Assembly: GCA_024679065.1 (NCBI GenBank)
Contig: JAGIQG010000009.1
Location: 81,220,001-81,284,000 of the forward strand
DNA from: Sphyrna mokarran
Lineage: Eukaryota
Length of the DNA: 64,000 nucleotides
Direction of reading: 5' to 3'
How positions within the stretch are numbered: position 1 is the stretch's first letter; each line of letters opens with the position of its first letter. Positions 1-64,000 of this stretch are shown here, in pieces. Below the pieces are notes generated by a model that was not told the DNA's origin, made no database searches, and saw only the letters and a list, made by a program, of their open reading frames with translations. Made by a program: the position numbers and the translations under genes.

Positions 1-639
1 GAAACTTCTAGATTTCATTTCAAACCTTACTGTCCAGCACTGGGCTGAGGTCAAGGGTGAGGCCAGAATTAGTCTCAGTGTCCAGGGGTCAGACAGGGTC
101 ACTACTCCGAATGACCTCATGAACTCTGGAGGATGTGACTATGTGGAGAATGGGTGAGGATCAGGATTAGGAATCTTCAACCTCACAGACAGAATTACAT
201 TTCTATAGCACCTGTCACCACCTCAGAATGTCCTAATGTGTTTTACAGCTCATTGTGCACAGCAAGATCCCAGGGAGCAGAGTGAGAAAGAACAGATAAG
301 AAGACATGAGGCGATATTGTCTGAGGGATGAATATTGACCAGTTCACCGGAGTGAACTCCCCTGCTCTTCTTCCAATAGCACCATGGGATCTTTTACACC
401 CGCTGAGAGGGCAGATATCAGATTGTCTCATCTGAAAGATGGGAGGTCTGTAGTTTAGAGGGGGGATATGACAGGTGCTGGCCCTTTCCCCATGAAGATT
501 TTGGAAGTGGATGGGGAAAGTGGGAGGTGAACTAGAGAAACATCTTTGTTGCTGCTGAAACTCTTGCTATCTGCTCAGTCATACCTAATAAACACACAGA
601 CACATCAGACAAACATCAGTCTGTTTCTGTGGATTCTCT

Positions 640-2500
640 GCTGCTTTCAGTTCAATGAAGAGTGCAGGAGGACATGCCAGGAGCAACAACAGACAGACTG
701 AAAAATGAGGTGTTACCTTGGTGAAGCTACAACACAGAGACTGTGTGCCAAACAGCAGAAGCAGCAAGTGATAGACAGAGTTAAACCATCCCACAACCAG
801 TGGATCAGATCTAAGCTCTGCAGTCCTGTCACATCCAGCCATGAATGGTGGTGGACAATTAAACAACTCACTGGAGGAGGAGGCACCACAAATATTCCCA
901 TCCTCAATGATGGAGGAACCCAGCACATCAGTACAAAAGATAAGGCTGAAGCATTTGCAGAATCTTCAGCCAGAAGTGCCGAGTGGATGATCCATCTCGA
1001 CCTTCCCCGGAGATCCTGAAGACTTGTGATCCAGAACTTCCCGTGTCCCTAACCAAGCTGTCCCTGTACATCTACAACACTGGCATCAACACAACATTGT
1101 GATAAATTACCCGGTTATGAACTGTGCACAAAAAACAGGACAAATCCAATCTACACAATAACCACCCCATCAGTCTACTCTCGATCATCAGCAATGTGAT
1201 CTGAACATATCCAGAGCGATACCAAGCAGCACTTACTCAGCAATAATCTGCTCACTGACACTCAGTTTGTGTTCTACCAGGGTCACTCAGCTCCTGATCT
1301 CATTACAGTCTTGGTTCAAACATGGACAAAAGAGCTGAACTCCAGAGGTGAGGTGAGAGAGACTGTCCTTAACATCAAGGCAGCATTTCAGCAAGTGTGG
1401 CATCAAGGAGCCCTCACAAAACTGGAGCCAATGGGAATCAGGGGAAAACTCTCCACTGGTTGGAGTTGTACCCGGCACAAAGGAAGATGGTTGTTGTTTG
1501 GGGTTTAACTCTACAATCTATATTAATGAGCTGGATGAAGGGAATGAGAGGAATGTCACTAAACTTGCTGATGATAAAATGAAAAATAGAAATGCATGTT
1601 GTGAGGAGGATACAGAGTCTGAAAAGGGATAGAGATAGGTTCAGTGAGTGGGGAAACATCGACAGATGGAGAATAATGTGGGAAAACGAGGTTGTCCACT
1701 TTGGCAGGAAAATAGAGCAGAATACTAGTAAACTGGAGAAATTCTATCCAGTGATCTGGATGTTTTTGCATCCAGGAACAGGAAAAAAATTAGGAAGGCA
1801 CTTGGAATGTTGCTGTTCATTCCAATGAGGATGAGTATAAAAGGAGGGATGTTTTACTACAGCACATTGGGAAAATCACACTGAGAATATTGTGGATACT
1901 TAGGGTCTCCTTACTTAAGGAAAGATATAGTGGAGTTGGAAAGAGTTCAGAGATGGTTCACTGGGCTGATTCCACCGAGTAAGGGATTGTCTTATGAGGA
2001 AAGCTTGAGCAGGTTGGGCCGATACTCATTGGAGTAGAACTTATTCCACCACCTCAGCACCATCTTCACCAGGGCAATTAGGGATGGGTGATAAATACTG
2101 GTCTGCAGAGAATCACAGGAAATAGGAACAGGAATAGGCCATTTGGCCCTTTGAGACTGTTCCACTATTCATCATGGTCATGGCTGATCATCCAATCAGT
2201 CGTCAGTTCCTGCTTTCCCGTAAAATTATTTCATCCTTTTCATCCCAAGTCCTTCTTGGAAATGTACAATATTTTGTCCTCACCTGCTTTCTGTGACAGT
2301 GAATTCCACAGGTTTACCCCTCTCCGGGTGAAGGAATTTTTCCTCACCTCAGTCCTAAAAGTTTTACCCCATATTCTCAGACTATGATGCCTCAAACTGG
2401 ACGCTACCAGCATTGGGAATATGCTTCCTGTATCTCTCCTGAGTAATGTTGTTGGAATTTTATAGGTTTTTTCTGATCCCCCTCATTCTTCTTAACTGCA
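640..2500 (+). mobile_element. Degenerate non-LTR LINE mosaic (L2/CR1-group RT fragments) in the J-C intron; paralogous copies at about 28240-30115 and 58170-60045
   Basis: Broken RT-region peptides (HNQWIRSKLCSP...; LNIKAAFQQVWHQG) and CR1-like 3' pieces with many stops. Confidence 0.75.
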
Positions 2501-2502
2501 CT

Positions 2503-2808
2503 GGGGGCAGAATGGTGACACAGTGGTTGGCACTGCTGCCTCACAGTGCCAGGGACCCAGGTTCAATTGCCAGCTTGGCTCACTGTTTGTGTGGAGTTTG
2601 CACATTCTCCCCATGTCTGCATAGGTTTCCTCCAGGTACTACAGTTTCCTCCCACAGTCCAAAAGGTGTGCAGATTCAGTGAATTGGCCAAGCTAAATTC
2701 TCCGACAGAAGAGACACCGGAATGTGGCCACGTGGCTATTTTCTCAGTGACTTCATTGCAGTGTGAATGTAAGCCTACTTGTGACTAATAAATAAAGTTA
2801 AAAAAAAA
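2503..2808 (+). mobile_element. tRNA-derived SINE (V-SINE/HE1-like); copies at 30119-30415 and 60051-60353
   Basis: A-box-like tggtgacacagtgg, B-box-like ggttcaattgcc, central gtggagtttgcacattctcccc domain, and aataaa/A-rich tail. Confidence 0.8.
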
Positions 2809-2809
2809 C

Positions 2810-4830
2810 CAAAGCAATCTCTCCTGCTCCATCAATCCCACTATCACAGAAATCATTCCAGTAAACATTTGCTGCACTTCCTCTGTTGCAAAAGCATTCT
2901 TTCTCAGATAAGGAGATAAAACTGTACACATTATTCCCAGTATGGTCTCACCAAGGCCCTGTATAACTGCAGAAAGACAGAATTATAAGGGACAGAGATA
3001 GGGTATATATGAGGAAACTTTTCCCCTTAATCACAGAGGCAGCAGATTCTGAGGGAATTGAGGGAAATCTTTTCACCCAGAGGGTGCTGGGAATCTGGAA
3101 CTCACTGCCTGAAAGGATGGTGGAGGTGGGAACCTTCACAACATTTAAGAAGCATTTAGATGAGCGTTTGAAATTCGGAAGTCTACAAGGCTACGGACCA
3201 AGTGCTGGAAAATGAGATTAGAATCGATAGATGCTTAATGACTGGCACAGACATGGACAATAGAATCTCTAAAGTGCAGGCGGAGACCATTCGGCCCATC
3301 GAGTCTGCATCAACTCTTACCCCATAAACCCCATGTATTTACCTCACTATTCCCCCTAACCTGTTCGAATTTTATAAGTCTCCATGAGTTCCTTCCTCAT
3401 TCCTCTGAACTCCAGTGAATATAAGTCTTAACCAACTCAATCTCTCCTCATACATCAGTCCCATTATAACAGGAATCTGTCTGGGATACCTTCTCTGCAC
3501 TCTCTCCACAGCAAAAATATCCTTCCTGAGATAGGGAGATCATAACTGTGCACAATATTCCCAGTGCTGCCTCACCAAAGCCCTGTATAACTGCAGCAGG
3601 TCCGAATTATGAAGACATCTTACCCAGGCTCCCTGTAACCCTGCACATTTACCATTGCTAACCCACCTAAAGAACACACTAGGGGCAATTTAGCATGGTC
3701 AATCCATCTAATCTGCAGATTTTTGCAATTACTCAAAGGATAGTGAGAAGGTGGAATGCCCTGTCTGTAGCAGATGTGGACTTGCCAATTTTAAAAGCAT
3801 TCAAATGGTCAGTGGATAAGCGTATGGATAATATTGAAATAGTTTAGCTTAGAGGGTCATTAGATTGGTTTCATTGGTCAGCACAACATTGAGGGCCGAA
3901 GGGCTTGTAGTGCGCTGAAATGTTCTATGTTCTATGCGCATCAGAACAGATACAAAGGAACTTTTCCCCTTTTTGCAGTCGATTGAAAAACTAGGGAGCA
4001 TAGATTTAATTTCAGAAGCAGAAGATTTTGAGGGATTGGAGGAAAAACCTTTTCACTCAGAGGATGTTGGGAATCTGGAACTCACTACCTGAAAGGGTAC
4101 TAAAGGAACCCTCACAACATTTAAGAAATATTTAGATGAGCATTTGGAATTCCAAAGCATACAAGGCTATGAATCAAGTGTTGGAAAATGTGATTAGAAT
4201 AGTTAGGAGCTTGATGGCCAGCAGAGACAGGATGGGCTGAAGGGCTTCTTTCTGTGCTGTAAATTTCTATGGCATTCTGACTGAGCCAAGAGGTAAATGA
4301 TGAGAATGTAAAATTACTGTTTTCTGGAAAATTCCGATGTGCATAGAACATAGAACATTACAGTGCAGTACAAGCCCTTCGGCCCTCAATGTTGTGCTGA
4401 CCAATGAAACCAATCTAATGACCCTCTAACCTAAACTATTCCAATATTATTCCTATGCTGATCCACTGACCATTTGAATACTTTTAAAATTGGCGAGTGC
4501 AGAACTGCTGCAGGCAGGGCATTCCAGGTCCTCACTATCCTCTGAGTAATTGCAAAAATCTGCAGGTTAGATGGATTGGCCATGCTAAATTGTCCCGAGT
4601 GTGTTCTTTAGGTGGGTTAGCAATGGTAAATGTGCAGGGTGACAGGGAGCCTGGGTAAGAAGCTCTTTTGGAGAATTGGGTGAAAAGGTTTCCCTCACGT
4701 CTCTCAAAATCTGCTGCCTCTGTGATCAACGGGAAAGGTTTCCTCATATCTACCCTATCTCTGTGTCTCATAATTCTGTGGATGGACGGAATATCCTCCT
4801 CCTGCACTGTAGGGATTCAATGGCTAATAA
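2810..4830. mobile_element. Nested CR1 3'-end and SINE fragments in both orientations
   Basis: Repeated FTQRV..WNSLP motifs and (tgttcta)n / (catagaa)n tails. Confidence 0.7.
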
Positions 4831-5226
4831 AAAACTACACTGACTGTGTGAGGTTTCCATGAGTGAAGGGATCCATTTTAAATGATCCCTGTTGTGACCA
4901 ATCGAGGGCAGGATTCCAGCTGATTATTCCTCACCCAGAGGAAAACAAAATTGGGATCCAGTTCAGGCAGTTAACAAATGAGGGATCCTGTCTGAGGACT
5001 GGTCACAACATGTACACAGCAAGATCCCACATACAGCAATGAGAACAATCAGCATTTTCAGTGATGTTGGATCCGGGATAAATGTCGGGTTGAACTCATC
5101 CCAAAGAGAAAGTAACAAAAGCTTGGAACACTGAAGCCACTGGATTGTGAGCCCTGCTGTGGCTGTTTGTCATCAGAACTTCAGCAAGAGATATGCAGGG
5201 AGTGGAGAGAGCAGAGTGAAAGCTGG

Positions 5227-5255
5227 GGCAGGTGGCACCTCGGTGTCTCACTGTG
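5227..5255. promoter_or_regulatory. Candidate J-C intronic element: kE2-type E-box GGCAGGTGG (5227-5235) and a lone heptamer (CACAGTG on minus, 5249-5255)
   Basis: Motif matches inside a non-TE block that is nearly identical in cluster 2 (33049-33077). Confidence 0.35.
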
Positions 5256-5634
5256 CTGCTGCTGTGATCAGTGATATCAGAGAGTGAGACAGAGAGTTCA
5301 ATTTCACATCAAACTCTGCCTGTGTGTGTCACACTGAGACCGACAGGAGTCTAGAGAGTGATTTCACTCCATGCTGCAGGAATGTGAACACAGTCTGCAA
5401 ACGTCCAGATCTCCTCCACACGGTGGGTAAAAGCTGCTTACTGAAATCTTGCTGTTTAAAGGGGGGAATGGAAGGAAAGAAATACAGCTGGACTCCCTGT
5501 TCTACACAATGTTCTTCAATCAACCATTTCATTGACTGTAACTTCCTCACTAACACCTTCAACTATTCAGTATCTGTGTTTGAGAAAGTTTCAACATTGA
5601 AAAGATTAATAACGGAGGATTGGGCTTTACTTAC

Positions 5635-5669
5635 TCAGTCTGAGTTTGGTTCCTTTAGCAAACGTAAGG
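5635..5669 (-). CDS. IGKJ: Ig kappa-type J segment, cluster 1 (LTFAKGTKLRL)
   Basis: C CTT ACG TTT GCT AAA GGA ACC AAA CTC AGA CTG A followed by donor GTAAGT; flanked by a 23-RSS. Confidence 0.95.
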
Positions 5670-5708
5670 CACACTGACAGCTTCCAGTGCAGGAGCTGTA
5701 CAAAAACC
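5670..5708 (+). other. J1 recombination signal sequence, 23-bp spacer
   Basis: Heptamer CACACTG 5670-5676 (6/7), 23-nt spacer, perfect nonamer ACAAAAACC 5700-5708. Confidence 0.95.
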
Positions 5709-5973
5709 TCTGTCTCTGACTCACTGACTCATTCATCTCTTTCTCTCTCACTCTTTCTATCTCCCTGTTCCTCTCTCTCTGTTTCTCTCAATATCCCTGT
5801 GTTTTATTGGGAGTGTTGAGGATTCTAATTTGAGATGATAAATCTTTCAGCTGCTCTTCATATGTGAACATGGAGAGTAAGAAAGAAACTCGAGGCCTTC
5901 AGCGAGCAGTGGATACCACAGTGACTGTGGGATGTGTCAGTGGACTGTGCAAATAATTTGCCCAGTGTCATTT

Positions 5974-6348
5974 CTGTGTGTCCATTATTATATATTATAT
6001 AAAACTGTGGGATGTGTCAGTACAGGAGGTGGGACTGTGTGTCCATTATTATATATTATATAAAACTGTGGGATGTGTCAGTACAGGAGGTGGTGCTGTG
6101 TGTCCATTATTATATATTATATAAAACTGTGGGATGTGTCAGTACAGGAGGTGGGACTGTGTGTCCATTATTATATATTATATAAAACTGTGGGATGTGT
6201 CAGTACAGGAGGTGAGACTGTGTGTCCATTATTATATATTATATAAAACTGTGGGATGTGTCAGTACAGGAGGTGGTGCTGTGTGTCCATTATTATATAT
6301 TATATAAAACTGTGGGATGTGTCAGTACAGGAGGTGGGACTGTGTGTG
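5974..6348. repeat. 61-bp minisatellite, 6 copies, between J1 and V1
   Basis: Unit ctgtgtgtccattattatatattatataaaactgtgggatgtgtcagtacaggaggtggga; tccatt recurs every 61 nt from 5981 to 6286. Confidence 0.97.
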
Positions 6349-6352
6349 TTGG

Positions 6353-6380
6353 GGTTTTTGTAAGGCTCTGTATCACTGTG
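6353..6380 (-). other. V1 recombination signal sequence, 12-bp spacer
   Basis: Perfect CACAGTG (6380-6374), 12-nt spacer, perfect ACAAAAACC (6361-6353). V-12/J-23 is the kappa-type arrangement. Confidence 0.97.
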
Positions 6381-6678
6381 CAGGTGTTGCCTTGACGTTC
6401 CTGACAGTAATAATCAGCGACATCCTCATTCTGAACATTGCTGATTGTCAGGGTGAATCTTGTCCCAGATCCACTGCCGCTGAATCGGTCGGATACTCCT
6501 GTGAATCGATTTGTTGCATCGTAGATCAGCAGAGCCGGTTTCTGTCCTTCTCGCTGTTGATACCATTGCACATAGCTGCTAACAGACTGACTGGCCGTAC
6601 AGGTGATGGTGGCGGTCTGGCCCAGGCTCACTGACAGCACCGGGGGAGTCTGGGTCATGATGACCTCTCCATTGATAC
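6381..6678 (-). CDS. IGKV: Ig kappa-type V exon, cluster 1 ([10 protein letters not shown]...TATITC...WYQQ...[11 protein letters not shown])
   Basis: Open frame with both conserved Cys, [17 protein letters not shown] and DYYC; acceptor ccctcag at 6679-6680. Confidence 0.97.
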
Positions 6679-6864
6679 CTGAGGGATAATAGAGAAACAG
6701 AGTGAAGTCAGAACTGTCACAGAAAGAGGCTGTACAATGAGATATTGTTGGAGACACTGACTGTTCCTCTCCTTTCAACATTTTCCCTTCAATCACAAGT
6801 CAGGAGAATTGGATTGAAATGGAGAGCAGGAAAATATTCAAGGTGGAAGGAGAGAGATTAGTAC

Positions 6865-6913
6865 CTGCGATGCAGAATGCCAGAGGCCAGAGCAGCTGGA
6901 TGACTGAAATCAT
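6865..6913 (-). CDS. IGKV: Leader exon of V1 (MISVIQLLWPLAFCIA-G)
   Basis: ATG at 6913, 49-nt hydrophobic exon, phase-1 GT donor at 6864; splices in frame to the V exon. Confidence 0.93.
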
Positions 6914-6973
6914 GGTGTGTGCTCGTGTCCCTGTGCCTGGTTACTGATAAACTCTCCCTTCACTGGGCTCTGC

Positions 6974-7069
6974 TTTATAAAGCTGCAGCCTGTGAGAGTC
7001 TCACTGCCTGTTCCTCAGTTTGTAAATGGTCTGACCCAGACAAACCACGTCAGCACCTTTCACTTCCTC
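6974..7069 (-). promoter_or_regulatory. V1 promoter: TATA (6974-6981), degenerate octamer ATTTACAA (7020-7027), TGACGTGG (7045-7052), EICE GAGGAAGTGAAA (7058-7069)
   Basis: Motifs lie 60-155 nt upstream of the ATG and are all conserved in the V2 promoter. Confidence 0.65.
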
Positions 7070-7309
7070 TTCTTCTCTCTCCACAGTGTCTGAGGGACAG
7101 AGGCTGAGGGACAGAGACTCCCTCAATTGCTATCTCTTTTATACTCTGAGTAACTCTCCATTAGTCTATGTTTCTGCCTATCACACACTCACTATCTCCC
7201 TTTCTTACCTTCCCTGTCTCACTCTCTTTGTTTACCCTCTCATTCACTCTTTCTTTCTCTCTTCTCATTTTCCCTCCCTCTATTCCTCTCAGTTTCTCCT
7301 TCACTTTAT

Positions 7310-9215
7310 CTCATAGAGTCATAGAGGTTTACAGCAAGGAAACAGGCCCTTCAGCCCAGCTTGTCCATGTTGCCCTTTTTTTAAACCCCGAACTCCAATT
7401 GCTTCTTTTGGCCCATATCTGTCTTTGCCCATCTTACCCATGTAACTGCCTAAATACTTTTTAAAAGATAAAATTATATCCATGACTATTACTACCTGTG
7501 ACAGTTTGTTCCAGACACTCGCCATCCTCTGTGTGAAAACATTGTCCATTTGGACAATTTTGTATCTCTCCTCTCACCTTCAACCTATGGCCTCTAGTTA
7601 TAGCATCCCCTACCTTTGAGAAAAGATATAAATTATCTTGTTGATCTATGCCCTTCGTTATTTTATTGACATCCATAAGTTCACCCCTTAGCCTTCTATA
7701 GTCCAGACAAAAAAATCCCAGTCAATCCAGCCTCTCCTGATAACCCAAACCATCAAGTCCTGTAGCATCCTAGTCTTTTCTGCACTCTTTCTAGTTTAAT
7801 AATCTCCTTTCTATAAAAGGGTGACCAGAATTGTATTCCAAGTGTGGCCTTACCAATGTCTTGTACAACTTCAACATAGCGTTCTGACTGCTGTGTTCAA
7901 TGTTCTGACCAATGAAACCAAACATGCCGAATGCCTTCTTCACCACTCTGTCCATCTGTGACTCCACTTTCAAGGAGCTATGAACATGTACTCCTAGATT
8001 TCTTTGTTCTGTAACTCTCCCCAGTGCCCTATCAGTAACTGAGTAAGTCCTGCCCTGGTTCAATCTACCAAAATACATCACCTCGCATTTATCGAAATTA
8101 AACTCAGTTGTCATTCGTCAGCTCACTGGTCCAATTCTGTTTGCAATTGGAGATACTTTCTTCACTGTCCACTATGCCACCAACCTTGGTATCATCTGCA
8201 AATGTATTAACCATTACTCCTATATTCTCAACCAAATCATGACTATAAATGACAAATAACAGTTGAACCAGCATCGATCCCTCTGGCACATTGCTCTTTC
8301 TCTTTGTTCCTCTGTATTCACATCTCACTCTGCCCTAGAAGAGGCGCCATCTTCCTGGTGTCCACTCTGTCAATCCCCTCACAATCTGATATGGTTCTAA
8401 ACTCCAATGGGTTCAGGCCCAACCTGTCCAACTTTTCTTCAAATGATAACTTCTCAACCTAGAAATATGTCGAGTGAATCTTCTCTGAACTTCAAACACA
8501 GTGATATGCTTTTCGAAATAATGAGACCAAAACTGCACTCTATTCCAGATGTGGTCTCACTGCTGCAGTAAAACTTCCCTATTTTTATATTCCATTCTCC
8601 TTGTAATAAACACCAACATTCCATTTGTCTTCCCAATCACTTGCTGTAGCTGCAGACTAACTTGTTGTGATTCATGTCCCAGGACAGCCAGATCCCTCTG
8701 TAGCACCGAGTTGTGCATTCTCTCTCCATTTCAATAGTTTATTGCTTTTCTATTCTTCCCGTCAAAATGGACACCTTCACATTTACACAGGTTGTATACC
8801 ACATATTTAGCCACTCATTTCTCTTGTCTCTATCCCTTTGCAAACTCTGCACCCCCTCTTGATAATTTACTTTTCCCACCAATCTTAGTGTCACTGGAAC
8901 ATTAGTTCCATTCATTCCCTTCATCCAAGTCATTCATATGGATTGTGAATAGTTGTGATCCCAGTACTGATTAACCCAAATTCCACTAATTACAGCTTCC
9001 CAACCTCAAATCAATCATTTATCCCCTTGCTCTCATTTTTGTGAGCTAACCAATCATCTATCAATGCTAATATGTTCCCCACACACCATCTTCTTACCCA
9101 CACACCATCATATCTTGTGTAGTAACATTTGATGTGGTAATTTATCAAATACCTTTTTAAATTCCCTGTACATGACAGCTGTAAGTTCCCTTTTATCCAT
9201 TTTGTGACCTCCACA
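7310..9215 (-). mobile_element. Degenerate CR1 LINE ORF2/3' fragments; paralogue at about 36095-38015
   Basis: [18 protein letters not shown] and FTQR motifs in broken frames. Confidence 0.85.
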
Positions 9216-9280
9216 AAGACGGACAATAAGATATGTAGAACAGAAAGAAACTGCTCCACATCGACCATGATGTCCATGTC

Positions 9281-9430
9281 CACTGGAGCCTCTAATAGGG
9301 ACCAGTAAACATGGGCCTCCTTCCCACTGGAGCCTCCAGTAGGGACCAGTAAACATGGGCCTCCTTCCCACTGGAGCCTCCAATAGGGACCAGTAACCAT
9401 GGGCCTCCTTCCCACTGGACCCTCCAGTAG
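9281..9430. repeat. 44-bp tandem repeat, about 3.3 copies; paralogue at about 38086-38230
   Basis: cactggagcctccagtagggaccagtaaacatgggcctccttcc-type units starting at 9281, 9325, 9369 and 9413. Confidence 0.85.
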
Positions 9431-10239
9431 CTGAACTTCATCCTCTCCATCACCTCAGGCTCTTATTTCCACAAAATTGTCCTCCTCTACACTACATCAT
9501 TACCTTAAGCACAGTAACCCCCTTGTCCCTGCATGTCCCATCTACTGATTCTGTTATTCCGATATCCCTTACCAGCTCCCCTTATCCACACTCCATAAAC
9601 CTCATCTTGTCACAAATGCAGTAGGCCCAGACTCTGTCTCACACCAAGTGTCGTTCGAACACCACCCGCACCTCTGTGATCTATCACCCCTGACCTCAGT
9701 GGTCATCACCCCTGACCCCAGTGATCTATTACTCCTGACTTCATTTACCTTTTACCCCTGACCTCACTGCTCTCCAATTCCCTCCATGGCCTCACTCTTC
9801 CCTACTCCTGTGTTCCTGCTCCAGATTCAGATTTCTCCCTCACCTTCCATCTGCTGATTCTGCTCCCTGGCCCATCGCTGCTTCCTTTATCCCACCAGTG
9901 ACAGCAGAGTCTTCAAACATCCAGGTCCTGCTCTCTGCCCTCTGACCCTTAATCCCTTCCCCTCTCCAAATCTTTTTCCCCAACAAACTCCATCCTTTCA
10001 CCCAAGCCTTTGATTTCTCTTCCAAAACTACCCCCAGCCCCTCCCCCATTCCCCTAATGCTGCTCTGTGAAACATAATGGGCTATGTTGTACACTACGAT
10101 GCTATATAAATTCAGATTCTGGTTTTTGGTTGGGGACAGAATTAGACACAGTGGTGAAGGCTCTTGCAGTCAAATATCCTGCTGACAGGATCCAGACTTC
10201 AACACACAGAATGGGACATTGTGTAAAGTAGGAATTATT

Positions 10240-11161
10240 AAAAATGTATTCATTGACGGGATGTGGATGTCACTGACTGTCCCAACATTTATTGCCCATC
10301 CCTAATTGTCCTTGAGAAGGTGGTGATGAACTGCCTTCTTGAAATGCTGCAGTCCATGAGGTGTACGTACACCCACAGTGCTGTTAGGGAGGGATTTCCA
10401 GGATTCTGACCCAGCGACAGTGCATGAACAGAGATGTATTTCCATTTCAGAATGGCATGTGGCTTGGAGGGGAATCTCCTGGTGATGTTGATCCCAGGGA
10501 TCTGCTACATTTGTCTTTCCAGATGAGAGTGGTCATGGTATTCAAAGGTGCTGCCTCAGGAACCTTGGTGAGTTCATGCAGGGCATCTTATAGATGGCAC
10601 ACACTGCTGCCACTGTTCGACAGTGGTGGAGAAACTTAATGTTTGTGAATGGGGTGCCAATCAAGTGGTGCTGCTTTGTTCTGGATGATGTTGAGCTTTT
10701 TGAGTGTTGCTGGAGCTCTACTCATCCAGACAAGTGGAGAGTATTCCATCACACTCCAGACTTGTGCCTTGTCGATGGTGGAGAGGCTTTGGAGAGTCAG
10801 GATGTGAGTTACTCGCTGCAGGATTCCTATCCACTGACCTTCTCTTGTAGCTACAGTATTTATAGGCTGGTCCAGTTCAGTTTCTGGTCAATCATAACCA
10901 ACAGGATTTTACAGTGTGGGATTCAGTGATGGTAATGACATTGAATGTCAAGGGGAGATGTTAAAATTCTCTCATGTTGGGGATGGTGATTCCGTGGTAC
11001 TGATGTGGCATGAATGTTACTGCTTCAATATCTGAGGAGTTGTGAATGGTGCTGAGCATTGTGCAATCATCAGTGAACATCCCCACTTCTGAAGGTCATT
11101 ACTGAAGCAGCTGAAGATGGTTGTGTCTCAGACACGACCCTGAGGAATTCCTGCAGTGATG
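10240..11161 (-). mobile_element. Degenerate L2/CR1-group LINE 3' part; paralogue at about 39040-39955
   Basis: Minus-strand RT C-terminal peptide (STIYKAQVWSVMEYSPL in the paralogue) and a 3' tail containing gggcaataaatg. Confidence 0.75.
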
Positions 11162-11537
11162 TCCCAGGATAACTCCCTCCTGACTGTATCCCACTGTGCC
11201 TTCTGTGCTGGGAGATTGGAGGTAGTGAACACGGTTCACCATTTTCTCCCGTCTCAGTAACAAACATCCAGCTGCTCTGAGCTCCTTCTTTCACTTCCTC
11301 TGTTGGTTACGTTTCAATCTTCCGATCTGACAGTCTTTGCAGTTATTTTTGACACTGGGGATTTGTGCTGTGGTCTGAATCTCTAACAATAACTGTCCAA
11401 TCAGTGAAAAGAACAACAGCTCAGAGCAGTCAGGACTGAGGAGCCAGGCTCACTGGGAAACACATTGGGAAGATCAAAGCCATGGTCTTCAGCTCCCGAT
11501 ACAAACTCCATCCCTCCCCCTGAGCACTGTCTGCTGC
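11162..11537. promoter_or_regulatory. Candidate upstream enhancer: E-box CAGCTG (11269-11274), EICE (11289-11300), RUNX TGTGGT (11369-11374)
   Basis: By eye identical to 39957-40332; its left part is an inverted copy of sequence 3' of C. Confidence 0.5.
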
Positions 11538-12299
11538 TCAACCACACTCTCTACAACATTGGCCTCAACTTTGACCCTGATCTGACCCACCACCCTCCTC
11601 ACCTCTGCCCTTCCCCTGTGACAAATCCTCCACATCACAAAGTTTACTCTGCTTGCTCTTTCCTCGATCCAAACTGGATGTTTTCACACTCTCCACATTG
11701 AATTCCATCTGCCATTGTCTTCAGACCCCATCACAAACTCTGTTCCCTCAACACTGATTCCATCCCTTCCCCTTTGGAGTGTCTGACACTGAACCACACA
11801 GTCCACAGCCATGGTGTCCTATTTGACCCTGAGATGACTTTCCCACCACATCATCCACTCCATCACTAAGAACATCTATTTCCACCTGGGGAACATCTCC
11901 CAAGTCCCCCATGCTTGACATCATCTTCTGCTGAAAATCTCATCTCTATCTTTGTTACCTTCTGAACATTACTGTTCCAATGCTGTCCTGGTCAACCTCA
12001 CACCTACCACCCTCTGTAATCATCACCTCATCCAGAACTCTGCTGCCCGGATCTGAACTCACACCAAATCCCGTTCACCCATCATCCCCTGTTCTCACTG
12101 ACCTACACTGACCTCCGGTCCAGCAATGCCCTGATTTTAACATTCTCATTCTGCCTCTCAAATCCCTCCGTACCCTGCACCCTCCCTATCTCTGTAACCT
12201 CCTCCAAGCTGCCTCATTTAGTGTGTTCTCAGTAATCTTGGATATATGACTCTCCATTTCTTCGTCCAAGTCATTGACAAATATTGTGAAAGGGTGAGG

Positions 12300-13712
12300 C
12301 TTCAGCCTATTTTCAAGAAGGGGAACAGGGATAGCCTGGGCAATTACTGACCAGTGAGTCTGATCTCAGTAGTTGGTAAGTTGATGGAGAGGATTCTGAG
12401 GGACAGGATTTATAAGCATTTAGAGAAGTTCAATATGATCAGAAAGAGTCAACACGGCTTTGTTAAGGGCAGATTGTGTCTTACAAGCCTAGTTGAGGTC
12501 TTTGAAAATGTGACTCAACACATTGATGAAGGAAGAGCAGTGGACGTAGTTCACATGGATATCAGCAAGGCGTTTGATAAGGTCCCCCATGCAACCCTTC
12601 TTGAGAAGGTGAGAGAGCATGGGATCCAAGGGGCTTTGGCCTTCTGGATCTAGAACTGGCTTCCCGGCAGAAGGCAAAGAGTAGTAGTGGATGAGTCTTT
12701 TGCATGGAGGTCAGTCACCAATGGAGTGCTCCAGGGATCTGTTCTAGGACCCTTGCTGTTTGTCATTTTCATAAATGACCTGGATGAGGAAGTGGAGGGA
12801 TTGGTTTAGTAAGCTCGCCGACAATATGAAGGTTGGTGGTGTTGTAGATAGTCTGGAGGGATATCTGAAGTTGCAGCGAGACATAGATAGGATGCAAGAC
12901 TGAGCGGAGAAGTGGCAGATGGGACTTCGACGCGGATAAATGTGTGGTGGCCAATTTTGGCAGGACCAATGGGATGAAGGAGTATAATATCAAGGGTAGT
13001 AGTCTTGGCAAAAGGATCTTGGGGTCTGGGTCCATAGGACTCTTAAATCTGCCTCACAAATGGAGGATGTGGTCAGCAAGGCATATGGTGTACTGGCCTT
13101 TATTAATCGAGGGATTGAGTTTAGGAGTCGGGAGGCAATGCTGCAACTTCATAAAACCCTTGTCAGACCCTACTTGGAGTATTGTGTGCGGTTCTGGTCG
13201 CCTCACTATAGGAAGAATGTGGAAGATATTGAGAGGGTGCAGAGGAGATTTACAGGGATGTTGCCTGGATTGGGGGGCATGCCTTATGAAGATAGGTTGA
13301 GAGAGCTAGGTCTCTTTTTCCTGGAGAGACGAAGGTTGAGAGGTGACCTCATAGAGGTTTTTAAGATGTTGAGAAGAATGGATAGAGTGGATTCTCAGAG
13401 GCTATTGCCCAGGGCTGAAATGGTCACTACGAGAGGACACAGGTTTAAGGTGCTGGGGGGCAAGTAGAGAGAAGATGTTAGAGGTAAGTTTTTCACTCAG
13501 AGGGTGGTGAGTGAATGGAATTGGCTGCCGTCAGTGATAGTAGAGGCGAACTCGCTGGGGTCTTTTAAGAGACTTCTGGATGATTACATGAGACTTAATG
13601 GGATTGGGAGTTCCAGATAGTTCTACGGCCCGGTAGGTACTGATATGATCGGCACAACTTGTGGGCCGAAGGGCCTGTTTGTGCTGTAGTGTTCTGTGTT
13701 TTATGTTATGTT
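12300..13712 (+). mobile_element. 5'-truncated CR1 LINE (RT and 3' end), unit-1 specific
   Basis: QHGFVKGR, DISKAFDKVPH and LVRPYLEYC motifs; ends in a tgttctgtgttttatgttatgttc tail. Confidence 0.9.
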
Positions 13713-14040
13713 CAGCACAGATCCCTGGGGACATCACTATTCACAGCTTGCTGATTGGACAACACACATTATCCCTACTCTCTGTCTCCTATCTCTGAAA
13801 CAATTCCTTATTCATGGCAAAAGCTTTCTTCTAATTCCATACTTTATTCACAGCCTCTTGTGTGGCACCTTCCCAAATGTCTTTTGCCAATGCTTAGAAA
13901 TAATATCCAGAGACAATCCCTTACTGAGGACATTAGTGGCTAAACAGCATCTATTTCAATATAAGGAGCCTGTCTGGTCAGGCAGATGAACTTAGAGAGT
14001 TGGTCGGCATGAGGAAATATGAGATTGTTGTAATCACTAA

Positions 14041-17000
14041 GAGGAGAGCATCACGGCGGTGCAGAGGGAGGACAATACAGAGGAGTTAGGAGTGGAGTCA
14101 CTGTGGGTGGAGTTGAAGAATAGAAAGGGGGTGATTACTTTGCTAGGGGTGTATTATAGGCCACCCCACAGCCCGCGGGTAGTTGAAGAAGGCATATGTA
14201 AAGACATTTTGGATAGGTGCAGAAAGAACAGAGTCGTTATAGTGGGAGTTTTTAATCTCCCAAGGGTGGATTGGAAAGTACCGAGAGCTGGGGTTTTGGA
14301 CGGGCAGGAATTTGTAAAATGTGTACTGGAAGGATCGTTGGAGCAGTATGTGGCTAGCCCGACTGGAGAAGGGGCTATATTGGATTTAGTTCTGAGTAGT
14401 GAGCCAGGGCAGGTGGTTGATGTTGTAGTAGGGGAACATGTGGCTAACAGTGACCACAATTCTGTCCCCTTTAGGGTACAGATAGAAAAGGATGCAAGTT
14501 GCCCTAGGGGCAGGGTGCTGAATTGGGGGAAGGCTAACTATGGTCTTATTAGACAGGAACTTACGGAAACTGATTGGGAACGGTTGTTTGAGGGTAAGTT
14601 CACGCTAGGCATGTGGGACTCTTTCAAGGGAATACTGAAAATGTTGCAAGATAGATATGTGCCAGCTAAGAGGAAAGATGGGAAAGGTAGGATAAGAGAG
14701 CCGTGGATTACTAGGGATACTGAGGACTTGGTTAGGAAGAAAAGAGAGGTGTATGATAGGTCAAAGCAGCTGGGAACGGAGACAGCGTTGGAGGAGTATA
14801 GAGAGAGCAGGAGGGGGCTCAAACAGGGAGTTAGAAGGGCAAAAAGGGGCATGAAATGATCTTGGCGGATAGGATTAAGGAAAATACAAAGGCTTTTTAC
14901 TCCTATGTTAGGAATAAAAGAGTGGTTAGAGGAAAAATCAGACCTCTTAGGGACAGAGGAGAGGAACTGTGCTTAGAGCCTGAGGGAATGGCGGAGATCC
15001 TGAATGAATAATTTGCATCGGTATTCACAAAGGAGAGGGGCCAGTTGACAGCTCCTATCTCTGAGGGAGCTGTGGACCAGTTGAGGGAAATTTCCATACC
15101 AAGGAGGAAGTGTTAGAGCTTCTAGGTAGCATTAAAACTGATAAATCTCCGGGGCCTGATGGCATTTGTCTCAGGCTGCTGAGGGAGGTGTGTGGTGAAA
15201 TTGCTGGGCCTCTGATACAAATCTTTGTCTCTTCTTTGAACACAGGTGAGGTCCCAGAGGACTGGAGAATAGCTAATGTTGTATCGTTGTTTAAAAAGGG
15301 TAGTAGGGATAACCCTGGGAATTATAGGCTGGTGAGTTTGACGTCAGTGGTAGGGAAGTTGTTGGAGGGGATTCTTAGAGATAAGATGTACAGGCACTTA
15401 GAGCGTTGTGATCTGATTAGGGATACGCAACATGGATTTGTTAAGGGGAGGTCACGCCTTACATATCTGGTAGAATTTTTTGAGGAGGTGATGAAAACGG
15501 TGGACGAAAGGTGAGCCGTTGATGTCGTTTATATGGATTTTAGTAAGGCGTTTGACAAAGTCCCTCATGGGAGGTTAGTTGAGAAGGTCAAGGCAAAGGG
15601 GATACAAGGACAGGTAGTTAGCTGGATAAGTAACTAGCTTAGTAATAGGAGACAGAGAGTAATAGTGGAAGGGTGTTTTTCTAACTGGATGTCGGTCACT
15701 AGCAGTGTGCCGCAGGGCTCGATACTGGGACCTCTTCTATTTGTAAAATATATAAATGACTTGGAAGAGGGAGTAAGTGGAGTGATCAGCAAGTCTGCAG
15801 ACGATACAAAGATGGCTGGACTTGCGGATAGTGAGGAGCATTGTCAGGCGATACAGCAGGACATAGATAGGCTGGTGGCTTGGGCAGATAGATGGCAGAT
15901 GGAATTCAATCCTGATAAATATGAGGTGATGCATTTCAGGAGAAAGAATGTAGTGGGGAAGTATATGATAAAGGGTAGACCTATTAAGAGTATAGAAACG
16001 CGGAGGGACCTGGGGGTGCAGGTGAACAACTCTCTGAAGGTGGCAGAGCAAGTGGAGAAGGTTGTGACGAAAGCATATAGTATGTTAGCCTTTATAGGAA
16101 GGGGTATAGAGTACAAGAGCTGGCCTTTAATGTTGCAGTTGTATAAAACGTTGGGTAGGCCTCATTTGGAATACAGCGTCTAGTTCTGGACACCTTACTA
16201 CCGGAACGACGTGGAGACTCTGGAGAGAATGCAGAGGAGGTTTACCAGGATGCTGCCTGGTATGGAAGGTCTGAGTTACGAGGAGAGGTTAGGAAAATTG
16301 GGACTGTTTTCCTGAGAAAGACATAGACTTAGAGGAGATCTAATAGAGGTGTACAAGATTATGAGGGGCATAGATAGAGTAAACAGGGTAAAGCTTTTTC
16401 CTAGGATGGAGTCAAATAGCACGAGGGGTCACGGGGTTAGGGTGAGGGGGGGTAAGGTATAATTTGGATGCTAGAGGGAGTTTTTTCACACAGAGGTTGG
16501 TGGGGGTATGGAATGCACTACCAAGTAAAGTGGTGGAGGCAGGTACTCTGGAGTTATTTAAGAAAGACTTAGATGGGCACATGAACAGAATGGGAATGGA
16601 GGGGTTTAGAAAACTGATTTAAAATAGGAATCATGAGCCTTGGGAGTCCCTGGGAAGTATGTAAATAGATGATGATATTGATGTACTTGTTTTTATCCGA
16701 CAGGTGCGTTGGTCCACCTTGTTGTCTGACAAGGGGCATACACGTGATGGGTCGTGAGAGGGCTGCTCTTGGATTTTTTTTCCGAGAGTATCCTAGTACA
16801 TCGTTAGTGTACGCTTGACCTGGACCATTTGATGGGCAACTCGACAGCTCAGTGACAATTGCTGTGCTGTGCAAATACCTGTGTCTGTGGGAGTTTGTGC
16901 ATTCTCCCCGTGCTTGTGTGGGTTTTCTCCGGGTGCTCCGGTTTCCTCCCACATCCCAAAGATGTGCTCTTAGGCTAATTGGCAAAACAAATTCTCTCTA

Positions 17001-17141
17001 AATTGTCTCAAATTTGGTTTTTAATCCATAGATCTATAAACATAGACAGAGATCACGGGTAGAGGTGGGAACATCGGGGTGGCGGCGCTGGCTCGTTGGG
17101 CCGAAGGGCCTGTTTCCCATGCTGTTGTGTTCTTTGTTCTT
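14041..17141 (+). mobile_element. CR1 LINE (endonuclease and RT, disrupted) with an extended SINE-containing 3' region, inserted into an older CR1
   Basis: ORFs 14059-14859 (GVYYRPP, SDHN), 15110-15514 and 15665-16183. The empty site is seen at about 40983-40990. Confidence 0.88.
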
Positions 17142-17999
17142 TGAGACATGGTTGAACGAAGGACAAGATTGGAATCTCGATATTCCAGGGTATAGAAATT
17201 CCAGGCAGGATGGGGAAAGGGGTGTGTAAGTTCGGAAGGGATATTGATTTATTGATTAAAGAGCCCAAGCCTGCAGTAATGAGGGAGAGATATTGGAATG
17301 CTCTTCAAATGAGGTCATATGATGGAGCTGAGAAATATAAAGAGCAATCATTGTATGGGATTATAGCACAGCCCTCCCAACACTCAGAGGGAGGTAGAGG
17401 AGCAGATATGTAGGCAAATCACAGAGAGAGACATGAGAGGAATTAGGATATAATAGTCGGGGATTTTAACTTCACCAATATTAATAGAATCACTTTAGTC
17501 TGAAAAGATTAAACAGGGTGGAATTTTAGAAGTGATTCCAGGAGAGCTTTTTCTGTCAGTAGATAGATAATCCAACTCAGGATGGCCCGTGCTCGACCTA
17601 ATCGTTAGGAATGAATCCGGGCAAGTTGTTGAAGTGTCGGTGGGGTGAGCATTTTGGGGATGGGGTAGGTGAACAGAGCAATGAAGCATGGAATTTAATC
17701 CTGATAAGTGTGAGGTGCTGTATTTTGGGAGATTTAGTAAGGGTAGGATATACACAATGAACGGTGGGTCCCGAGGGAGAATTGAAGAATAAAGGGACTT
17801 TGGTTTACAAATCTATGGATCCCTGAAGGTTGCATTACAGAGAGAGAGTGCGATGAAGAAGGCAATTGGAATGCTTGCCTTCATTAGCTGGGGTTGGAAT
17901 ATGGGAGCAGGTAAATGGGATGAGTATAGATTGGTATTGGATGGTCAGCATAGACATGGTGGGCCGAAGGGCCTGATTCTGTGCTGTGTAACTCTATGA

Positions 18000-20826
18000 C
18001 ACAAAATGGACTTGGAGCAATTCTATCCCATAGACTGGAGGATGGAATGGAGAGGCTAAATTCATTTGCTTTGAGGACTTTGTCAGACGTTGAGAAAATT
18101 TCCTCACAAATTGACATAGAAAGCCCAGCAGTTATCCACACAGTGAAAAATTTCACCAATATGTCTATGGGCGGCATTTCACCATCGTGTCAGACCATAA
18201 GCCATTGTTGGGACTTTTCCAGGACATTAAGCCAGTGCCACCTATTGCCTCTGCCAAGGTGCAGAGATGGGCATTGCTGCTGGCACTAAACAGCTAAACC
18301 TTCCAGCATAGGCCGGGAAAACCGATCTCAAATGCAGATGCATTGAGCCGCCTGCCGCTACCACAGACCATACCGTCACCGCCTGTTCCACAGGAGATAG
18401 TATTGGCTCTGCATTATTTGGATACCCTGCCTGTTTCAGCAGCCCACATTCAGATGTGGACAGATAGGGAGCTGGTGTTAGCAAAGGACAAGAAAATGGT
18501 ACTGACCGGGTGGCACTTTGACAAGGCAGAGCAAATGAAGCTGTATTTACATTGCAGGGACCAGATACCCTGTGAAGAGGGGTATCAGTTTCATAGAACA
18601 TAGAACATAGAACATTACAGCGCAGAACAGGCCCTTCGGCCCTCGATGTTGCGCCGACCAATTAGGAACAAGCAGTGACTCTCTAACCTAAACCATTCCC
18701 TTTTCATCCATAAACTTATCTACTAACCTCTTAAATGCCACCAAACTTAGCGCATTTACAACTGACGCAGGCAAGGCATTCCATACCCTTATCACCCTCT
18801 GGGTAAAGAACGTACCTCTAACATTGTCCTAAAACGACCACCCCTTAATTTAAAGCTATGTCCCCTCGTGCTAGCTTTCTCCATCCTAGGAAAAAGGCTA
18901 TCACTGTCCACCCTATCTAAACCTCTAATCATCTTATATGTTTCAATAAGGTCTCCTCTTAGCCACCTTCTTTCTAACGAAAACAACCTCAACTCTCTCA
19001 GCCTCTCTTCATAAGACCTGCTTCATACCAGGCAACATCCTGGTAAACCTCCTCTGTACCCTCTCCAATGCCTCCACATCTTTCTTATAATGCGGGGACC
19101 AGAACTGTACACAATACTCCAAGTGCGGCCGCATTAGAGTTTTGTACAGTTGCAACATGACGTTGCAGCTCCGAAATTCAATCCCCCTACCAATAAAAAC
19201 TAAGACTCCGTATGCCTTCTTAACAACGTTATCAACTTGATTGCCAGCTTTCAGGGATCTATGCACACATACACCAAGATCCCTCTGTTCATCAACACTA
19301 TTAAGAGTCCTACTATTAGCTCTATACTCTACACATTTGTTATTCCTGCCAAAGTGAATTACCTCACACTTTTCCACATTAAACTCCATTTGCCACCTCT
19401 CAGCCCAGCTCTGCAACTTGTCCAAATCTGTCTGCAAACTATAACACCCCTCTTCACTATCTACCACTCCTCCAACTTTGGTGTCACCCGCAAATTTAAT
19501 AATCCATCTTTCAATACCCTCATCCAGATCATTTATAAAAATTACAAACAGCAGGGGCCCCAAAACAGATCCCTGAGGTACACCACTAGTAACTGAACTC
19601 CATGATGAATATCTCTCATGAACCACCACCATAAATGTTCTATGTTCTATGGTCTTCCTGAAGTGTTGCTGTCAGACAACGGAGCAGCATTCACACTGAT
19701 GAATCTCAGACTTTGATCAAGCCTAATGACATTGGTCATGTCAGGCCAGCCCCCGACCATCCTGCCTCGAGTGGCTTGGTGGAGCGAGCCATGCTGATGT
19801 TCAAGGCTTCATGTGAAGCATGGACCACTGCCATTGCAATTGGCCAGTTATTTGCTGTCCTACAACACTATACCTCACACTATCACTGGGGTCATGTCGG
19901 GGTCACACCCGCAGCGTTATTAATGGGTCGGTGCCTATGTACCTGTTTGGATTTATTGTTCCCAAATTTGTTGGAGAGGATGGAGGCTCAGCGAGCCTCT
20001 CAGAAAGGGTATCGTGGCTTTCAGAAAGGGGACAGATTGTTTAATGATGGCAACCTCATGTTGAGAGGGAATTTGAATGGTGGACCCAGTTGTGGAGAAG
20101 GCAGGACCAGTCTCATATTTGGGGGAGACACAGGGCTGTGGAGCTAAGGAACATATTGGTTACCTACGCAAGAGATTAGAGCAAGCTCCAGGAGATGAGC
20201 AATTGGGCCCCGTAACCAGTTTGTGTGTACCAGCCTCTGAACAAGACAATTCCATGTCCATTGTGTGGCCAAGGCAGCGTCTGGCTTGGGTGGGTGAGGA
20301 AGAGAAAAGGAGCTGCCTAGGGCCTTGCTCCAGAGATGGTTAGCACATCCACCCCATCAGTGGATCCTGTATCGATGGCTGCTGAAGTGCCCCTGATAGA
20401 GTTGCAGCGTTCCGCAAGGTTCCAGAAATCTCTGGACCAGCTGACATTATGAACTGTCTTTCCCTGGTGTCCCTCCTGTAATATTGTTGTTTCTCTGCCT
20501 GTGTGTTAACTGTTGTACTTTTTGTTTGATCACAGGGAGTCCAAGATGTTCCAGGGGAAGGAGTGTGTGAGCCTGGCCCCTTTAAGGGGCAATCCTTCAC
20601 AGGCCACATGACCAGACCGGAGCCAATGGACTGTGAGGGTGTGGACCTGGGCCAATCGGGAGTGAGGGTGATCATTCCTGGGACTGGAGGCTTCAGTTGG
20701 AGTCAGGATGTTGTTGGTAATAGATCTGTCTGCTTGTGTTGTTAAACCCTTCATTGGAAATACTTCTTCTCATCAATAAAGCCTTTAGTGAGTTATTTCC
20801 AAATCCACTCTCCTCCACTTATTACA
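18000..20826 (+). mobile_element. Ty3/Gypsy LTR-retrotransposon remnant (RNase H/integrase) with probable 3' LTR at 20564-20826
   Basis: Integrase core LPEVLLSDNGAAFT and APDHPASSGLVERA; polypurine tract aggggaaggag (20553-20563) followed by a TG...ACA 263-bp segment containing AATAAA. Confidence 0.75.
18595..19651 (-). mobile_element. 5'-truncated CR1 inserted in the Gypsy remnant, unit-1 specific
   Basis: ORF 19009-19632 (GVPQGSVLGP, FAGDTK) and (catagaa)n tail; absent from the paralogous site at about 44538. Confidence 0.9.
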
Positions 20827-21464
20827 ATCAGCATCTCTACCACTTTGGATAGCAACAGTCTCTCAGAACATCAAATACACACACTAACTATTCAACTCCA
20901 ACAGTTTCACCAGCTGCTGTCACCCTCCCTACTTCCTTCCATTTATTCTGCATTCTCACCATCTCCCCTCCATTTCTCACTGAATCCTCCACTTTCCTGG
21001 TCTTTCCTGTGTCCAGGTTCACCTGCCCCCTTCCCCTTGGGATTGTTCCATTGCTTTGTTGCAGAAACATTCTGGTTGTGATCAGGGTTCTCTCCACTGC
21101 AACCCGAGACATTCGGTCTGGGCTAGTGTCGATGTTTAACATTCTGTCCCACCTTGGACTGAACACATAACCAGTGAGGGTCCGACCCACACGATGAGAG
21201 TTTGTCACCGTAAAGGAGTCAGGGATCCCGAATGCTGCCATATAACCTGTGTGGGATAATTATTCACTGGATTTAGCTGAGAGTTACATAATATTGGATG
21301 TTGTTTTGGAATAAAGGGAAATCTCAATGTTCAGGAAACATCGACGATTGAGAAGAAAGGGGGAGCTTCATGTAATAGTGTGTGTGTCCAGCCCTGAGTT
21401 CATGCATTTAGTTAAATGCATTGTTGTGTATTATAGAGTTTGTGTGTTTTGTTTTCTTTCTACA

Positions 21465-22340
21465 TATTGTAGATGGTCTGGAAGAATGTCTGAAGTTGCA
21501 GTGAGATGTAGATACGATGCAAGACTGGGAGCAGAAGTGGCAGATGGACTTCAACGCAGATAAATATGTGGTGGTCCATTTTGGCAGGTCCAATGGAATG
21601 AAAGAGTATAATATCAAGGGTAGGAGTCTTGGCAGTGTTGAGGAGCAGATGTATCTTGGGGTCTGGGTCCATAAGTCTGTTAAATCTGCCCTGAAGTGGA
21701 GGATGTGGTCAAGAAGGCATAAGGCGTACTGGCCTTCATTAATAGAGGAATTGACTTTAGGAGTCAGGAGGTAATGCTGCAACTTTATAAAACTCTTGTT
21801 AGACCCCACTTGGAGTATTGTGTGCAGTTCTGGTCACCTCACTATAGGAAGGATGTGGAAGTTATTGAGAGGGTGCAGAGGAGATTTACAAGGATGTTGC
21901 CTGGATTGGGGGGCATCCCTTATGAAGATAGGTTGAGAGATCGAGGTCTCTTTTCCCTGGAGAGACGAAGGTTGAGAGGAGACCTGATAGAGGTTTATAA
22001 GATGTTGAAAGGAATAGATAGAGTGGATTCTTGGATTTCCCAGGGATGAAATGGTCGCTTTGAGAGGACACAGGTTTAATGTGCTGGGGGGCAAGTATAG
22101 AGGAGATGTTAGAAGTAAGTTTTTCACTCAGAGGGTGATGAGTGAATGGAATCGGTTGGCGTCAGTGGTGGTAGAGGCAAACTCGCTGGGGTCTTTTAAG
22201 AGACTTCTGGATGAGTACACGGGATTTAATGTGATTGGGAGTTCCAGATATTTCTATGGCCTGGTAGGTATAGATATGATCGGCACAACTTATGGGCCGA
22301 AGAGCCTGTTTGTGCTGCAGTGTTCTATGTTCCACGTTCT
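21465..22340 (+). mobile_element. 5'-truncated CR1; paralogue at 46688-47552
   Basis: [17 protein letters not shown] and FTQRV motifs, tgttcta tail. Confidence 0.88.
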
Positions 22341-23059
22341 AGGAATGAATATTCTGTATTAATTATTCACACAAAGACTGGACTATTTCTCCCTGGTTCA
22401 CACACTTTTCTCACAGGATACTAAAGTGAAAATCTACACCACTGAGAACCAGTGTTCCATGTTCCCATTCTGAGCTTTGAGATCCTCTCACATTTAACAT
22501 CTGTGTGGGTCTTAACACCTCAAACAACATTCTATTCTCTCAAAAGTAACTCTGGAGATTGTTGCTGGGATTATAAAATGATTCCAGATCCATATAATTT
22601 TATTGTTGAGCTGCCTTCTTTAACCCTGCCACAAATTGCATCCATTAAACTTTTGGATTTATATTTTGGGAAGAGATAAACACATTTTAAACTCTTCTTT
22701 GAGCACAGAAGCTTTCAGCATTTGGATTTGTGTCAATTGTTGTCAAACCTTCAAAAATAAACATTTCCTGTTGAGAACATTATCAGGACCCAAACCTGAA
22801 CCTTTAAACTTTGTAAGAATTATAATTTCCACGATCAAAATTGAAACTCCCTCTTCCTGATGTGTGCAGCTTCGTATCCAGATTGAAATCCCACATGTTT
22901 ATTAACAGATATTCTTTATCTTCGATAACATCTTTGTATCTCAAAGGTCACTTGCTGAAAGGTCAGATTCTTATTGATCTGTGTGTCCATATCAGATCTC
23001 CTGTCCCCAAGTAGAAAATACCAGTGGTCCTGAAGGGGTTAAATCATTTTCCACAGAAT

Positions 23060-23375
23060 CCCTAACGTGCAGAAGGAGTCCATTTGGCCCATTGAATCTA
23101 CACCATCAACAATCCCATCCCACGTCCTATCCCTACGACCCCACACATTTACCTCACTAATCTCTCTCACCTCCACATCCTGGGACATGAAGGGACAATT
23201 TAGCATGGCCAATCAACCTAACCCACACATCTTTGACTGTAGAAGAAATCTGGAGTACCCAAAGAAAATCCGTGCGTTTACGGGGAGAATGCGCAAACTT
23301 CACAGTGATCGAAACCGGGAATCAAGCCCAGGTCCTTGGAGCTGTTATACAGCAGTGTTAACCACTGTGCCTAAA
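23060..23375 (-). mobile_element. tRNA-derived SINE, antisense; paralogue at 52612-52922
   Basis: Reverse complement of the V-SINE-like body (gggagaatgcgcaaact..., aaccactgtgcc). Confidence 0.75.
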
Positions 23376-23929
23376 CCACAGTGGTTAACTGTGGTTCTAA
23401 ACCACGACTATGGTGTGGGAATAAAAATCTTCTTAATGTTGCTGGCAATGTTGTTCCATTTGTGATTCTCTGGAAATAAAAACACAAGGTCCATTCTGCT
23501 CGAGGGGGGAATGGATTCAGCAATCTGAAAATTTAAGTTGTTGTTGCAAAGAGTTCACTCTGGCCCCGATTTTACAAATTGGAGCCTAAGGCCCGGATCC
23601 AGGAATAATACCGATCCGAGCCCGGAATTGTCACTGCAGCGAGCCCATACGCTTATTATATATATTTTGAAATAATGCAGCATCTTCTTTGCGCTGCCTA
23701 ATTATCTATGGGAAAGGTAATTAAACTACAGTGTCCTAGTGAGCAATTAGTGAGCTGTTTGTCCCTGTAACCATGAGCCAGGTGCTTAAATGTTTAGTCA
23801 TGTGGTGAACTTGGAAGAATTGTCCCCGTGGTGGAACTTGGTTGGAAATAAGATTTAAGGAGATTATTAAATCTGGGAAATCAACCACAGTGAAAAGAAG
23901 TTTGTATTGGCAACTCTTCTCTCACATTC

Positions 23930-24784
23930 CATGGCAGATGTGTCCCTACTTATGAATGTGATTTGCACGGACAACGTTGGGTGCAGCTAATCTGCCTCTG
24001 GAACAGCCTTGGATCCTTTCGTTCTTCTTTTCATCTGAACATTGCACAGAATTAGAGGAATTCCCTTTGGAAAATAATGTCAAAATTATAATGGCAGGAA
24101 CTAAAAACCCAACAGTCAAAAATTTGGGAAAATATTTTAAAATATGGATGGGGGGATATATATTTTGAAATATTTTCCCAAAGACTGTCAGATTGGAAGA
24201 TTGAAATGTAACCAACAGAGGAAGTGAAAGAAGCAGCCGAATATTTGTTACTGAGACGGGAACAATTATTTGAACAACATTAAACTTTCAGACTCAAAAG
24301 AAATAAAAACACTAGCAGTGGAGGGGGTGGGAGGAATCTTGGAGACTGACACCGACAGGAACAATCTAAACAGCTGAAACTCCCATTTCCTCAGTCCCTG
24401 CCCGTCACTGCTGAGGAACTCCCCGAGGGGAACCCTCTCGCTCTGACACTCTCTCTCTCTCTCTCTGCTTCTGTCTTTCTCTCCTCTCTCTCACTCTCCC
24501 TCCTGGATGAAAGCTTAAATAACTTGCAGCAAATTAATTCATTTCCATCTTTCTAATTATTTGAAAAATTCACTGAGTGGCATTTTGAGTCCCCAATCTA
24601 AATTTTTCCCTCTCACTCACTGCACCTGACACCAGGAAATGGTCAATACTGTTTTACTGTACCAGTTCGAGCAGCTGGATGTTTGTTACTGAGACGGGAG
24701 AAAATGGTGAACCGTGTTCACTACCTCCAATCTCCCAGCACAGAAGGCACAGTGGGATACAGTCAGGAGGGAGTTATCCTGGGA
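23930..24784. promoter_or_regulatory. Candidate 3' enhancer downstream of C (cluster 2): octamer-like TGATTTGCAC 23959-23968, EICE 24218-24229, kB-type GGGGAGTTCC (minus) 24415-24424, E-box 24672-24677; paralogue at 54160-54997
   Basis: A cluster of B-cell factor motifs in mostly non-TE sequence 1.3-2.1 kb 3' of the C stop codon, conserved in cluster 3. Confidence 0.5.
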
Positions 24785-25129
24785 ATCCTCAACAACATTC
24801 CAGACTCCATGTAGTCTCTCGGTACCATGTCAAACACAGACAAGGAAACCTCCTCTGGTCACGACATACCGTCCCCCCCTCAGCTGATGAACCAGTTCTC
24901 CTCCGTGTTGAACACCACTTGGAGGAAGCACTGAGGGTGGGAAGGACACAGAATATACTCTGGGTGGGGAATTCAATGTCCATCACCAAGAGTTACTTGC
25001 TGAAACAATGGGAGTAGTGAGACCGTGTGAGAGGGGGAGGTGGTGAATATGGGATGGACAGCTGTGACTGAGGGCATTTAAAGACAAAATTGTAAATTAT
25101 GTTTATATGTTGAAATGCCCTGTTTGTGA

Positions 25130-25238
25130 ACAGAATTCCCACTCACCTGATGAAGGGTCAGTGCTCCGAAAGCGAGTGGTTTGTGCTACTAAATAAACCT
25201 GTTGGACTTTAACCTGGTGTCAGACTGCTTACTGTGTC
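25130..25238 (+). mobile_element. Penelope-like palindromic element remnant with a degenerate hammerhead core (CTGATGA 25147-25153, GAAA 25168-25171)
   Basis: cacCTGATGAagggtcagtgctccGAAAgcgagtg followed by an aataaacctgttggactttaacctggtg arm; the cleavage-site U is replaced by G. Confidence 0.7.
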
Positions 25239-25454
25239 ATTGATTGACAGTCCAAGCAACCAATCAGGACAATCACTTGTTGAAGTGCAGCCAATCAGCT
25301 GATGGAGAGGTGGGACATTTCCAAAGCACTCACCAGACATATACTGAATATTCTTAATGTTTATTACCTTTTACACATTGACATTGACAGAAAAAAGACT
25401 TGAATAAACAGCCCAGCCAGAGGAAGCTGGAGAAGTTCACAGGGAGAATGGAGG

Positions 25455-25460
25455 TTTATT
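25455..25460 (-). terminator. Probable polyadenylation signal of the cluster 2 light-chain mRNA (second signal at 25360-25365)
   Basis: First canonical AATAAA shared with cluster 3 (55612-55617) downstream of the C stop. Confidence 0.65.
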
Positions 25461-25718
25461 AAAACACTTGTGGAGATTTTCTCAATAACATGAGAATCCT
25501 GTCCCTTTAAACAGTGACTAAAGCTTCAATTGTAACTGCAGGGTGAGCAGGAAGGAGGTCTGGTTTACTGAAGCAGATACTTCAGAGGGTCACATTATTT
25601 CTGAACAGCTGACAGTATTCAGCACTCCCAGTAAAGGCACAGCACAGGGTTAATAGAGAGTAAAGCTCCCTCTACAATATCCCAACAATGTTCTTTAACC
25701 CCTGACCCTCAGAAGTGT

Positions 25719-25928
25719 TGATGTAGAGATGCCGGCGTTGGACTGGGGTAAACTCAGTAAGATTTTACAACACCAATTTTAAATCCAACCAATTTATTTG
25801 GTAGTAAATTCGCGAGCTTTCGATGCTATATGCACCTTCCTCAGGCAAATGCAGTGTTCTGCATTTAGAATGAGGGAATTTAGTTACTACCAAATAAATT
25901 GGTTGGATTTAAAATTGGTGTTGTAAAA
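25719..25928 (-). mobile_element. Penelope-like palindromic insertion in the predicted C 3' UTR, with 12-bp target-site duplication
   Basis: cctcagaagtgt duplicated at 25707-25718 and 25929-25940; single copy (empty site) at about 55864-55875; perfect 45-bp inverted arms 25763-25807 and 25884-25928. Confidence 0.88.
25808..25850 (-). ncRNA. Minimal type I hammerhead ribozyme motif
   Basis: AUUUGC-CUGAGGA-A-GGUGC(AUAUA)GCAUC-GAAA-GC-UC^GCGAAU: complete core, 6-bp stem I, 5-bp stem II, vestigial palindromic stem III (AGCU). Confidence 0.75.
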
Positions 25929-26061
25929 CCTCAGAAGTGTCTCAGACCCAGTCTCAGGAAGGAAGAGAATTGTAATTCAATGCTGACAGTGACCTTTACC
26001 CTCCCAGCTCACCCCTGTTCTATTCCAAGTTGTGTCTCCTCTGTGGACTGTCTCTAACACT

Positions 26062-26390
26062 CTAGGCACATTCTGAACTCCTGACACTCTTGCTGAGGGG
26101 AGAGGAGAGGCTCACGTGGGTGAGGGCACAAGAGAAGCGAGCGTTGGACTCCCAGTCGGAGCCAGAGAGGGTCAGCAGGCTGCTGACACTGTAGGTGTTG
26201 TCCGAAGCTCGCAGGTAGTTGCTGGTCTGAATCCCGTTGGAAATGGCTGCACCGTCCTTCTTCCACTTCACCTCCACCTCATCGGGATAGAAGTGATCGG
26301 CAAGGCACACCAGGGTGGCAGTGCCCTTGGTCTTGACCTCCTCCGGGGAGGGGGGCAGCAGGGTCAGCGTGGGTTGTGAATTCTCACGGG
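26062..26390 (-). CDS. IGKC: Ig kappa-type constant exon, cluster 2 ((T)RENSQPTLTLLPPSPEEVKTKGTATLVCLADHFYP...FSCALTH...SSECA*)
   Basis: Intact C1-set domain with both Cys, Trp and the penultimate inter-chain Cys; ttccag acceptor in phase with the J donor; TAG at 26062-26064. Confidence 0.97.
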
Positions 26391-26439
26391 CTGGAACAGA
26401 AGAGAAGGAATTTTAATCACTGCCATTTTCAGCCTTTCA

Positions 26440-27300
26440 TCATCCCGAATATTAACTGGGATCAAATCAGTGTCAATGTTTGAATGTTGCAGAATTCTGA
26501 AAATCCATTCGAGGGGAACGTTTTTAACCAGTCCGGAACAATCCCAACAAGAGAAGGGTCAGTTTTAGCAGTTTTAGAGAATGAAACTCAGCATGTGGAA
26601 GGTGTATCAGTGAGAGAGCATTTGGGTAATAATGATCATAATAGATTTAGAGTAGCTCCGGAAAAGGGGAAAGATCGATCAAGAGTAAACGTTTTAAATG
26701 GGAAAAGGCCAATTTCACTAAACTGGAATTTGCCAAAATGGAAAGGAAACAGTGACTTGAAGGTAAATCAGTGTCAGAGCAGTGGGAGGATATTCGAGCT
26801 GGAGATAGAGTTCAGGACATATATGTTCATCAAGCAATAGTGTGGGACATTGCAAAGAGAATAACTAAGGATTAAATAGGGCTGATTGGAGAGCAAAAAG
26901 GTAACTTGTGTGTGGAAAGAGAAGACGTATAGCTGGTTCTTAATGAATAATTTACATCAAATATCATAAGTGGGAGAGGCAAAGTTGACATTGTAGGTTC
27001 AAGAGGGGAGGGATTGTGAAATAATTAATGGGATAATGATAGTGAGCGAGGAGATATTAATGTATTTATCATCTTTTAAAATGGAGAAATTCCCAGGGCC
27101 GGGTGAAATATATCCCAGGATGCGAAGAGAAGAACAGGAAGAAATAACAGAGACTCTGACCATTATTTTCCAATCCTCTCTGGGTATAGGTGTCAGTGTA
27201 GGTGGACTGGATGATGGAGAATGCTTTTTAAAATTAAAAGCTGGTGGAATCCAAGGGAAAGTGGCACATTGGACTACAAATTCATTTAATGTCTAAGGGT
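26440..27300 (+). mobile_element. Old degenerate CR1 ORF2 fragment in the J-C intron; paralogue at about 56370-57230
   Basis: EHLGNNDHN and KFPGPGEIYPR remnants. Confidence 0.7.
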
Positions 27301-30300
27301 AAAGGTTTGATTTCAAGCTGGTTGAATCATTTTGCAATGTTACTGAAACATTTGTAAAGGCGGTTACTACAAATTCAGCACTGAAATGGTTAATAGTGAG
27401 AGTGTTTAAAGACACGGTGTCCCTTTAAGAGACTGTTAACCAATCAGGAAGCTGGAACTATTGCTCAGTCTGTCTGGGGGAAACAGGTTGAGCATCAACA
27501 AACCTCAGATCACACACAGATCAGGAGAACTTTATTCCAGAACATTGGAGCAGACTTGGATCAACACACTTCACACAGGATTCCCATTGGCTGGTGTAGA
27601 AACTTCTAGATTTCATTTCAAACCTTACTGCCCAGCACTGGGCTGAGGTCAAGGGTGAGGCTAGAATTAGTCTCAGTGTCCAGGGGTCAGACAGGGTCAC
27701 TGCTCCAAATGACCCCATGAATTCTGGAGAATGTGAGTATGTGGAGAATGGGAGAGAGTCAGGATCAGGAATCTTTAATCTCAAAGACAGAATTACATTT
27801 CTATAGCACCTGTCACCACCTCAGAATATCTCAATGTGTTTTACAGCTCATGGTGCATAGGAAGATAACAAGGAGCAGAGTGAGAAAGAACAGATAAGCA
27901 GATTTGTAGTGATATTGATTGAGGGATGAATATTGACCAATTCACCGGGATGAACTCCCCTGCTCTTCTTCCAATAGTACCATGGGATCTTTTACACCCC
28001 CTGAGAGGGCAGATATCAGATTGTCTCATCTGAAAGATGGGAGGCCTGTAGTTTAGAGTGGGGGATATGACAGGTACTGGTTCTTTCCCCATGAAGATTT
28101 TGGAAGTGGATGGGGAAAGTGGGAGGTGAACTAGAGAAACATCTTTGTTGCTGCTGAAACTCTTGCTATCTGCTCAGTCACATCTAATAAACACACAGAC
28201 ACATCAGACAAACATCAGTCTGTTTCTGTGGATTCTCTGCTGCTTTCAGTTCAATGAAGAGTGCAGGAGGACATGCCAGGAGCAACAACAGACACACTGA
28301 AAAATGAGGTGTTAACCTGGTGAAGCTACAACACAGAGACTGTGTGCCAAACAGTAGAAGCAGCAAGTGATAGACAGAGTTAAACAGTCCCACAACCAAT
28401 GGATCAGATCTAAGCTCTGCAGTCCTGTCACATCCAGCCGTGAATGGTGGTGGACAATTAAACAACTCACTGGAGGAGGAGGCACCACAAATATTCCCAT
28501 CCTCAATGATGGAGGAACCCAGCACATCAGTACAAAAGATAAGGCTGAAGCATTTGCGGGAATCTTCAGCCAGAAGTTCTGAGTGGATGATCCATCTCGA
28601 CCTTCCCCGGAGGTCCTGAAGACTTGTACTCCAGAACTTGCCGTGTCCCTGACCAAACTGTTCCAGTACATCTACAACACTGGCATCAACATAACATTGT
28701 GATAAATTACCCGGTTATGAACTGCACGAAAAACAGGACAAATCCAATCTACACAATAACCACCCCATCAGTCTACTCTTGATCATCAGCAATGTGATCT
28801 GAACATATCCAGAGCGATACAAAGCAGCACTTACTCAGCAATGATCTGCTCACTGACACTCAGTTTGTGTTCACCAGGATCACTCAGCTCCTGATCTCAT
28901 TACAGTCTTGGTTCAAACATGGACAAAAGAGCTGAACTCCAGAGGTGAGGTGAGAGAGACTGTCCTTAACATCAAGGCAGCATTTCAGCAAGTGTGGCAT
29001 CAAGGAGCCCTCACAAAACTGGAGCCAATGGGAATCAGGGGAAAACTCTCCACTGTTTGGAGTTGTACCCGGCACAAAGGAAGATGGTTGTTGTTTGGGG
29101 TTTAACTCTACAATCTATATTAATGAGTTGGATGAAGGGAATGAGAGGAATGTGACTAAACTTGCTGATGATAAAATGAAAAATAGAAATGCATGTTGTG
29201 AGGAGGATCCAGAGTCTGAAAAGGGATAGAGATAGGTTCAGTGAGTGGGGAAATATCGACAGATGGAGAATAATGTGGGAAAATGTGAGGTTGTCCACTT
29301 TGGCAGGAAAATAGAGCAGAATACTAGTTAACTGGAGAAATTCTATTGAGTGATCTGGGTGTCTTTGTATCCAGGAACAGCAAAAAATTAAGAAGGCGAA
29401 TGGAATGTTGTTCCTCTTCATTCCAATGAGGATGAGTATAAAAGGAGGGATGTTTTGCTACAGCACATTGGGAAAACCACACTGAGAATTTTGTGGATAC
29501 TTAGGGTCTCCTTACTTAAGGAAAGATATAGTAGAATTGGAAAGAGTTCAGAGATGGTTCACTGGGCTGATTCCACCGAGTAAGGGATTGTCGTATGAGG
29601 AAAGCTTGAGCAGGTTGGGCCGATACTCATTGAAGTAGAACTTATTCCATCACCTCAGCACTATCTTCACCAGGGCAATTAGGGATGGGTGATAAATACT
29701 GATCTGCAGAGAATCACAGGAAATAGCAACAGGAATAGGTCATTTGGCCCTTTGAGTCTGTTCCACTATTCATCATGGTCATGGCTGATCATCCAATCAG
29801 TAGTCAGATCCTGTATTCCCCAACAAATCCTTCCATCCCATTCACCCCAAGAGATAAATCTAACTCTTTCTTGGAAATGTACAATATTTTGTCCTCACCT
29901 GCTTTCTGTGACAGTGAATTCCACAGGTTTCCCCCTCTCTGGGTGAAGGAATTTCTCTTGATCTCAGTCCTAAAAGGTTTACCCCATATTCTCAGACTAT
30001 GATGCCTCAAACTGGACGCTACCAGCATTTGGAACATACTTCCGGTATTTATCCTGACTGGTCCTATTGGAATTTTATAAGTTTATATGTGAACCTCTTC
30101 ATTCTTCTGGACTGCAGTGGGGGCAGGTGCAGTGACGCAGTGATTGGCACTGCTGCCTCACAGTGCCAGGGAGCCAGGTTCAATTTCCAACTTGGCTCAC
30201 TGTCTGTGTGGAGTTTGCACATTCTCCCCATGTCTGTGTGGATTTCCTCCCACAATCCAAAAGTTGTGCAGATTAGGTGAATTGGCCATGTTAAATTCTC

Positions 30301-31415
30301 CCTCAGAATACTTGAAGAGGCGTGGGAATGTGGCCACGTGGGAATTTTCACAGTGGCTTCATTGCAATGCGAATGTATGTCAACTTGTGGCTAATAAATA
30401 AACTTTAAAAAAAATCTTAACCAATGCAATCTCTGTTCCTACATCAAATCCACTATCGCATAAATCATTCCAACAAACATTTGCTGCAATTCTTCTATCG
30501 CAAAAACGCCTTTCTCAGATAAGGAGATAAAACTGTAAACATTATTCCCAGTGTGGTCTCACCAAGGCCCTGTATAACTGCAGAAAGACAGAATTACAAG
30601 GGACAGAATTACATAGGGTAGATATGAGGAAACTTTTCCCCTTAATCACAGAGGCAGCAGATTCTGAGAGAATTGAGGGAAATCTTTTCACCCAGAGGGT
30701 GCTGGGAATCTGGAACTCACTGCCTGAAAGGATGTTGGAGGTGGGAACCTTCACAACATTTAAGAAGCATTTAGATGAGCACTTGAAATTCCAAAGCAAA
30801 CAAAGCAACGGACCAAATGCTGGAAAATGGGATTCGAATCGATAGATGCTTAATGGGAGGCACAGACATGGACAGTAGAATCTCTAAAGTGCAGACGGAG
30901 ACCATTCGGCCCATCGAGTCTGCATCAACTCTTGCCCCATAAACCCCATGTATTTACCTCACTATTCCCCCTAACCTGTTTGAATTTTATAAGTCTCCAT
31001 GAATTGTTTCCTCATTCCTCTGAACTCCAGTGAATATAAGTCTTAACCACTCAATCTCTCCTCGTACATCAATCCCATTATAACAGGAATCAGTCTGGGA
31101 CACCTTATCTGCACTCCCTGTAGAGCAAAAATATCCTTCCTGAGATAGGGATACAAAACTGTGCACAATATTCCCAGTGCTGTCTCACCAAAGCCCTGTA
31201 TAACTGCAGCAGGTCAGAATTATGAAGACACAGAGCAGATATGAAGGAACTTTTCCCCTGTTAGCAGTAGATTCAAAAACCAGGGAGCATAGATTTAATT
31301 TCAGAAGCAGAAGATTTTGAGGGATTGGAGGAAAAACCTTTTCATTCAGAGAGTGTTGGGAATCTGGAACTCACTGCCTGGAAGGGTGGTGGAGGCAGGA
31401 ACCCTCACAACATTT

Positions 31416-31958
31416 CAAAGAACAAAGAACAAGAAACAAAACAGCACGGGAAACAGGCTCTTCGGTCCAACGAGCCAATGCTGCCAGCCCGATGTTCCCA
31501 CCTCTACCCGTGATCCCTGTCTATGTTTATAGATCTATGGATTAAAAACCAAATTTGAGACAATTTTGGGAGAATTTGTTTTGCCAATTAGCCGAAGAGC
31601 ACATCTTTGGGATGTGGGAGGAAACCGGAGCACCCGGAGAAAACCCATGCAAGCGGGGAGAATGCGCAAACTCCCATAGACACAGGCACAAATCGATATA
31701 TCTGCACAGCACACGGATAGTCAGTGAGCTGTCATGTTGCCCATCAAGTGGTCCAGATCAAGCGTACACTAACGACGTGAAGCACTAGGATACTTTCGAA
31801 AAAAAATCCAAGAGCAGTCCTCTTACGACCCATCACGTGTATGCCCCTCGTTAGACAACAAGGTGGACCAAAGCATCTGTAGGATAAAAACCCATGCTTT
31901 GCCAAGTGAAAAATAATTCCATCCTTGACAATGGCCTCCTGAGGTTTTCCTGCCTTTC
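31416..31958 (-). mobile_element. Truncated copy of the SINE-containing LINE 3' region, cluster-2 J-C intron
   Basis: Reverse complement of about 16690-17141; (caaagaa)n tail; empty site at about 4111-4135. Confidence 0.8.
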
Positions 31959-33456
31959 AGAAGCATTGAGATGAGAATTTGAAATTCCAAAGCATACAAG
32001 GCTACGAATCAAGTGCTGGAAAATGTGATTAGAATAGTTAGGAGCTTGATGGCCAGCAGAAACAGGATGGGCTGAAGGGGTTCTTTCTGTGCTGTAAATT
32101 TCTATGGCATTCTGACTGAGCTAAAATGGCCGAGAATGTAACATTACCATTTTCTGGAAAATTCTGATGTGCATAGAACACAGAACATTACAGCGCAGTA
32201 CAGGCCCTTGATATTGTGCTGACCAGTGTAACCAATGTAATGACCCTCTAACCTAAACTATTCCAATATTACTCATTTGCCTATCCAATGACCATTTGAA
32301 TGCCCCTAAAGTTGGCGAATCCACAACTGCTGCAGGCAGAGCATTCCACGCCCTTATTGCCCTCTGAGTAATTGCAAAAATCTGCAGGTTAGATGGATTG
32401 GCCATTCTAAATTGCCCGTAGTGTGTTCTTTAGATGGGTTAGCAATGGTAAATGTGCAGGGTTACAGGGAGCCTGGGTAAGAAGCTCTTTGGGAGAATCG
32501 GGTGAAAAGATTTCCCTCACGTCTCTCAAAATCTGCTGCCTCTGTGATCAACGGGAAAAGTTTCCTCATATCTACCCTATCTCTGTCTCTCGTAATTCTG
32601 TCGATGGACTGAATATCCTCCTCCTGCACTGTAGAGATTCAATGGCTAATAAAAAACTACACGGACTGTGTAAAGTTTCCACGGGTGAAGGGATCCATTT
32701 TAAATGATCCCTGTTGTGACCAAGCGAGGGCGGGATTCCAGCTGATTATTCCTCACCCAAAGGAAAACAAAACTGGGATCCTGTTGAGGAAGTTAACAAA
32801 TGAGGGACCCTGTCTGAGGACTGGTCACAACATGTACACAGCAAGATCCCACACACAGCAATGAGAACAATCAGCATTTCCAGTGACGTTGGATCCAGGA
32901 TAAATATCGGATTGAACTCATCCCAAACAGAAAGTAACAAAAGCCTGGAACACTGAAGCCACTGGATTGTGAGCCCTGCTGTGGCTGTTTGTCATCAGAA
33001 CTTCAGCAAGAGATAAGCAGGGAGTGGAGAGAGCAGAGTGAAAGCTGGGGCAGGTGGCACCTCGGTGTCTCACTGTGCTGCTGCTGTGATCAGTGATATC
33101 AGAGAGTGAGACAGAGAGTTCAACTTCACATCAAACTCTGCCTGTGTGTGTCACACTGAGACCGACAGGAGTCTAGAGAGTGATTTCACTCCATGCTGCA
33201 GGAATGTGAACACAGTCTGCAAACGTCCAAATCTCCTCCACACGGTGGGTAAAAGCTGCTTACTGAAATCTTGCTGTTTAAAGGGGGGAATGGAAGGAAA
33301 GAAATACAGCTGGACTCCCTGTTCTACACAATGTTCTTCAATCAACCATTTCATTGACTGCAACTTCCTCACTAACACCTTCAACTATTCAGTATTTGTG
33401 TTTGAGAAAGTTTCAGCATTGAAAGGGTTAATAACGGAGGATTGGGCTTTACTTAC

Positions 33457-33491
33457 TCAGTCTGAGTTTGGTTCCTTTAGCAAACGTAAGG
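33457..33491 (-). CDS. IGKJ: Ig kappa-type J segment, cluster 2 (LTFAKGTKLRL)
   Basis: Identical to J1, with GTAAGT donor. Confidence 0.95.
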
Positions 33492-33530
33492 CACACTGAC
33501 AGCTTCCAGTGCAGGAGCTGTACAAAAACC
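33492..33530 (+). other. J2 recombination signal sequence, 23-bp spacer
   Basis: CACACTG 33492-33498, 23-nt spacer, ACAAAAACC 33522-33530. Confidence 0.95.
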
Positions 33531-33742
33531 TCTGTCTCTGACTCACTGACTCATTCATCTCTTTCTCTCTCACTCTTTCTCTCTCCCTGTTCCTCTCTCT
33601 CTGTTTCTCTCAATATCCCTGTGTTTTATTGGGAGTGTTGAGGATTCTAATTTGAGATGATAAATCTTTCAGCTGCTCTTCATATGTGAACATGGAGAGT
33701 AAGAGAGAAACTCGAGGCCTTCAGTGAGCGGTGGACACCACA

Positions 33743-34969
33743 GTGTGTCCATTATTATATATTATATAAAACTGTGGGATGTGTCAGTACAGGAGGTGGG
33801 ACTGTGTGTCCATTATTATATATTATATAAAACTGTGGGATGTGTCAGTACAGGAGGTGGGACTGTGTGTCCAATATTATATATTATATAAAACTGTGGG
33901 ATGTGTCAGTACAGGAGGTGGGACTGTGTGTCCATTATTATATATTATATAAAACTGTGGGATGTGTCAGTACAGGAGGTGGGACTGTGTGTCCATTATT
34001 ATATATTATATAAAACTGTGGGATGTGTCAGTACAGGAGGTGGGACTGTGTGTCCATTATTATATATTATATAAAACTGTGGGATGTGTCAGTACAGGAG
34101 GTGGGACTGTGTGTCCATTATTATATATTATATAAAACTGTGGGATGTGTCAGTACAGGAGGTGGGACTGTGTGTCCATTATTATATATTATATAAAACT
34201 GTGGGATGTGTCAGTACAGGAGGTGGGACTGTGTGTCCATTATTATATATTATATAAAACTGTGGGATGTGTCAGTACAGGAGGTGGGACTGTGTGTCCA
34301 TTATTATATATTATATAAAACTGTGGGATGTGTCAGTACAGGAGGTGGGACTGTGTGTCCATTATTATATATTATATAAAACTGTGGGATGTGTCAGTAC
34401 AGGAGGTGGGACTGTGTGTCCATTATTATACATTATATAAAACTGTGGGATGTGTTAGTACAGGAAGTGGGACTGTGTATCCATTATTATATATTATATA
34501 AAACTGTGGGATGTGTCAGTACAGGAGGTGGGACTGTGTGTCCATTATTATATATCATACAAAACTGTGGCTTGTGTCAGTGCAGGAGGTGGGACTGTGT
34601 ATCCATTATTATATATTATATAAAACTGTGGGATGTGTCAGTACAGGAAGTGGGACTGTGTATCCATTATTATATATTATATAAAACTGTGGGATGTGTC
34701 AGTACAGGAGGTGGGACTGTGTGTCCATTATTATATATCATACAAAACTGTGGGATGTGTCAGTACAGGAGGTGGGACTGTGTGTCCATTATTGTATATC
34801 ATACAAAACTGTGGCTTGTGTCAGTACAGGAGGTGGGACTGTGTATCCATTATTATATATTATATAAAACTGTGGGATGTGTCAGTACAGGAAGTGGGAC
34901 TGTGTGTCCATTATTATATATTATATAAATCTGTGGGATGTGTCAGTACAGGAGGTGGGACTGTGTGTG
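33743..34969. repeat. 61-bp minisatellite, 20 copies, between J2 and V2
   Basis: Same unit as at 5974; tcca register runs from 33748 to 34907 (19 x 61 nt). Confidence 0.97.
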
Positions 34970-34973
34970 TTGG

Positions 34974-35001
34974 GGTTTTTGTAAGGCTCTGTATCACTGT
35001 G
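34974..35001 (-). other. V2 recombination signal sequence, 12-bp spacer
   Basis: CACAGTG (35001-34995), 12-nt spacer, ACAAAAACC (34982-34974). Confidence 0.97.
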
Positions 35002-35299
35002 TAGGGGGAGCTGTTACTTTGCTGACAGTAATAATCAGCGACATCCTCATTCTGAACTTTGCTGATTGTCAGGGTGAATCTTGTCCCATATCCACTGCCG
35101 CTGAATCGGTCAGACACTCCTGATGCAGTATTTGATGCATAGTAGATCAGCAGAGCCGGTTTCTGTCCTTCTCGCTGTTGATACCAATGCACGTCGTTGG
35201 TAACAGATTGACTGGCTGTACAGGTGATGGTGGCGGTCTGGCCCAGGCTCACTGACAGCACCGCGGGAGTCTGGGTCATGATGATCTCTCCATTGATAC
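35002..35299 (-). CDS. IGKV: Ig kappa-type V exon, cluster 2 ([10 protein letters not shown]...[11 protein letters not shown])
   Basis: Open V domain with all hallmark residues; AG acceptor at 35300-35301. Confidence 0.97.
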
Positions 35300-35485
35300 C
35301 TGAGGGGTAATAGAGAAACAGAGTGAAGTCAGAACTGTCACAGAAAGAGGCTGTACAATGAGATATTGTTGGAGACACTGACTGTTCCTCTCCTTTCAAC
35401 ATTTTCCCTTCAATCACAAGTCAGGAGAATTAGATTGAAATGGAGAGCAGGAAAATATTGAAGGTGGAAGGAGAGAGATTAGTAC

Positions 35486-35534
35486 CTGCGATGCAGAATG
35501 CCAGAGGCCAGAGCAGCTGGATGGCTGAAATCAT
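35486..35534 (-). CDS. IGKV: Leader exon of V2 (MISAIQLLWPLAFCIA-G)
   Basis: ATG at 35534, GT donor at 35485. Confidence 0.93.
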
Positions 35535-35594
35535 GGTGTGTGCTCGTGTCCCTGTGCCTGGTTACTGATAAACTCTCCCTTCACTGGGCTCTGC

Positions 35595-35690
35595 TTTATA
35601 AAGCTGCAGCCTGTGAGAGTCTCACTGCCTGTTCCTCAGTTTGTAAATGGTCTGACCCAGACAAACCACGTCAGCATCTTTCACTTCCTC
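35595..35690 (-). promoter_or_regulatory. V2 promoter: TATA 35595-35602, TGACGTGG 35666-35673, EICE 35679-35690
   Basis: Same motifs and spacing as the V1 promoter. Confidence 0.65.
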
Positions 35691-35930
35691 TTCTTCTCTC
35701 TCTGTCCCTCAGAAACTTTCCCTCAGAATCTATCCCTCAGACTCTGTCCCTCACTCTTTTGATATCTCTCTCAGTCGCCGTTTGTCTCTCTTTCTCTATC
35801 TCTCTCTCTCTATATATTTGTCTCTCTCTCTCTCATTCTCAGTCTTTCTCTCTCGATATCTGTCCCTCAGTCTCTGTCTCCCTCACTCTATCACTCCCTC
35901 AATTGCTGTCTCTTTCAATCTCTGAGTAAC
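35691..35930. repeat. CT-rich low-complexity tract upstream of the V2 promoter
   Basis: (tc)n and tctgtccctca repeats; largely absent or inverted at the V1 equivalent (7081-7121). Confidence 0.7.
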
Positions 35931-38900
35931 TCTTCATTTGTCTCTCTTTCTACCCACCACACTCTTGCTGTCTCACTTTTTTGTCCTTCCTGTCTCACAC
36001 TCTTTGTTTATCCTCTCAATGACTCTTTCTTTCTCTCTTCTCATTTTCCCTCCCTCTATTCCTCTTCGTTTCTCCTTCACTTTATCTTATAAAGTTATAG
36101 AGTCCGAGAGGTTTACAGCAAAGAAACAGGCCCTTCAGCCCAACATGTCCAGGCTGGCACTTTTTTTAAATCCGTAACCAGAATTGCCCATGTTTGGCCC
36201 ATATCTCTCTATACCCATCTTACCCATGGAACTGTCTAAATGCTTTTTAAAAGACAAAATTGTACTTGTCTCTATTACTATCTTTGGCAGGTTGTTCCAG
36301 ACACTCACCACCCTCAGTGTGAAAAAATTGCCCTTTTGTGCAGTTTTGTATCTCTCCCCTGTCTTCTTAAACTTATGTCCTCCAGTTACTCTGCTACTTT
36401 TGGAAAAAGATATTGATTATCTGGTTGATCTATGCCCCTCATTATTTTATAGACGTCTGTAAGATCACCCCTCAGCCTTCTATGCTCCAGAGATAAAATT
36501 CCAGCCTCTCCTTATAACCAAAACCATCAAGTCCCGGTACAATCCGAGATAAATCTTTTCAGCACTCGTTCTAATTTAATGGTATCCTTTCTATAACAGG
36601 GTGACCAAAACTATATACAGTATTCAAAGTGTAGCCTTACTAATGTCTTCTATAAGTTCAACAAAATGTCTCGATTTCAGTATTCAATGTTCTAACCAAT
36701 GAAACCAAGCATGCCGAATACCTTCTTCACCACTCTGTCCACCTGTGACTCCATTTTCAAGGAGCTGTGAACATTTTTCGATTTTTTTGTTCTGTTAATC
36801 TCCTCAATGCCCAAACATTAACTGAGTAAGTCCTGCCCCTGTTCAATCTACCAAAATATATCATCTCGCATTTATCTAAATTAAACACCAGTTGTCATTC
36901 GTCAGCCCACTGGTCCAATTCAGGTTGCAATTGGAGATAACTTTCTGCACGGTCCACTATACCACCAGTCTTGGTGTCATCTGTAAAACGACTAACCATA
37001 TCTTCTATATTCTCATCCAAATCATTGATATAAATGACAAATAACAATGGACCCTTCATCGATCCCTGTGGCACATCACTCATTCTCTTTGTTCCTCTGT
37101 ACTCACATCTCACTCTGTCCCAGAAGAGGCAGCATCCTCCTGGTATCCACTCTGTCAATCCCCTCACAATCTGATATGTTTCAATAAGATCACCTCTCAT
37201 TCTTCTAAACTCCAATGGGTTCAGGCCCCATCTTTCCAATTTTTCTTCAAATGATAACCCCTCAACCCAGAAATGTGTTGTGTGAATCTTCTCTGAACTG
37301 CTTCTAACACAATGAAATCCTTTTTCAAATAAGGAGAGCTAAACTGTGCACAGTATTCCAGATGTGGTCTCACTGAGACCCTGTACAACTGCAATAAAAT
37401 TCCCTATTTTTATATTCCATTCTCCTTGTAATAAACACCAACATTCCATTTGTTTTCCTAATCACTTGCTGTAGCTGCAGACTAACTTGTTGTGATTCAT
37501 GTCCCAGGACTGCCAGATCCCTCTGTAGCACCGAGTTGTGCAATCTCTCTCCATTTCAATAGTTTACTGCTTTTCTATTCTTCCCGTTAAAATGGACACC
37601 TTCACATATACACAGGTTGAACTCCACATGTTTAGCCACTCATTTCTCCTGCCTCTACCCTTTATAGATTCCCTACCTCATCTTGATAACTTACTTTTCC
37701 CACCTATCTCAGTGTCATTGGAACATTAGTTCAAGTCATTCCCTTCATCCAAGTCATTGATATGGATTGTGAAGAGTTGTGGTCCCAGTACTGACTGTTC
37801 CAGACTTCCACTAATCACAGCTTCCCAACCCCAAATCAATCATTTATCCCTCTCTCTCATTTTTGTGAGCTAACCAATCCTCTATCTTTGCTGATATGTT
37901 ACCCACACACCATCATATCTTGTGTAGTAACATTTGATGTGGTAATTTATCAAATACCTTTTCGAATTCCCTATACATCATGGCTATAAGTTCCCCTTTA
38001 TCCATTTTGTGACCTCCACAAAGAAGACAATGACATTTGTATAACAGAAAGAAACTGCTCCACATCGACCATGATGTCCATGTCCCACTGGGGTCAATAG
38101 AGACCAGTAAACATGGGCCTCCTTCCCACTGGAGCCCCCAATAGAGACCAGTAAACATGGGCCTCCTTCCCACTGGAGCCTCCAATAGGGACCAGTAAAC
38201 ATGGACCTCCTTCCCACTGGAGCCTCCAGCAGCTGAGCTTCAAACTCCACATCCTCTCCATCACGTTGGCCTTTTATTTCCACAACATCGTCCGTCTCGA
38301 CACAACATCATTCCCTCAAATAGAGTAACCCTTACCCCTGCATGTTCCACCTGCTCACTCTGTTATTCCAATATCCCCTCCCAGCTCCCCTCATCCACAC
38401 TCCATAAACCTCATCTTGTCCCAAATGCAGTAGGTCCAGAGTCTAATCTCAGACCAAGTGTCGTTCCAACACCACCCCCACCTCACTGATCTATCACCCC
38501 TGACCTCACTGATCTATCACCCGTGATCTCAGTGATCAATCACTCCTGAGCTCATTTATCTTTCACCCCTGACCTCACTGTCCTCTAATTCTCTCCATGG
38601 CCTCACTCCCCCGTATCATGCTCCAGATTCACATTTCTTCCCTCACCTTCCATCTACTGACTCTGCTCCCTGGCCCATCACTGCTTCCTTCATCCCACCA
38701 TTGACAGCAGAGTCTTCAAACACCCAGGCCTTGCTCTCTGTCCTCCCACCCTTCATCCGTCCCTCTCTTCAAATCTTTCTCCTCATCAAACTCCATTCTT
38801 TCACCCAAGCCTTTGATCTCTCTTCCGAAACTACCCCGAGCCACTCCTCCATTCCTCTTATGCTGCTCTGTGAAACATAATGGGCTGTGTTATATACTAA

Positions 38901-39956
38901 GGTGTTATATAAATTCAGGTTCTGTGTAGATTTTGAATGGGGACAGTGGTGAAGGCTTTTGCAGTCAAATATCCTGCTGACAGGATCCAGACTTCAACAC
39001 ACAGAATGGGACATTGTGTAAAGTAGGAATTCTTAAAAATGTATTCATTGATGGGATGTGGGTGTCACTGGCTGTCCCAACATTTATTGCCCATCCCTAA
39101 TTGTCCTTGAGAAAGTGGGGATGAACTGCCTTCTTGAACTGCTGCAGCCCATGAGGTGTACACACACCCACTGTGCTGTTAGGGAGGGATTTTCAGGATT
39201 CTGACCCAGTGACAGTGCATGAACAGAGATGTATTTCCATTTCAGAATGGCATGTGGCTTGGAGGGGAATCTCCTGGTGATGTTGATCCCAGGGATCTGC
39301 TACACTTGTCTTTCCAGATCATAGTGGTCATGGGTTTCAAAGGTGCTGCCTCAGGAACCTTGGTGAGTTCATGCAAGGCATCTTATAGATGGCACACACT
39401 GCTGCCACTGTTCGACAGTGATGGAGGGATTTAATGTTTGTGAATGGGGTGCCAATCAAGTCGGACTGCTTTGTTCTGGATGATGTTGAACTTCTTGAGT
39501 GTTGCTGGAGCTCTTCTCATCCAGACAAGTGGAGAGTATTCCATCACACTCCAGACTTGTGCCTTGTAGATGGTGGAGAGGCTTTGGAGAGTCAGGATGT
39601 GAGTTACTCGCTGCAGGATTCCTATCCACTGACCTTCTCCTGTCGCCACACTATTTATAGGCTGGTCCAGTTCAGTTTCTGGTCAATCATAACCAACAGG
39701 ATTTTACAGTGGGGGATTCAGCAATGGTAATGACATTGAATGTCAAGGGGAGATGTTAAAATTCTCTCTTGTTGGGGATGGTGATTCTGTGGTACTGATG
39801 TGGCATGAATGTTACTGCTTCAATATCTGAGGAGTTGTGAATGGTGCTGAGCATTGTGCAATCATCAGTGAACATCCCCACTTCTGAAGGTCATTACTGA
39901 ATCAGCTGAAGATGGTTGCGTCTCAGACACGACCCTGAGGATCTCCTGCAGTGATG

Positions 39957-40332
39957 TCCCAGGATAACTCCCTCCTGACTGTATCCCACTGTGCCTTCTG
40001 TGCTGGGAGATTGGAGGTAGTGAACACGGTTCACCATTTTCTCCCGTCTCAGTAACAAACATCCAGCTGCTCTGAGCTCCTTCTTTCACTTCCTCTGTTG
40101 GTTACGTTTCAATCTTCCGATCTGACAGTCTTTGCAGTTATTTTTGACACTGGGGATTTGTGCTGTGGTCTGAATCTCTAACAATAACTGTCCAATCAGT
40201 GAAAAGAACAACAGCTCAGAGCAGTCAGGACTGAGGAGCCAGGCTCACTGGGAAACACATTGGGAAGATCAAAGCCATGGTCTTCAGCTCCCGATACAAA
40301 CTCCATCCCTCCCCCTGAGCACTGTCTGCTGC
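39957..40332. promoter_or_regulatory. Candidate upstream enhancer of cluster 2 (EICE 40084-40095)
   Basis: Identical to 11162-11537. Confidence 0.5.
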
Positions 40333-41132
40333 ATCGGCACCCCCACATCCCTCATTTGCGATTGTTTCCCCAATCTACTTCCCCACTGCCCTGATCACAG
40401 GCCCCGACTTCCCCATCCCCACCTCCCCTTCCCCCATAGACTGACCTCATGATGGCTTCCCCACCTCCTCCAATTGCCGGCCCTGACACCCCACTCGCGA
40501 ATCACCAGCCTCTTCCCAATGGCTTCCTCAACTGGAAGGTTCCTGCTGAACTCAGCAACAACTCTGGTCTCCCCCACCACCGCCCCACCTTCTCCACACA
40601 CCAGCTTCTAAACAAACATCAGCGATGGAATTGTAGAGACATGCAGGAAGAAACTTTAGTAAAAGTCAAACCAGCTTTAGCATCATCGTCACTGCTGATG
40701 CACTTTGACCCGAGCAAACCATTCGGAATTATTTGTGACACCTTGCCATTCTTTGCAGGGGGAATGTACACACAGTAGATGGACAGTTGTTGAGTGACGT
40801 TCAGTCAGATATAGAAGGAAAAGTCGGTGAGTCCAGCAGGCAGAGAAGACTTGGGCCTGATAAGGCACATGGGAGGATTGGAAGGTTAAACAGCATCTGT
40901 TTTAATACAAGGAGCCTGTCTGATCAGGCAGATGAACTTAGAGAGTTGGTCAGCACGGGGAAATATGAGATTGTTGTAATCGCTGAGACATAGTTGAAAG
41001 AAGGACAGGACTGGAATCTCGACATTCCAGAGTATAGAAGTTCCAGGCGGGATCGGGATGCAGGGGTGTGTAAGATAGGAAGGGATATTGTTTTATTGAT
41101 TAAAGAGACAAAGCCTGCAGTAATGAGGGAGA

Positions 41133-43330
41133 ACATAGAACATAGAACATTACAGCGCAGAACAGGCCCTTCGGCCTTTGATGTTGCGCCAACCAATTAA
41201 GAAAAAGCAATGACCCTGTAACCTAAACCATTCCCTTTTCATCCATAAACTTATCTACTAACCTCTTGAATGCCACCAAACTTGGCGCATCTACAACTGC
41301 AGCAGGCAGGGCATTCCATCCCCTTACCACCCTCTGGGTAAAGAACCTACCTCTGACATCCATCCTATAACCACCACCCCTTAATTTAAAGCTATGTCCC
41401 CTCGTGCTAGCTTTCTCCATCCTAGGAAAAAGGCTATCACTGTCCACCCTATCTAAACTCTAATCATCTTATATGTTTCGATTAGGTCCCCTCTTAGCCG
41501 CCTCCTTTCTAACGAAAACAACCTCAAATTCCTCAGCCTCTCCTCATAAGACCTGCCCTCCATACCAGGCAACATCCTGGTAAACCTCCTCTGTACCCTC
41601 TCCAATGCCTCCACATCTTTCTTATAATGCGGGGACCAGAACTGCACACAATACTCCAAGTGCGGCCGCACGAGAGTTTTGTACAGTTGCAACATGACGT
41701 TGCGGCTCCGAAATTCAATCCCCTACCAATAAAAGCTAAGACTCCATATGCCTTCTTAACAACCTTCTCGACTTGACTGCCTACTTTCAGGGATCTATGC
41801 ACAAATACACAAGATCCCTCTGTTCATCAACACTATTAAGAATCCTACCATTAGCCCTATACTCTACACATTTATTATTCCTGCCAAAGTGCATTACCTC
41901 ACACTTTTCCACATTAAACTCCATTTGCCACCTCTCAGCCCAGCTCTGCAACTTGTCCAAGTCTCTCTGCAAACTATAACACCCATCTTCACTATCTACC
42001 ACTCCACCGACTTTAGTGTCATCTGCAAATTTACTAATCCATCCTTCAATACCCTCATCCAGATCATTTATAAAAATTACAAAACAGCAGGGGCCCCAAA
42101 ACAGACCCCTGAGGTACACCACTTGTCACCGAACTCCAAGATGAATATCTCCCATCAACTACCACCCTCTGTCTTCTATCTGCTAGCCAATTCCTAACCC
42201 AATTAGCTAAATCACCCTCTATCCCATACATCTGCATTTTCTGTAGAAGTCTTCCATGGGCCACCTTATCAAACGCCTTACTAAAGTCCATACATACCAC
42301 ATCAACTGCCTTACCCCCATCCACCTCTTTGGTCACTTTTTCAAAAAACTCAATGAGGTTAGTAAGGCACGACCTAACCTTCACAAAACCATGATGACTA
42401 TCTCCAATCAATTCATTTCTCTCTAAATAACTATAAATCCAATCCCTAATAATTCTTTCCAATACTTTACCCACAACAGAAGTAAGACTCACCAGTCTAT
42501 AATTCCCAGGAAAGTCTCTCTTCCCCTTCATGAACAATGGGACCACATTCGCTATCCTCCAGTCTCCCAGCACTGTACCTGTAACCAATGACGACCTGAT
42601 GATCAGAGCCAGAGGCTCTGCAATCGCCTCTCTCGCCTCCCAGAGAATCCCGTCCGGCCCAGGGGACTTATCTAACTTCAAACCCTCAAGAATATCTAGC
42701 ACATCCTCCTTATCCACTTCAATACTTTCTAGTTTGCAACCCTGTATCCCAGCGTTCTCCACAACTACATTTACATCTCCCTGCATGAATACTGAAGAGA
42801 AATATTTGTTCAGTGCCTCTCCAATCTCTTCAGGCTCCACGCACAACTTCCCACTACTGTCTCTGACTGGCCCTAACCTTGCCCTAACCAATCTTCTATT
42901 CTTAACATATCTAAAGAAAGCTTGAGCATTCTCCTTGATCCTATCAGCCAATGTCTTCTCATGTCCTCTTTTAGCTCTTCTCAACTCACTCTTTAGCTCC
43001 CTCCTGGCTAATCTATAGCACTAACTGAGCCTTCAAGCCTTTCCAGTGCATTAACTGAGCCTTCAAGCCTCATCCTGACATAAGCCTCCTTTTTCCTTTT
43101 AACCAGCGAATTAACTTTTTTATTACAGCATGGTTCCCTTACTCGACCATTTCCTCCTTGCCTGACAGGGACATACTTATCAAGGACTCGCAGTAGCTGC
43201 TCCTTGAATAAGCTCCACATTTCAGATGTTCCCAGCCCCTGTAGTTTCCTAGTCCAACCTATGCACCCTAATTCTCTCCTAATAGCCTCATAATTACCAT
43301 TCCCCCAGCTATAACTACTGCCCCCAGGTT
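41133..43330 (-). mobile_element. 5'-truncated CR1 (about 2.2 kb of ORF2), unit-2 specific
   Basis: ORFs 42064-42984, 41787-42122 and 41453-41695 with RT motifs; (catagaa)n tail; absent at about 17290. Confidence 0.92.
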
Positions 43331-43929
43331 CCTATGATATGTAGCAAATCACAGAGAGAGACGTGAGAGGAATAAGGCGATAGTAACAAAGGACTTCAAC
43401 CTCGCCAATGTTAATAGAATCACCTGAGTGTGAAATGTTTAGACAGGGTGGAATTTTGGAAGTGATTCCAGAAGAGCTTTCTCTGTCAGTAGATAGATAA
43501 TCCAACTCAGGATGGCTCGTGCTCGACCTAATCGTTAGGAATGAATCCGGGCAAGTTGTTGAAGTGTCAGTGGGGTGAGCATTTTGGGGATGGGGTAGGT
43601 GGACAGAGCAATGAAACATAGAATTTAATCCTGATAAGTGTGAGGTGCTGTATTTTGGGAGATGTGGTAAGGGTAGGATATACACAATGAACGGTGGGTC
43701 CCGAGGGAGAATTGAAGAACAAAGGGACTTTGGTTTACAAATCCATGGATCCCTGAAGATTGCATTACAGAGAGAGAGTGCGATGAAGAAAGCAATTGGA
43801 ATGCTTGCCTTCATTAGCCAGAGGTCGAATACGGGAGCAGGTAAATGGGATGAGTATAGATTGGTATTGGATGGTCAGCATAGACATGGTGGGCCGAAGG
43901 GCCTGATTCTGTGCTGTGTAACTCGATGA

Positions 43930-46054
43930 CACAAAATGGACTTGGAACAATTCTATCCCATAGACTGGAGGATGGAATAGAGAGGCTAAATTCATTTGTT
44001 TTAAGGACTTTGTTAGACGTTGAGAAAATCTCCTCACAAATTGACAGAGAAAGCCCAGCACTTATCCACACAGTGAAAAATTTCACCAATATGTCTATGG
44101 GCGGCATTTCACCATCGTGTCAGACCATAAGCCATGGTTGGGACTTTTCCAGGACATTAAGCCAGTGCCACCTATTGCCTCTGTCAGGGTGCAGAGATGG
44201 GCATTGCTGCTGGCACTAAACAGCTAAACCTTCCAGCATAGGCCAGGAACACAGATCTCAAATGCAGATGCATTGAGCCGCCTGCCGCTACCACAGACCA
44301 TACCGTCACCGCCTGTTCCACAGGAGATAGTATTGGCTCTGCATTATTTGGACACCCTGCCTGTCTCAGCAGCTCACATTCAGATGTGGACAGATAGGGA
44401 GCTGGTGTTAGCAAAGGGCAAGAAAATGGTACTGACCGGATGGCACTTTGACAAGGCAGAGCAAATGAAGCTGTATTTACATTGCAGGGACCAGATACCC
44501 TGTGAAGAGGGGGTGCTATTGTAGGGTGTCAGTTTCATGGTATTACCCCTTGTGCAATGGCCACTGCTACAAAAGTTACATGAGACCCAAATTGGCCAGA
44601 GGAGAACTAAAGTGTTGGCCAGTAGTTATGTCTGGTGGCCTGGCATGAACAGAAACATTGAATAAATGTTTGGGCAGTGTGAGAGTTGTCCGACTCAGCA
44701 AGCATTACCTCCATCAGTGAACATGCTGCCTTGGTCATGACTTCTTGTAGGTTTTGGACAGATGTTCCTGGTGTTAGTCGATGCCCATTAAAAGTGACTG
44801 GACGATCAGTTCATGAGACCCATCACATCCTCCATTTACCATCGATAAACTGAGGCAGATCTTTGTGATCCATGGTCTTCCTGAAGTGTTGCTATCAGAC
44901 AATGGAGCAGCATTCACGCTGATGAATCTCAGACTTTGATCAAGTCTAATGACATTTGTCATGTCAGGCCAGCCCCTGACCATCCTGCTTCGAATGGGTT
45001 GGTGGAGCGAGCGATGCAATGTTCAAGGCTTCATGTGAAGCAGGTTCATGGACCGCTGCCATTGCGATTGGCCAGTTATTTGCTGTCCTACAACACTACA
45101 CCGCACACCATCACTGGGGTCATGTCGGGGTCACACCCGGAGAGTTGTTATTGGGTCGGTGCCTGTGTATCTGTTTAGATTCAGTGTTCCCAAATTTGTT
45201 GGGGAGGATGAAGGCTCAGCGAGCCTCTCAGAAAGGGTATCGTGACTCTCAGAAAGGTGACAGATTGTTTAATGTTGGCAACCTTATGTTGAGTGGGAAT
45301 TTGGATGGTGGACCCAGTTGTGGAGAAGACAGGACCAGTCTCATATTTGGGGGAGACACAGGGCTGTGGAGTTAAGGAACATATTGGTTACCTACGCAAG
45401 AGAGTAGACCAAGCTCCAGGGGATGAGCAATTGGGCCCCGTAACCAGATTGTGTGTACCAGCCTCTGAACAAGACAATTCCATGTCCATCGTGTGGCCAA
45501 GGCAGTGTCTGGCTTGGGTGGGTGAGGCAGAGAAAAGGAGCTGCCCAAGGCCTAGCTCCAGAGATGGTTCGCACATCCACCCCATCAGTGGATCCTGTAT
45601 CGATGGCTGCTGAAGTGCCCCTGATAGAGTTGCAGTGTTCCGCAAGGTTCCAGAAATCTCTGGACCAGCTGACATTATGAACTGTCTTTCCCTGGTGTCC
45701 CTCCTGTAATATTGTTGTTTCTCTGCCTGTGTGTTAACTGTTGTACTTTTTGTTTGATCACAGGGAGTCCAAGATGTTCCAGGGGAAGGAGTGTGTGAGC
45801 CTGGCCCCTTTAAGGGGCAATCCTTCACAGGCCACATGACCAGACCGGAGCCAATGGACTGTGAGGATGTGAACCTGGGCCAATCGGGAGTGAGGGTGAT
45901 CATTCCTGGGACTGGAGGCTTCAGTTGGAGTCAGGATGTTGTTGGTAATAGAGCTGTTTGTTTGTGTTGTTAAACCCTTCATTGGAAATACTTCTTCTCA
46001 TCAATAAAGCCTTTCGTGAGTTATTTCTAAATCCAGTCTCCAGCACTTATTACA
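43930..46054 (+). mobile_element. Gypsy remnant, unit-2 copy (LTR about 45792-46054); a further RT/RNase H linker piece at about 40620-40760
   Basis: Integrase motifs (YVWWPG, SDNG, HPASNGLVERA), polypurine tract 45781-45791, and LLMHFDPSKPFGIICD peptide. Confidence 0.78.
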
Positions 46055-48279
46055 ATCAGCATCTCTACCATTTTGGATAGCAACAGTCTCTGATAACATC
46101 AAATACACACACTAACTATTCAACTCCAACAGTTTCACCAGCTGCTGTCACCCTCCCTACTTCCCTCCATTTATTCTGCATTCTCACCATCTCCCCTCCA
46201 TTTCTCACTGAATCCTCCACTTTCCTGCTCTTTCCTCTGTCCAGGTTCACCTGCCCCCTTCCCCTTGGGATTGTTCCATTGCTTTGTTCCAGAAACTTTC
46301 TGGTTGTGATCAGGGTTCTCTCCACTGCAACCCGAGACATTCGGTCTGGGCTACTGTCGATGTTTAACATTCTGTCCCACCTTGGACTGAATACATAACC
46401 AGTGAGAGTCCGACCCACACGGTGAGAGTTTGTCACCGTAAAGGAGTCAGGGATCCTGAATGCTGCCATATAACCTGTGTGTGATAATTATTCACTGGAT
46501 TTAGCTCAGAGTTACATAATATTAGATATTGTTTTGGAACAAAGGGAAATCTCAATGTTCAGGAAACAGAGGTGATTGAGAAGAAAGGGGGAGCTTCATG
46601 TAATAGTGTGTGTGTCTCGCCGTCAGTTCATGTATATAGTTAAATGCATTGTCGTGTGTTATAGAGTTTGTGTGTTTTTTTCTACATGTTGTGGATAGTC
46701 TGGAGGGATGTCTGAAGTTGCAGCGAGACATAGATAGGATGCAAGACTGGGCGGAGAAGTGGCAGATGGACTTCAACATGGATAAATGTGTGGTGGTCCA
46801 TTTTGGCAGGGCCAATGGAATGAAGGAGTATAATATCAAGGGTCGTAGTCTTGGCAATGTTGAGGAGCAGAAGGATCTTGGGGTCCAGGTCCATAGGTCT
46901 GTTAAATCTGCCCCGCAAGTGGAAGATGCGGTCAAGAAGGCATACAGCCTTCATTAATAGAGGGATTGAGTTTAGGAGTCAGGAGTTGATGCTGCAACTT
47001 TGTAAGACCCTTGTTAGACCCCACTTGGAGTATTGTGTGCAGTTCTGGTCACCTCACTATAGGAAGGATGTGGAAGGCATTGAGAGGGTGCAGAGGAGAT
47101 TTACAAGGATGTTGCCTGGATTGGGGGGCATGCCTTATGAAGATAGGTTGAGAGACCTCGGTCTCTTCTCCCTGGAAAGATGAAGGTTGAGAGGCGACCT
47201 GATAGAGGTTTATAAGATGTTGAGAGGAATAGAGAGAGTGGATTCTTGGAGGCTATTTCCTAGGGCTGAAATGGTCTCTATGAGAGGACACAGGTTTAAG
47301 GTGCTAGGGGGCAAGTACAGAGGAGATGTTAGAGGTAAGTTTTTCACTCAGAGGTTGATGAGTGAATGGAATCGTTTCCTGTCAATGGTGGTAGAGGCGA
47401 ACTCGCTGGGGTCTTTTAAGAGACTTCTGGATGAGTACATGGGATTTAATGGGATTGTGAGTTGAAGATAATTCTATGGCCTGGTAAGTATAGATGCGAT
47501 CGGCACAACTTATGGGCCGAAGGGCCTGTTTGTGCTGTAGTGTTCTATGTTCTAGGAATGAATATTCTGCATTAATTATTCACACAAAGACTGGACTATT
47601 TCTCCCTGGTTCACACACTTTTCTCACAGGATACTAAAGTGAAAATCTACACCACTAAGAACCAGTGTTCCATGTTCCCATTCTGAGCTTTGAGATCCTT
47701 TCACATTTAACATCAGTGTGGGTCTTAACACCTCAAACAACATTCTATTCTCTCAAAAGTAACTCTGCAGATTGTTGCTGGTGATTTTAAAATGATTCCT
47801 GATCCGAATAGTTTTATTGTCGAGCTGCCTTCTTTAACCTGCTACAAATTGCATCCATTAAACTTTTGGATTTATATTTTGGGAAGAGACAAACACATTT
47901 TAAACTCTTCTTTGAGCACAGAAGCTTTCAGCATTTGGATTTGTGTCAATTGTTGTCAAATCTTCTACAATAAACATTTCCTGTTGAGAACATTTTCATT
48001 ACCCAAACCTGAACCTTTAAACTTTGTAAGAATGATAATTTCCACGATCAAAATTGAAACTCTCTCTTCCTGATGTGTGTGGCTTTGTATCCAGATTGAA
48101 ATCCCACACGTTTATTAACACATATTCTTTATCTTAGATAACATCTTTGTATCTCAAAGGTCACTTGCTGAAAGGTCAGATTCTTATTGAACAGTGTGTC
48201 CATATCAGATCTCCTATCCCCAAGTAGAAAATAACAGTGGTCCTGAAGGGGTTAAATCATTTTCCACAGAATCCCTAAC

Positions 48280-51200
48280 ATAGAACATAGAACATAGAAC
48301 ACGACGGCACAAACAGGCCCTTCGGCCCACAAGTTGTGTCGAACACATCAAAACCTACCCAGCCATAGACCTATCTATAACCCCCAATCCCATTGGATCC
48401 CATATACTCATCCAGAAGTCTTTTAAAAGACCCCAGCGAGTTCGCCTCGACCACCACCGACGGCAGCCGATTCCATTCACTCACCACCCTCTGGGTGAAT
48501 AACTTTCCCCTAGCATCCCCTCTGTACTTGCTTCCCTGCACCTTAAATCTGTGTCCTCTCGTCGCGACCATTTCAGCCTTGGGAAATAGTCCCTGAGAGT
48601 CCACCCTATCTATTCCTCTCAACATCTTGTAAACCTCTATCAGGTCGCCTCTCAACCTTCGTCTCTCCAGGGAGAACAGTCCCAGCTCAATCAACCTGTC
48701 TTCATAAGTGATGCCTCCCAATCCAGGCAACATCCTTGTAAATCTCCTCTGCACCCATTTAATAGCTTACACGTCCTTCCTATAGTGAGGCGACCAGAAC
48801 TGCGCACAGTACTCCAAGTGTGGTCTGACAAGAGTCCTATAAAGCTGCAGCATTCCCTCCTGACTCCTGAACTCAATCCCTCGACGAATGAAGGCCAGTA
48901 CACCGTAAGCTTTCTTAACCACATCCTCCACCTGGCAGGCCGATTTGAGAGTCTTATGGACCCGGACCCCAAGATCCCTCTGCTCTTTCACACAGCTAAG
49001 ACTCCTATCTTTGATAGTGTACTCATTCATCCCGTTGGATCTGCCAAAATGGACTACAACACATTTATCCGCGTTGAAGTCCATCTGCCACTTCTCCGCC
49101 CAGTCTTGCATCCTGTCGATGTCCTGCTGCAACTTTTGACATCCCTCCAGACCATCCACAACACCACCGACCTTCGTGTCATCGGCGAACTTACTCACCC
49201 ATCCCTCCACTTCCTCATCCAGGTCATTTATGAAAATGACAAACAGCAAGGGTCCTAGAACAGATCCCTGGGGCACTCCACTGGTGACCGACCTCCATGC
49301 AGAAAAAGAGCCATCCACAACCACCCTCTGCCTTCTGCAGGCAAGCCAGTTCTGGATCCACACGGCCAAAGCCCCTTGGATCCCATGGCCTCTCACCTTC
49401 TCAAGAAGTCTTGCATGTGGGACCTTGTCAAATGCCTTGCTGAAGTCCATGTACACCACGTCCACTGCTCTTCCTTCGTCAACGTGTTCAGTCACATTTT
49501 CGAAGAACTCAATTAAGCTCGTAAGGCACGACCTGCCTTTTACAAAACCATGCTGACTATTTCTAATCAACCTAAACTTCTCCAAATGCTCGTAAATCTT
49601 GTCCCTCAGAAGCCTCTCCATCAGCTTACCAACCACTGAGGTCAGACTCACCGGTCGGTAATTTCCAGGACTATCCCTGTTCCCTTTCTTGAAAATAGGG
49701 ACCACATCCGCAATCCTCCAATCCTCCGGAACCTCTCCCGTCTCCATCGACGACGCAAAGATCATCGCCAGGGGCTCTGCAATGACATCCCTCACCTCCC
49801 ACAATAACCTGGGGTACATCCCATCTGGTCCCAGAGACTTGTCTATCTTGATAGCATTTAAAAGTTCTAACACATCCGCTTCCTTAATATCTACATACTC
49901 AATCTTTTCAGTCTGCCGCAAACTTGTAGTGCATCCTCCCAGATCACTTTCCACCGTGAATACTGAGGCAAAGTACTCATTAAGCACCTCTGCCATTTCT
50001 TCCGGTTCCATACAGACTTTTCCCCCTTCACCTTTTATAGGTCCTATCCCTTTTCTTCTCATCCTCTTACTTTTCACATATTTGTAGAAGGCCTTGGGAT
50101 TCTCCTTAATCCTACCATCCAAGGCCTTCTCATGACCCCTCCTGGCTCTCCTAATTTCCTTTTTAAGCTCTCTTCTATCAGCCTTATACTTCTCTAGATC
50201 CTCAACATCTCCTAGCTCTTTGAACCTTTTATACACTTTTCTTTTCTTCGTGACTAGGTTCACCACAGCCTTCGTGCACCACGGTTCCCTCGACGTACCA
50301 AAACCTCCTTGTCTCACCAGAACGTTGTCGTGCAGAGCTCCAGACAAGCATTCCTTGAATATCTGCCACCTTCCTTCTGTGCTTTTCCCCAAGAACACCT
50401 CCTTCCAGTTTATTCGCCCCAACATCTGCCTGATGTCTTCATATTTCCTCTTATTCCAGACAAACACCTTCCTAGCCTATCCTTTTCCAATGCAAGGTGA
50501 AGGAGATAGAATTATGATCTCCATCCCCAAGATGCTCTCCTACCGAGAGACCCATCACCTGTCGTGTTTCATTAGCTAGTACCAGGTCCAGTACAGCCTC
50601 TCCTCTCGTAGGCTTGTCCACGTGCTGTGTCAGGAAACCCTCCTGAACACACCTAACAAACTCCTCCCCATCCAAACTCCTTACCCTTGGGATATTCCAG
50701 TTGATGTTTGGGAAATTGAAGTCTCCCATCACAACAACTCTGTTATTTCTACATCTCTCCAGTATCTGTTTCCCTACCTGCACCTCAACTTCCCTGTCAC
50801 TATCTGGCGGCCTATAAAATACACCCAGCAATGTCACTGACCCTTTGCTATTTCTAACTTCCACCCACAGAGACTCCGTAGACATTCCCTCCTCGGTATC
50901 CACCTTCTCTGCAGCCATGACACTGTCCCTGATCAACAGTGCAACGCCACCACCTCTTTTGCCTCCCTCCCTGTCCTTCCTGAAGGATCTGAATCCCGGG
51001 ACCTGTAGTACCCAGTCCTGTCCCTGAGACGTCCAAGTCTCTGTAATGGCCACCACATCACAATCCCAAGCAGCAATCCACGCCCTAAGTTCATCCACCT
51101 TATTTACTACACTCCTGGCATTAAAATAGACACAGCTCAGTCCCTCAGACTGGACATTTCCCTTCTCCCCCACTCGTCTAACCTGCCTCTCATCCTGCCT

Positions 51201-52606
51201 AGAGTCCTTCCCTACCTGGGAGCTAACTTCCTTGCTCCCAGTCTCCACATCACTATTCCCTCCCCCTAACCTTTCTAGTTTAAAGTCCCCCCAGTAGCCC
51301 TCGCCAGTCTTCCCGCCAAGATATTAGTCCCCCTGGGATTCAGGTGCCACCCGTCTTTGCTGTACAGGTCACACCTGCCCCTAAAGAGGTCCCAATGATC
51401 CAGGAACCGGAATCCCTGCCCCCTGCTCCAGTCCCTCAGCCACGTATTCAACCTCCACCTCATACTATTTCTGCTCTCACTCTCCCGAGGCGCAGGCAGC
51501 AATCCTGAGATTACTCCCTTTCCTCTCTCTCAGCTGCCTACCCAGTTCCCTATAATCCCTTTTCACGTCCACTTCTCTCTTCCTGCCTATGTCAGTAGTA
51601 CCTATATGTACTACAACTTCCAGTTCCTCACCCTCCCCTTTCAGGATATCTGGGACGCGACCAGAGACATCTCGAATCCCAGCTCCAGGGAGACATACCA
51701 CCATCCGCGACTCCCGTCTGCGTCCACAAAAACGCCTGTCCGCCCCCCTCACTAGGGAGTCCCCTGTAAGCACTGCCTTTTTGCTCTTTTTTAGGTTTTT
51801 GTTTTTGTTCAGCTCCAGGGAGCTGGCCACTGCTGCCTGTCTTGGAGGAGCTGTCCCCCACAGTAGTACTCAGGCAAGAGTACTTATTTTGAAGGGGGAC
51901 ATCCACTGGTGTACTTTCCATCACCTGAGGTTTCCCCTTCCGAATAGTTACCCATGTGCCTTCTTCCCTTTGCCCTGGTGTGACTACTTCTCTGTAGCTC
52001 CTATCAATAATCCCCTCATTCTCCCGAATGAGTCGAAGGTCCTCAAGCTGCATTTTCAGTTCTTTTACCTGGTCCCGTAGGGATTGCAGCTCCACACAGC
52101 GATCACAGGTATGGACATCTGGGAGACCAGGAGCCTCCAAGGCCTCCCACATGTTACATTGGCAAAAACCTGCTGGCCTCACACCCATGCTTGCCCCTTT
52201 GTAGTAACCCAGAGAAAAAAAAAGTAAGAAAGATTAAAAAAAAACTTACCTTGCCTCCCCTTTTTGCTTAGGCCCTGTGAGCCAAGGACTTTACAGCTCA
52301 CACAAAATCAAACTTACCTGCTCCTTCTCAGAGCTCCCCTCTCTCTCTCTCTCTTTTTTAGGGTAGAGGAGGAGGGGGGGGGTTGGGATACTCTACTTGT
52401 ATAGAGTATCGGGATTCCACACCTCTCCAATTTATAGTGAGGTTGAAAAAAAAAACTACACTACCCAAGTTCCTTGTAACACTTCCGGGTTTACAAGTTT
52501 AAAAAGTTACAAAAAACTAGTAAAATTTAGACTTAAAAATCGCTCTACTCACTCACAAGCTCTCCACTCGCAAATCGCTGCCTCTCCACAGTGCTCCCAA
52601 GGAACA
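48280..52606 (-). mobile_element. Near full-length CR1 LINE: ORF1 (Zn-finger plus SGNH/GDSL esterase, about 51275-52188) and ORF2 (APE-RT, about 48371-51248), frameshifted
   Basis: CCQC...CDRC, GDSLVRG and DGWHLN in ORF1; NARS, YRPP, GDFN, GVPQGSVLGP and FADD in ORF2; 5-bp TSD ctaac (48275-48279, 52607-52611); empty site at about 23062. Confidence 0.95.
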
Positions 52607-53477
52607 CTAACGTGCAGAAGAAGTCCATTTGGCCCATCGAATCTACACCATCAACAATCCCATCCCACGTCCTATTTCTGCGACCCCACACATTTACCTC
52701 ACTAATCTCTCTAACCTCCACATCCTGGGACACTAAGGGGCAATTTAGCATGGCCAATCAACCTAACCCACATATCTTTGACTGTGGAAGGAATCTGGAG
52801 CACCCAAAGAAAATCCACGCAGACACGGGGAGAATGTGCAAATTGCACAGTGATCCAAACCAGGAATCAAGCCCAGGTCCTTGGAGCTGTTAGACAGCAG
52901 TGTTAACCACTGTGCCACCTGGTTCTAAACCATGACCACGGTGTGGGAATAAAAATCTTAAAGTTGTTGGCAATGTTGTTCCATTTGTGATTCTCTGGAA
53001 ATAAAATCACAAGGTGCATTCTGTTCGAGGAGGGAATGGATTCAGCAATCTGAAAGTTTAAGCTGTTGTTGTATAGAGTTCACTCTGGGCCCGATTTTAC
53101 CAATTGGAGCCTAAGGGCCGGATCCAGGAATAATACCGAACCGAGCCCGGAATTGTCACTGCAGCGAGCCCATACGCTTATTATATATATTTTGAAATAA
53201 TGTAGCATCTTCTTTGTGCTGCCTAATTATCTCTGGGAAAGGTAATTAAACTACAGTGTCCTAGTGAGCAATTAGTGAGCTGTATGTCCCTGTAACCATG
53301 AGCCCGGTGCTCAAATGTTCAGTCATGTGGGGAACTTGGAAGAATTGTCCCCGTGGTGGAACTTGGTTGGAAATAAGATTCAAGGAGATTATTAAATCTG
53401 GGAAATCAACCATAGTGAAAAGAAGTTTGTATTGGTAACTCTTCTCTCACATTCCATGGCAGATGTGTCCCTACTTA

Positions 53478-54159
53478 GAACATAGAACATTACAGCGCAG
53501 TACAAGCCCTTCGGCCCTCGATGTTGCGCCGGCCAGTGGACCCTCTAACCTAAACTATTCCAATATCATCCATATGCCTATCCACCGAACATTTGAATGC
53601 CCCCAAAGTAGGCGAGTCCACAACTGCTGCAGGCAGGGCATTCCATGCTCTCACCAACCTCTGTGTAAAGAACCTGCCTCTGACATCCGTCCTGTAACTA
53701 CCAACTCTTAATTTAAAGTTATGTCCCCTCGTGTTGGTCATCACCATCCGGGGAAAAAGGCTTTCACTATCCACCCTATCCAATCCTTTGATCATCTTAT
53801 ACGCCTCAATTAGGTCACCGCGTAACCTTCTTCTCTCTAATGAAAATAACCTCAGGTCCCTCAGCCTTTCCTCATAAGGCCTTCCCACCATACCATGCAA
53901 CATCCTGGTAAACCTCCTCTGCACCCTTTCCAATGCTTCCACATCTTTCTTATAATGCGGCGACCACAACTGTACGCAATACTCCAAGTGCGGCCGCACC
54001 AGAGTTTTGTACAGTTGTAACATAACCTCACGGCTCCTAAATTAAATACCTCTACCAATAAAAGCTGACACACTGTACGCCTTCTTAACAACTTTATCAA
54101 CCTGGGTGCCAACTTTCAAAGAGCTATGTACTTGTACCCCAAGATCCCTCTGCTCGAAT
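53478..54159 (-). mobile_element. 5'-truncated CR1 with 8-bp TSD cctactta
   Basis: ORF 53550-54023; TSD at 53470-53477 and 54160-54167; empty site at 23945-23952. Confidence 0.92.
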
Positions 54160-55269
54160 CCTACTTATGAATGTGATTTGCACGGACAACGTTGGGTGCA
54201 GCTAATCTGCCTCTGGAACAGCCTTGGATCCTTTCTTTCTTCTTTTCATCTGAACATTGCACAGAATTAGAGGAATTCCCTTTGGAAAATAATGTCAAAA
54301 TTATAATGGCAGGAACTAAAAACCCAACAGTCAAAAATTTGGGAAAATATTTCAAAATATGGATGGGGGATAGATATTTTGAAATATTTCCCCAAAGACT
54401 GTCAGATTGGAAGATTGAAACGTAACCAACAGAGGAAGTGAAAGAAGCAGCCGAATATTTGTTACTGAGATGGGAACAATTATCTGAACAACATTAAACT
54501 TTCAGACTCAAAACAAATAAAAACACAAGCAGTGGAGGGGGTGGGAGGAATCTTGGAGACTGACACCGACAGGAACAATCTAAACAGCTGAAACTCCCAT
54601 TTCCTCAGTCCCTGCCCGTCACTGCTCAGGAACTCCCCGAGGGGAACCCTCTCGCTCTGACACTCTCTCCCTCTCTCTCTGCTTCTGTCTTTCTCTCCTC
54701 TCTCTCACTCCTCTCTCTGGTTGAAAGCTTTAGCAACTTGCAGCAAATTAATTCATTTCCATCTTTCTAATGATTTGAAAAATTCACTGAGTGACATTTA
54801 GAGGGAAAATCTAAATTTTTCCCTCTCACTCACTCCACCTGACACCGGGAAATGGTCAATACCGTTTTACTGTACCAGTTCGAGCAGCTGGATGTTTGTT
54901 ACTGAGACGGGAGAAAATGGTGAACATTGTTCACTACCTCCAATCTCCCAGCACAGAAGGCACAGTGGGATACAGTCAGGAGGGAGTTATCCTGGGAATC
55001 CTCAACAACATTCCAGACTCATTCATTACTTGCTGAAACAATGGGAGTAGTGAGACCGTGTGAGAGGAGAAGGCCAAGGGGGAGGGGGTGAATATGGGAT
55101 GGACAACTGTGACTGTGATGGTTTAAACCCAGCAACTTTCAGTTTCTTTTCTGTTTTCAATCTTGTCAGTCTTCTAACTTGTCAGTAAGATTCCAGATCT
55201 AACTGATCGTTTTCAAATGATAGATCATTAGATTTGAATCCAATCTTCTGCTGATGTGTCATTGATGAT

Positions 55270-55395
55270 GATGTGGAGGTGTCGGCGTTGGACTGGGGTA
55301 AACACAGTAAGAAATCTCACACCACCCGGCTAAAGTCCAACAGGTTTATTTAGTCCTGTTGGACTTTAACCTCGTGTCAGACTGATTACTGTGTC
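55270..55395. mobile_element. Penelope-like palindromic element remnant with the centre deleted
   Basis: gatgtggaggtgtcggcgttggactgggg end plus taaagtccaacagg / cctgttggacttta inverted arms. Confidence 0.65.
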
Positions 55396-55611
55396 ATTGA
55401 TTGACAGTCCAAGCAACCAATCAGGACAATCACTTGTTGAAATGCAGCCAATCAGCTGATGGGGAGGTGGGACATTTCCAAAGCACTCACCAGACATATA
55501 CTGAATATTCTTAATGTTTATTACCTTTTACACATTGACATTGACAGAAAAATGACTTGAATAAACAGTCCAGCCAGAGGAAGCTGGAGAAATTCACAGG
55601 GAGAATGGAGG

Positions 55612-55617
55612 TTTATT
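55612..55617 (-). terminator. Probable polyadenylation signal, cluster 3
   Basis: First canonical AATAAA, about 380 nt after the stop codon. Confidence 0.65.
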
Positions 55618-55995
55618 AAAACACTTGTGGAGATTTTCTCAATAACATGAGAATCCTGTCCCTTTAAACAGTGACTAAAGCTTCAATTGTAACTGCAGGG
55701 TGAGCAGGAAGGAGGTCTGGTTTACTGAAGCAGATACTTCAGAGGGTCACATTATTTCTGAACAGCTGACAGTATTCAGCACTCCCAGTAAAGGCACAGC
55801 ACAGGGTTAATAGAGAGTAAAGCTCCCTCTCCAATATCCCAACAATGTTCTTTAACTCCTGACCCTCAGAAGTGTTTCAGACCCAGTCCCAGGAAGGAAG
55901 AGAATTGTAATTCATTGCTGACAGTGACCTTTACCCTTCCAGCTCACCCCTGTTCTATCCAAGTTGTGTCTCCTCTGTGGACTGTCTCTAACACT

Positions 55996-56324
55996 CTAGG
56001 CACATTCTGAACTCCTGACACTCTTGCTGAGGGGAGAGGAGAGGCTCACGTGGGTGAGGGCACAGGAGAAGCGAGCATTGGACTCCCAGTCGGAGCCAGA
56101 GAGGGTCAGCAGGCTGCTGACGCTGTAGGTGTTGTCCGAAGCTCGCAGGTAGTTGCTGGTCTGAATCCCGTTGGAAATGGCTGCACCGTCCTTCTTCCAC
56201 TTCACCTCCACCTCATCGGGATAGAAGTGATTGGCAAGGCACACCAGGGTGGCAGTGCCCTTGGTCTTGACCTCCTCCGGGGAGGGGGGCAGCAGGGTCA
56301 GCGTGGGTTGTGAATTCTCACGGG
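55996..56324 (-). CDS. IGKC: Ig kappa-type constant exon, cluster 3
   Basis: 329-nt exon with 4 differences from cluster 2 C by eye (3 synonymous, one Asp/Asn); intact acceptor and stop. Confidence 0.97.
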
Positions 56325-59300
56325 CTGAAAGAGAAGAGAAGGAATTTTAATCACTGCCATTTTCAGCCTTTCAACATCCCGAATATTAACTGGGATCAAA
56401 TCAGTGTCAATGATTTGATGTTGCAGAATTCTGAAAATCCATTCCGGGGGAACGTTTTTAACCAGTACGGAACAATCCCAACAAGAGAAGGGTCAGTTTT
56501 AGCAGTTTTAGAGAATGAAACTCAGCATGTGGAAGGTGTATCAGTGAGAGAGCATTTGGGTAATAATGATCATAATAGATTTAGAGTAGCTCCGGAAGAG
56601 GGGAAAGATCGATCAAGAGTAAACGTTTTAAATGGGAAAAGGCCAATTTCACTAAACTGGAATTTGCCAAAATGGAAAGGAAACAGTGACTTGAAGGTAA
56701 ATCAGTGTCAGAGCAGTGGGAGGATATTCGAGCTGGAGATAGAGTTCAGGACATATATGTTCATCAAGCAATAGTGTGGGACATTGCAAAGAGAATAACT
56801 AAGGATTAAATAGGGCTGATTACAGAGCGAAAAGGTAACTTGTGTGTGGAAAGAGAAGACGTATAGCTGGTTCTTAATGAATAATTTACATCAAATATCA
56901 TAAGTGGGAGAGACAAAGTTGACATTGTAGTTCAAGAGGGGAGGGATTGTGAAATAATTCATGGGATAATGATAGTGAGCGAGGAGATATTAATGTATTT
57001 ATCATCTTTTAAAATGGAGAAATTCCCAGGGCCGGGTGAAATATATCCCAGGATGCGAAGCAAAGAACAGGAAGAAATAGCAGACACTCTGACCATTATT
57101 TTCCGATCCTCTCTGGGTATAGGTGTTAGTGTAGGTGGACTGGATGATGGAGAATGCTTTTTAAAATTAAAAGCTGGTGGAATCCAAGGGAAAGTGGCAC
57201 ATTGGACTTCAAATTCGTTTAATGTCTAAGGGTAAAGGTTTGATCTGAAACTGGTTGAATCATTTTGCAATGTTACTGAAACATTTGTAAAGGCGGTTAC
57301 TACAAATTCAGCACTGAAATGGTTAATAGTGAGTGTATTTAAAGACACAGTGTCCCTTTAAGAGACTGTTAACCAATCAGGAAGCTGGAATTATTGCTCA
57401 GTCTGTCTGGGGGAAACAGGTTGAGCATCACCAAACCTCAGATCACACACAGATCAGGAGAACTTTATCCCAGAACATTGGAGCAGACTTGGATCAACAC
57501 ACCACACAGGATTCCCATTGGCTGGTGTAGAAACTTCTAGATTTCATTTCAAACCTTACCGCCCAGCACTGGGCTGAGGTCAAGGGTGAGGCTAGAATTA
57601 GTCTCAGTGTCCAGGGGTCAGACAGGGTCACTGCTCCGAATGACCCCATGAACTCTGGAGGATGTGAGTATGTGGAGAATGGGAGAGAGTCAGGATCAGG
57701 AATCTTTAATCTCAAAGACCGAATTACATTTCTATAGCACCCGTCACCACCTCAGAATGTCTCAATGTGTTTTACAGCTCATTGTGCACAGCAAGATCCC
57801 AAGGGAGCAGAGTGAGAAAGAACAGATAAGCAGATTTGTAGTGATATTGATTGAGGGATGAATATTGACCAGTTCACCGGGGTGAACTCCCCTACTCTTC
57901 TTCCAATAGTACCATGGGATCTTTCACACCCCCTGAGAGGGCAGATATCAGATTGTCTCATCTGAAAGATGGGAGGCCTGTCGTTTAGAGGGGGGGATAT
58001 GACAGGTACTGGCCCTTTCCCCATGAAGATTTTGGAAGTGGATGGGGAAAGTGGGAGGTGAACCAGAGAAACATCTTTGTTGCTGCCGCAACTCTTGCTA
58101 TCTGCTCAGCCACAACTAATAAACACACAGACACATCAGACAAACATCAGTCTGTTTCTGTGGATTCTCTGCTGCTTTCAGTTCAATGAAGAGTGCAGGA
58201 GGACATGCCAGGAGCAACAACAGACAGACTGAAAAATGAGGTGTTAACCTGGTGAAGCTACAACACAGAGACTGTGTGCCAAACAGCAGAAGCAGCAAGT
58301 GATAGACAGAGTTAAACCATCCCACAACCAATGGATCAGATCTAAGCTCTGCAGTCCTGCCACATCCAGCCGTGAATGGTGGTGGACAATTAAACAACTC
58401 ACTGGAGGAGGAGGCACCACAAATATTCCCATCCTCAATGATGGAGGAACCCAGCACATCAGTGCAAAAGATAAGGCTGAAGCATTTGCAGGAATCTTCA
58501 GTCAGAAGTTCTTAGTGGATGATCCATCTCGACCTTCCCCGGAGGTCCTGAAGACTTGTACTCCAGAACTTCCTGTGTCCCTAACCAAGCTGTTCCTGTA
58601 CATCTACAACACTGGCATCAACACAACATTGTGATAAATTACCCGGTTATGAACTGCACGAAAAACAGGACAAATCCAATCTACACAATAAGCACCCCAT
58701 CAGTCTACTCTCGATCATTAGCAATGTGATCTGAACATATCCAGAGCGATACCAAGCAGCACTTACTCAGCAATAATCTGCTCGCTGACACTCAGTTTGT
58801 GTTCCACGAGGATCACTCAGCTCCTGATCACATTACAGTCTTGTTTCAAACATGGACAAAAGAGCTGAACTCCAGAGGTGAGGTGAGAGAGACTGTCCTT
58901 AACGTCAAGGCAGCATTTCAGCAAGTGTGGCATCAAGGAGCCCTCACAAAACTGGAGCCAATGGGAATCAGGGGAAAACTCTCCACTGGTTGGAGTTGTA
59001 CCCGGCACAAAGGAAGATGGTTGTTGTTTGGGGTTTAACTCTACAATCTATATTAATGAGGTGGATGAAGGGAATAAGAGGAATGTCACTAAACTTGCTG
59101 ATGAGAAAATGACAAATAGAAATGCATGTTGTGAGGAGGATTCAGAGTCTGAAAAGGGATAGAGATAGGTTTAATGAGTGGGGCAACATCAACAGATGGA
59201 GAATAATGTGGGAAAATGTCAGGTTGTCTACATTGGCAGGAAAATAGAGCAGAATACTAGTAAACTGGAGAAATTCTATCGAGTGATCTGGGGTCTTTGC

Positions 59301-60364
59301 ATCCAGGAACAGCAAAAAATTCAGAAGGCAAATGGAATGTTGCTCTTCATTCCAATGAGGATGAGTATAAAAGGAGGGATGTTTTGCTCCAGCACATTGG
59401 GAAAATCACACTGAGAATATTGTGGACACTTAGGGTCTCTGCATTTAAGGAAAGATATAGTAGAATTGGAAAGAGTTCAGAGATGGTTCACTGGGCTGAT
59501 TCCACCGAGTAAGGGATTGTCTTATGAGGAAAGCTTGAGCAGGTTGGGCCGATACTCATTGAAGTAGAACTTATTCCATCACCTCAGCACCATCTTCACC
59601 AGGGCAATTAGGGATGGGTGATAAATACTGGTCTGCAGAGAATCACAGGAAATAGGAACAGGAATAGGCCATTTGGCCCTTTGAGTCTGTTCCACTATTC
59701 ATCATGGTCATGGCTGATCATCCAATCAGTAGTCAGATCCTCCCTTCCTCAACAAATCCTTTCATCCTATTCACCTCAAGAGATAAATCTAACTCCTTCT
59801 TGAAAATGTACAATATTTTTGCTTTAACTGCTTTCTGTGATAGTGAATTTCACAGGTTTACCTCTCACTGGGTGAAGGGATTTCTCCTCATCTCAGTCCT
59901 AAAAGGGTTTAACCCATATTCTCAGACTATAATACCTCAAACTGGATGCTTCCAGCATTGGGAACATGCTTCCTATATCTATCCTGACTAGTCCTGTTTG
60001 AATTTTATAGATTTTTATGTGATCCCCTCTCATTCTTCTGAATTGCAGTGTGGGCAGCACGGTGACACAGTGGTTAGCACTGCTGCCTCACAGTGCCAGG
60101 GACCCAGGTTCAATTACAAGGTTGGTCATTATCTGGGTAGAGTTTGCACATTCTCCACATATCTGCATGAGTTTCCTCCAGGTTGTCTGGTTTCCTCCCA
60201 CAGTCCAAAAGGTGTGCAGCTTTGTTTAATTGTCCAAGCTAAATTCTCCCTCAATATACTCGAAGAGGTGCCAGAAAGTGGCCATGTTAGGATTTTCACA
60301 GTGACTTCATTGCAGTGTGAATGTAAGGCTACTTGTAACTAATAAATAAACTTCTAAAAAAAAA

Positions 60365-61915
60365 ATGGGACCACATTCGCTATCCTCCAGTCCTCCAGAA
60401 CCACACCTGTAACCAACGATGACCTGAAGATCAGAGCCAGAGGCTCTGCAATCTCCTCTCTTGCCTCCCAGAGAATCCTACGGTAAATCCCGTCTGGCCC
60501 AGGGGACTTATCCAACTTCAAACCCTCGAGAATTTCTAGCACATCCTCCCTATCTACTATAATACTTCCCAATTTGCAACCCTGTACCTCAGTGTTCTCC
60601 ATAACTACATTTACATCACCCTGCGTGAATACCGAAGAGAAATATTTATTCAGTGCCTCTCCAATCTCTTCAGGCTCCACGCACAACTTCCCACTGCTGT
60701 CTATGACTGGCCCTAATCTTGCCCTAACCAATCTTCTATTCTTAACATATCTAAAGAAAGCTTTAGGATTCTCCTTAATCCTATCAGCCAAAATCTTCTC
60801 GTGTCCCCTCTTAGCTCTCCTCAATTCACTCTTTAGCTCCCTCCTGGCTAATCTATAGCTGTCCATTGCACTAACTGAGCCTTCAAGCCTCATCCTGACA
60901 TAAGCCTCCTTTTTCCTTTTAACCAGCAAATCAACTTTTTTCGTACACCAAGGTTCTCTTACTCGACCATTTCCTCCTTGCCTGACAGGGACATACTTAT
61001 CAAGGACTTGCAGCAGCTGCTCCTTGAATAAGCTCCACATTCCAGATGTTCCCAGTCCCTGTAGTTTCCTAGTCCAATCTATGCACCAACCTTTGTGTGA
61101 AGAAACTCTTCTGCAACTCTGATCTGAACCAACCCCCACACCGCCCTAATCTTGGCGCTGTGCCCTCTAGTCCTGCTATCTTTGCTAAGCAAGAAGAGTC
61201 TCTCAACCTCTACCCTATCCATCCCCTTCATTATCTTATATGTCTCTATAAGATCCCCTCTCAGCCTTCTAAACTCCAAAGAGTACAAACCTAGCCTATT
61301 CACTCTCTCCTCAAATCCGGTATCAGCCTAATAAACCTTCTCTGCATCCCCTCCAAGGCCAATATATCCCTCCTCGAATGTGGCGACCACAACTACACAC
61401 AGTACTCCAGCTGCAGCCTCACCAGTGCCCTATACAGCTGCAACAGAACCTCCCTACTTTTATATTCTATCCTCCTGGCTATAAAGGCCAACATTGCATT
61501 TGCCTTCTTAATCACCTGCTGCACCTGTATACTGTGTTTTTGCGATTCGTGCACAAGGACCCCCCGGTCCCTCTGCATCGTCGCATGCTGCAGCTTTTCG
61601 CCATTCAAATAATAATCCTTCCTACCATTATTTTTACCAAAGTGGATAACCTCACACTTGCTAACATTACACTCCATCTGCCAGGTCCTCGCCCACTCAC
61701 TCAACCTATCCCGATCTCTCTGCAGGCTTTCCACATCCTCTGCACAATTTGCTTTTCCACTCATCGTGTCATCAGCAAATTTCATCACCCTGCACCCAAA
61801 ACCTTCCTCCAGATCATCTGTGTAAATGGTAAATAGTTGAGGCCCCAGCACCGAATCCTGGGGCATTCCACTAGTCACCAGCTGCCAATCAGAATAACAT
61901 CCATTAATATCTACA
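60365..61915 (-). mobile_element. Two fused CR1 ORF2 fragments replacing about 650 bp of the J-C intron in cluster 3
   Basis: ORFs 60354-61139 and 61393-61926; the flanks match 30415 and about 31065. Confidence 0.85.
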
Positions 61916-62300
61916 ATAGCACCCATTAATACCTACATTAATACTCATTAATACATCAGTCCCATTATAACAGGAATCTATTTGACATACATTCTCTGCA
62001 CTTCCTCTGGAGCAAAAATATCCTTCCTGACATAGGGAGACCAAAACTGTGCACAATATTCCCAGTGCTGTCTCACCAAAGCCCTGTATAACTACAGCAG
62101 ATCAGACTTATGAAGACATAGAGCAGATACGAAGGAACTTTTCCCCTTTTAGCAGTAGATTCAAAAACCAGGGAGCATAAATTTAATTTCAGAAGCAGAA
62201 AATTTTGAGGGATTGAAGGAAAAACCTTTTCGCTCAGAGGGTGTTGGGAATCTGGAACTCACTGCCTGAAAGTGTGGTGGAGACAGGAACCCTCACAACA

Positions 62301-62744
62301 CTTATTTATTTATTTATTTTTATTTATTGGCTCTTGTATACAAAGAGCAACACAGCACGGGAAACAGGCCATTCGGCCCAACGAGCCCGCGCCGCCGTCT
62401 TACCTCAAAGTGGCAAATTATTTTCCCTATTCTAATAAGTAAATCCTAATGGAAGAATCCAAATATGGGGACAATTTGTTTCCCAATCAGCCTAAGAGCG
62501 AATTTTTGGGGTGTGGGAGGAAACCGGAGCGCCTGGAGAAAACCCACGCATCCACGGGGAGAACGCGCAAACTCCCGCAGACACCGGCCCAATTCCAAGT
62601 GTCTGCACAGCTACAGCGGTAGTCACTGAGCTGTCCTGGTGCCCTTAGATGTTCCAGATAAAGCTTGCATACTCGACATGAAGCTCCAGGCAACCCATGA
62701 ATCAACATCCAACATCCTCGCACCCCCTGCCGAATGCAAGCTTA
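62301..62744 (-). mobile_element. SINE-containing LINE-tail element with (AAAT)n end, cluster-3 J-C intron
   Basis: Related to but clearly diverged from 31416-31958; ctta at both ends (possible TSD). Confidence 0.75.
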
Positions 62745-64000
62745 AGAAGCATTTAGATGAGCATTTGAATTTGCAAAGCATACAAGGCTACGGATCAAGT
62801 GTTTAGAATAGTTAGGAATAGAATAGTTCGGAGCTTGATGGCCGTCAGAGACAGGATGGGCCGAAGGGCCTCTTTCTGTGCTGTAAATGTCTATGACACT
62901 CTGACTGAGCCAAGATGGCCGAGAATGTAAAGTGACCAACTTCTGGAAAATTCCGATGTGGATTATATTTGACAGACCAGACTCGAGAGAAGATGGAATA
63001 TCACACCTGAAAGGTATCAGGGACTTCTTCAAACAGAAAATAGAAATGCAGATAGAAAAAATGCTGAAGACTAAATTTTATTCTCCTGTTGTTACGGAGA
63101 CAATGGAGTCTGATTGTCACATCTCAGTAGACATCCAAAACTCATCTCCTGTTGAGTTATATCCCAGAATGTGGAAATGGTCTGAGTTCAAAGTAAACTG
63201 ACTCTACGGTGAAAGACATGTTTATTATATTTCAGGAAACAACAGGGAAATGGGTTAAAAATCCAACTGTGTACCTGAGCTGTGTGTACTGGTGCTGGGG
63301 TGACAGAATGTGAGTTGAGACATTTTTCGGGTTCTCCAGTTTCCTCCCACAATCCAAAGATCTGCAGGTTCGATGGATTGGCCATGCTAAATTATTCCCA
63401 GTGTGTTCTTTAGGTGGGTTAGCAATGGTAAATGCAGAGTGTTACAGGGAGCCTGGGTACTTTTTGAGAGAATCGGGTGAAAAGATTTCCCTCACGTCTC
63501 TCAAAATCTGCTGCCCCTGTGATTAACGGGAAAAGTTTCCTCATATCTACCCGATCTCTGTCTCTCATAATTCTGTCGATGGACTGAATATCCTCCTCCT
63601 GCACTGTAGGGATTCAATGGCTAATAAAAAACTACACGGACTGTGTAAAGTTTTCACAGGTGAAAGGATCCATTTTAAATGAACCCTGTTGTGATCAATC
63701 GAGGGCGGGATCCCAGCTGATTATTCCTCACCCAGAGGAAAACAAAATTGGGATCCAGTTCAGGAAGTTAACAAATGAGGGACCCTGTCTGAGGACTGGT
63801 CACAACATGTACACAGCAAGATCCCACACACAGCAATGAGAACAATCAGCATTTCCAGTGATGTTGGATCCGGGATAAATGTCGAATTGAACTCATCCCA
63901 AACAGAAAGTAACAAAAGCTTGGAACACTGAAGCCACTGGATTGTGAGCCCTGCTGTGGCTGTTTGTCATCAGAACTTCAGCAAGAGATAAGCAGGGAGT

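Follow-up and report, generated by a model that had tools for sequence, protein, structure and literature searches.

The window, by which we mean the whole 64-kb stretch of DNA analyzed here, contains shark kappa-type V-J-C miniclusters arranged in tandem, each about 29 kb long, as an earlier note on this DNA had proposed. Each minicluster carries a single V, a single J, and a single C of common polarity, with an RSS spacer of 12 at V and of 23 at J, an order that we take to be that of kappa. V1 (6381-6913, minus strand, as are all genes below) comprises a leader (6865-6913) and a V exon (6381-6678) next to a 12-spacer RSS at 6353-6380, and a 23-spacer RSS (5670-5708) lies ahead of J1 (5635-5669). 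The V2 leader and exon span 35002-35534 (12-spacer RSS, 34974-35001), J2 spans 33457-33491 (23-spacer RSS, 33492-33530), and the C2 exon (26062-26390) encodes an Ig C1-set light-chain constant domain; the C3 exon is at 55996-56324. The best single-domain PDB matches of C were light-chain constants, and the C start shared 95% identity, across 35% of the query, with the L-V-C protein P0004 of Scyliorhinus torazame, with no named NS4 protein among the matches. According to the available parts of two accounts, the nurse shark NS4/type III (kappa) genes are likewise split V-J-C clusters, number about 60, and encode the highest expressed L chain (PMC5192425, PMC2193156).

Modules upstream of V and 3′ of C

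A 14-base PU.1-IRF-type sequence, AGAGGAAGTGAAAG (hereafter the EICE 14-mer), marks two related modules. Module U sits 5′ of V, unlike module D, which lies 3′ of the kappa constant exon, 1832 bp (D1) or 1552 bp (D2) from the stop codon. U was found at 2/2 V genes and D at 2/2 C exons of the window, in support of the proposal that each minicluster is bracketed by module copies. In U1, block A (11162-11277), a 116-bp perfect inverted repeat arm, holds an E-box, CAGCTG, at 11269-11274 and lacks the EICE; the latter is carried at 11288-11301 (minus strand), 4.4 kb 5′ of the V1 ATG, by the 53-bp block B (11287-11339), and block X (11340-11455), which is unique and identical between units, follows. 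Module U2 (A plus B) spans 39957-40134, with the EICE at 40083-40096 (minus strand), 4.5 kb 5′ of the V2 ATG. In D1, which lies 3′ of the C2 stop, block Z (23945-24122; 1 difference in 178 between units) is followed by an AT-rich 60-bp hairpin (24123-24182; 23-bp arms, 96% complementary) that adjoins B and is absent from U, by block B (24179-24231; EICE at 24217-24230, plus strand), by A′ (24232-24261), which as a decayed paralogue matches the end of A at 27/30 positions and lacks the E-box, and by block A (24669-24784; E-box at 24672-24677). Module D2 (54393-54997) consists of B (54393-54445; EICE at 54431-54444, plus strand), A′ (54446-54475), and A (54882-54997). Block Z also contains what we presume to be an octamer-like ATTTGCAC at 23961, an E-box, CATCTG, at 24032, and a kB-like site at 24056.

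Self-BLAST returned 11162-11277 as an inverted, 116/116 match of 24669-24784, and 50/52 aligned bases agreed between 11286-11337 and 24181-24233, in accordance with the exact and near-exact reverse complements noted earlier. That the same holds in the second unit was right for 39957-40072, which is identical, but not for the exactness of 54882-54997, which matched at 114/116 positions with 2 differences. Similarly, the shared sequence had been said to contain both the EICE and CAGCTG; the E-box is indeed within the 116 bp, whereas the EICE is in the separate 53-bp block.

The EICE 14-mer and its copy in the V promoter

Six exact copies of the EICE 14-mer occurred in the window versus 0.08 expected, and none was found outside those six positions in the 64 kb, even when 1 mismatch was allowed. 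The expected count per unit was 0.001-0.002 under Markov models of order 2-4, and 5e-4 even within the AG-rich promoter flank. Within the module copies of the 14-mer, GAGGAAGTGAAA lies at 11289-11300 (minus), 24218-24229 (plus), 40084-40095 (minus), and 54432-54443 (plus), and GGAAGTGAAA, present in 4/4 module copies with block B, fits GGAAnnGAAA. This supports the earlier identification of an Ets-IRF element, since, according to the available text of one source (PMC13757776), GGAAnnGAAA is the published EICE consensus for the lambda and 3′ kappa enhancers of mammals; the consensus and the mammalian role of the EICE are treated in the accessible parts of PMC13757776 and PMC5142813.

A third EICE 14-mer was located in the V1 promoter (7057-7070, minus strand), about 145 bp 5′ of the V1 ATG, and its counterpart in the V2 promoter at 35678-35691 (minus strand). 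These promoter copies, which the earlier note had overlooked, are our best evidence. The EICE lies 11 bp inside the edge of a conserved promoter block and is followed in V1 by TGACGT at 7047-7052 and a TATA-like box at 6974-6979. An exact octamer was absent from the kappa promoters of the window, ATTTGCAT being found just once in the 64 kb, at 15011; an octamer motif is described for the nurse shark NS4 genes in the available part of one account (PMC2193156). The flanks of the promoter EICE are unrelated to the modules (725/1000 and 393/1000 shuffles scored as high), indicating that it is an independent occurrence, and the module as a V promoter paralogue was rejected for the same reason. Also rejected was the module as a V leader relic: neither CATCCAGCTGCTCTG, over which the module matches the leader exon for 15 bp, nor an nhmmer hit with E 0.7 was significant, 62/1000 and 65/1000 shuffles scored as high, and among 3012 other windows at least 15 had higher scores.

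As all module copies share one ancestor, the independent occurrences of the motif are two, module and promoter. This recurrence bears on an improbable alternative, according to which neither module is functional and the pattern goes back to an inverted duplication, old and either segmental or repeat-mediated, to ectopic conversion over 13-15 kb, and to a chance EICE-like word. Consistent with it, chance alone would yield the generic GGAANNGAAA about 3.75 times, perfect identity runs through neutral-looking LINE, and long identical runs are found elsewhere in debris; however, the exact 14-mer reappears in the promoter within unrelated flanks, and block B was conserved while the adjacent A′ decayed.

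Homology of the upstream and 3′ copies

Block B of U1 was identical to the two 3′ copies at 51/53 and 52/53 positions, with differences at CpG only, U keeping CpGs that the 3′ copies lost; A′, adjoining the 3′ block B, has 3-4 changes in 30. The U-D identity of B was unremarkable at 3% background (P 0.12-0.25), with P values of 0.001-0.004 at 6.5%. Homology probably extends beyond the limits given in the earlier note, with block X as an old paralogue of 23984-24088 judging from the alignment of X with Z (72/96 columns, 25 gaps). Its reciprocal scores were reached by 0/1000 shuffles and 0/234 tiles, yet 1/238 unrelated tiles scored higher, and with stiffer gap costs 16-17 of 234 tiles did so; the homology hence depends on scoring. 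D contains no close donor of block X. Homology above shuffles was found neither between block 25198-25719 and U, nor between A's left part and the sequence beside A′, nor between block Y and B, X, or Z. A flip of the spacer between the arms was rejected, collinear blocks having the same orientation in both spacers.

LINE-derived parts of the modules

LINE debris lies on both sides of U. Within block A, a LINE endonuclease stub (11162-11215, minus strand) was matched over 11162-11200 (10/13 residues to P0006) and extended to about 11215 by eye; it directly abuts a LINE fragment at 10240-11161 (minus strand) that runs from an RT motif at the junction (E 4e-4) through the 3′ tail (E 6e-6), so that the arm ends at the endonuclease-to-RT junction. 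Another LINE endonuclease fragment (24731-25010, plus strand) reaches beyond the 3′ repeat arm. About 55 of the 116 bp are thus endonuclease debris, which agrees with the suggestion that one module end derives from a LINE. We presume 11456-12230 to be L2, a label for which weak nhmmer matches (E 4e-4) were obtained; a Pfam search of 11 stop-free fragments of the U flanks gave 0 families.

It is very improbable that the module represents a fragment of a dispersed repeat (SINE, MITE, or LINE 5′ region) or that the arms are terminal inverted repeats (TIRs) of a large DNA transposon. The arm does include LINE endonuclease sequence and a small hairpin lies beside B, but no module copy was found in the 64 kb beyond the six module positions, to which matches of the unique part of U at E<0.001 were confined, and Rfam gave 0 matches in the whole window. 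In the protein search with P0001, a translated third 3′ copy, other sequences matched the LINE part only, covering residues 44-98 in 3/4 other matches and 89-123 in the fourth. The TIR version was rejected: LINE endonuclease sequence continues past the outer end of the 3′ arm, the outer flanks of the arms differ, and no target duplication was seen there. Nine candidates from the protein search with a frame over the 3′ EICE block gave no match. A kappa-deleting element (RS/KDE) was also rejected; the heptamer at 24748 and 54961 is in the LINE stub, with no RSS match there in a 12/23 scan, and the window holds 33 such heptamers in total.

Identity between units

Two copies of each module and one translated fragment were compared. 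The longest zero-difference run in 15 collinear unit-to-unit alignments was the 389 bp at 11149-11537 (partner, 39944-40332), which ends at a structural breakpoint and spans the 11162-11537 earlier noted to be without differences. Nearby LINE debris diverges, as had been stated (42/909 positions in 10240-11148 and 68/619 in 9600-10239). Of the 389 identical bases, 149 are repeat debris, namely, 67 bp of tool-supported LINE and 82 bp that we take to be L2. Divergence between units was uneven (0-18% in 200-bp bins), U and Z lying in valleys that resemble those of the V promoter, J, and C, and 3 of the 8 identical runs of at least 150 bp are in LINE debris; therefore, identity alone is no proof of selection. 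Half of the 116 bp being LINE debris, conversion explains the perfect arm better than the conservation read into it earlier, and the arm looks like the product of recent templated copying (gene conversion), not of deep conservation. Residue differences in the third 3′ copy were 0/35 inside the arm versus 10/77 outside (Fisher p 0.03), and the identity of P0001 extends 14 codons beyond the arm, into LINE debris.

In an unlikely alternative, function is limited to the 3′ element and the promoter site, and U is a passenger whose identity to the 3′ copy, and from unit to unit, is maintained by conversion. This would fit the LINE debris on both sides of U, the arm's end at the endonuclease-to-RT junction, and the 149 bp of debris within a run that stands at the end of a smooth divergence gradient of 11%, 5.9%, 3.3%, and 0%. 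Nevertheless, the unique bases of U showed 0 differences in 240 between units, its EICE and E-box were retained 13 bp apart, CpGs missing from the 3′ copies are still present in U, and block X lacks a close source in D.

E-boxes and orientation

CAGCTG is found at 11269 and 24672. In the mouse kappa 3′ enhancer core an E-box lies close to the EICE. The E-box partnership formerly claimed was not supported for the 3′ copy, where the E-box beside the EICE is mutated (CGGCTG/CAGCCG) and the nearest CAGCTG is 140 bp off; moreover, RCAGCTG occurs 30 times in the window, so the E-box is not specifically enriched.

The U and D EICEs converge around V2-J2-C2. This geometry, with inward-pointing elements in the spacer, is all that would favor boundaries or silencers isolating neighboring clusters, apart from the confinement of shark rearrangement within clusters reported in the available part of one source (PMC3014032). 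We give this explanation hardly any credence: a CTCF consensus had 0 matches anywhere in the window with 1 mismatch allowed. Furthermore, the accessible text on mammalian light-chain enhancers has EICEs activating there (PMC13757776).

Proposed mechanism and relation to known systems

We favor, at a probability of roughly 0.6, a PU.1/Spi-B-IRF4/8 enhancer pair for each kappa minicluster together with an EICE promoter, kept uniform by selection and conversion. The 53-bp EICE block would be a B-lineage enhancer core, with one copy located 3′ of C at a distance of 1.6-1.8 kb and its inverted paralogue 5′ of V at 4.4-4.5 kb, the two having arisen, with moderate confidence, by an older inverted duplication. 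A PU.1-family protein (PU.1, Spi-B, or SpiD) and IRF4/8 are predicted to bind block B and the promoter 14-mer, and each cluster's own elements would open it for V-J joining and transcription. PU.1-family genes are present in a skate, according to the accessible portion of one report (PMC13670022). Near-identity may result both from selection acting on the EICE block and from conversion or templated copying in recent times, and the second of these would best account for the unit-to-unit run of 389 bp as well as for the perfect arm of 116 bp and the LINE stub in it. Judging from its placement in the promoter, some 4.4 kb upstream, and some 1.7 kb downstream, AGAGGAAGTGAAAG could provide candidate switches letting each unit turn on independently.

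In Atlantic cod, several clusters of the multicluster light-chain locus reportedly show enhancer activity 3′ of C. Compared with the mammalian 3′Ek and lambda enhancers, the shark has a copy per minicluster, 1.6-1.8 kb from the stop, and an inverted paralogue upstream of V; it also has the same site in the promoter, a module that is partly LINE, and a lost E-box beside the 3′ EICE, and the likeness is one of motif and position. The mouse Vkappa promoter and RSS have PU.1 sites, whereas the shark promoter has a full EICE next to TGACGT. The available parts of the nurse shark NS4 accounts mention no enhancer or EICE (PMC5192425, PMC2193156), and neither enhancers nor EICEs of shark kappa genes were described in the literature searched, which included few subscription journals, where much shark Ig work appears.

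If functional, the elements would extend to cartilaginous fish, in an arrangement that is new, the PU.1-IRF logic known from mammalian light-chain enhancers, and the three EICE sites would be candidate cis-elements in the choice of one among dozens of near-identical shark Ig miniclusters per B cell. In the standing model, this choice depends on B-lineage factors in limiting supply and on a promoter-enhancer complex that seldom forms; the available part of its account names no cis-elements (PMC2435157). It is conceivable, though we hold this only tentatively, that three identical EICEs per self-contained minicluster (promoter, upstream enhancer, and 3′ enhancer, the outer two facing inward) make activation rare and all-or-none by needing several limiting PU.1/Spi-B-IRF complexes together, and so constitute the cis component of the "infrequent promoter-enhancer holocomplex" put forward for exclusion among the dozens of Ig clusters in sharks. 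Through conversion between inverted copies all clusters would then stay equally competitive, and the control of light chains by EICEs would date from the jawed-vertebrate ancestor.

Organization of the light-chain units

The window covers parts of a tandem series of three units, each about 29 kb long, and V2-J2-C2 is the only complete V-J-C set. All recognized segments lie on the minus strand: V1 (6381-6913, 12-spacer RSS), J1 (5635-5669, 23-spacer RSS), V2, J2 (33457-33491), C2 (26062-26390) and C3 (55996-56324). Pfam assigned V-set and C1-set domains, and the start of C matched a Scyliorhinus torazame protein at 95% identity with 35% of the query covered. The 12/23 spacer order, which we take to be that of the kappa isotype, is a partial basis of the locus label. 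Shark kappa (NS4, type III) clusters are organized in the same way (PMC5192425, PMC2193156). Retroelement coding-sequence matches covered at least 27,184 of the 64,000 bases.

J1 and J2 share the heptamer CACACTG, and both encode LTFAKGTKLRL, in which an alanine stands where the FGxG motif has its first glycine; in P0002, a rearranged relative, the motif is FGKG instead. P0002 and P0003 are shark light-chain V-J-C proteins filed under bacterial names (Aeromonas veronii and Salmonella enterica), apparently through host contamination of those assemblies. The interval from V to J contains a tandem array of a 61-bp repeat, with 6.1 copies at 5974-6347 versus 20.1 at 33743-34968, and the V-J distance thus differs about twofold between clusters.

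Inverted modules and their LINE-derived end

The exact inversion described in the earlier note was reproduced: 11162-11277, in the module upstream of V (U), is the reverse complement of 24669-24784, in the module 3' of C (D), at 116/116 positions. A second, near-exact match (11286-11337 versus 24181-24233, 50/52) was likewise recovered. In the other unit, 39957-40072 was identical to both arms, but 54882-54997 carried 2 differences. The EICE proposed to lie in the shared sequence with CAGCTG was indeed found in the 53-bp block B, but outside the perfect arm.

U runs from a LINE RT fragment through a LINE endonuclease stub, the unique arm sequence (block A), a 10-bp linker, block B with its EICE and unique sequence X to further debris. 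D, inverted, comprises a longer endonuclease fragment, A, an unrelated 407 bp (Y), a decayed paralogue of the end of A (A'), B with its EICE, a 60-bp hairpin and block Z (23945-24122). Two tblastn queries confirmed the suspected endonuclease origin of one end: P0007 (Exo_endo_phos_2, E 4e-7) and P0006, whose own Exo_endo_phos match (E 0.0014) falls below the curated cut-off. They matched 12/16 residues at 24746-24793 and 10/13 at 11162-11200. The stub in U directly abuts an RT motif (E 4e-4, profile of the window's own RT frames), and LINE debris makes up about 55 of the 116 identical arm bases. That the module is simply a repeat is very improbable. Positions, copy pattern, motif identity and the LINE origin of one end are established here, and the feature is real.

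About 185 bp of the endonuclease fragment, kept in D1 and in the translated fragment P0001, is gone from D2 (54808-55025 region versus 24808-24992), which kept block A. A perfect 12-bp inverted repeat occurs at 11272-11283 and 11418-11429; its left arm spans the A-B linker, which is present in U only and may be a templated insertion.

Recent conversion and possible selection

As the earlier note had observed for 11162-11537, no difference between units occurred over 11149-11537, while the neighbouring LINE diverged (42/909 positions; 68/619 in the region left of it). This was the longest zero-difference run among 15 collinear alignments (plus-strand, ≥400 bp, ≥86% identity, offset >20 kb, tandem-array self hits excluded), one of which (12840-13703) probably pairs two LINEs that are not orthologous. 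In 200-bp steps, the units diverged by anything between 0 and 18%. Eight identical runs measured ≥150 bp; three of them fell within LINE debris and a fourth within repeat-like sequence that is unannotated. Repeat debris accounted for 149 of the 389 bases, the right-hand 82 bp of it presumably L2; Pfam gave no match for the sequence labelled L2 beside U. A 230-bp run identical between units (20409-20638) lies in an apparent LTR retrotransposon 3' end, labelled by eye, so conversion-like tracts also occur away from genes.

Recent conversion, we conclude, mostly accounts for both the perfect arm and the 389-bp run. In block B, U and D differ at 1-2/53 positions, at CpG sites only, and the adjoining A' carries 3-4 changes in 30; this pattern favours selection, as do 1/178 differences in Z between units and, in the third 3' copy (P0001, translated only), 0/35 differences within the arm versus 10/77 outside (p 0.03). 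Against selection stand the uneven divergence between units, the identical runs in debris, the debris within the 389 bases, and the significance of U-D identity, which varied from 0.001 to 0.25 with the chosen background. Functionless modules are quite unlikely. X and Z aligned over 72/96 columns with 25 gaps, a score reached by 0/1000 shuffles and 0/234 tiles reciprocally, and are apparently paralogues of much greater age, which also favours selection. The age of this duplication is tentative, because unrelated tiles can outscore Z (one of 238; 16-17/234 with stiffer gap costs). We conclude that the functional case rests on block B plus the promoter recurrence of its 14-mer.

Recurrence of the EICE and a possible mode of action

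The 14-mer AGAGGAAGTGAAAG occurred six times in the window versus 0.08 expected: twice upstream, twice at the 3' side and, as absent from the earlier note, twice in V promoters, about 145 bp before the ATG. No further match was found in the window at one mismatch. Since the module copies all go back to a common ancestor, independent occurrences number two, module and promoter. The promoter copy lies at the edge of a block conserved at 99%, its flanks showed no detectable similarity to the modules, and its chance expectation within this AG-rich neighbourhood was 5e-4. In mammals, PU.1-IRF4/8 bind an EICE consensus in the 3' kappa enhancer and in lambda enhancers (PMC13757776), and AGAGGAAGTGAAAG agrees with it. 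The suggested partner E-box lies 13 bp from the EICE in U; in D the one in A' is mutated, and the nearest intact one is 140 bp distant. Because RCAGCTG is also frequent in the window (30 observed versus 16 expected), the E-box is weak evidence.

We favour, at a probability of roughly 60% and from sequence, the reading that U and D are EICE-driven enhancers serving an EICE promoter. A PU.1-family factor with IRF4/8 would bind all three sites; spi1, spib and spid are reported from a skate (PMC13670022). U, which would be the upstream enhancer, lies 4.4-4.5 kb from the V promoter; D, the putative 3' enhancer, is separated from its own V promoter by 11.3 kb. Both lie within one common spacer, with D1 17.3 kb from the next V, and either may serve one or the other of the flanking clusters. 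That U is a passenger copy is unlikely, and that the elements form a boundary is the remotest alternative. V-J joining deletes just 0.7-1.5 kb, so rearrangement, unlike in mammals, does not bring promoter and enhancer closer, and activation would therefore be limited by factor loading. This would fit the shark Ig exclusion model in which promoter-enhancer complexes form infrequently (PMC2435157). The boldest reading, a self-contained cluster switch with three EICEs and ancestral in origin, is doubtful.

The mode of action would resemble that of the mammalian EICE light-chain enhancer, whose E-box feature is matched here by the upstream module only. Enhancers of cod IgL clusters reportedly lie 3' of the clusters. 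In a literature search with thin coverage of subscription journals, neither enhancers nor EICEs of shark kappa genes were found described, including in the available portions of the papers cited above and of PMC3014032, PMC4279169, PMC6146092 and PMC5142813.

Other candidate regulatory blocks

A block just 3' of J (5107-5630 and 32929-33452, about 1-2% divergence) is a candidate intronic enhancer; it contains GAGGAAGT (5541), CAGCTG (5485), CAGGTG (5229) and a lone heptamer (5249), and over part of its length it aligns with X in 64-66 of 87-88 columns, on a par with Z. A 98% identical block (25198-25719 and 55355-55876) spans a 3' UTR with two AATAAA (25360 and 25455), beyond which lie two CCAATCAG boxes (25260 and 25291) and an E-box at 25296; CCAATCAG is also present in X at 11397. 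The V promoters (7015-7025 and 35636-35646, minus) carry ATTTACAA at the expected octamer position, and TGACGT adjoins their EICE.

What the first reader, a model, noticed from the sequence alone, without database searches (positions are those of the whole stretch)
25808..25850. Sense-strand hammerhead ribozyme in the predicted 3' UTR of one Ig light-chain gene
Seen: on the minus (mRNA) strand, about 210 nt after the C stop and before the shared AATAAA (25455), the RNA reads AUUUGC CUGAGGA A GGUGC AUAUA GCAUC GAAA GC UC^GCGAAU. The core is complete, stems I and II pair, and the predicted cut is between 25814 and 25813. It arrived with a TSD-flanked insertion that cluster 3 lacks. Established: Penelope-like elements carry minimal type I hammerheads whose short palindromic stem III favours dimer cleavage; an extra A after A9 is tolerated; a 3' UTR hammerhead lowers expression of rodent Clec2 mRNAs. 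Inference: cleavage could remove the poly(A) tail and attenuate this cluster, possibly more strongly at high transcript levels if dimers are needed. An adjacent hairpin (aaatgcag-tgtt-ctgcattt, 25847-25866) competes for stem I, so activity may be low or conditional.
Basis: partly seen in the sequence, partly recalled or inferred. Interest (0 to 1): 0.85.

Follow-up and report, generated by a model that had tools for sequence, protein, structure and literature searches.

The report
Penelope retroelement hammerhead in antibody UTR
A small jumping-gene fragment of the Penelope type, carrying its usual miniature self-cutting RNA motif, has landed in the tail end of one antibody light-chain gene, but the motif is probably locked in an inactive shape and is most likely an ordinary passenger.

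Summary
The motif is real. On the minus strand at 25850..25808 there is a complete minimal type I hammerhead (HHR). It lies 212 nt after the stop codon of an Ig light-chain C exon. My descriptor finds 1 site in the window and none in 300 shuffles.

It sits in a 210-bp insertion flanked by a 12-bp target-site duplication. The sister cluster has a precise empty site. The insertion has three parts:
- an inverted 45-nt 5'-truncated copy;
- a forward 121-nt copy holding the HHR;
- a 44-nt tail at one end only.

This is the published signature of Penelope-like element (PLE) insertions (PMC8557442, PMC11167929).

The regulatory reading is not supported:
- The HHR fold lies 7.4-7.8 kcal/mol above the predicted fold, in which the core and stem I are paired elsewhere.
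- Helix III is a 4-nt palindrome that can only form in a dimer, and the predicted duplex is weak (-2.5 kcal/mol).
- Published single PLE HHRs showed no detectable cleavage (PMC4209133).
- No Rfam hammerhead model matches.
- RNA contigs mostly show transcripts without the insertion.

The scan's own unchecked notes list 101 hammerhead/Penelope findings elsewhere in this genome. Verdict: an ordinary PLE copy, of low interest.

The parts
25808..25850 (-). Minimal type I hammerhead motif. Stem I is AUUUGC/GCGAAU. The core is CUGAGGA plus an extra A. Stem II is GGUGC/GCAUC with loop AUAUA. Then GAAA and helix III reduced to the palindrome AGCU, with C17 at 25814. The predicted cut is 25814^25813.
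   Evidence: 1 locus in the window, 0 of 300 shuffles. The features match those listed for PLE hammerheads in PMC4209133 (passages).
25847..25866 (-). Competing hairpin AAAUGCAG-AACA-CUGCAUUU, which takes four letters of the 5' strand of stem I.
   Evidence: I10. It forms in the minimum-energy folds.
25851..25883 (-). 5' part of the forward 5'-truncated copy. It includes AUUC and CCUCA, which in the predicted fold pair with GAAU of stem I and UGAGG of the core.
   Evidence: Alignment with copy B.
25763..25807 (-). Right arm: the 45 nt of the forward copy that follow the hammerhead. It contains AATAAA at 25798-25793.
   Evidence: 45 of 45 complementary to 25884-25928; I1.
25884..25928 (-). Left arm: an inverted 5'-truncated copy of the right arm, without the tail. 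Together with the right arm it forms a 45-bp perfect hairpin stem in the RNA.
   Evidence: (fold -97.2 kcal/mol, z -12.3, 0 of 200 shuffles as stable).
25719..25762 (-). One-sided 44-nt tail at the 3' end of the forward copy. It is shared with copy C and absent from copy B, copy B' and the inverted arm.
   Evidence: In one search many contigs of 3 runs diverge at 25718-25720, which marks the 3' boundary of the family.
25707..25718 (.). Target-site duplication, downstream copy (CCTCAGAAGTGT on the + strand).
   Evidence: (D5).
25929..25940 (.). Target-site duplication, upstream copy.
   Evidence: (D5).
55864..55876 (.). Empty target site in cluster 3, with a single copy of the duplicated 12 nt.
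26062..26390 (-). Ig light-chain C exon of cluster 2 with its stop codon (26064-26062). It is spliced to J at 26390.
   Evidence: (in 3 of 4 runs contigs continue at 26390 into J-like letters). (J at about 33464).
25360..25460 (-). The two downstream AATAAA signals shared with cluster 3 (25460-25455 and 25365-25360). RNA contigs end at 25342-25386.
25113..25246 (+). Copy B of the same repeat family, on the opposite strand and downstream of the gene. Its hammerhead is degenerate (stem II mismatch, G at position 16.1) and it has no tail.
55262..55403 (-). Copy C/B' in cluster 3: a fold-back of two arms with a tail on one side and no hammerhead centre.

Best explanation
[quoted passage not shown] It was made by target-primed reverse transcription, which left a 12-bp target-site duplication. 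It consists of an inverted 45-nt 5'-truncated copy, a forward 121-nt copy and a 44-nt tail at one end.

The forward copy carries the minimal type I hammerhead that PLE terminal repeats normally contain. That motif belongs to the element's own life cycle, where tandem copies can pair through the palindromic helix III. Here it is a single sense copy. In the mRNA the two arms should form a 45-bp stem. Inside that stem, the 5' strand of stem I and part of the catalytic core are paired elsewhere. Self-cleavage is therefore expected to be negligible, and the motif is a passenger rather than a regulator of the gene.

Shown: the motif, the architecture of the insertion, the empty site, the gene context and the predicted folds. 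Inferred: mobilisation by a PLE enzyme, and lack of activity in cells.
For: Motif: complete and not due to chance.

Insertion:
- 12-nt TSD and a precise empty site in cluster 3.
- Arms complementary at 45 of 45 positions.
- A tail in the forward copy and in copy C, but not in the inverted arm, copy B or copy B'.

Folding:
- Minimum energy -97.2 kcal/mol, z -12.3.
- The hammerhead-constrained fold is 7.4-7.8 kcal/mol worse, with an ensemble fraction of about 4e-7.
- The helix III duplex is worth -2.5 kcal/mol. The predicted dimer of two centres uses the UCGCGA palindrome instead.

Literature (passages):
- A single PLE minimal hammerhead showed no detectable cleavage (PMC4209133).
- In Xenopus, hammerhead-bearing PLE derivatives that overlap exons tend to lie in 3' UTRs (bioRxiv 10.64898/2026.07.22.740005, Results section).

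RNA contigs:
- The tail and right-arm bins reach summed depths of 2,249 to 36,775 in 4 of 4 runs, so the family is common in transcripts.
- Joints that skip the insertion are present in 3 of 4 runs.

Unchecked scan notes describe the same kind of fold-back mini-elements elsewhere in this genome.
Against: - No PLE reverse transcriptase or GIY-YIG endonuclease was found in the window. Of the 11 ORFs of 170 aa or more, I scanned 10. Seven matched LINE-type RT or AP-endonuclease families and three matched nothing. The ORF left out lies in the minisatellite. Mobilisation by a PLE is therefore inferred from architecture alone.
- The tail is 44 nt, slightly longer than the published 30-40 bp.
- No Rfam hammerhead model matches.
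- Secondary-structure energies ignore tertiary contacts, proteins and co-transcriptional kinetics, so low-level cleavage in cells is not excluded.
- Stem I differs from copy B at a paired position (A-U in B, G-C here). This hints that the source lineage kept the fold under selection, so the motif may be competent in another context.
- The RNA evidence is from contigs only and cannot show RNA ends.
Confidence: 0.78

Rival explanations
1. The sense hammerhead cleaves the light-chain mRNA, alone or as a dimer between two mRNAs at plasma-cell transcript levels. This removes the poly(A) tail and lowers the output of this cluster.
For: - The core is intact, both stems pair, and the motif is in sense within the 3' UTR.
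- Light-chain mRNA is very abundant in plasma cells (general knowledge).
- A 3' UTR hammerhead exists in Clec2 genes (PMC6155905, passage). That it lowers expression is my recollection.
- In run X1 the only listed contig on the insertion's centre has depth 20.7, against 1,665.6 for the joints without the insertion. This would fit low steady-state levels, but equally fits one cluster among many.
Against: - The hammerhead fold is 7.4-7.8 kcal/mol above the competing fold, which sequesters stem I and UGAGG of the core.
- Helix III is only a 4-nt palindrome, with a duplex of -2.5 kcal/mol and millimolar affinity.
- There is no second sense copy in the transcript.
- A single PLE minimal hammerhead was inactive in vitro, and dimers were weak (PMC4209133, PMC6765202, passages).
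- No reads end at the hammerhead site of an Anolis PLE (PMC11167929, passage).
- A contig in X1 lies across the cut site without differences (record 4), but with only 8 laid letters on one side.
Confidence: 0.07
2. The insertion does affect the gene, but through other features than the ribozyme. One is the 45-bp perfect RNA duplex, which could draw editing, nuclear retention, double-strand-specific decay or dicing. The other is the extra AAUAAA at 25798-25793, which could shorten the 3' UTR.
For: - The arms are complementary at 45 of 45 positions and the fold is very stable.
- Rfam's only matches at E below 0.01 are 3 long-hairpin microRNA-precursor models and the bicoid 3'-UTR element. All are far below their gathering scores, which reflects the hairpin shape.
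- AATAAA lies inside the right arm.
- That long duplexes in 3' UTRs can alter mRNA fate is established knowledge that I recall and did not check here.
Against: - No A-to-G differences were listed inside 25719-25928, although long contigs barely cover that stretch.
- The AAUAAA would be buried in the duplex.
- There is no expression data specific to cluster 2.
Confidence: 0.13
3. The motif is a chance look-alike in an unrelated repeat, for example a SINE moved by the LINE-type enzymes present in the window.
For: - No Rfam hammerhead match.
- Only LINE-type RT and AP-endonuclease ORFs were found in the window.
- A 12-bp TSD also fits LINE-type insertion.
Against: - None of 300 shuffles gives a match to the descriptor.
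- A second, diverged family copy aligns across the same core and stems (copy B).
- The fold-back duplicates the same 45 nt and there is a one-sided tail, as published for PLEs.
- The element has no A-rich or simple-repeat 3' end.
Confidence: 0.02

Closest known systems
Minimal type I hammerheads of Penelope-like elements (Cervera and de la Pena 2014, PMC4209133; Lunse et al. 2017, seen only as a reference in PMC6765202)
   Same: [quoted passage not shown]
   Different: It is a single copy inside a host mRNA 3' UTR, enclosed by a 45-bp fold-back stem. A roughly 23-nt hairpin-forming segment sits in the 5' strand of stem I, and copy B lacks it. No activity data exist.
PLE insertion architecture (Craig et al. 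2021, PMC8557442; Frangieh et al. 2024, PMC11167929)
   Same: Strong 5' truncation; an adjacent inverted 5'-truncated copy; a tail at one end only; a TSD.
   Different: It is very short (210 bp) with no ORF. The tail is 44 nt against the published 30-40 bp. No autonomous partner was seen in the window.
Non-LTR retrozymes of animals (PMC7229834; bioRxiv 10.64898/2026.07.22.740005)
   Same: Non-autonomous, PLE-related, bearing a type I hammerhead. They are reported in one cartilaginous fish. In Xenopus the few exon overlaps tend to be in 3' UTRs.
   Different: Retrozymes are tandem repeats that yield circular RNAs. Here there is one forward unit plus an inverted fragment and no tandem.
Discontinuous hammerhead in the 3' UTR of Clec2 genes (PMC6155905, passage)
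   Same: A hammerhead on the sense strand of a 3' UTR of an immune-system gene.
   Different: The Clec2 motif is type III, with a very large helix I, and is conserved across mammals. Here the motif is a minimal type I, a recent transposon copy, absent from the sister cluster.

Membership tests
Hammerhead ribozyme, PLE-type minimal type I | Conserved core C3-U4-G5-A6-N7-G8-A9, G12-A13-A14, A15.1-U16.1, and H17 (any base but G) | tested here: met
   CUGAGGA, GAAA, U at 25815, C at 25814.
Hammerhead ribozyme, PLE-type minimal type I | Helices I and II can pair, with helix I open-ended | tested here: met
   Helix I has 6 pairs (1 G-U) and helix II has 5 pairs (1 G-U). However, they are not part of the minimum-energy fold in context.
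Hammerhead ribozyme, PLE-type minimal type I | [quoted passage not shown] | tested here: met
   Extra A at 25837; G at 25836 pairs with C at 25822; AGCU at 25818-25815.
Hammerhead ribozyme, PLE-type minimal type I | Match to a curated hammerhead covariance model (Rfam) | tested here: not met
   No hammerhead family matched at the gathering score over the whole window, or at E up to 10 on 261 nt and on 71 nt. My inference is that minimal motifs without helix III fit these models poorly.
Hammerhead ribozyme, PLE-type minimal type I | Site-specific self-cleavage | not testable with these tools
   The contigs cannot show RNA ends.
Hammerhead ribozyme, PLE-type minimal type I | Covariation in the stems across family copies | tested here: inconclusive
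   Only one other copy with a hammerhead is in the window (copy B). One paired position of stem I differs on both sides (A-U in B, G-C here). Two sequences are too few.
Penelope-like element insertion | Target-site duplication and a precise empty site | tested here: met
   12-nt repeat (D5); empty site at 55864-55876.
Penelope-like element insertion | An inverted 5'-truncated copy next to the forward copy | tested here: met
   25884-25928 is the reverse complement of 25763-25807 at 45 of 45 positions. Copy C/B' has the same layout.
Penelope-like element insertion | A 30-40 bp tail present at one end only | tested here: met
   A 44-nt tail at 25762-25719. It is present in the forward copy and in copy C, and absent from the inverted arm, copy B and copy B'. 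It is slightly longer than published.
Penelope-like element insertion | Homology to an element that encodes an RT with a GIY-YIG endonuclease | tested here: inconclusive
   Of the 11 ORFs of 170 aa or more, I scanned 10. Seven matched LINE-type RT or AP-endonuclease families and three matched nothing. No genome-wide search was possible.
Non-LTR retrozyme | Head-to-tail tandem repeats, each with a hammerhead | tested here: not met
   There is one forward unit only and no direct repeat of it.
Clec2-type 3' UTR hammerhead | Type III discontinuous topology with a very large helix I, conserved between species | tested here: not met
   The topology here is type I. The motif is absent from the sister cluster.

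The most novel reading that the evidence does not exclude
The hairpin that competes with stem I, together with the dimer-only helix III, makes this a concentration- or factor-dependent ribozyme. On this reading it self-cleaves only at the extreme light-chain mRNA levels of plasma cells, and so gives one antibody gene cluster its own post-transcriptional brake. This would be a transposon ribozyme caught early in domestication.
Probability: 0.04. Interest if true: 0.75.

Novelty: new member of a known kind. Interest (0 to 1): 0.2.

Why it matters
If the hammerhead were active, this would be a rare natural case of a ribozyme tuning an antibody gene, and a parallel to the Clec2 3' UTR hammerhead. 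As it stands, it matters in three smaller ways:
- It is a clean, datable example of Penelope-type fold-back insertion. It has a TSD, an empty site in a sister cluster, a one-sided tail and arms identical at 45 of 45 positions.
- It places a 45-bp perfect RNA duplex and an extra AAUAAA in the 3' UTR of an apparently intact V-J-C cluster. That makes a natural paired test against the sister cluster without the insertion.
- It is a caution for annotation: intact hammerhead motifs in this genome are mostly transposon cargo, and the scan has flagged about a hundred.

Tried and rejected
Rfam. I ran the whole window at gathering scores, 261 nt at E up to 10 and 71 nt at E up to 10. No hammerhead family matched. 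The only hits were far below their gathering scores: long-hairpin microRNA-precursor models, the bicoid 3'-UTR element, and weak ToxI, snoZ6 and SNORD15 matches. I read them as chance matches or reflections of the fold-back, not as microRNA genes.

More family copies in the window. A sensitive blastn and a loose core scan gave only copies A, B and C/B'. The loose scan's two other hits (11436 and 40231) are one duplicated sequence with no stem I or helix III, and I dropped them. With so few copies I built no covariance model.

The search of earlier findings. The search by sequence and by the words 'hammerhead UTR light chain' were blank.

Chance origin: rejected.

LINE twin-priming as the source of the inversion: considered and rejected. 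Here the inverted part duplicates the same 45 nt as the forward part, and the element has no A-rich end.

Retrozyme: rejected, because there is no tandem.

Lunse et al. 2017 (PMC5785218) is not held, so dimer kinetics come only from passages of PMC4209133 and PMC6765202. Supplementary figures of PMC4209133 (cleavage gels, vertebrate families) and of the 2026 preprint (3' UTR table, cartilaginous fish families) were not seen and may bear on activity and on whether this family is already catalogued.

I did not identify the species. I ran no protein homology search, because the Pfam C1-set match and the V, J and RSS anatomy were enough for the gene context. No DNA run was laid, so it is untested whether the insertion is polymorphic.

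Full report
OBSERVATION

The predicted cut is between 25814 and 25813.

I wrote a descriptor from the features that Cervera and de la Pena list for Penelope-type minimal hammerheads (PMC4209133, passages read). It asks for:
- an open helix I of 6 positions, at least 5 of them paired;
- CUGANGA, followed by an optional extra nucleotide;
- helix II of 4-6 pairs closed by G10.1-C11.1, with a loop of 3-8;
- GAAA, then a palindrome of 0-4 nt, then U and H.

It finds 1 locus in the window on both strands and none in 300 of 300 dinucleotide-preserving shuffles. The motif is therefore not a chance match.

Against this, Rfam gives no hammerhead match. That holds for the whole window at gathering scores, and for 261 nt and 71 nt at E up to 10. 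I take this to reflect the missing helix III of minimal motifs. That is my inference and was not tested.

GENE CONTEXT

- The minus strand 26388-26065 translates to a 108-aa C1-set immunoglobulin domain (E 2.8e-23) ending SECA*, with the stop at 26064-26062.
- A J segment with heptamer, spacer, nonamer and a GTAAGT donor lies at about 33464.
- An intact leader-intron-V gene with CACAGTG, a 12-bp spacer and ACAAAAACC lies at 35533-34975.
- The same V-J-C unit recurs about 30 kb away.
- In 3 of 4 runs (X1, X4, X5), RNA-like contigs join the C exon at 26390 to J-like letters.

Cluster 2 therefore looks like an intact light-chain cluster. The motif starts 212 nt after its stop codon, on the mRNA strand.

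AATAAA occurs on that strand at 25798-25793, 25460-25455 and 25365-25360. Contigs of the four runs reach 25342, 25352, 25354 and 25386. The first AATAAA is inside the insertion.

WHAT CARRIES THE MOTIF

- A 12-nt direct repeat lies at 25707-25718 and 25929-25940.
- Cluster 3 aligns to both flanks at 97.6-98.6% identity, with a single copy of those 12 nt (55864-55876) and nothing between them. So 25719-25928 (210 bp) is an insertion younger than the duplication of the clusters.
- Read on the minus strand, it consists of a left arm (25928-25884), a 76-nt centre that holds the hammerhead (25883-25808), a right arm (25807-25763) and a 44-nt tail (25762-25719).
- The left arm is the exact reverse complement of the right arm, 45 of 45.

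Two relatives are in the window.
- Copy B (25113-25246, + strand) aligns across the hammerhead and the arm at 66% identity. It has a degenerate hammerhead and no tail.
- Copy C/B' (55262-55403) is another fold-back of two arms, with the tail on one side only.

In alignment A1 the tail is present in 2 of 5 rows (A forward, C) and absent from 3 (B, B', A inverted arm).

In the laid contigs, many records from 3 runs (X1, X4, X5) diverge at 25718-25720. Short contigs cover just 25720-25762. The summed depth over the tail and right arm is 2,249 to 36,775 in 4 of 4 runs. This is a common, transcribed repeat family with a fixed 3' end.

IDENTIFICATION

Craig et al. (PMC8557442, passages) describe Penelope-like insertions as follows:
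- strongly 5'-truncated;
- often with an inverted 5'-truncated copy immediately adjacent, which forms inverted repeats;
- with a 30- to 40-bp tail often present at only one end;
- with hammerheads typically in the terminal repeats.

Frangieh et al. (PMC11167929, abstract and passages) tie the tail to two reverse-transcription start sites and call it a signature unique to PLEs.

The insertion here meets each point: TSD, inverted copy, one-sided tail and minimal hammerhead. The tail is slightly long at 44 nt.

What I could not show is a link to an RT/GIY-YIG element. Of the 11 ORFs of 170 aa or more in the window, I scanned 10. Seven matched LINE-type RT or AP-endonuclease families and three matched nothing. 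The one left out lies in the minisatellite.

The scan's own first-stage notes are unchecked. They list 101 findings with the words hammerhead, Penelope and ribozyme in this genome. They include fold-back mini-elements with a fixed arm/tail junction, one-sided tails and 12-bp TSDs. These agree with my reading but are not independent evidence.

DOES IT WORK AS A RIBOZYME HERE?

Fold in context.
- The 234-nt insertion with its TSDs folds at -97.2 kcal/mol (z -12.3; 0 of 200 shuffles as stable). The two arms form one long stem.
- Inside the stem, the predicted fold pairs AUUC with GAAU of stem I and CCUCA with UGAGG of the catalytic core. It also forms the AAAUGCAG/CUGCAUUU hairpin, which takes the 5' strand of stem I. 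Only stem II survives.
- Forcing stems I and II and leaving the core open costs 7.8 kcal/mol in the 93- and 234-nt contexts and 7.4 in the 76-nt centre. The ensemble fraction is about 4e-7, or 1.6e-6 for the centre alone.
- Even the bare 43-mer prefers another fold (fraction 1.4e-2).

Helix III. It is only A15.1-G-C-U16.1, so a productive helix III needs a second copy.
- No second sense copy is in the transcription unit.
- A dimer between two mRNAs rests on an AGCU/AGCU duplex of -2.5 kcal/mol, or -3.9 with flanks. That corresponds to a dissociation constant in the millimolar range.
- The predicted dimer of two centres pairs through the UCGCGA palindrome that spans the cut site, not through helix III.

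Published work (passages).
- A single Schistosoma PLE minimal hammerhead gave no detectable cleavage. Dimers and trimers gave low activity, mostly at non-physiological Mg2+ (PMC4209133).
- In Anolis no RNA-seq reads began or ended at the PLE hammerhead site (PMC11167929).

These energies ignore tertiary structure, proteins and folding during transcription. They make activity unlikely but do not exclude it.

RNA DATA

The look-up of sequencing runs gave 23 runs, none on record as RNA. I laid 4 of them (X1, X2, X4, X5), all as contigs, on 25000-26700.

- Coverage is confined to the C exon and UTR, with splicing to J in 3 of 4 runs, so they behave as transcriptomes.
- Joints that skip the insertion occur in 3 of 4 runs: 25706 to 25929 in X1 (2 contigs, depth 1,665.6) and in X2 (depth 16.8), and 25702 to 25929 in X5 (depth 134.7). 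These are the form of cluster 3 and similar clusters.
- The centre of the insertion has depth 0 in X2 and X4, and about 42 in X5.
- In X1, one listed 140-nt contig of depth 20.7 matches 25806-25902 without a difference. That contig lies across the cut site, but with only 8 laid letters on one side, and it could come from another copy of the subfamily.
- In X5, an 89-nt contig of depth 76 follows the UTR to 25718 and then runs into a tail-like sequence that differs from the window's. This points to a related insertion at the same site in that labelled organism.
- No differences were listed inside 25719-25928.

Contigs cannot show ends, strand or level. Of the records, 1,381 were not shown. These data neither support nor exclude cleavage or attenuation.

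MOST LIKELY MECHANISM

A PLE enzyme complex nicked the target with a 12-bp stagger and copied the 3' end of a family RNA from each side. One copy started at the tail-including site and ran 165 nt. The other started at the tail-less site and ran 45 nt. They were joined head to head. This step is inferred from the architecture and from PMC11167929 and PMC8557442.

The hammerhead came along as part of the terminal-repeat sequence. In the light-chain mRNA it sits inside a 45-bp duplex in a non-catalytic fold. Any effect on the gene is more likely to come from the duplex or from the extra AAUAAA than from self-cleavage. I rate the readings as follows:
- passenger: 0.78;
- effect through the duplex or the poly(A) signal: 0.13;
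- chance or non-PLE origin: 0.02.

COMPARISON AND NOVELTY

The motif meets the sequence-level definition of the PLE minimal type I hammerhead, and the insertion meets the PLE architecture. It is not a retrozyme, because there is no tandem. It is not a Clec2-type hammerhead, which is type III, discontinuous and conserved.

A 2026 preprint (10.64898/2026.07.22.740005; abstract and Results read) reports PLE-derived hammerhead repeats in one cartilaginous fish. It also notes that in Xenopus the few exon overlaps tend to be in 3' UTRs. Even the 3' UTR position therefore has precedent.

My literature searches turned up nothing on a hammerhead in an immunoglobulin gene. That is four keyword searches of an open-access library and is no proof of absence.

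I class this as a new member of a known kind, of low interest. It has a small chance of being an early stage of domestication.

Noticed in passing
window 24807-25198 versus 55020-55355: Downstream of the C gene the two clusters differ at an older Penelope-type fold-back. Cluster 2 keeps a long inverted part with a degenerate hammerhead (copy B). Cluster 3 keeps a short palindrome of two arms plus a tail (copy C/B'). A 12-nt repeat TGTGTCATTGAT seems to flank the cluster 3 element. This looks like different deletions of one ancestral palindromic insertion.
   Followed up: partly
window 25342-25460 (minus strand): RNA contigs of 4 runs run past the AATAAA at 25460-25455 and end at 25342-25386, near a second AATAAA at 25365-25360.
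   Followed up: partly
window 25718 (run X5): In a run labelled as another organism, a contig of depth 76 follows the UTR to 25718 and continues into a tail-like sequence. It has 2 extra letters and about 3 differences in 28 from the window's tail. This is either the orthologous insertion or an independent hit at the same target.
   Followed up: no
window 33740-34968 and 5974-6347: A 61-bp minisatellite of about 20 units lies between V and J of cluster 2, with a shorter array in the neighbouring cluster (self-blast ladder). It agrees with the scan note on a VNTR next to the V recombination signal.
   Followed up: no
window 33464-33500 and 5642-5680 (minus strand): The J segments encode F-A-K-G instead of the usual F-G-x-G. 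The same letters follow the C exon in the spliced contigs, so this J is used.
   Followed up: partly
window 48767-51248 (minus strand) and 14059-16183, 19009-19632, 42064-42984, 61393-61926: LINE-type ORFs (RVT_1 with an AP-endonuclease domain) lie between the clusters. The longest pair, 50472-51248 plus 48767-50467, looks like a nearly intact ORF2 split by one stop.
   Followed up: no
window 24669-24787, 11158-11277, 39953-40072: A 120-bp segment is 99% identical at three places, and inverted relative to the copy downstream of the C gene. It overlaps the scan note on a duplicated enhancer-like module.
   Followed up: no
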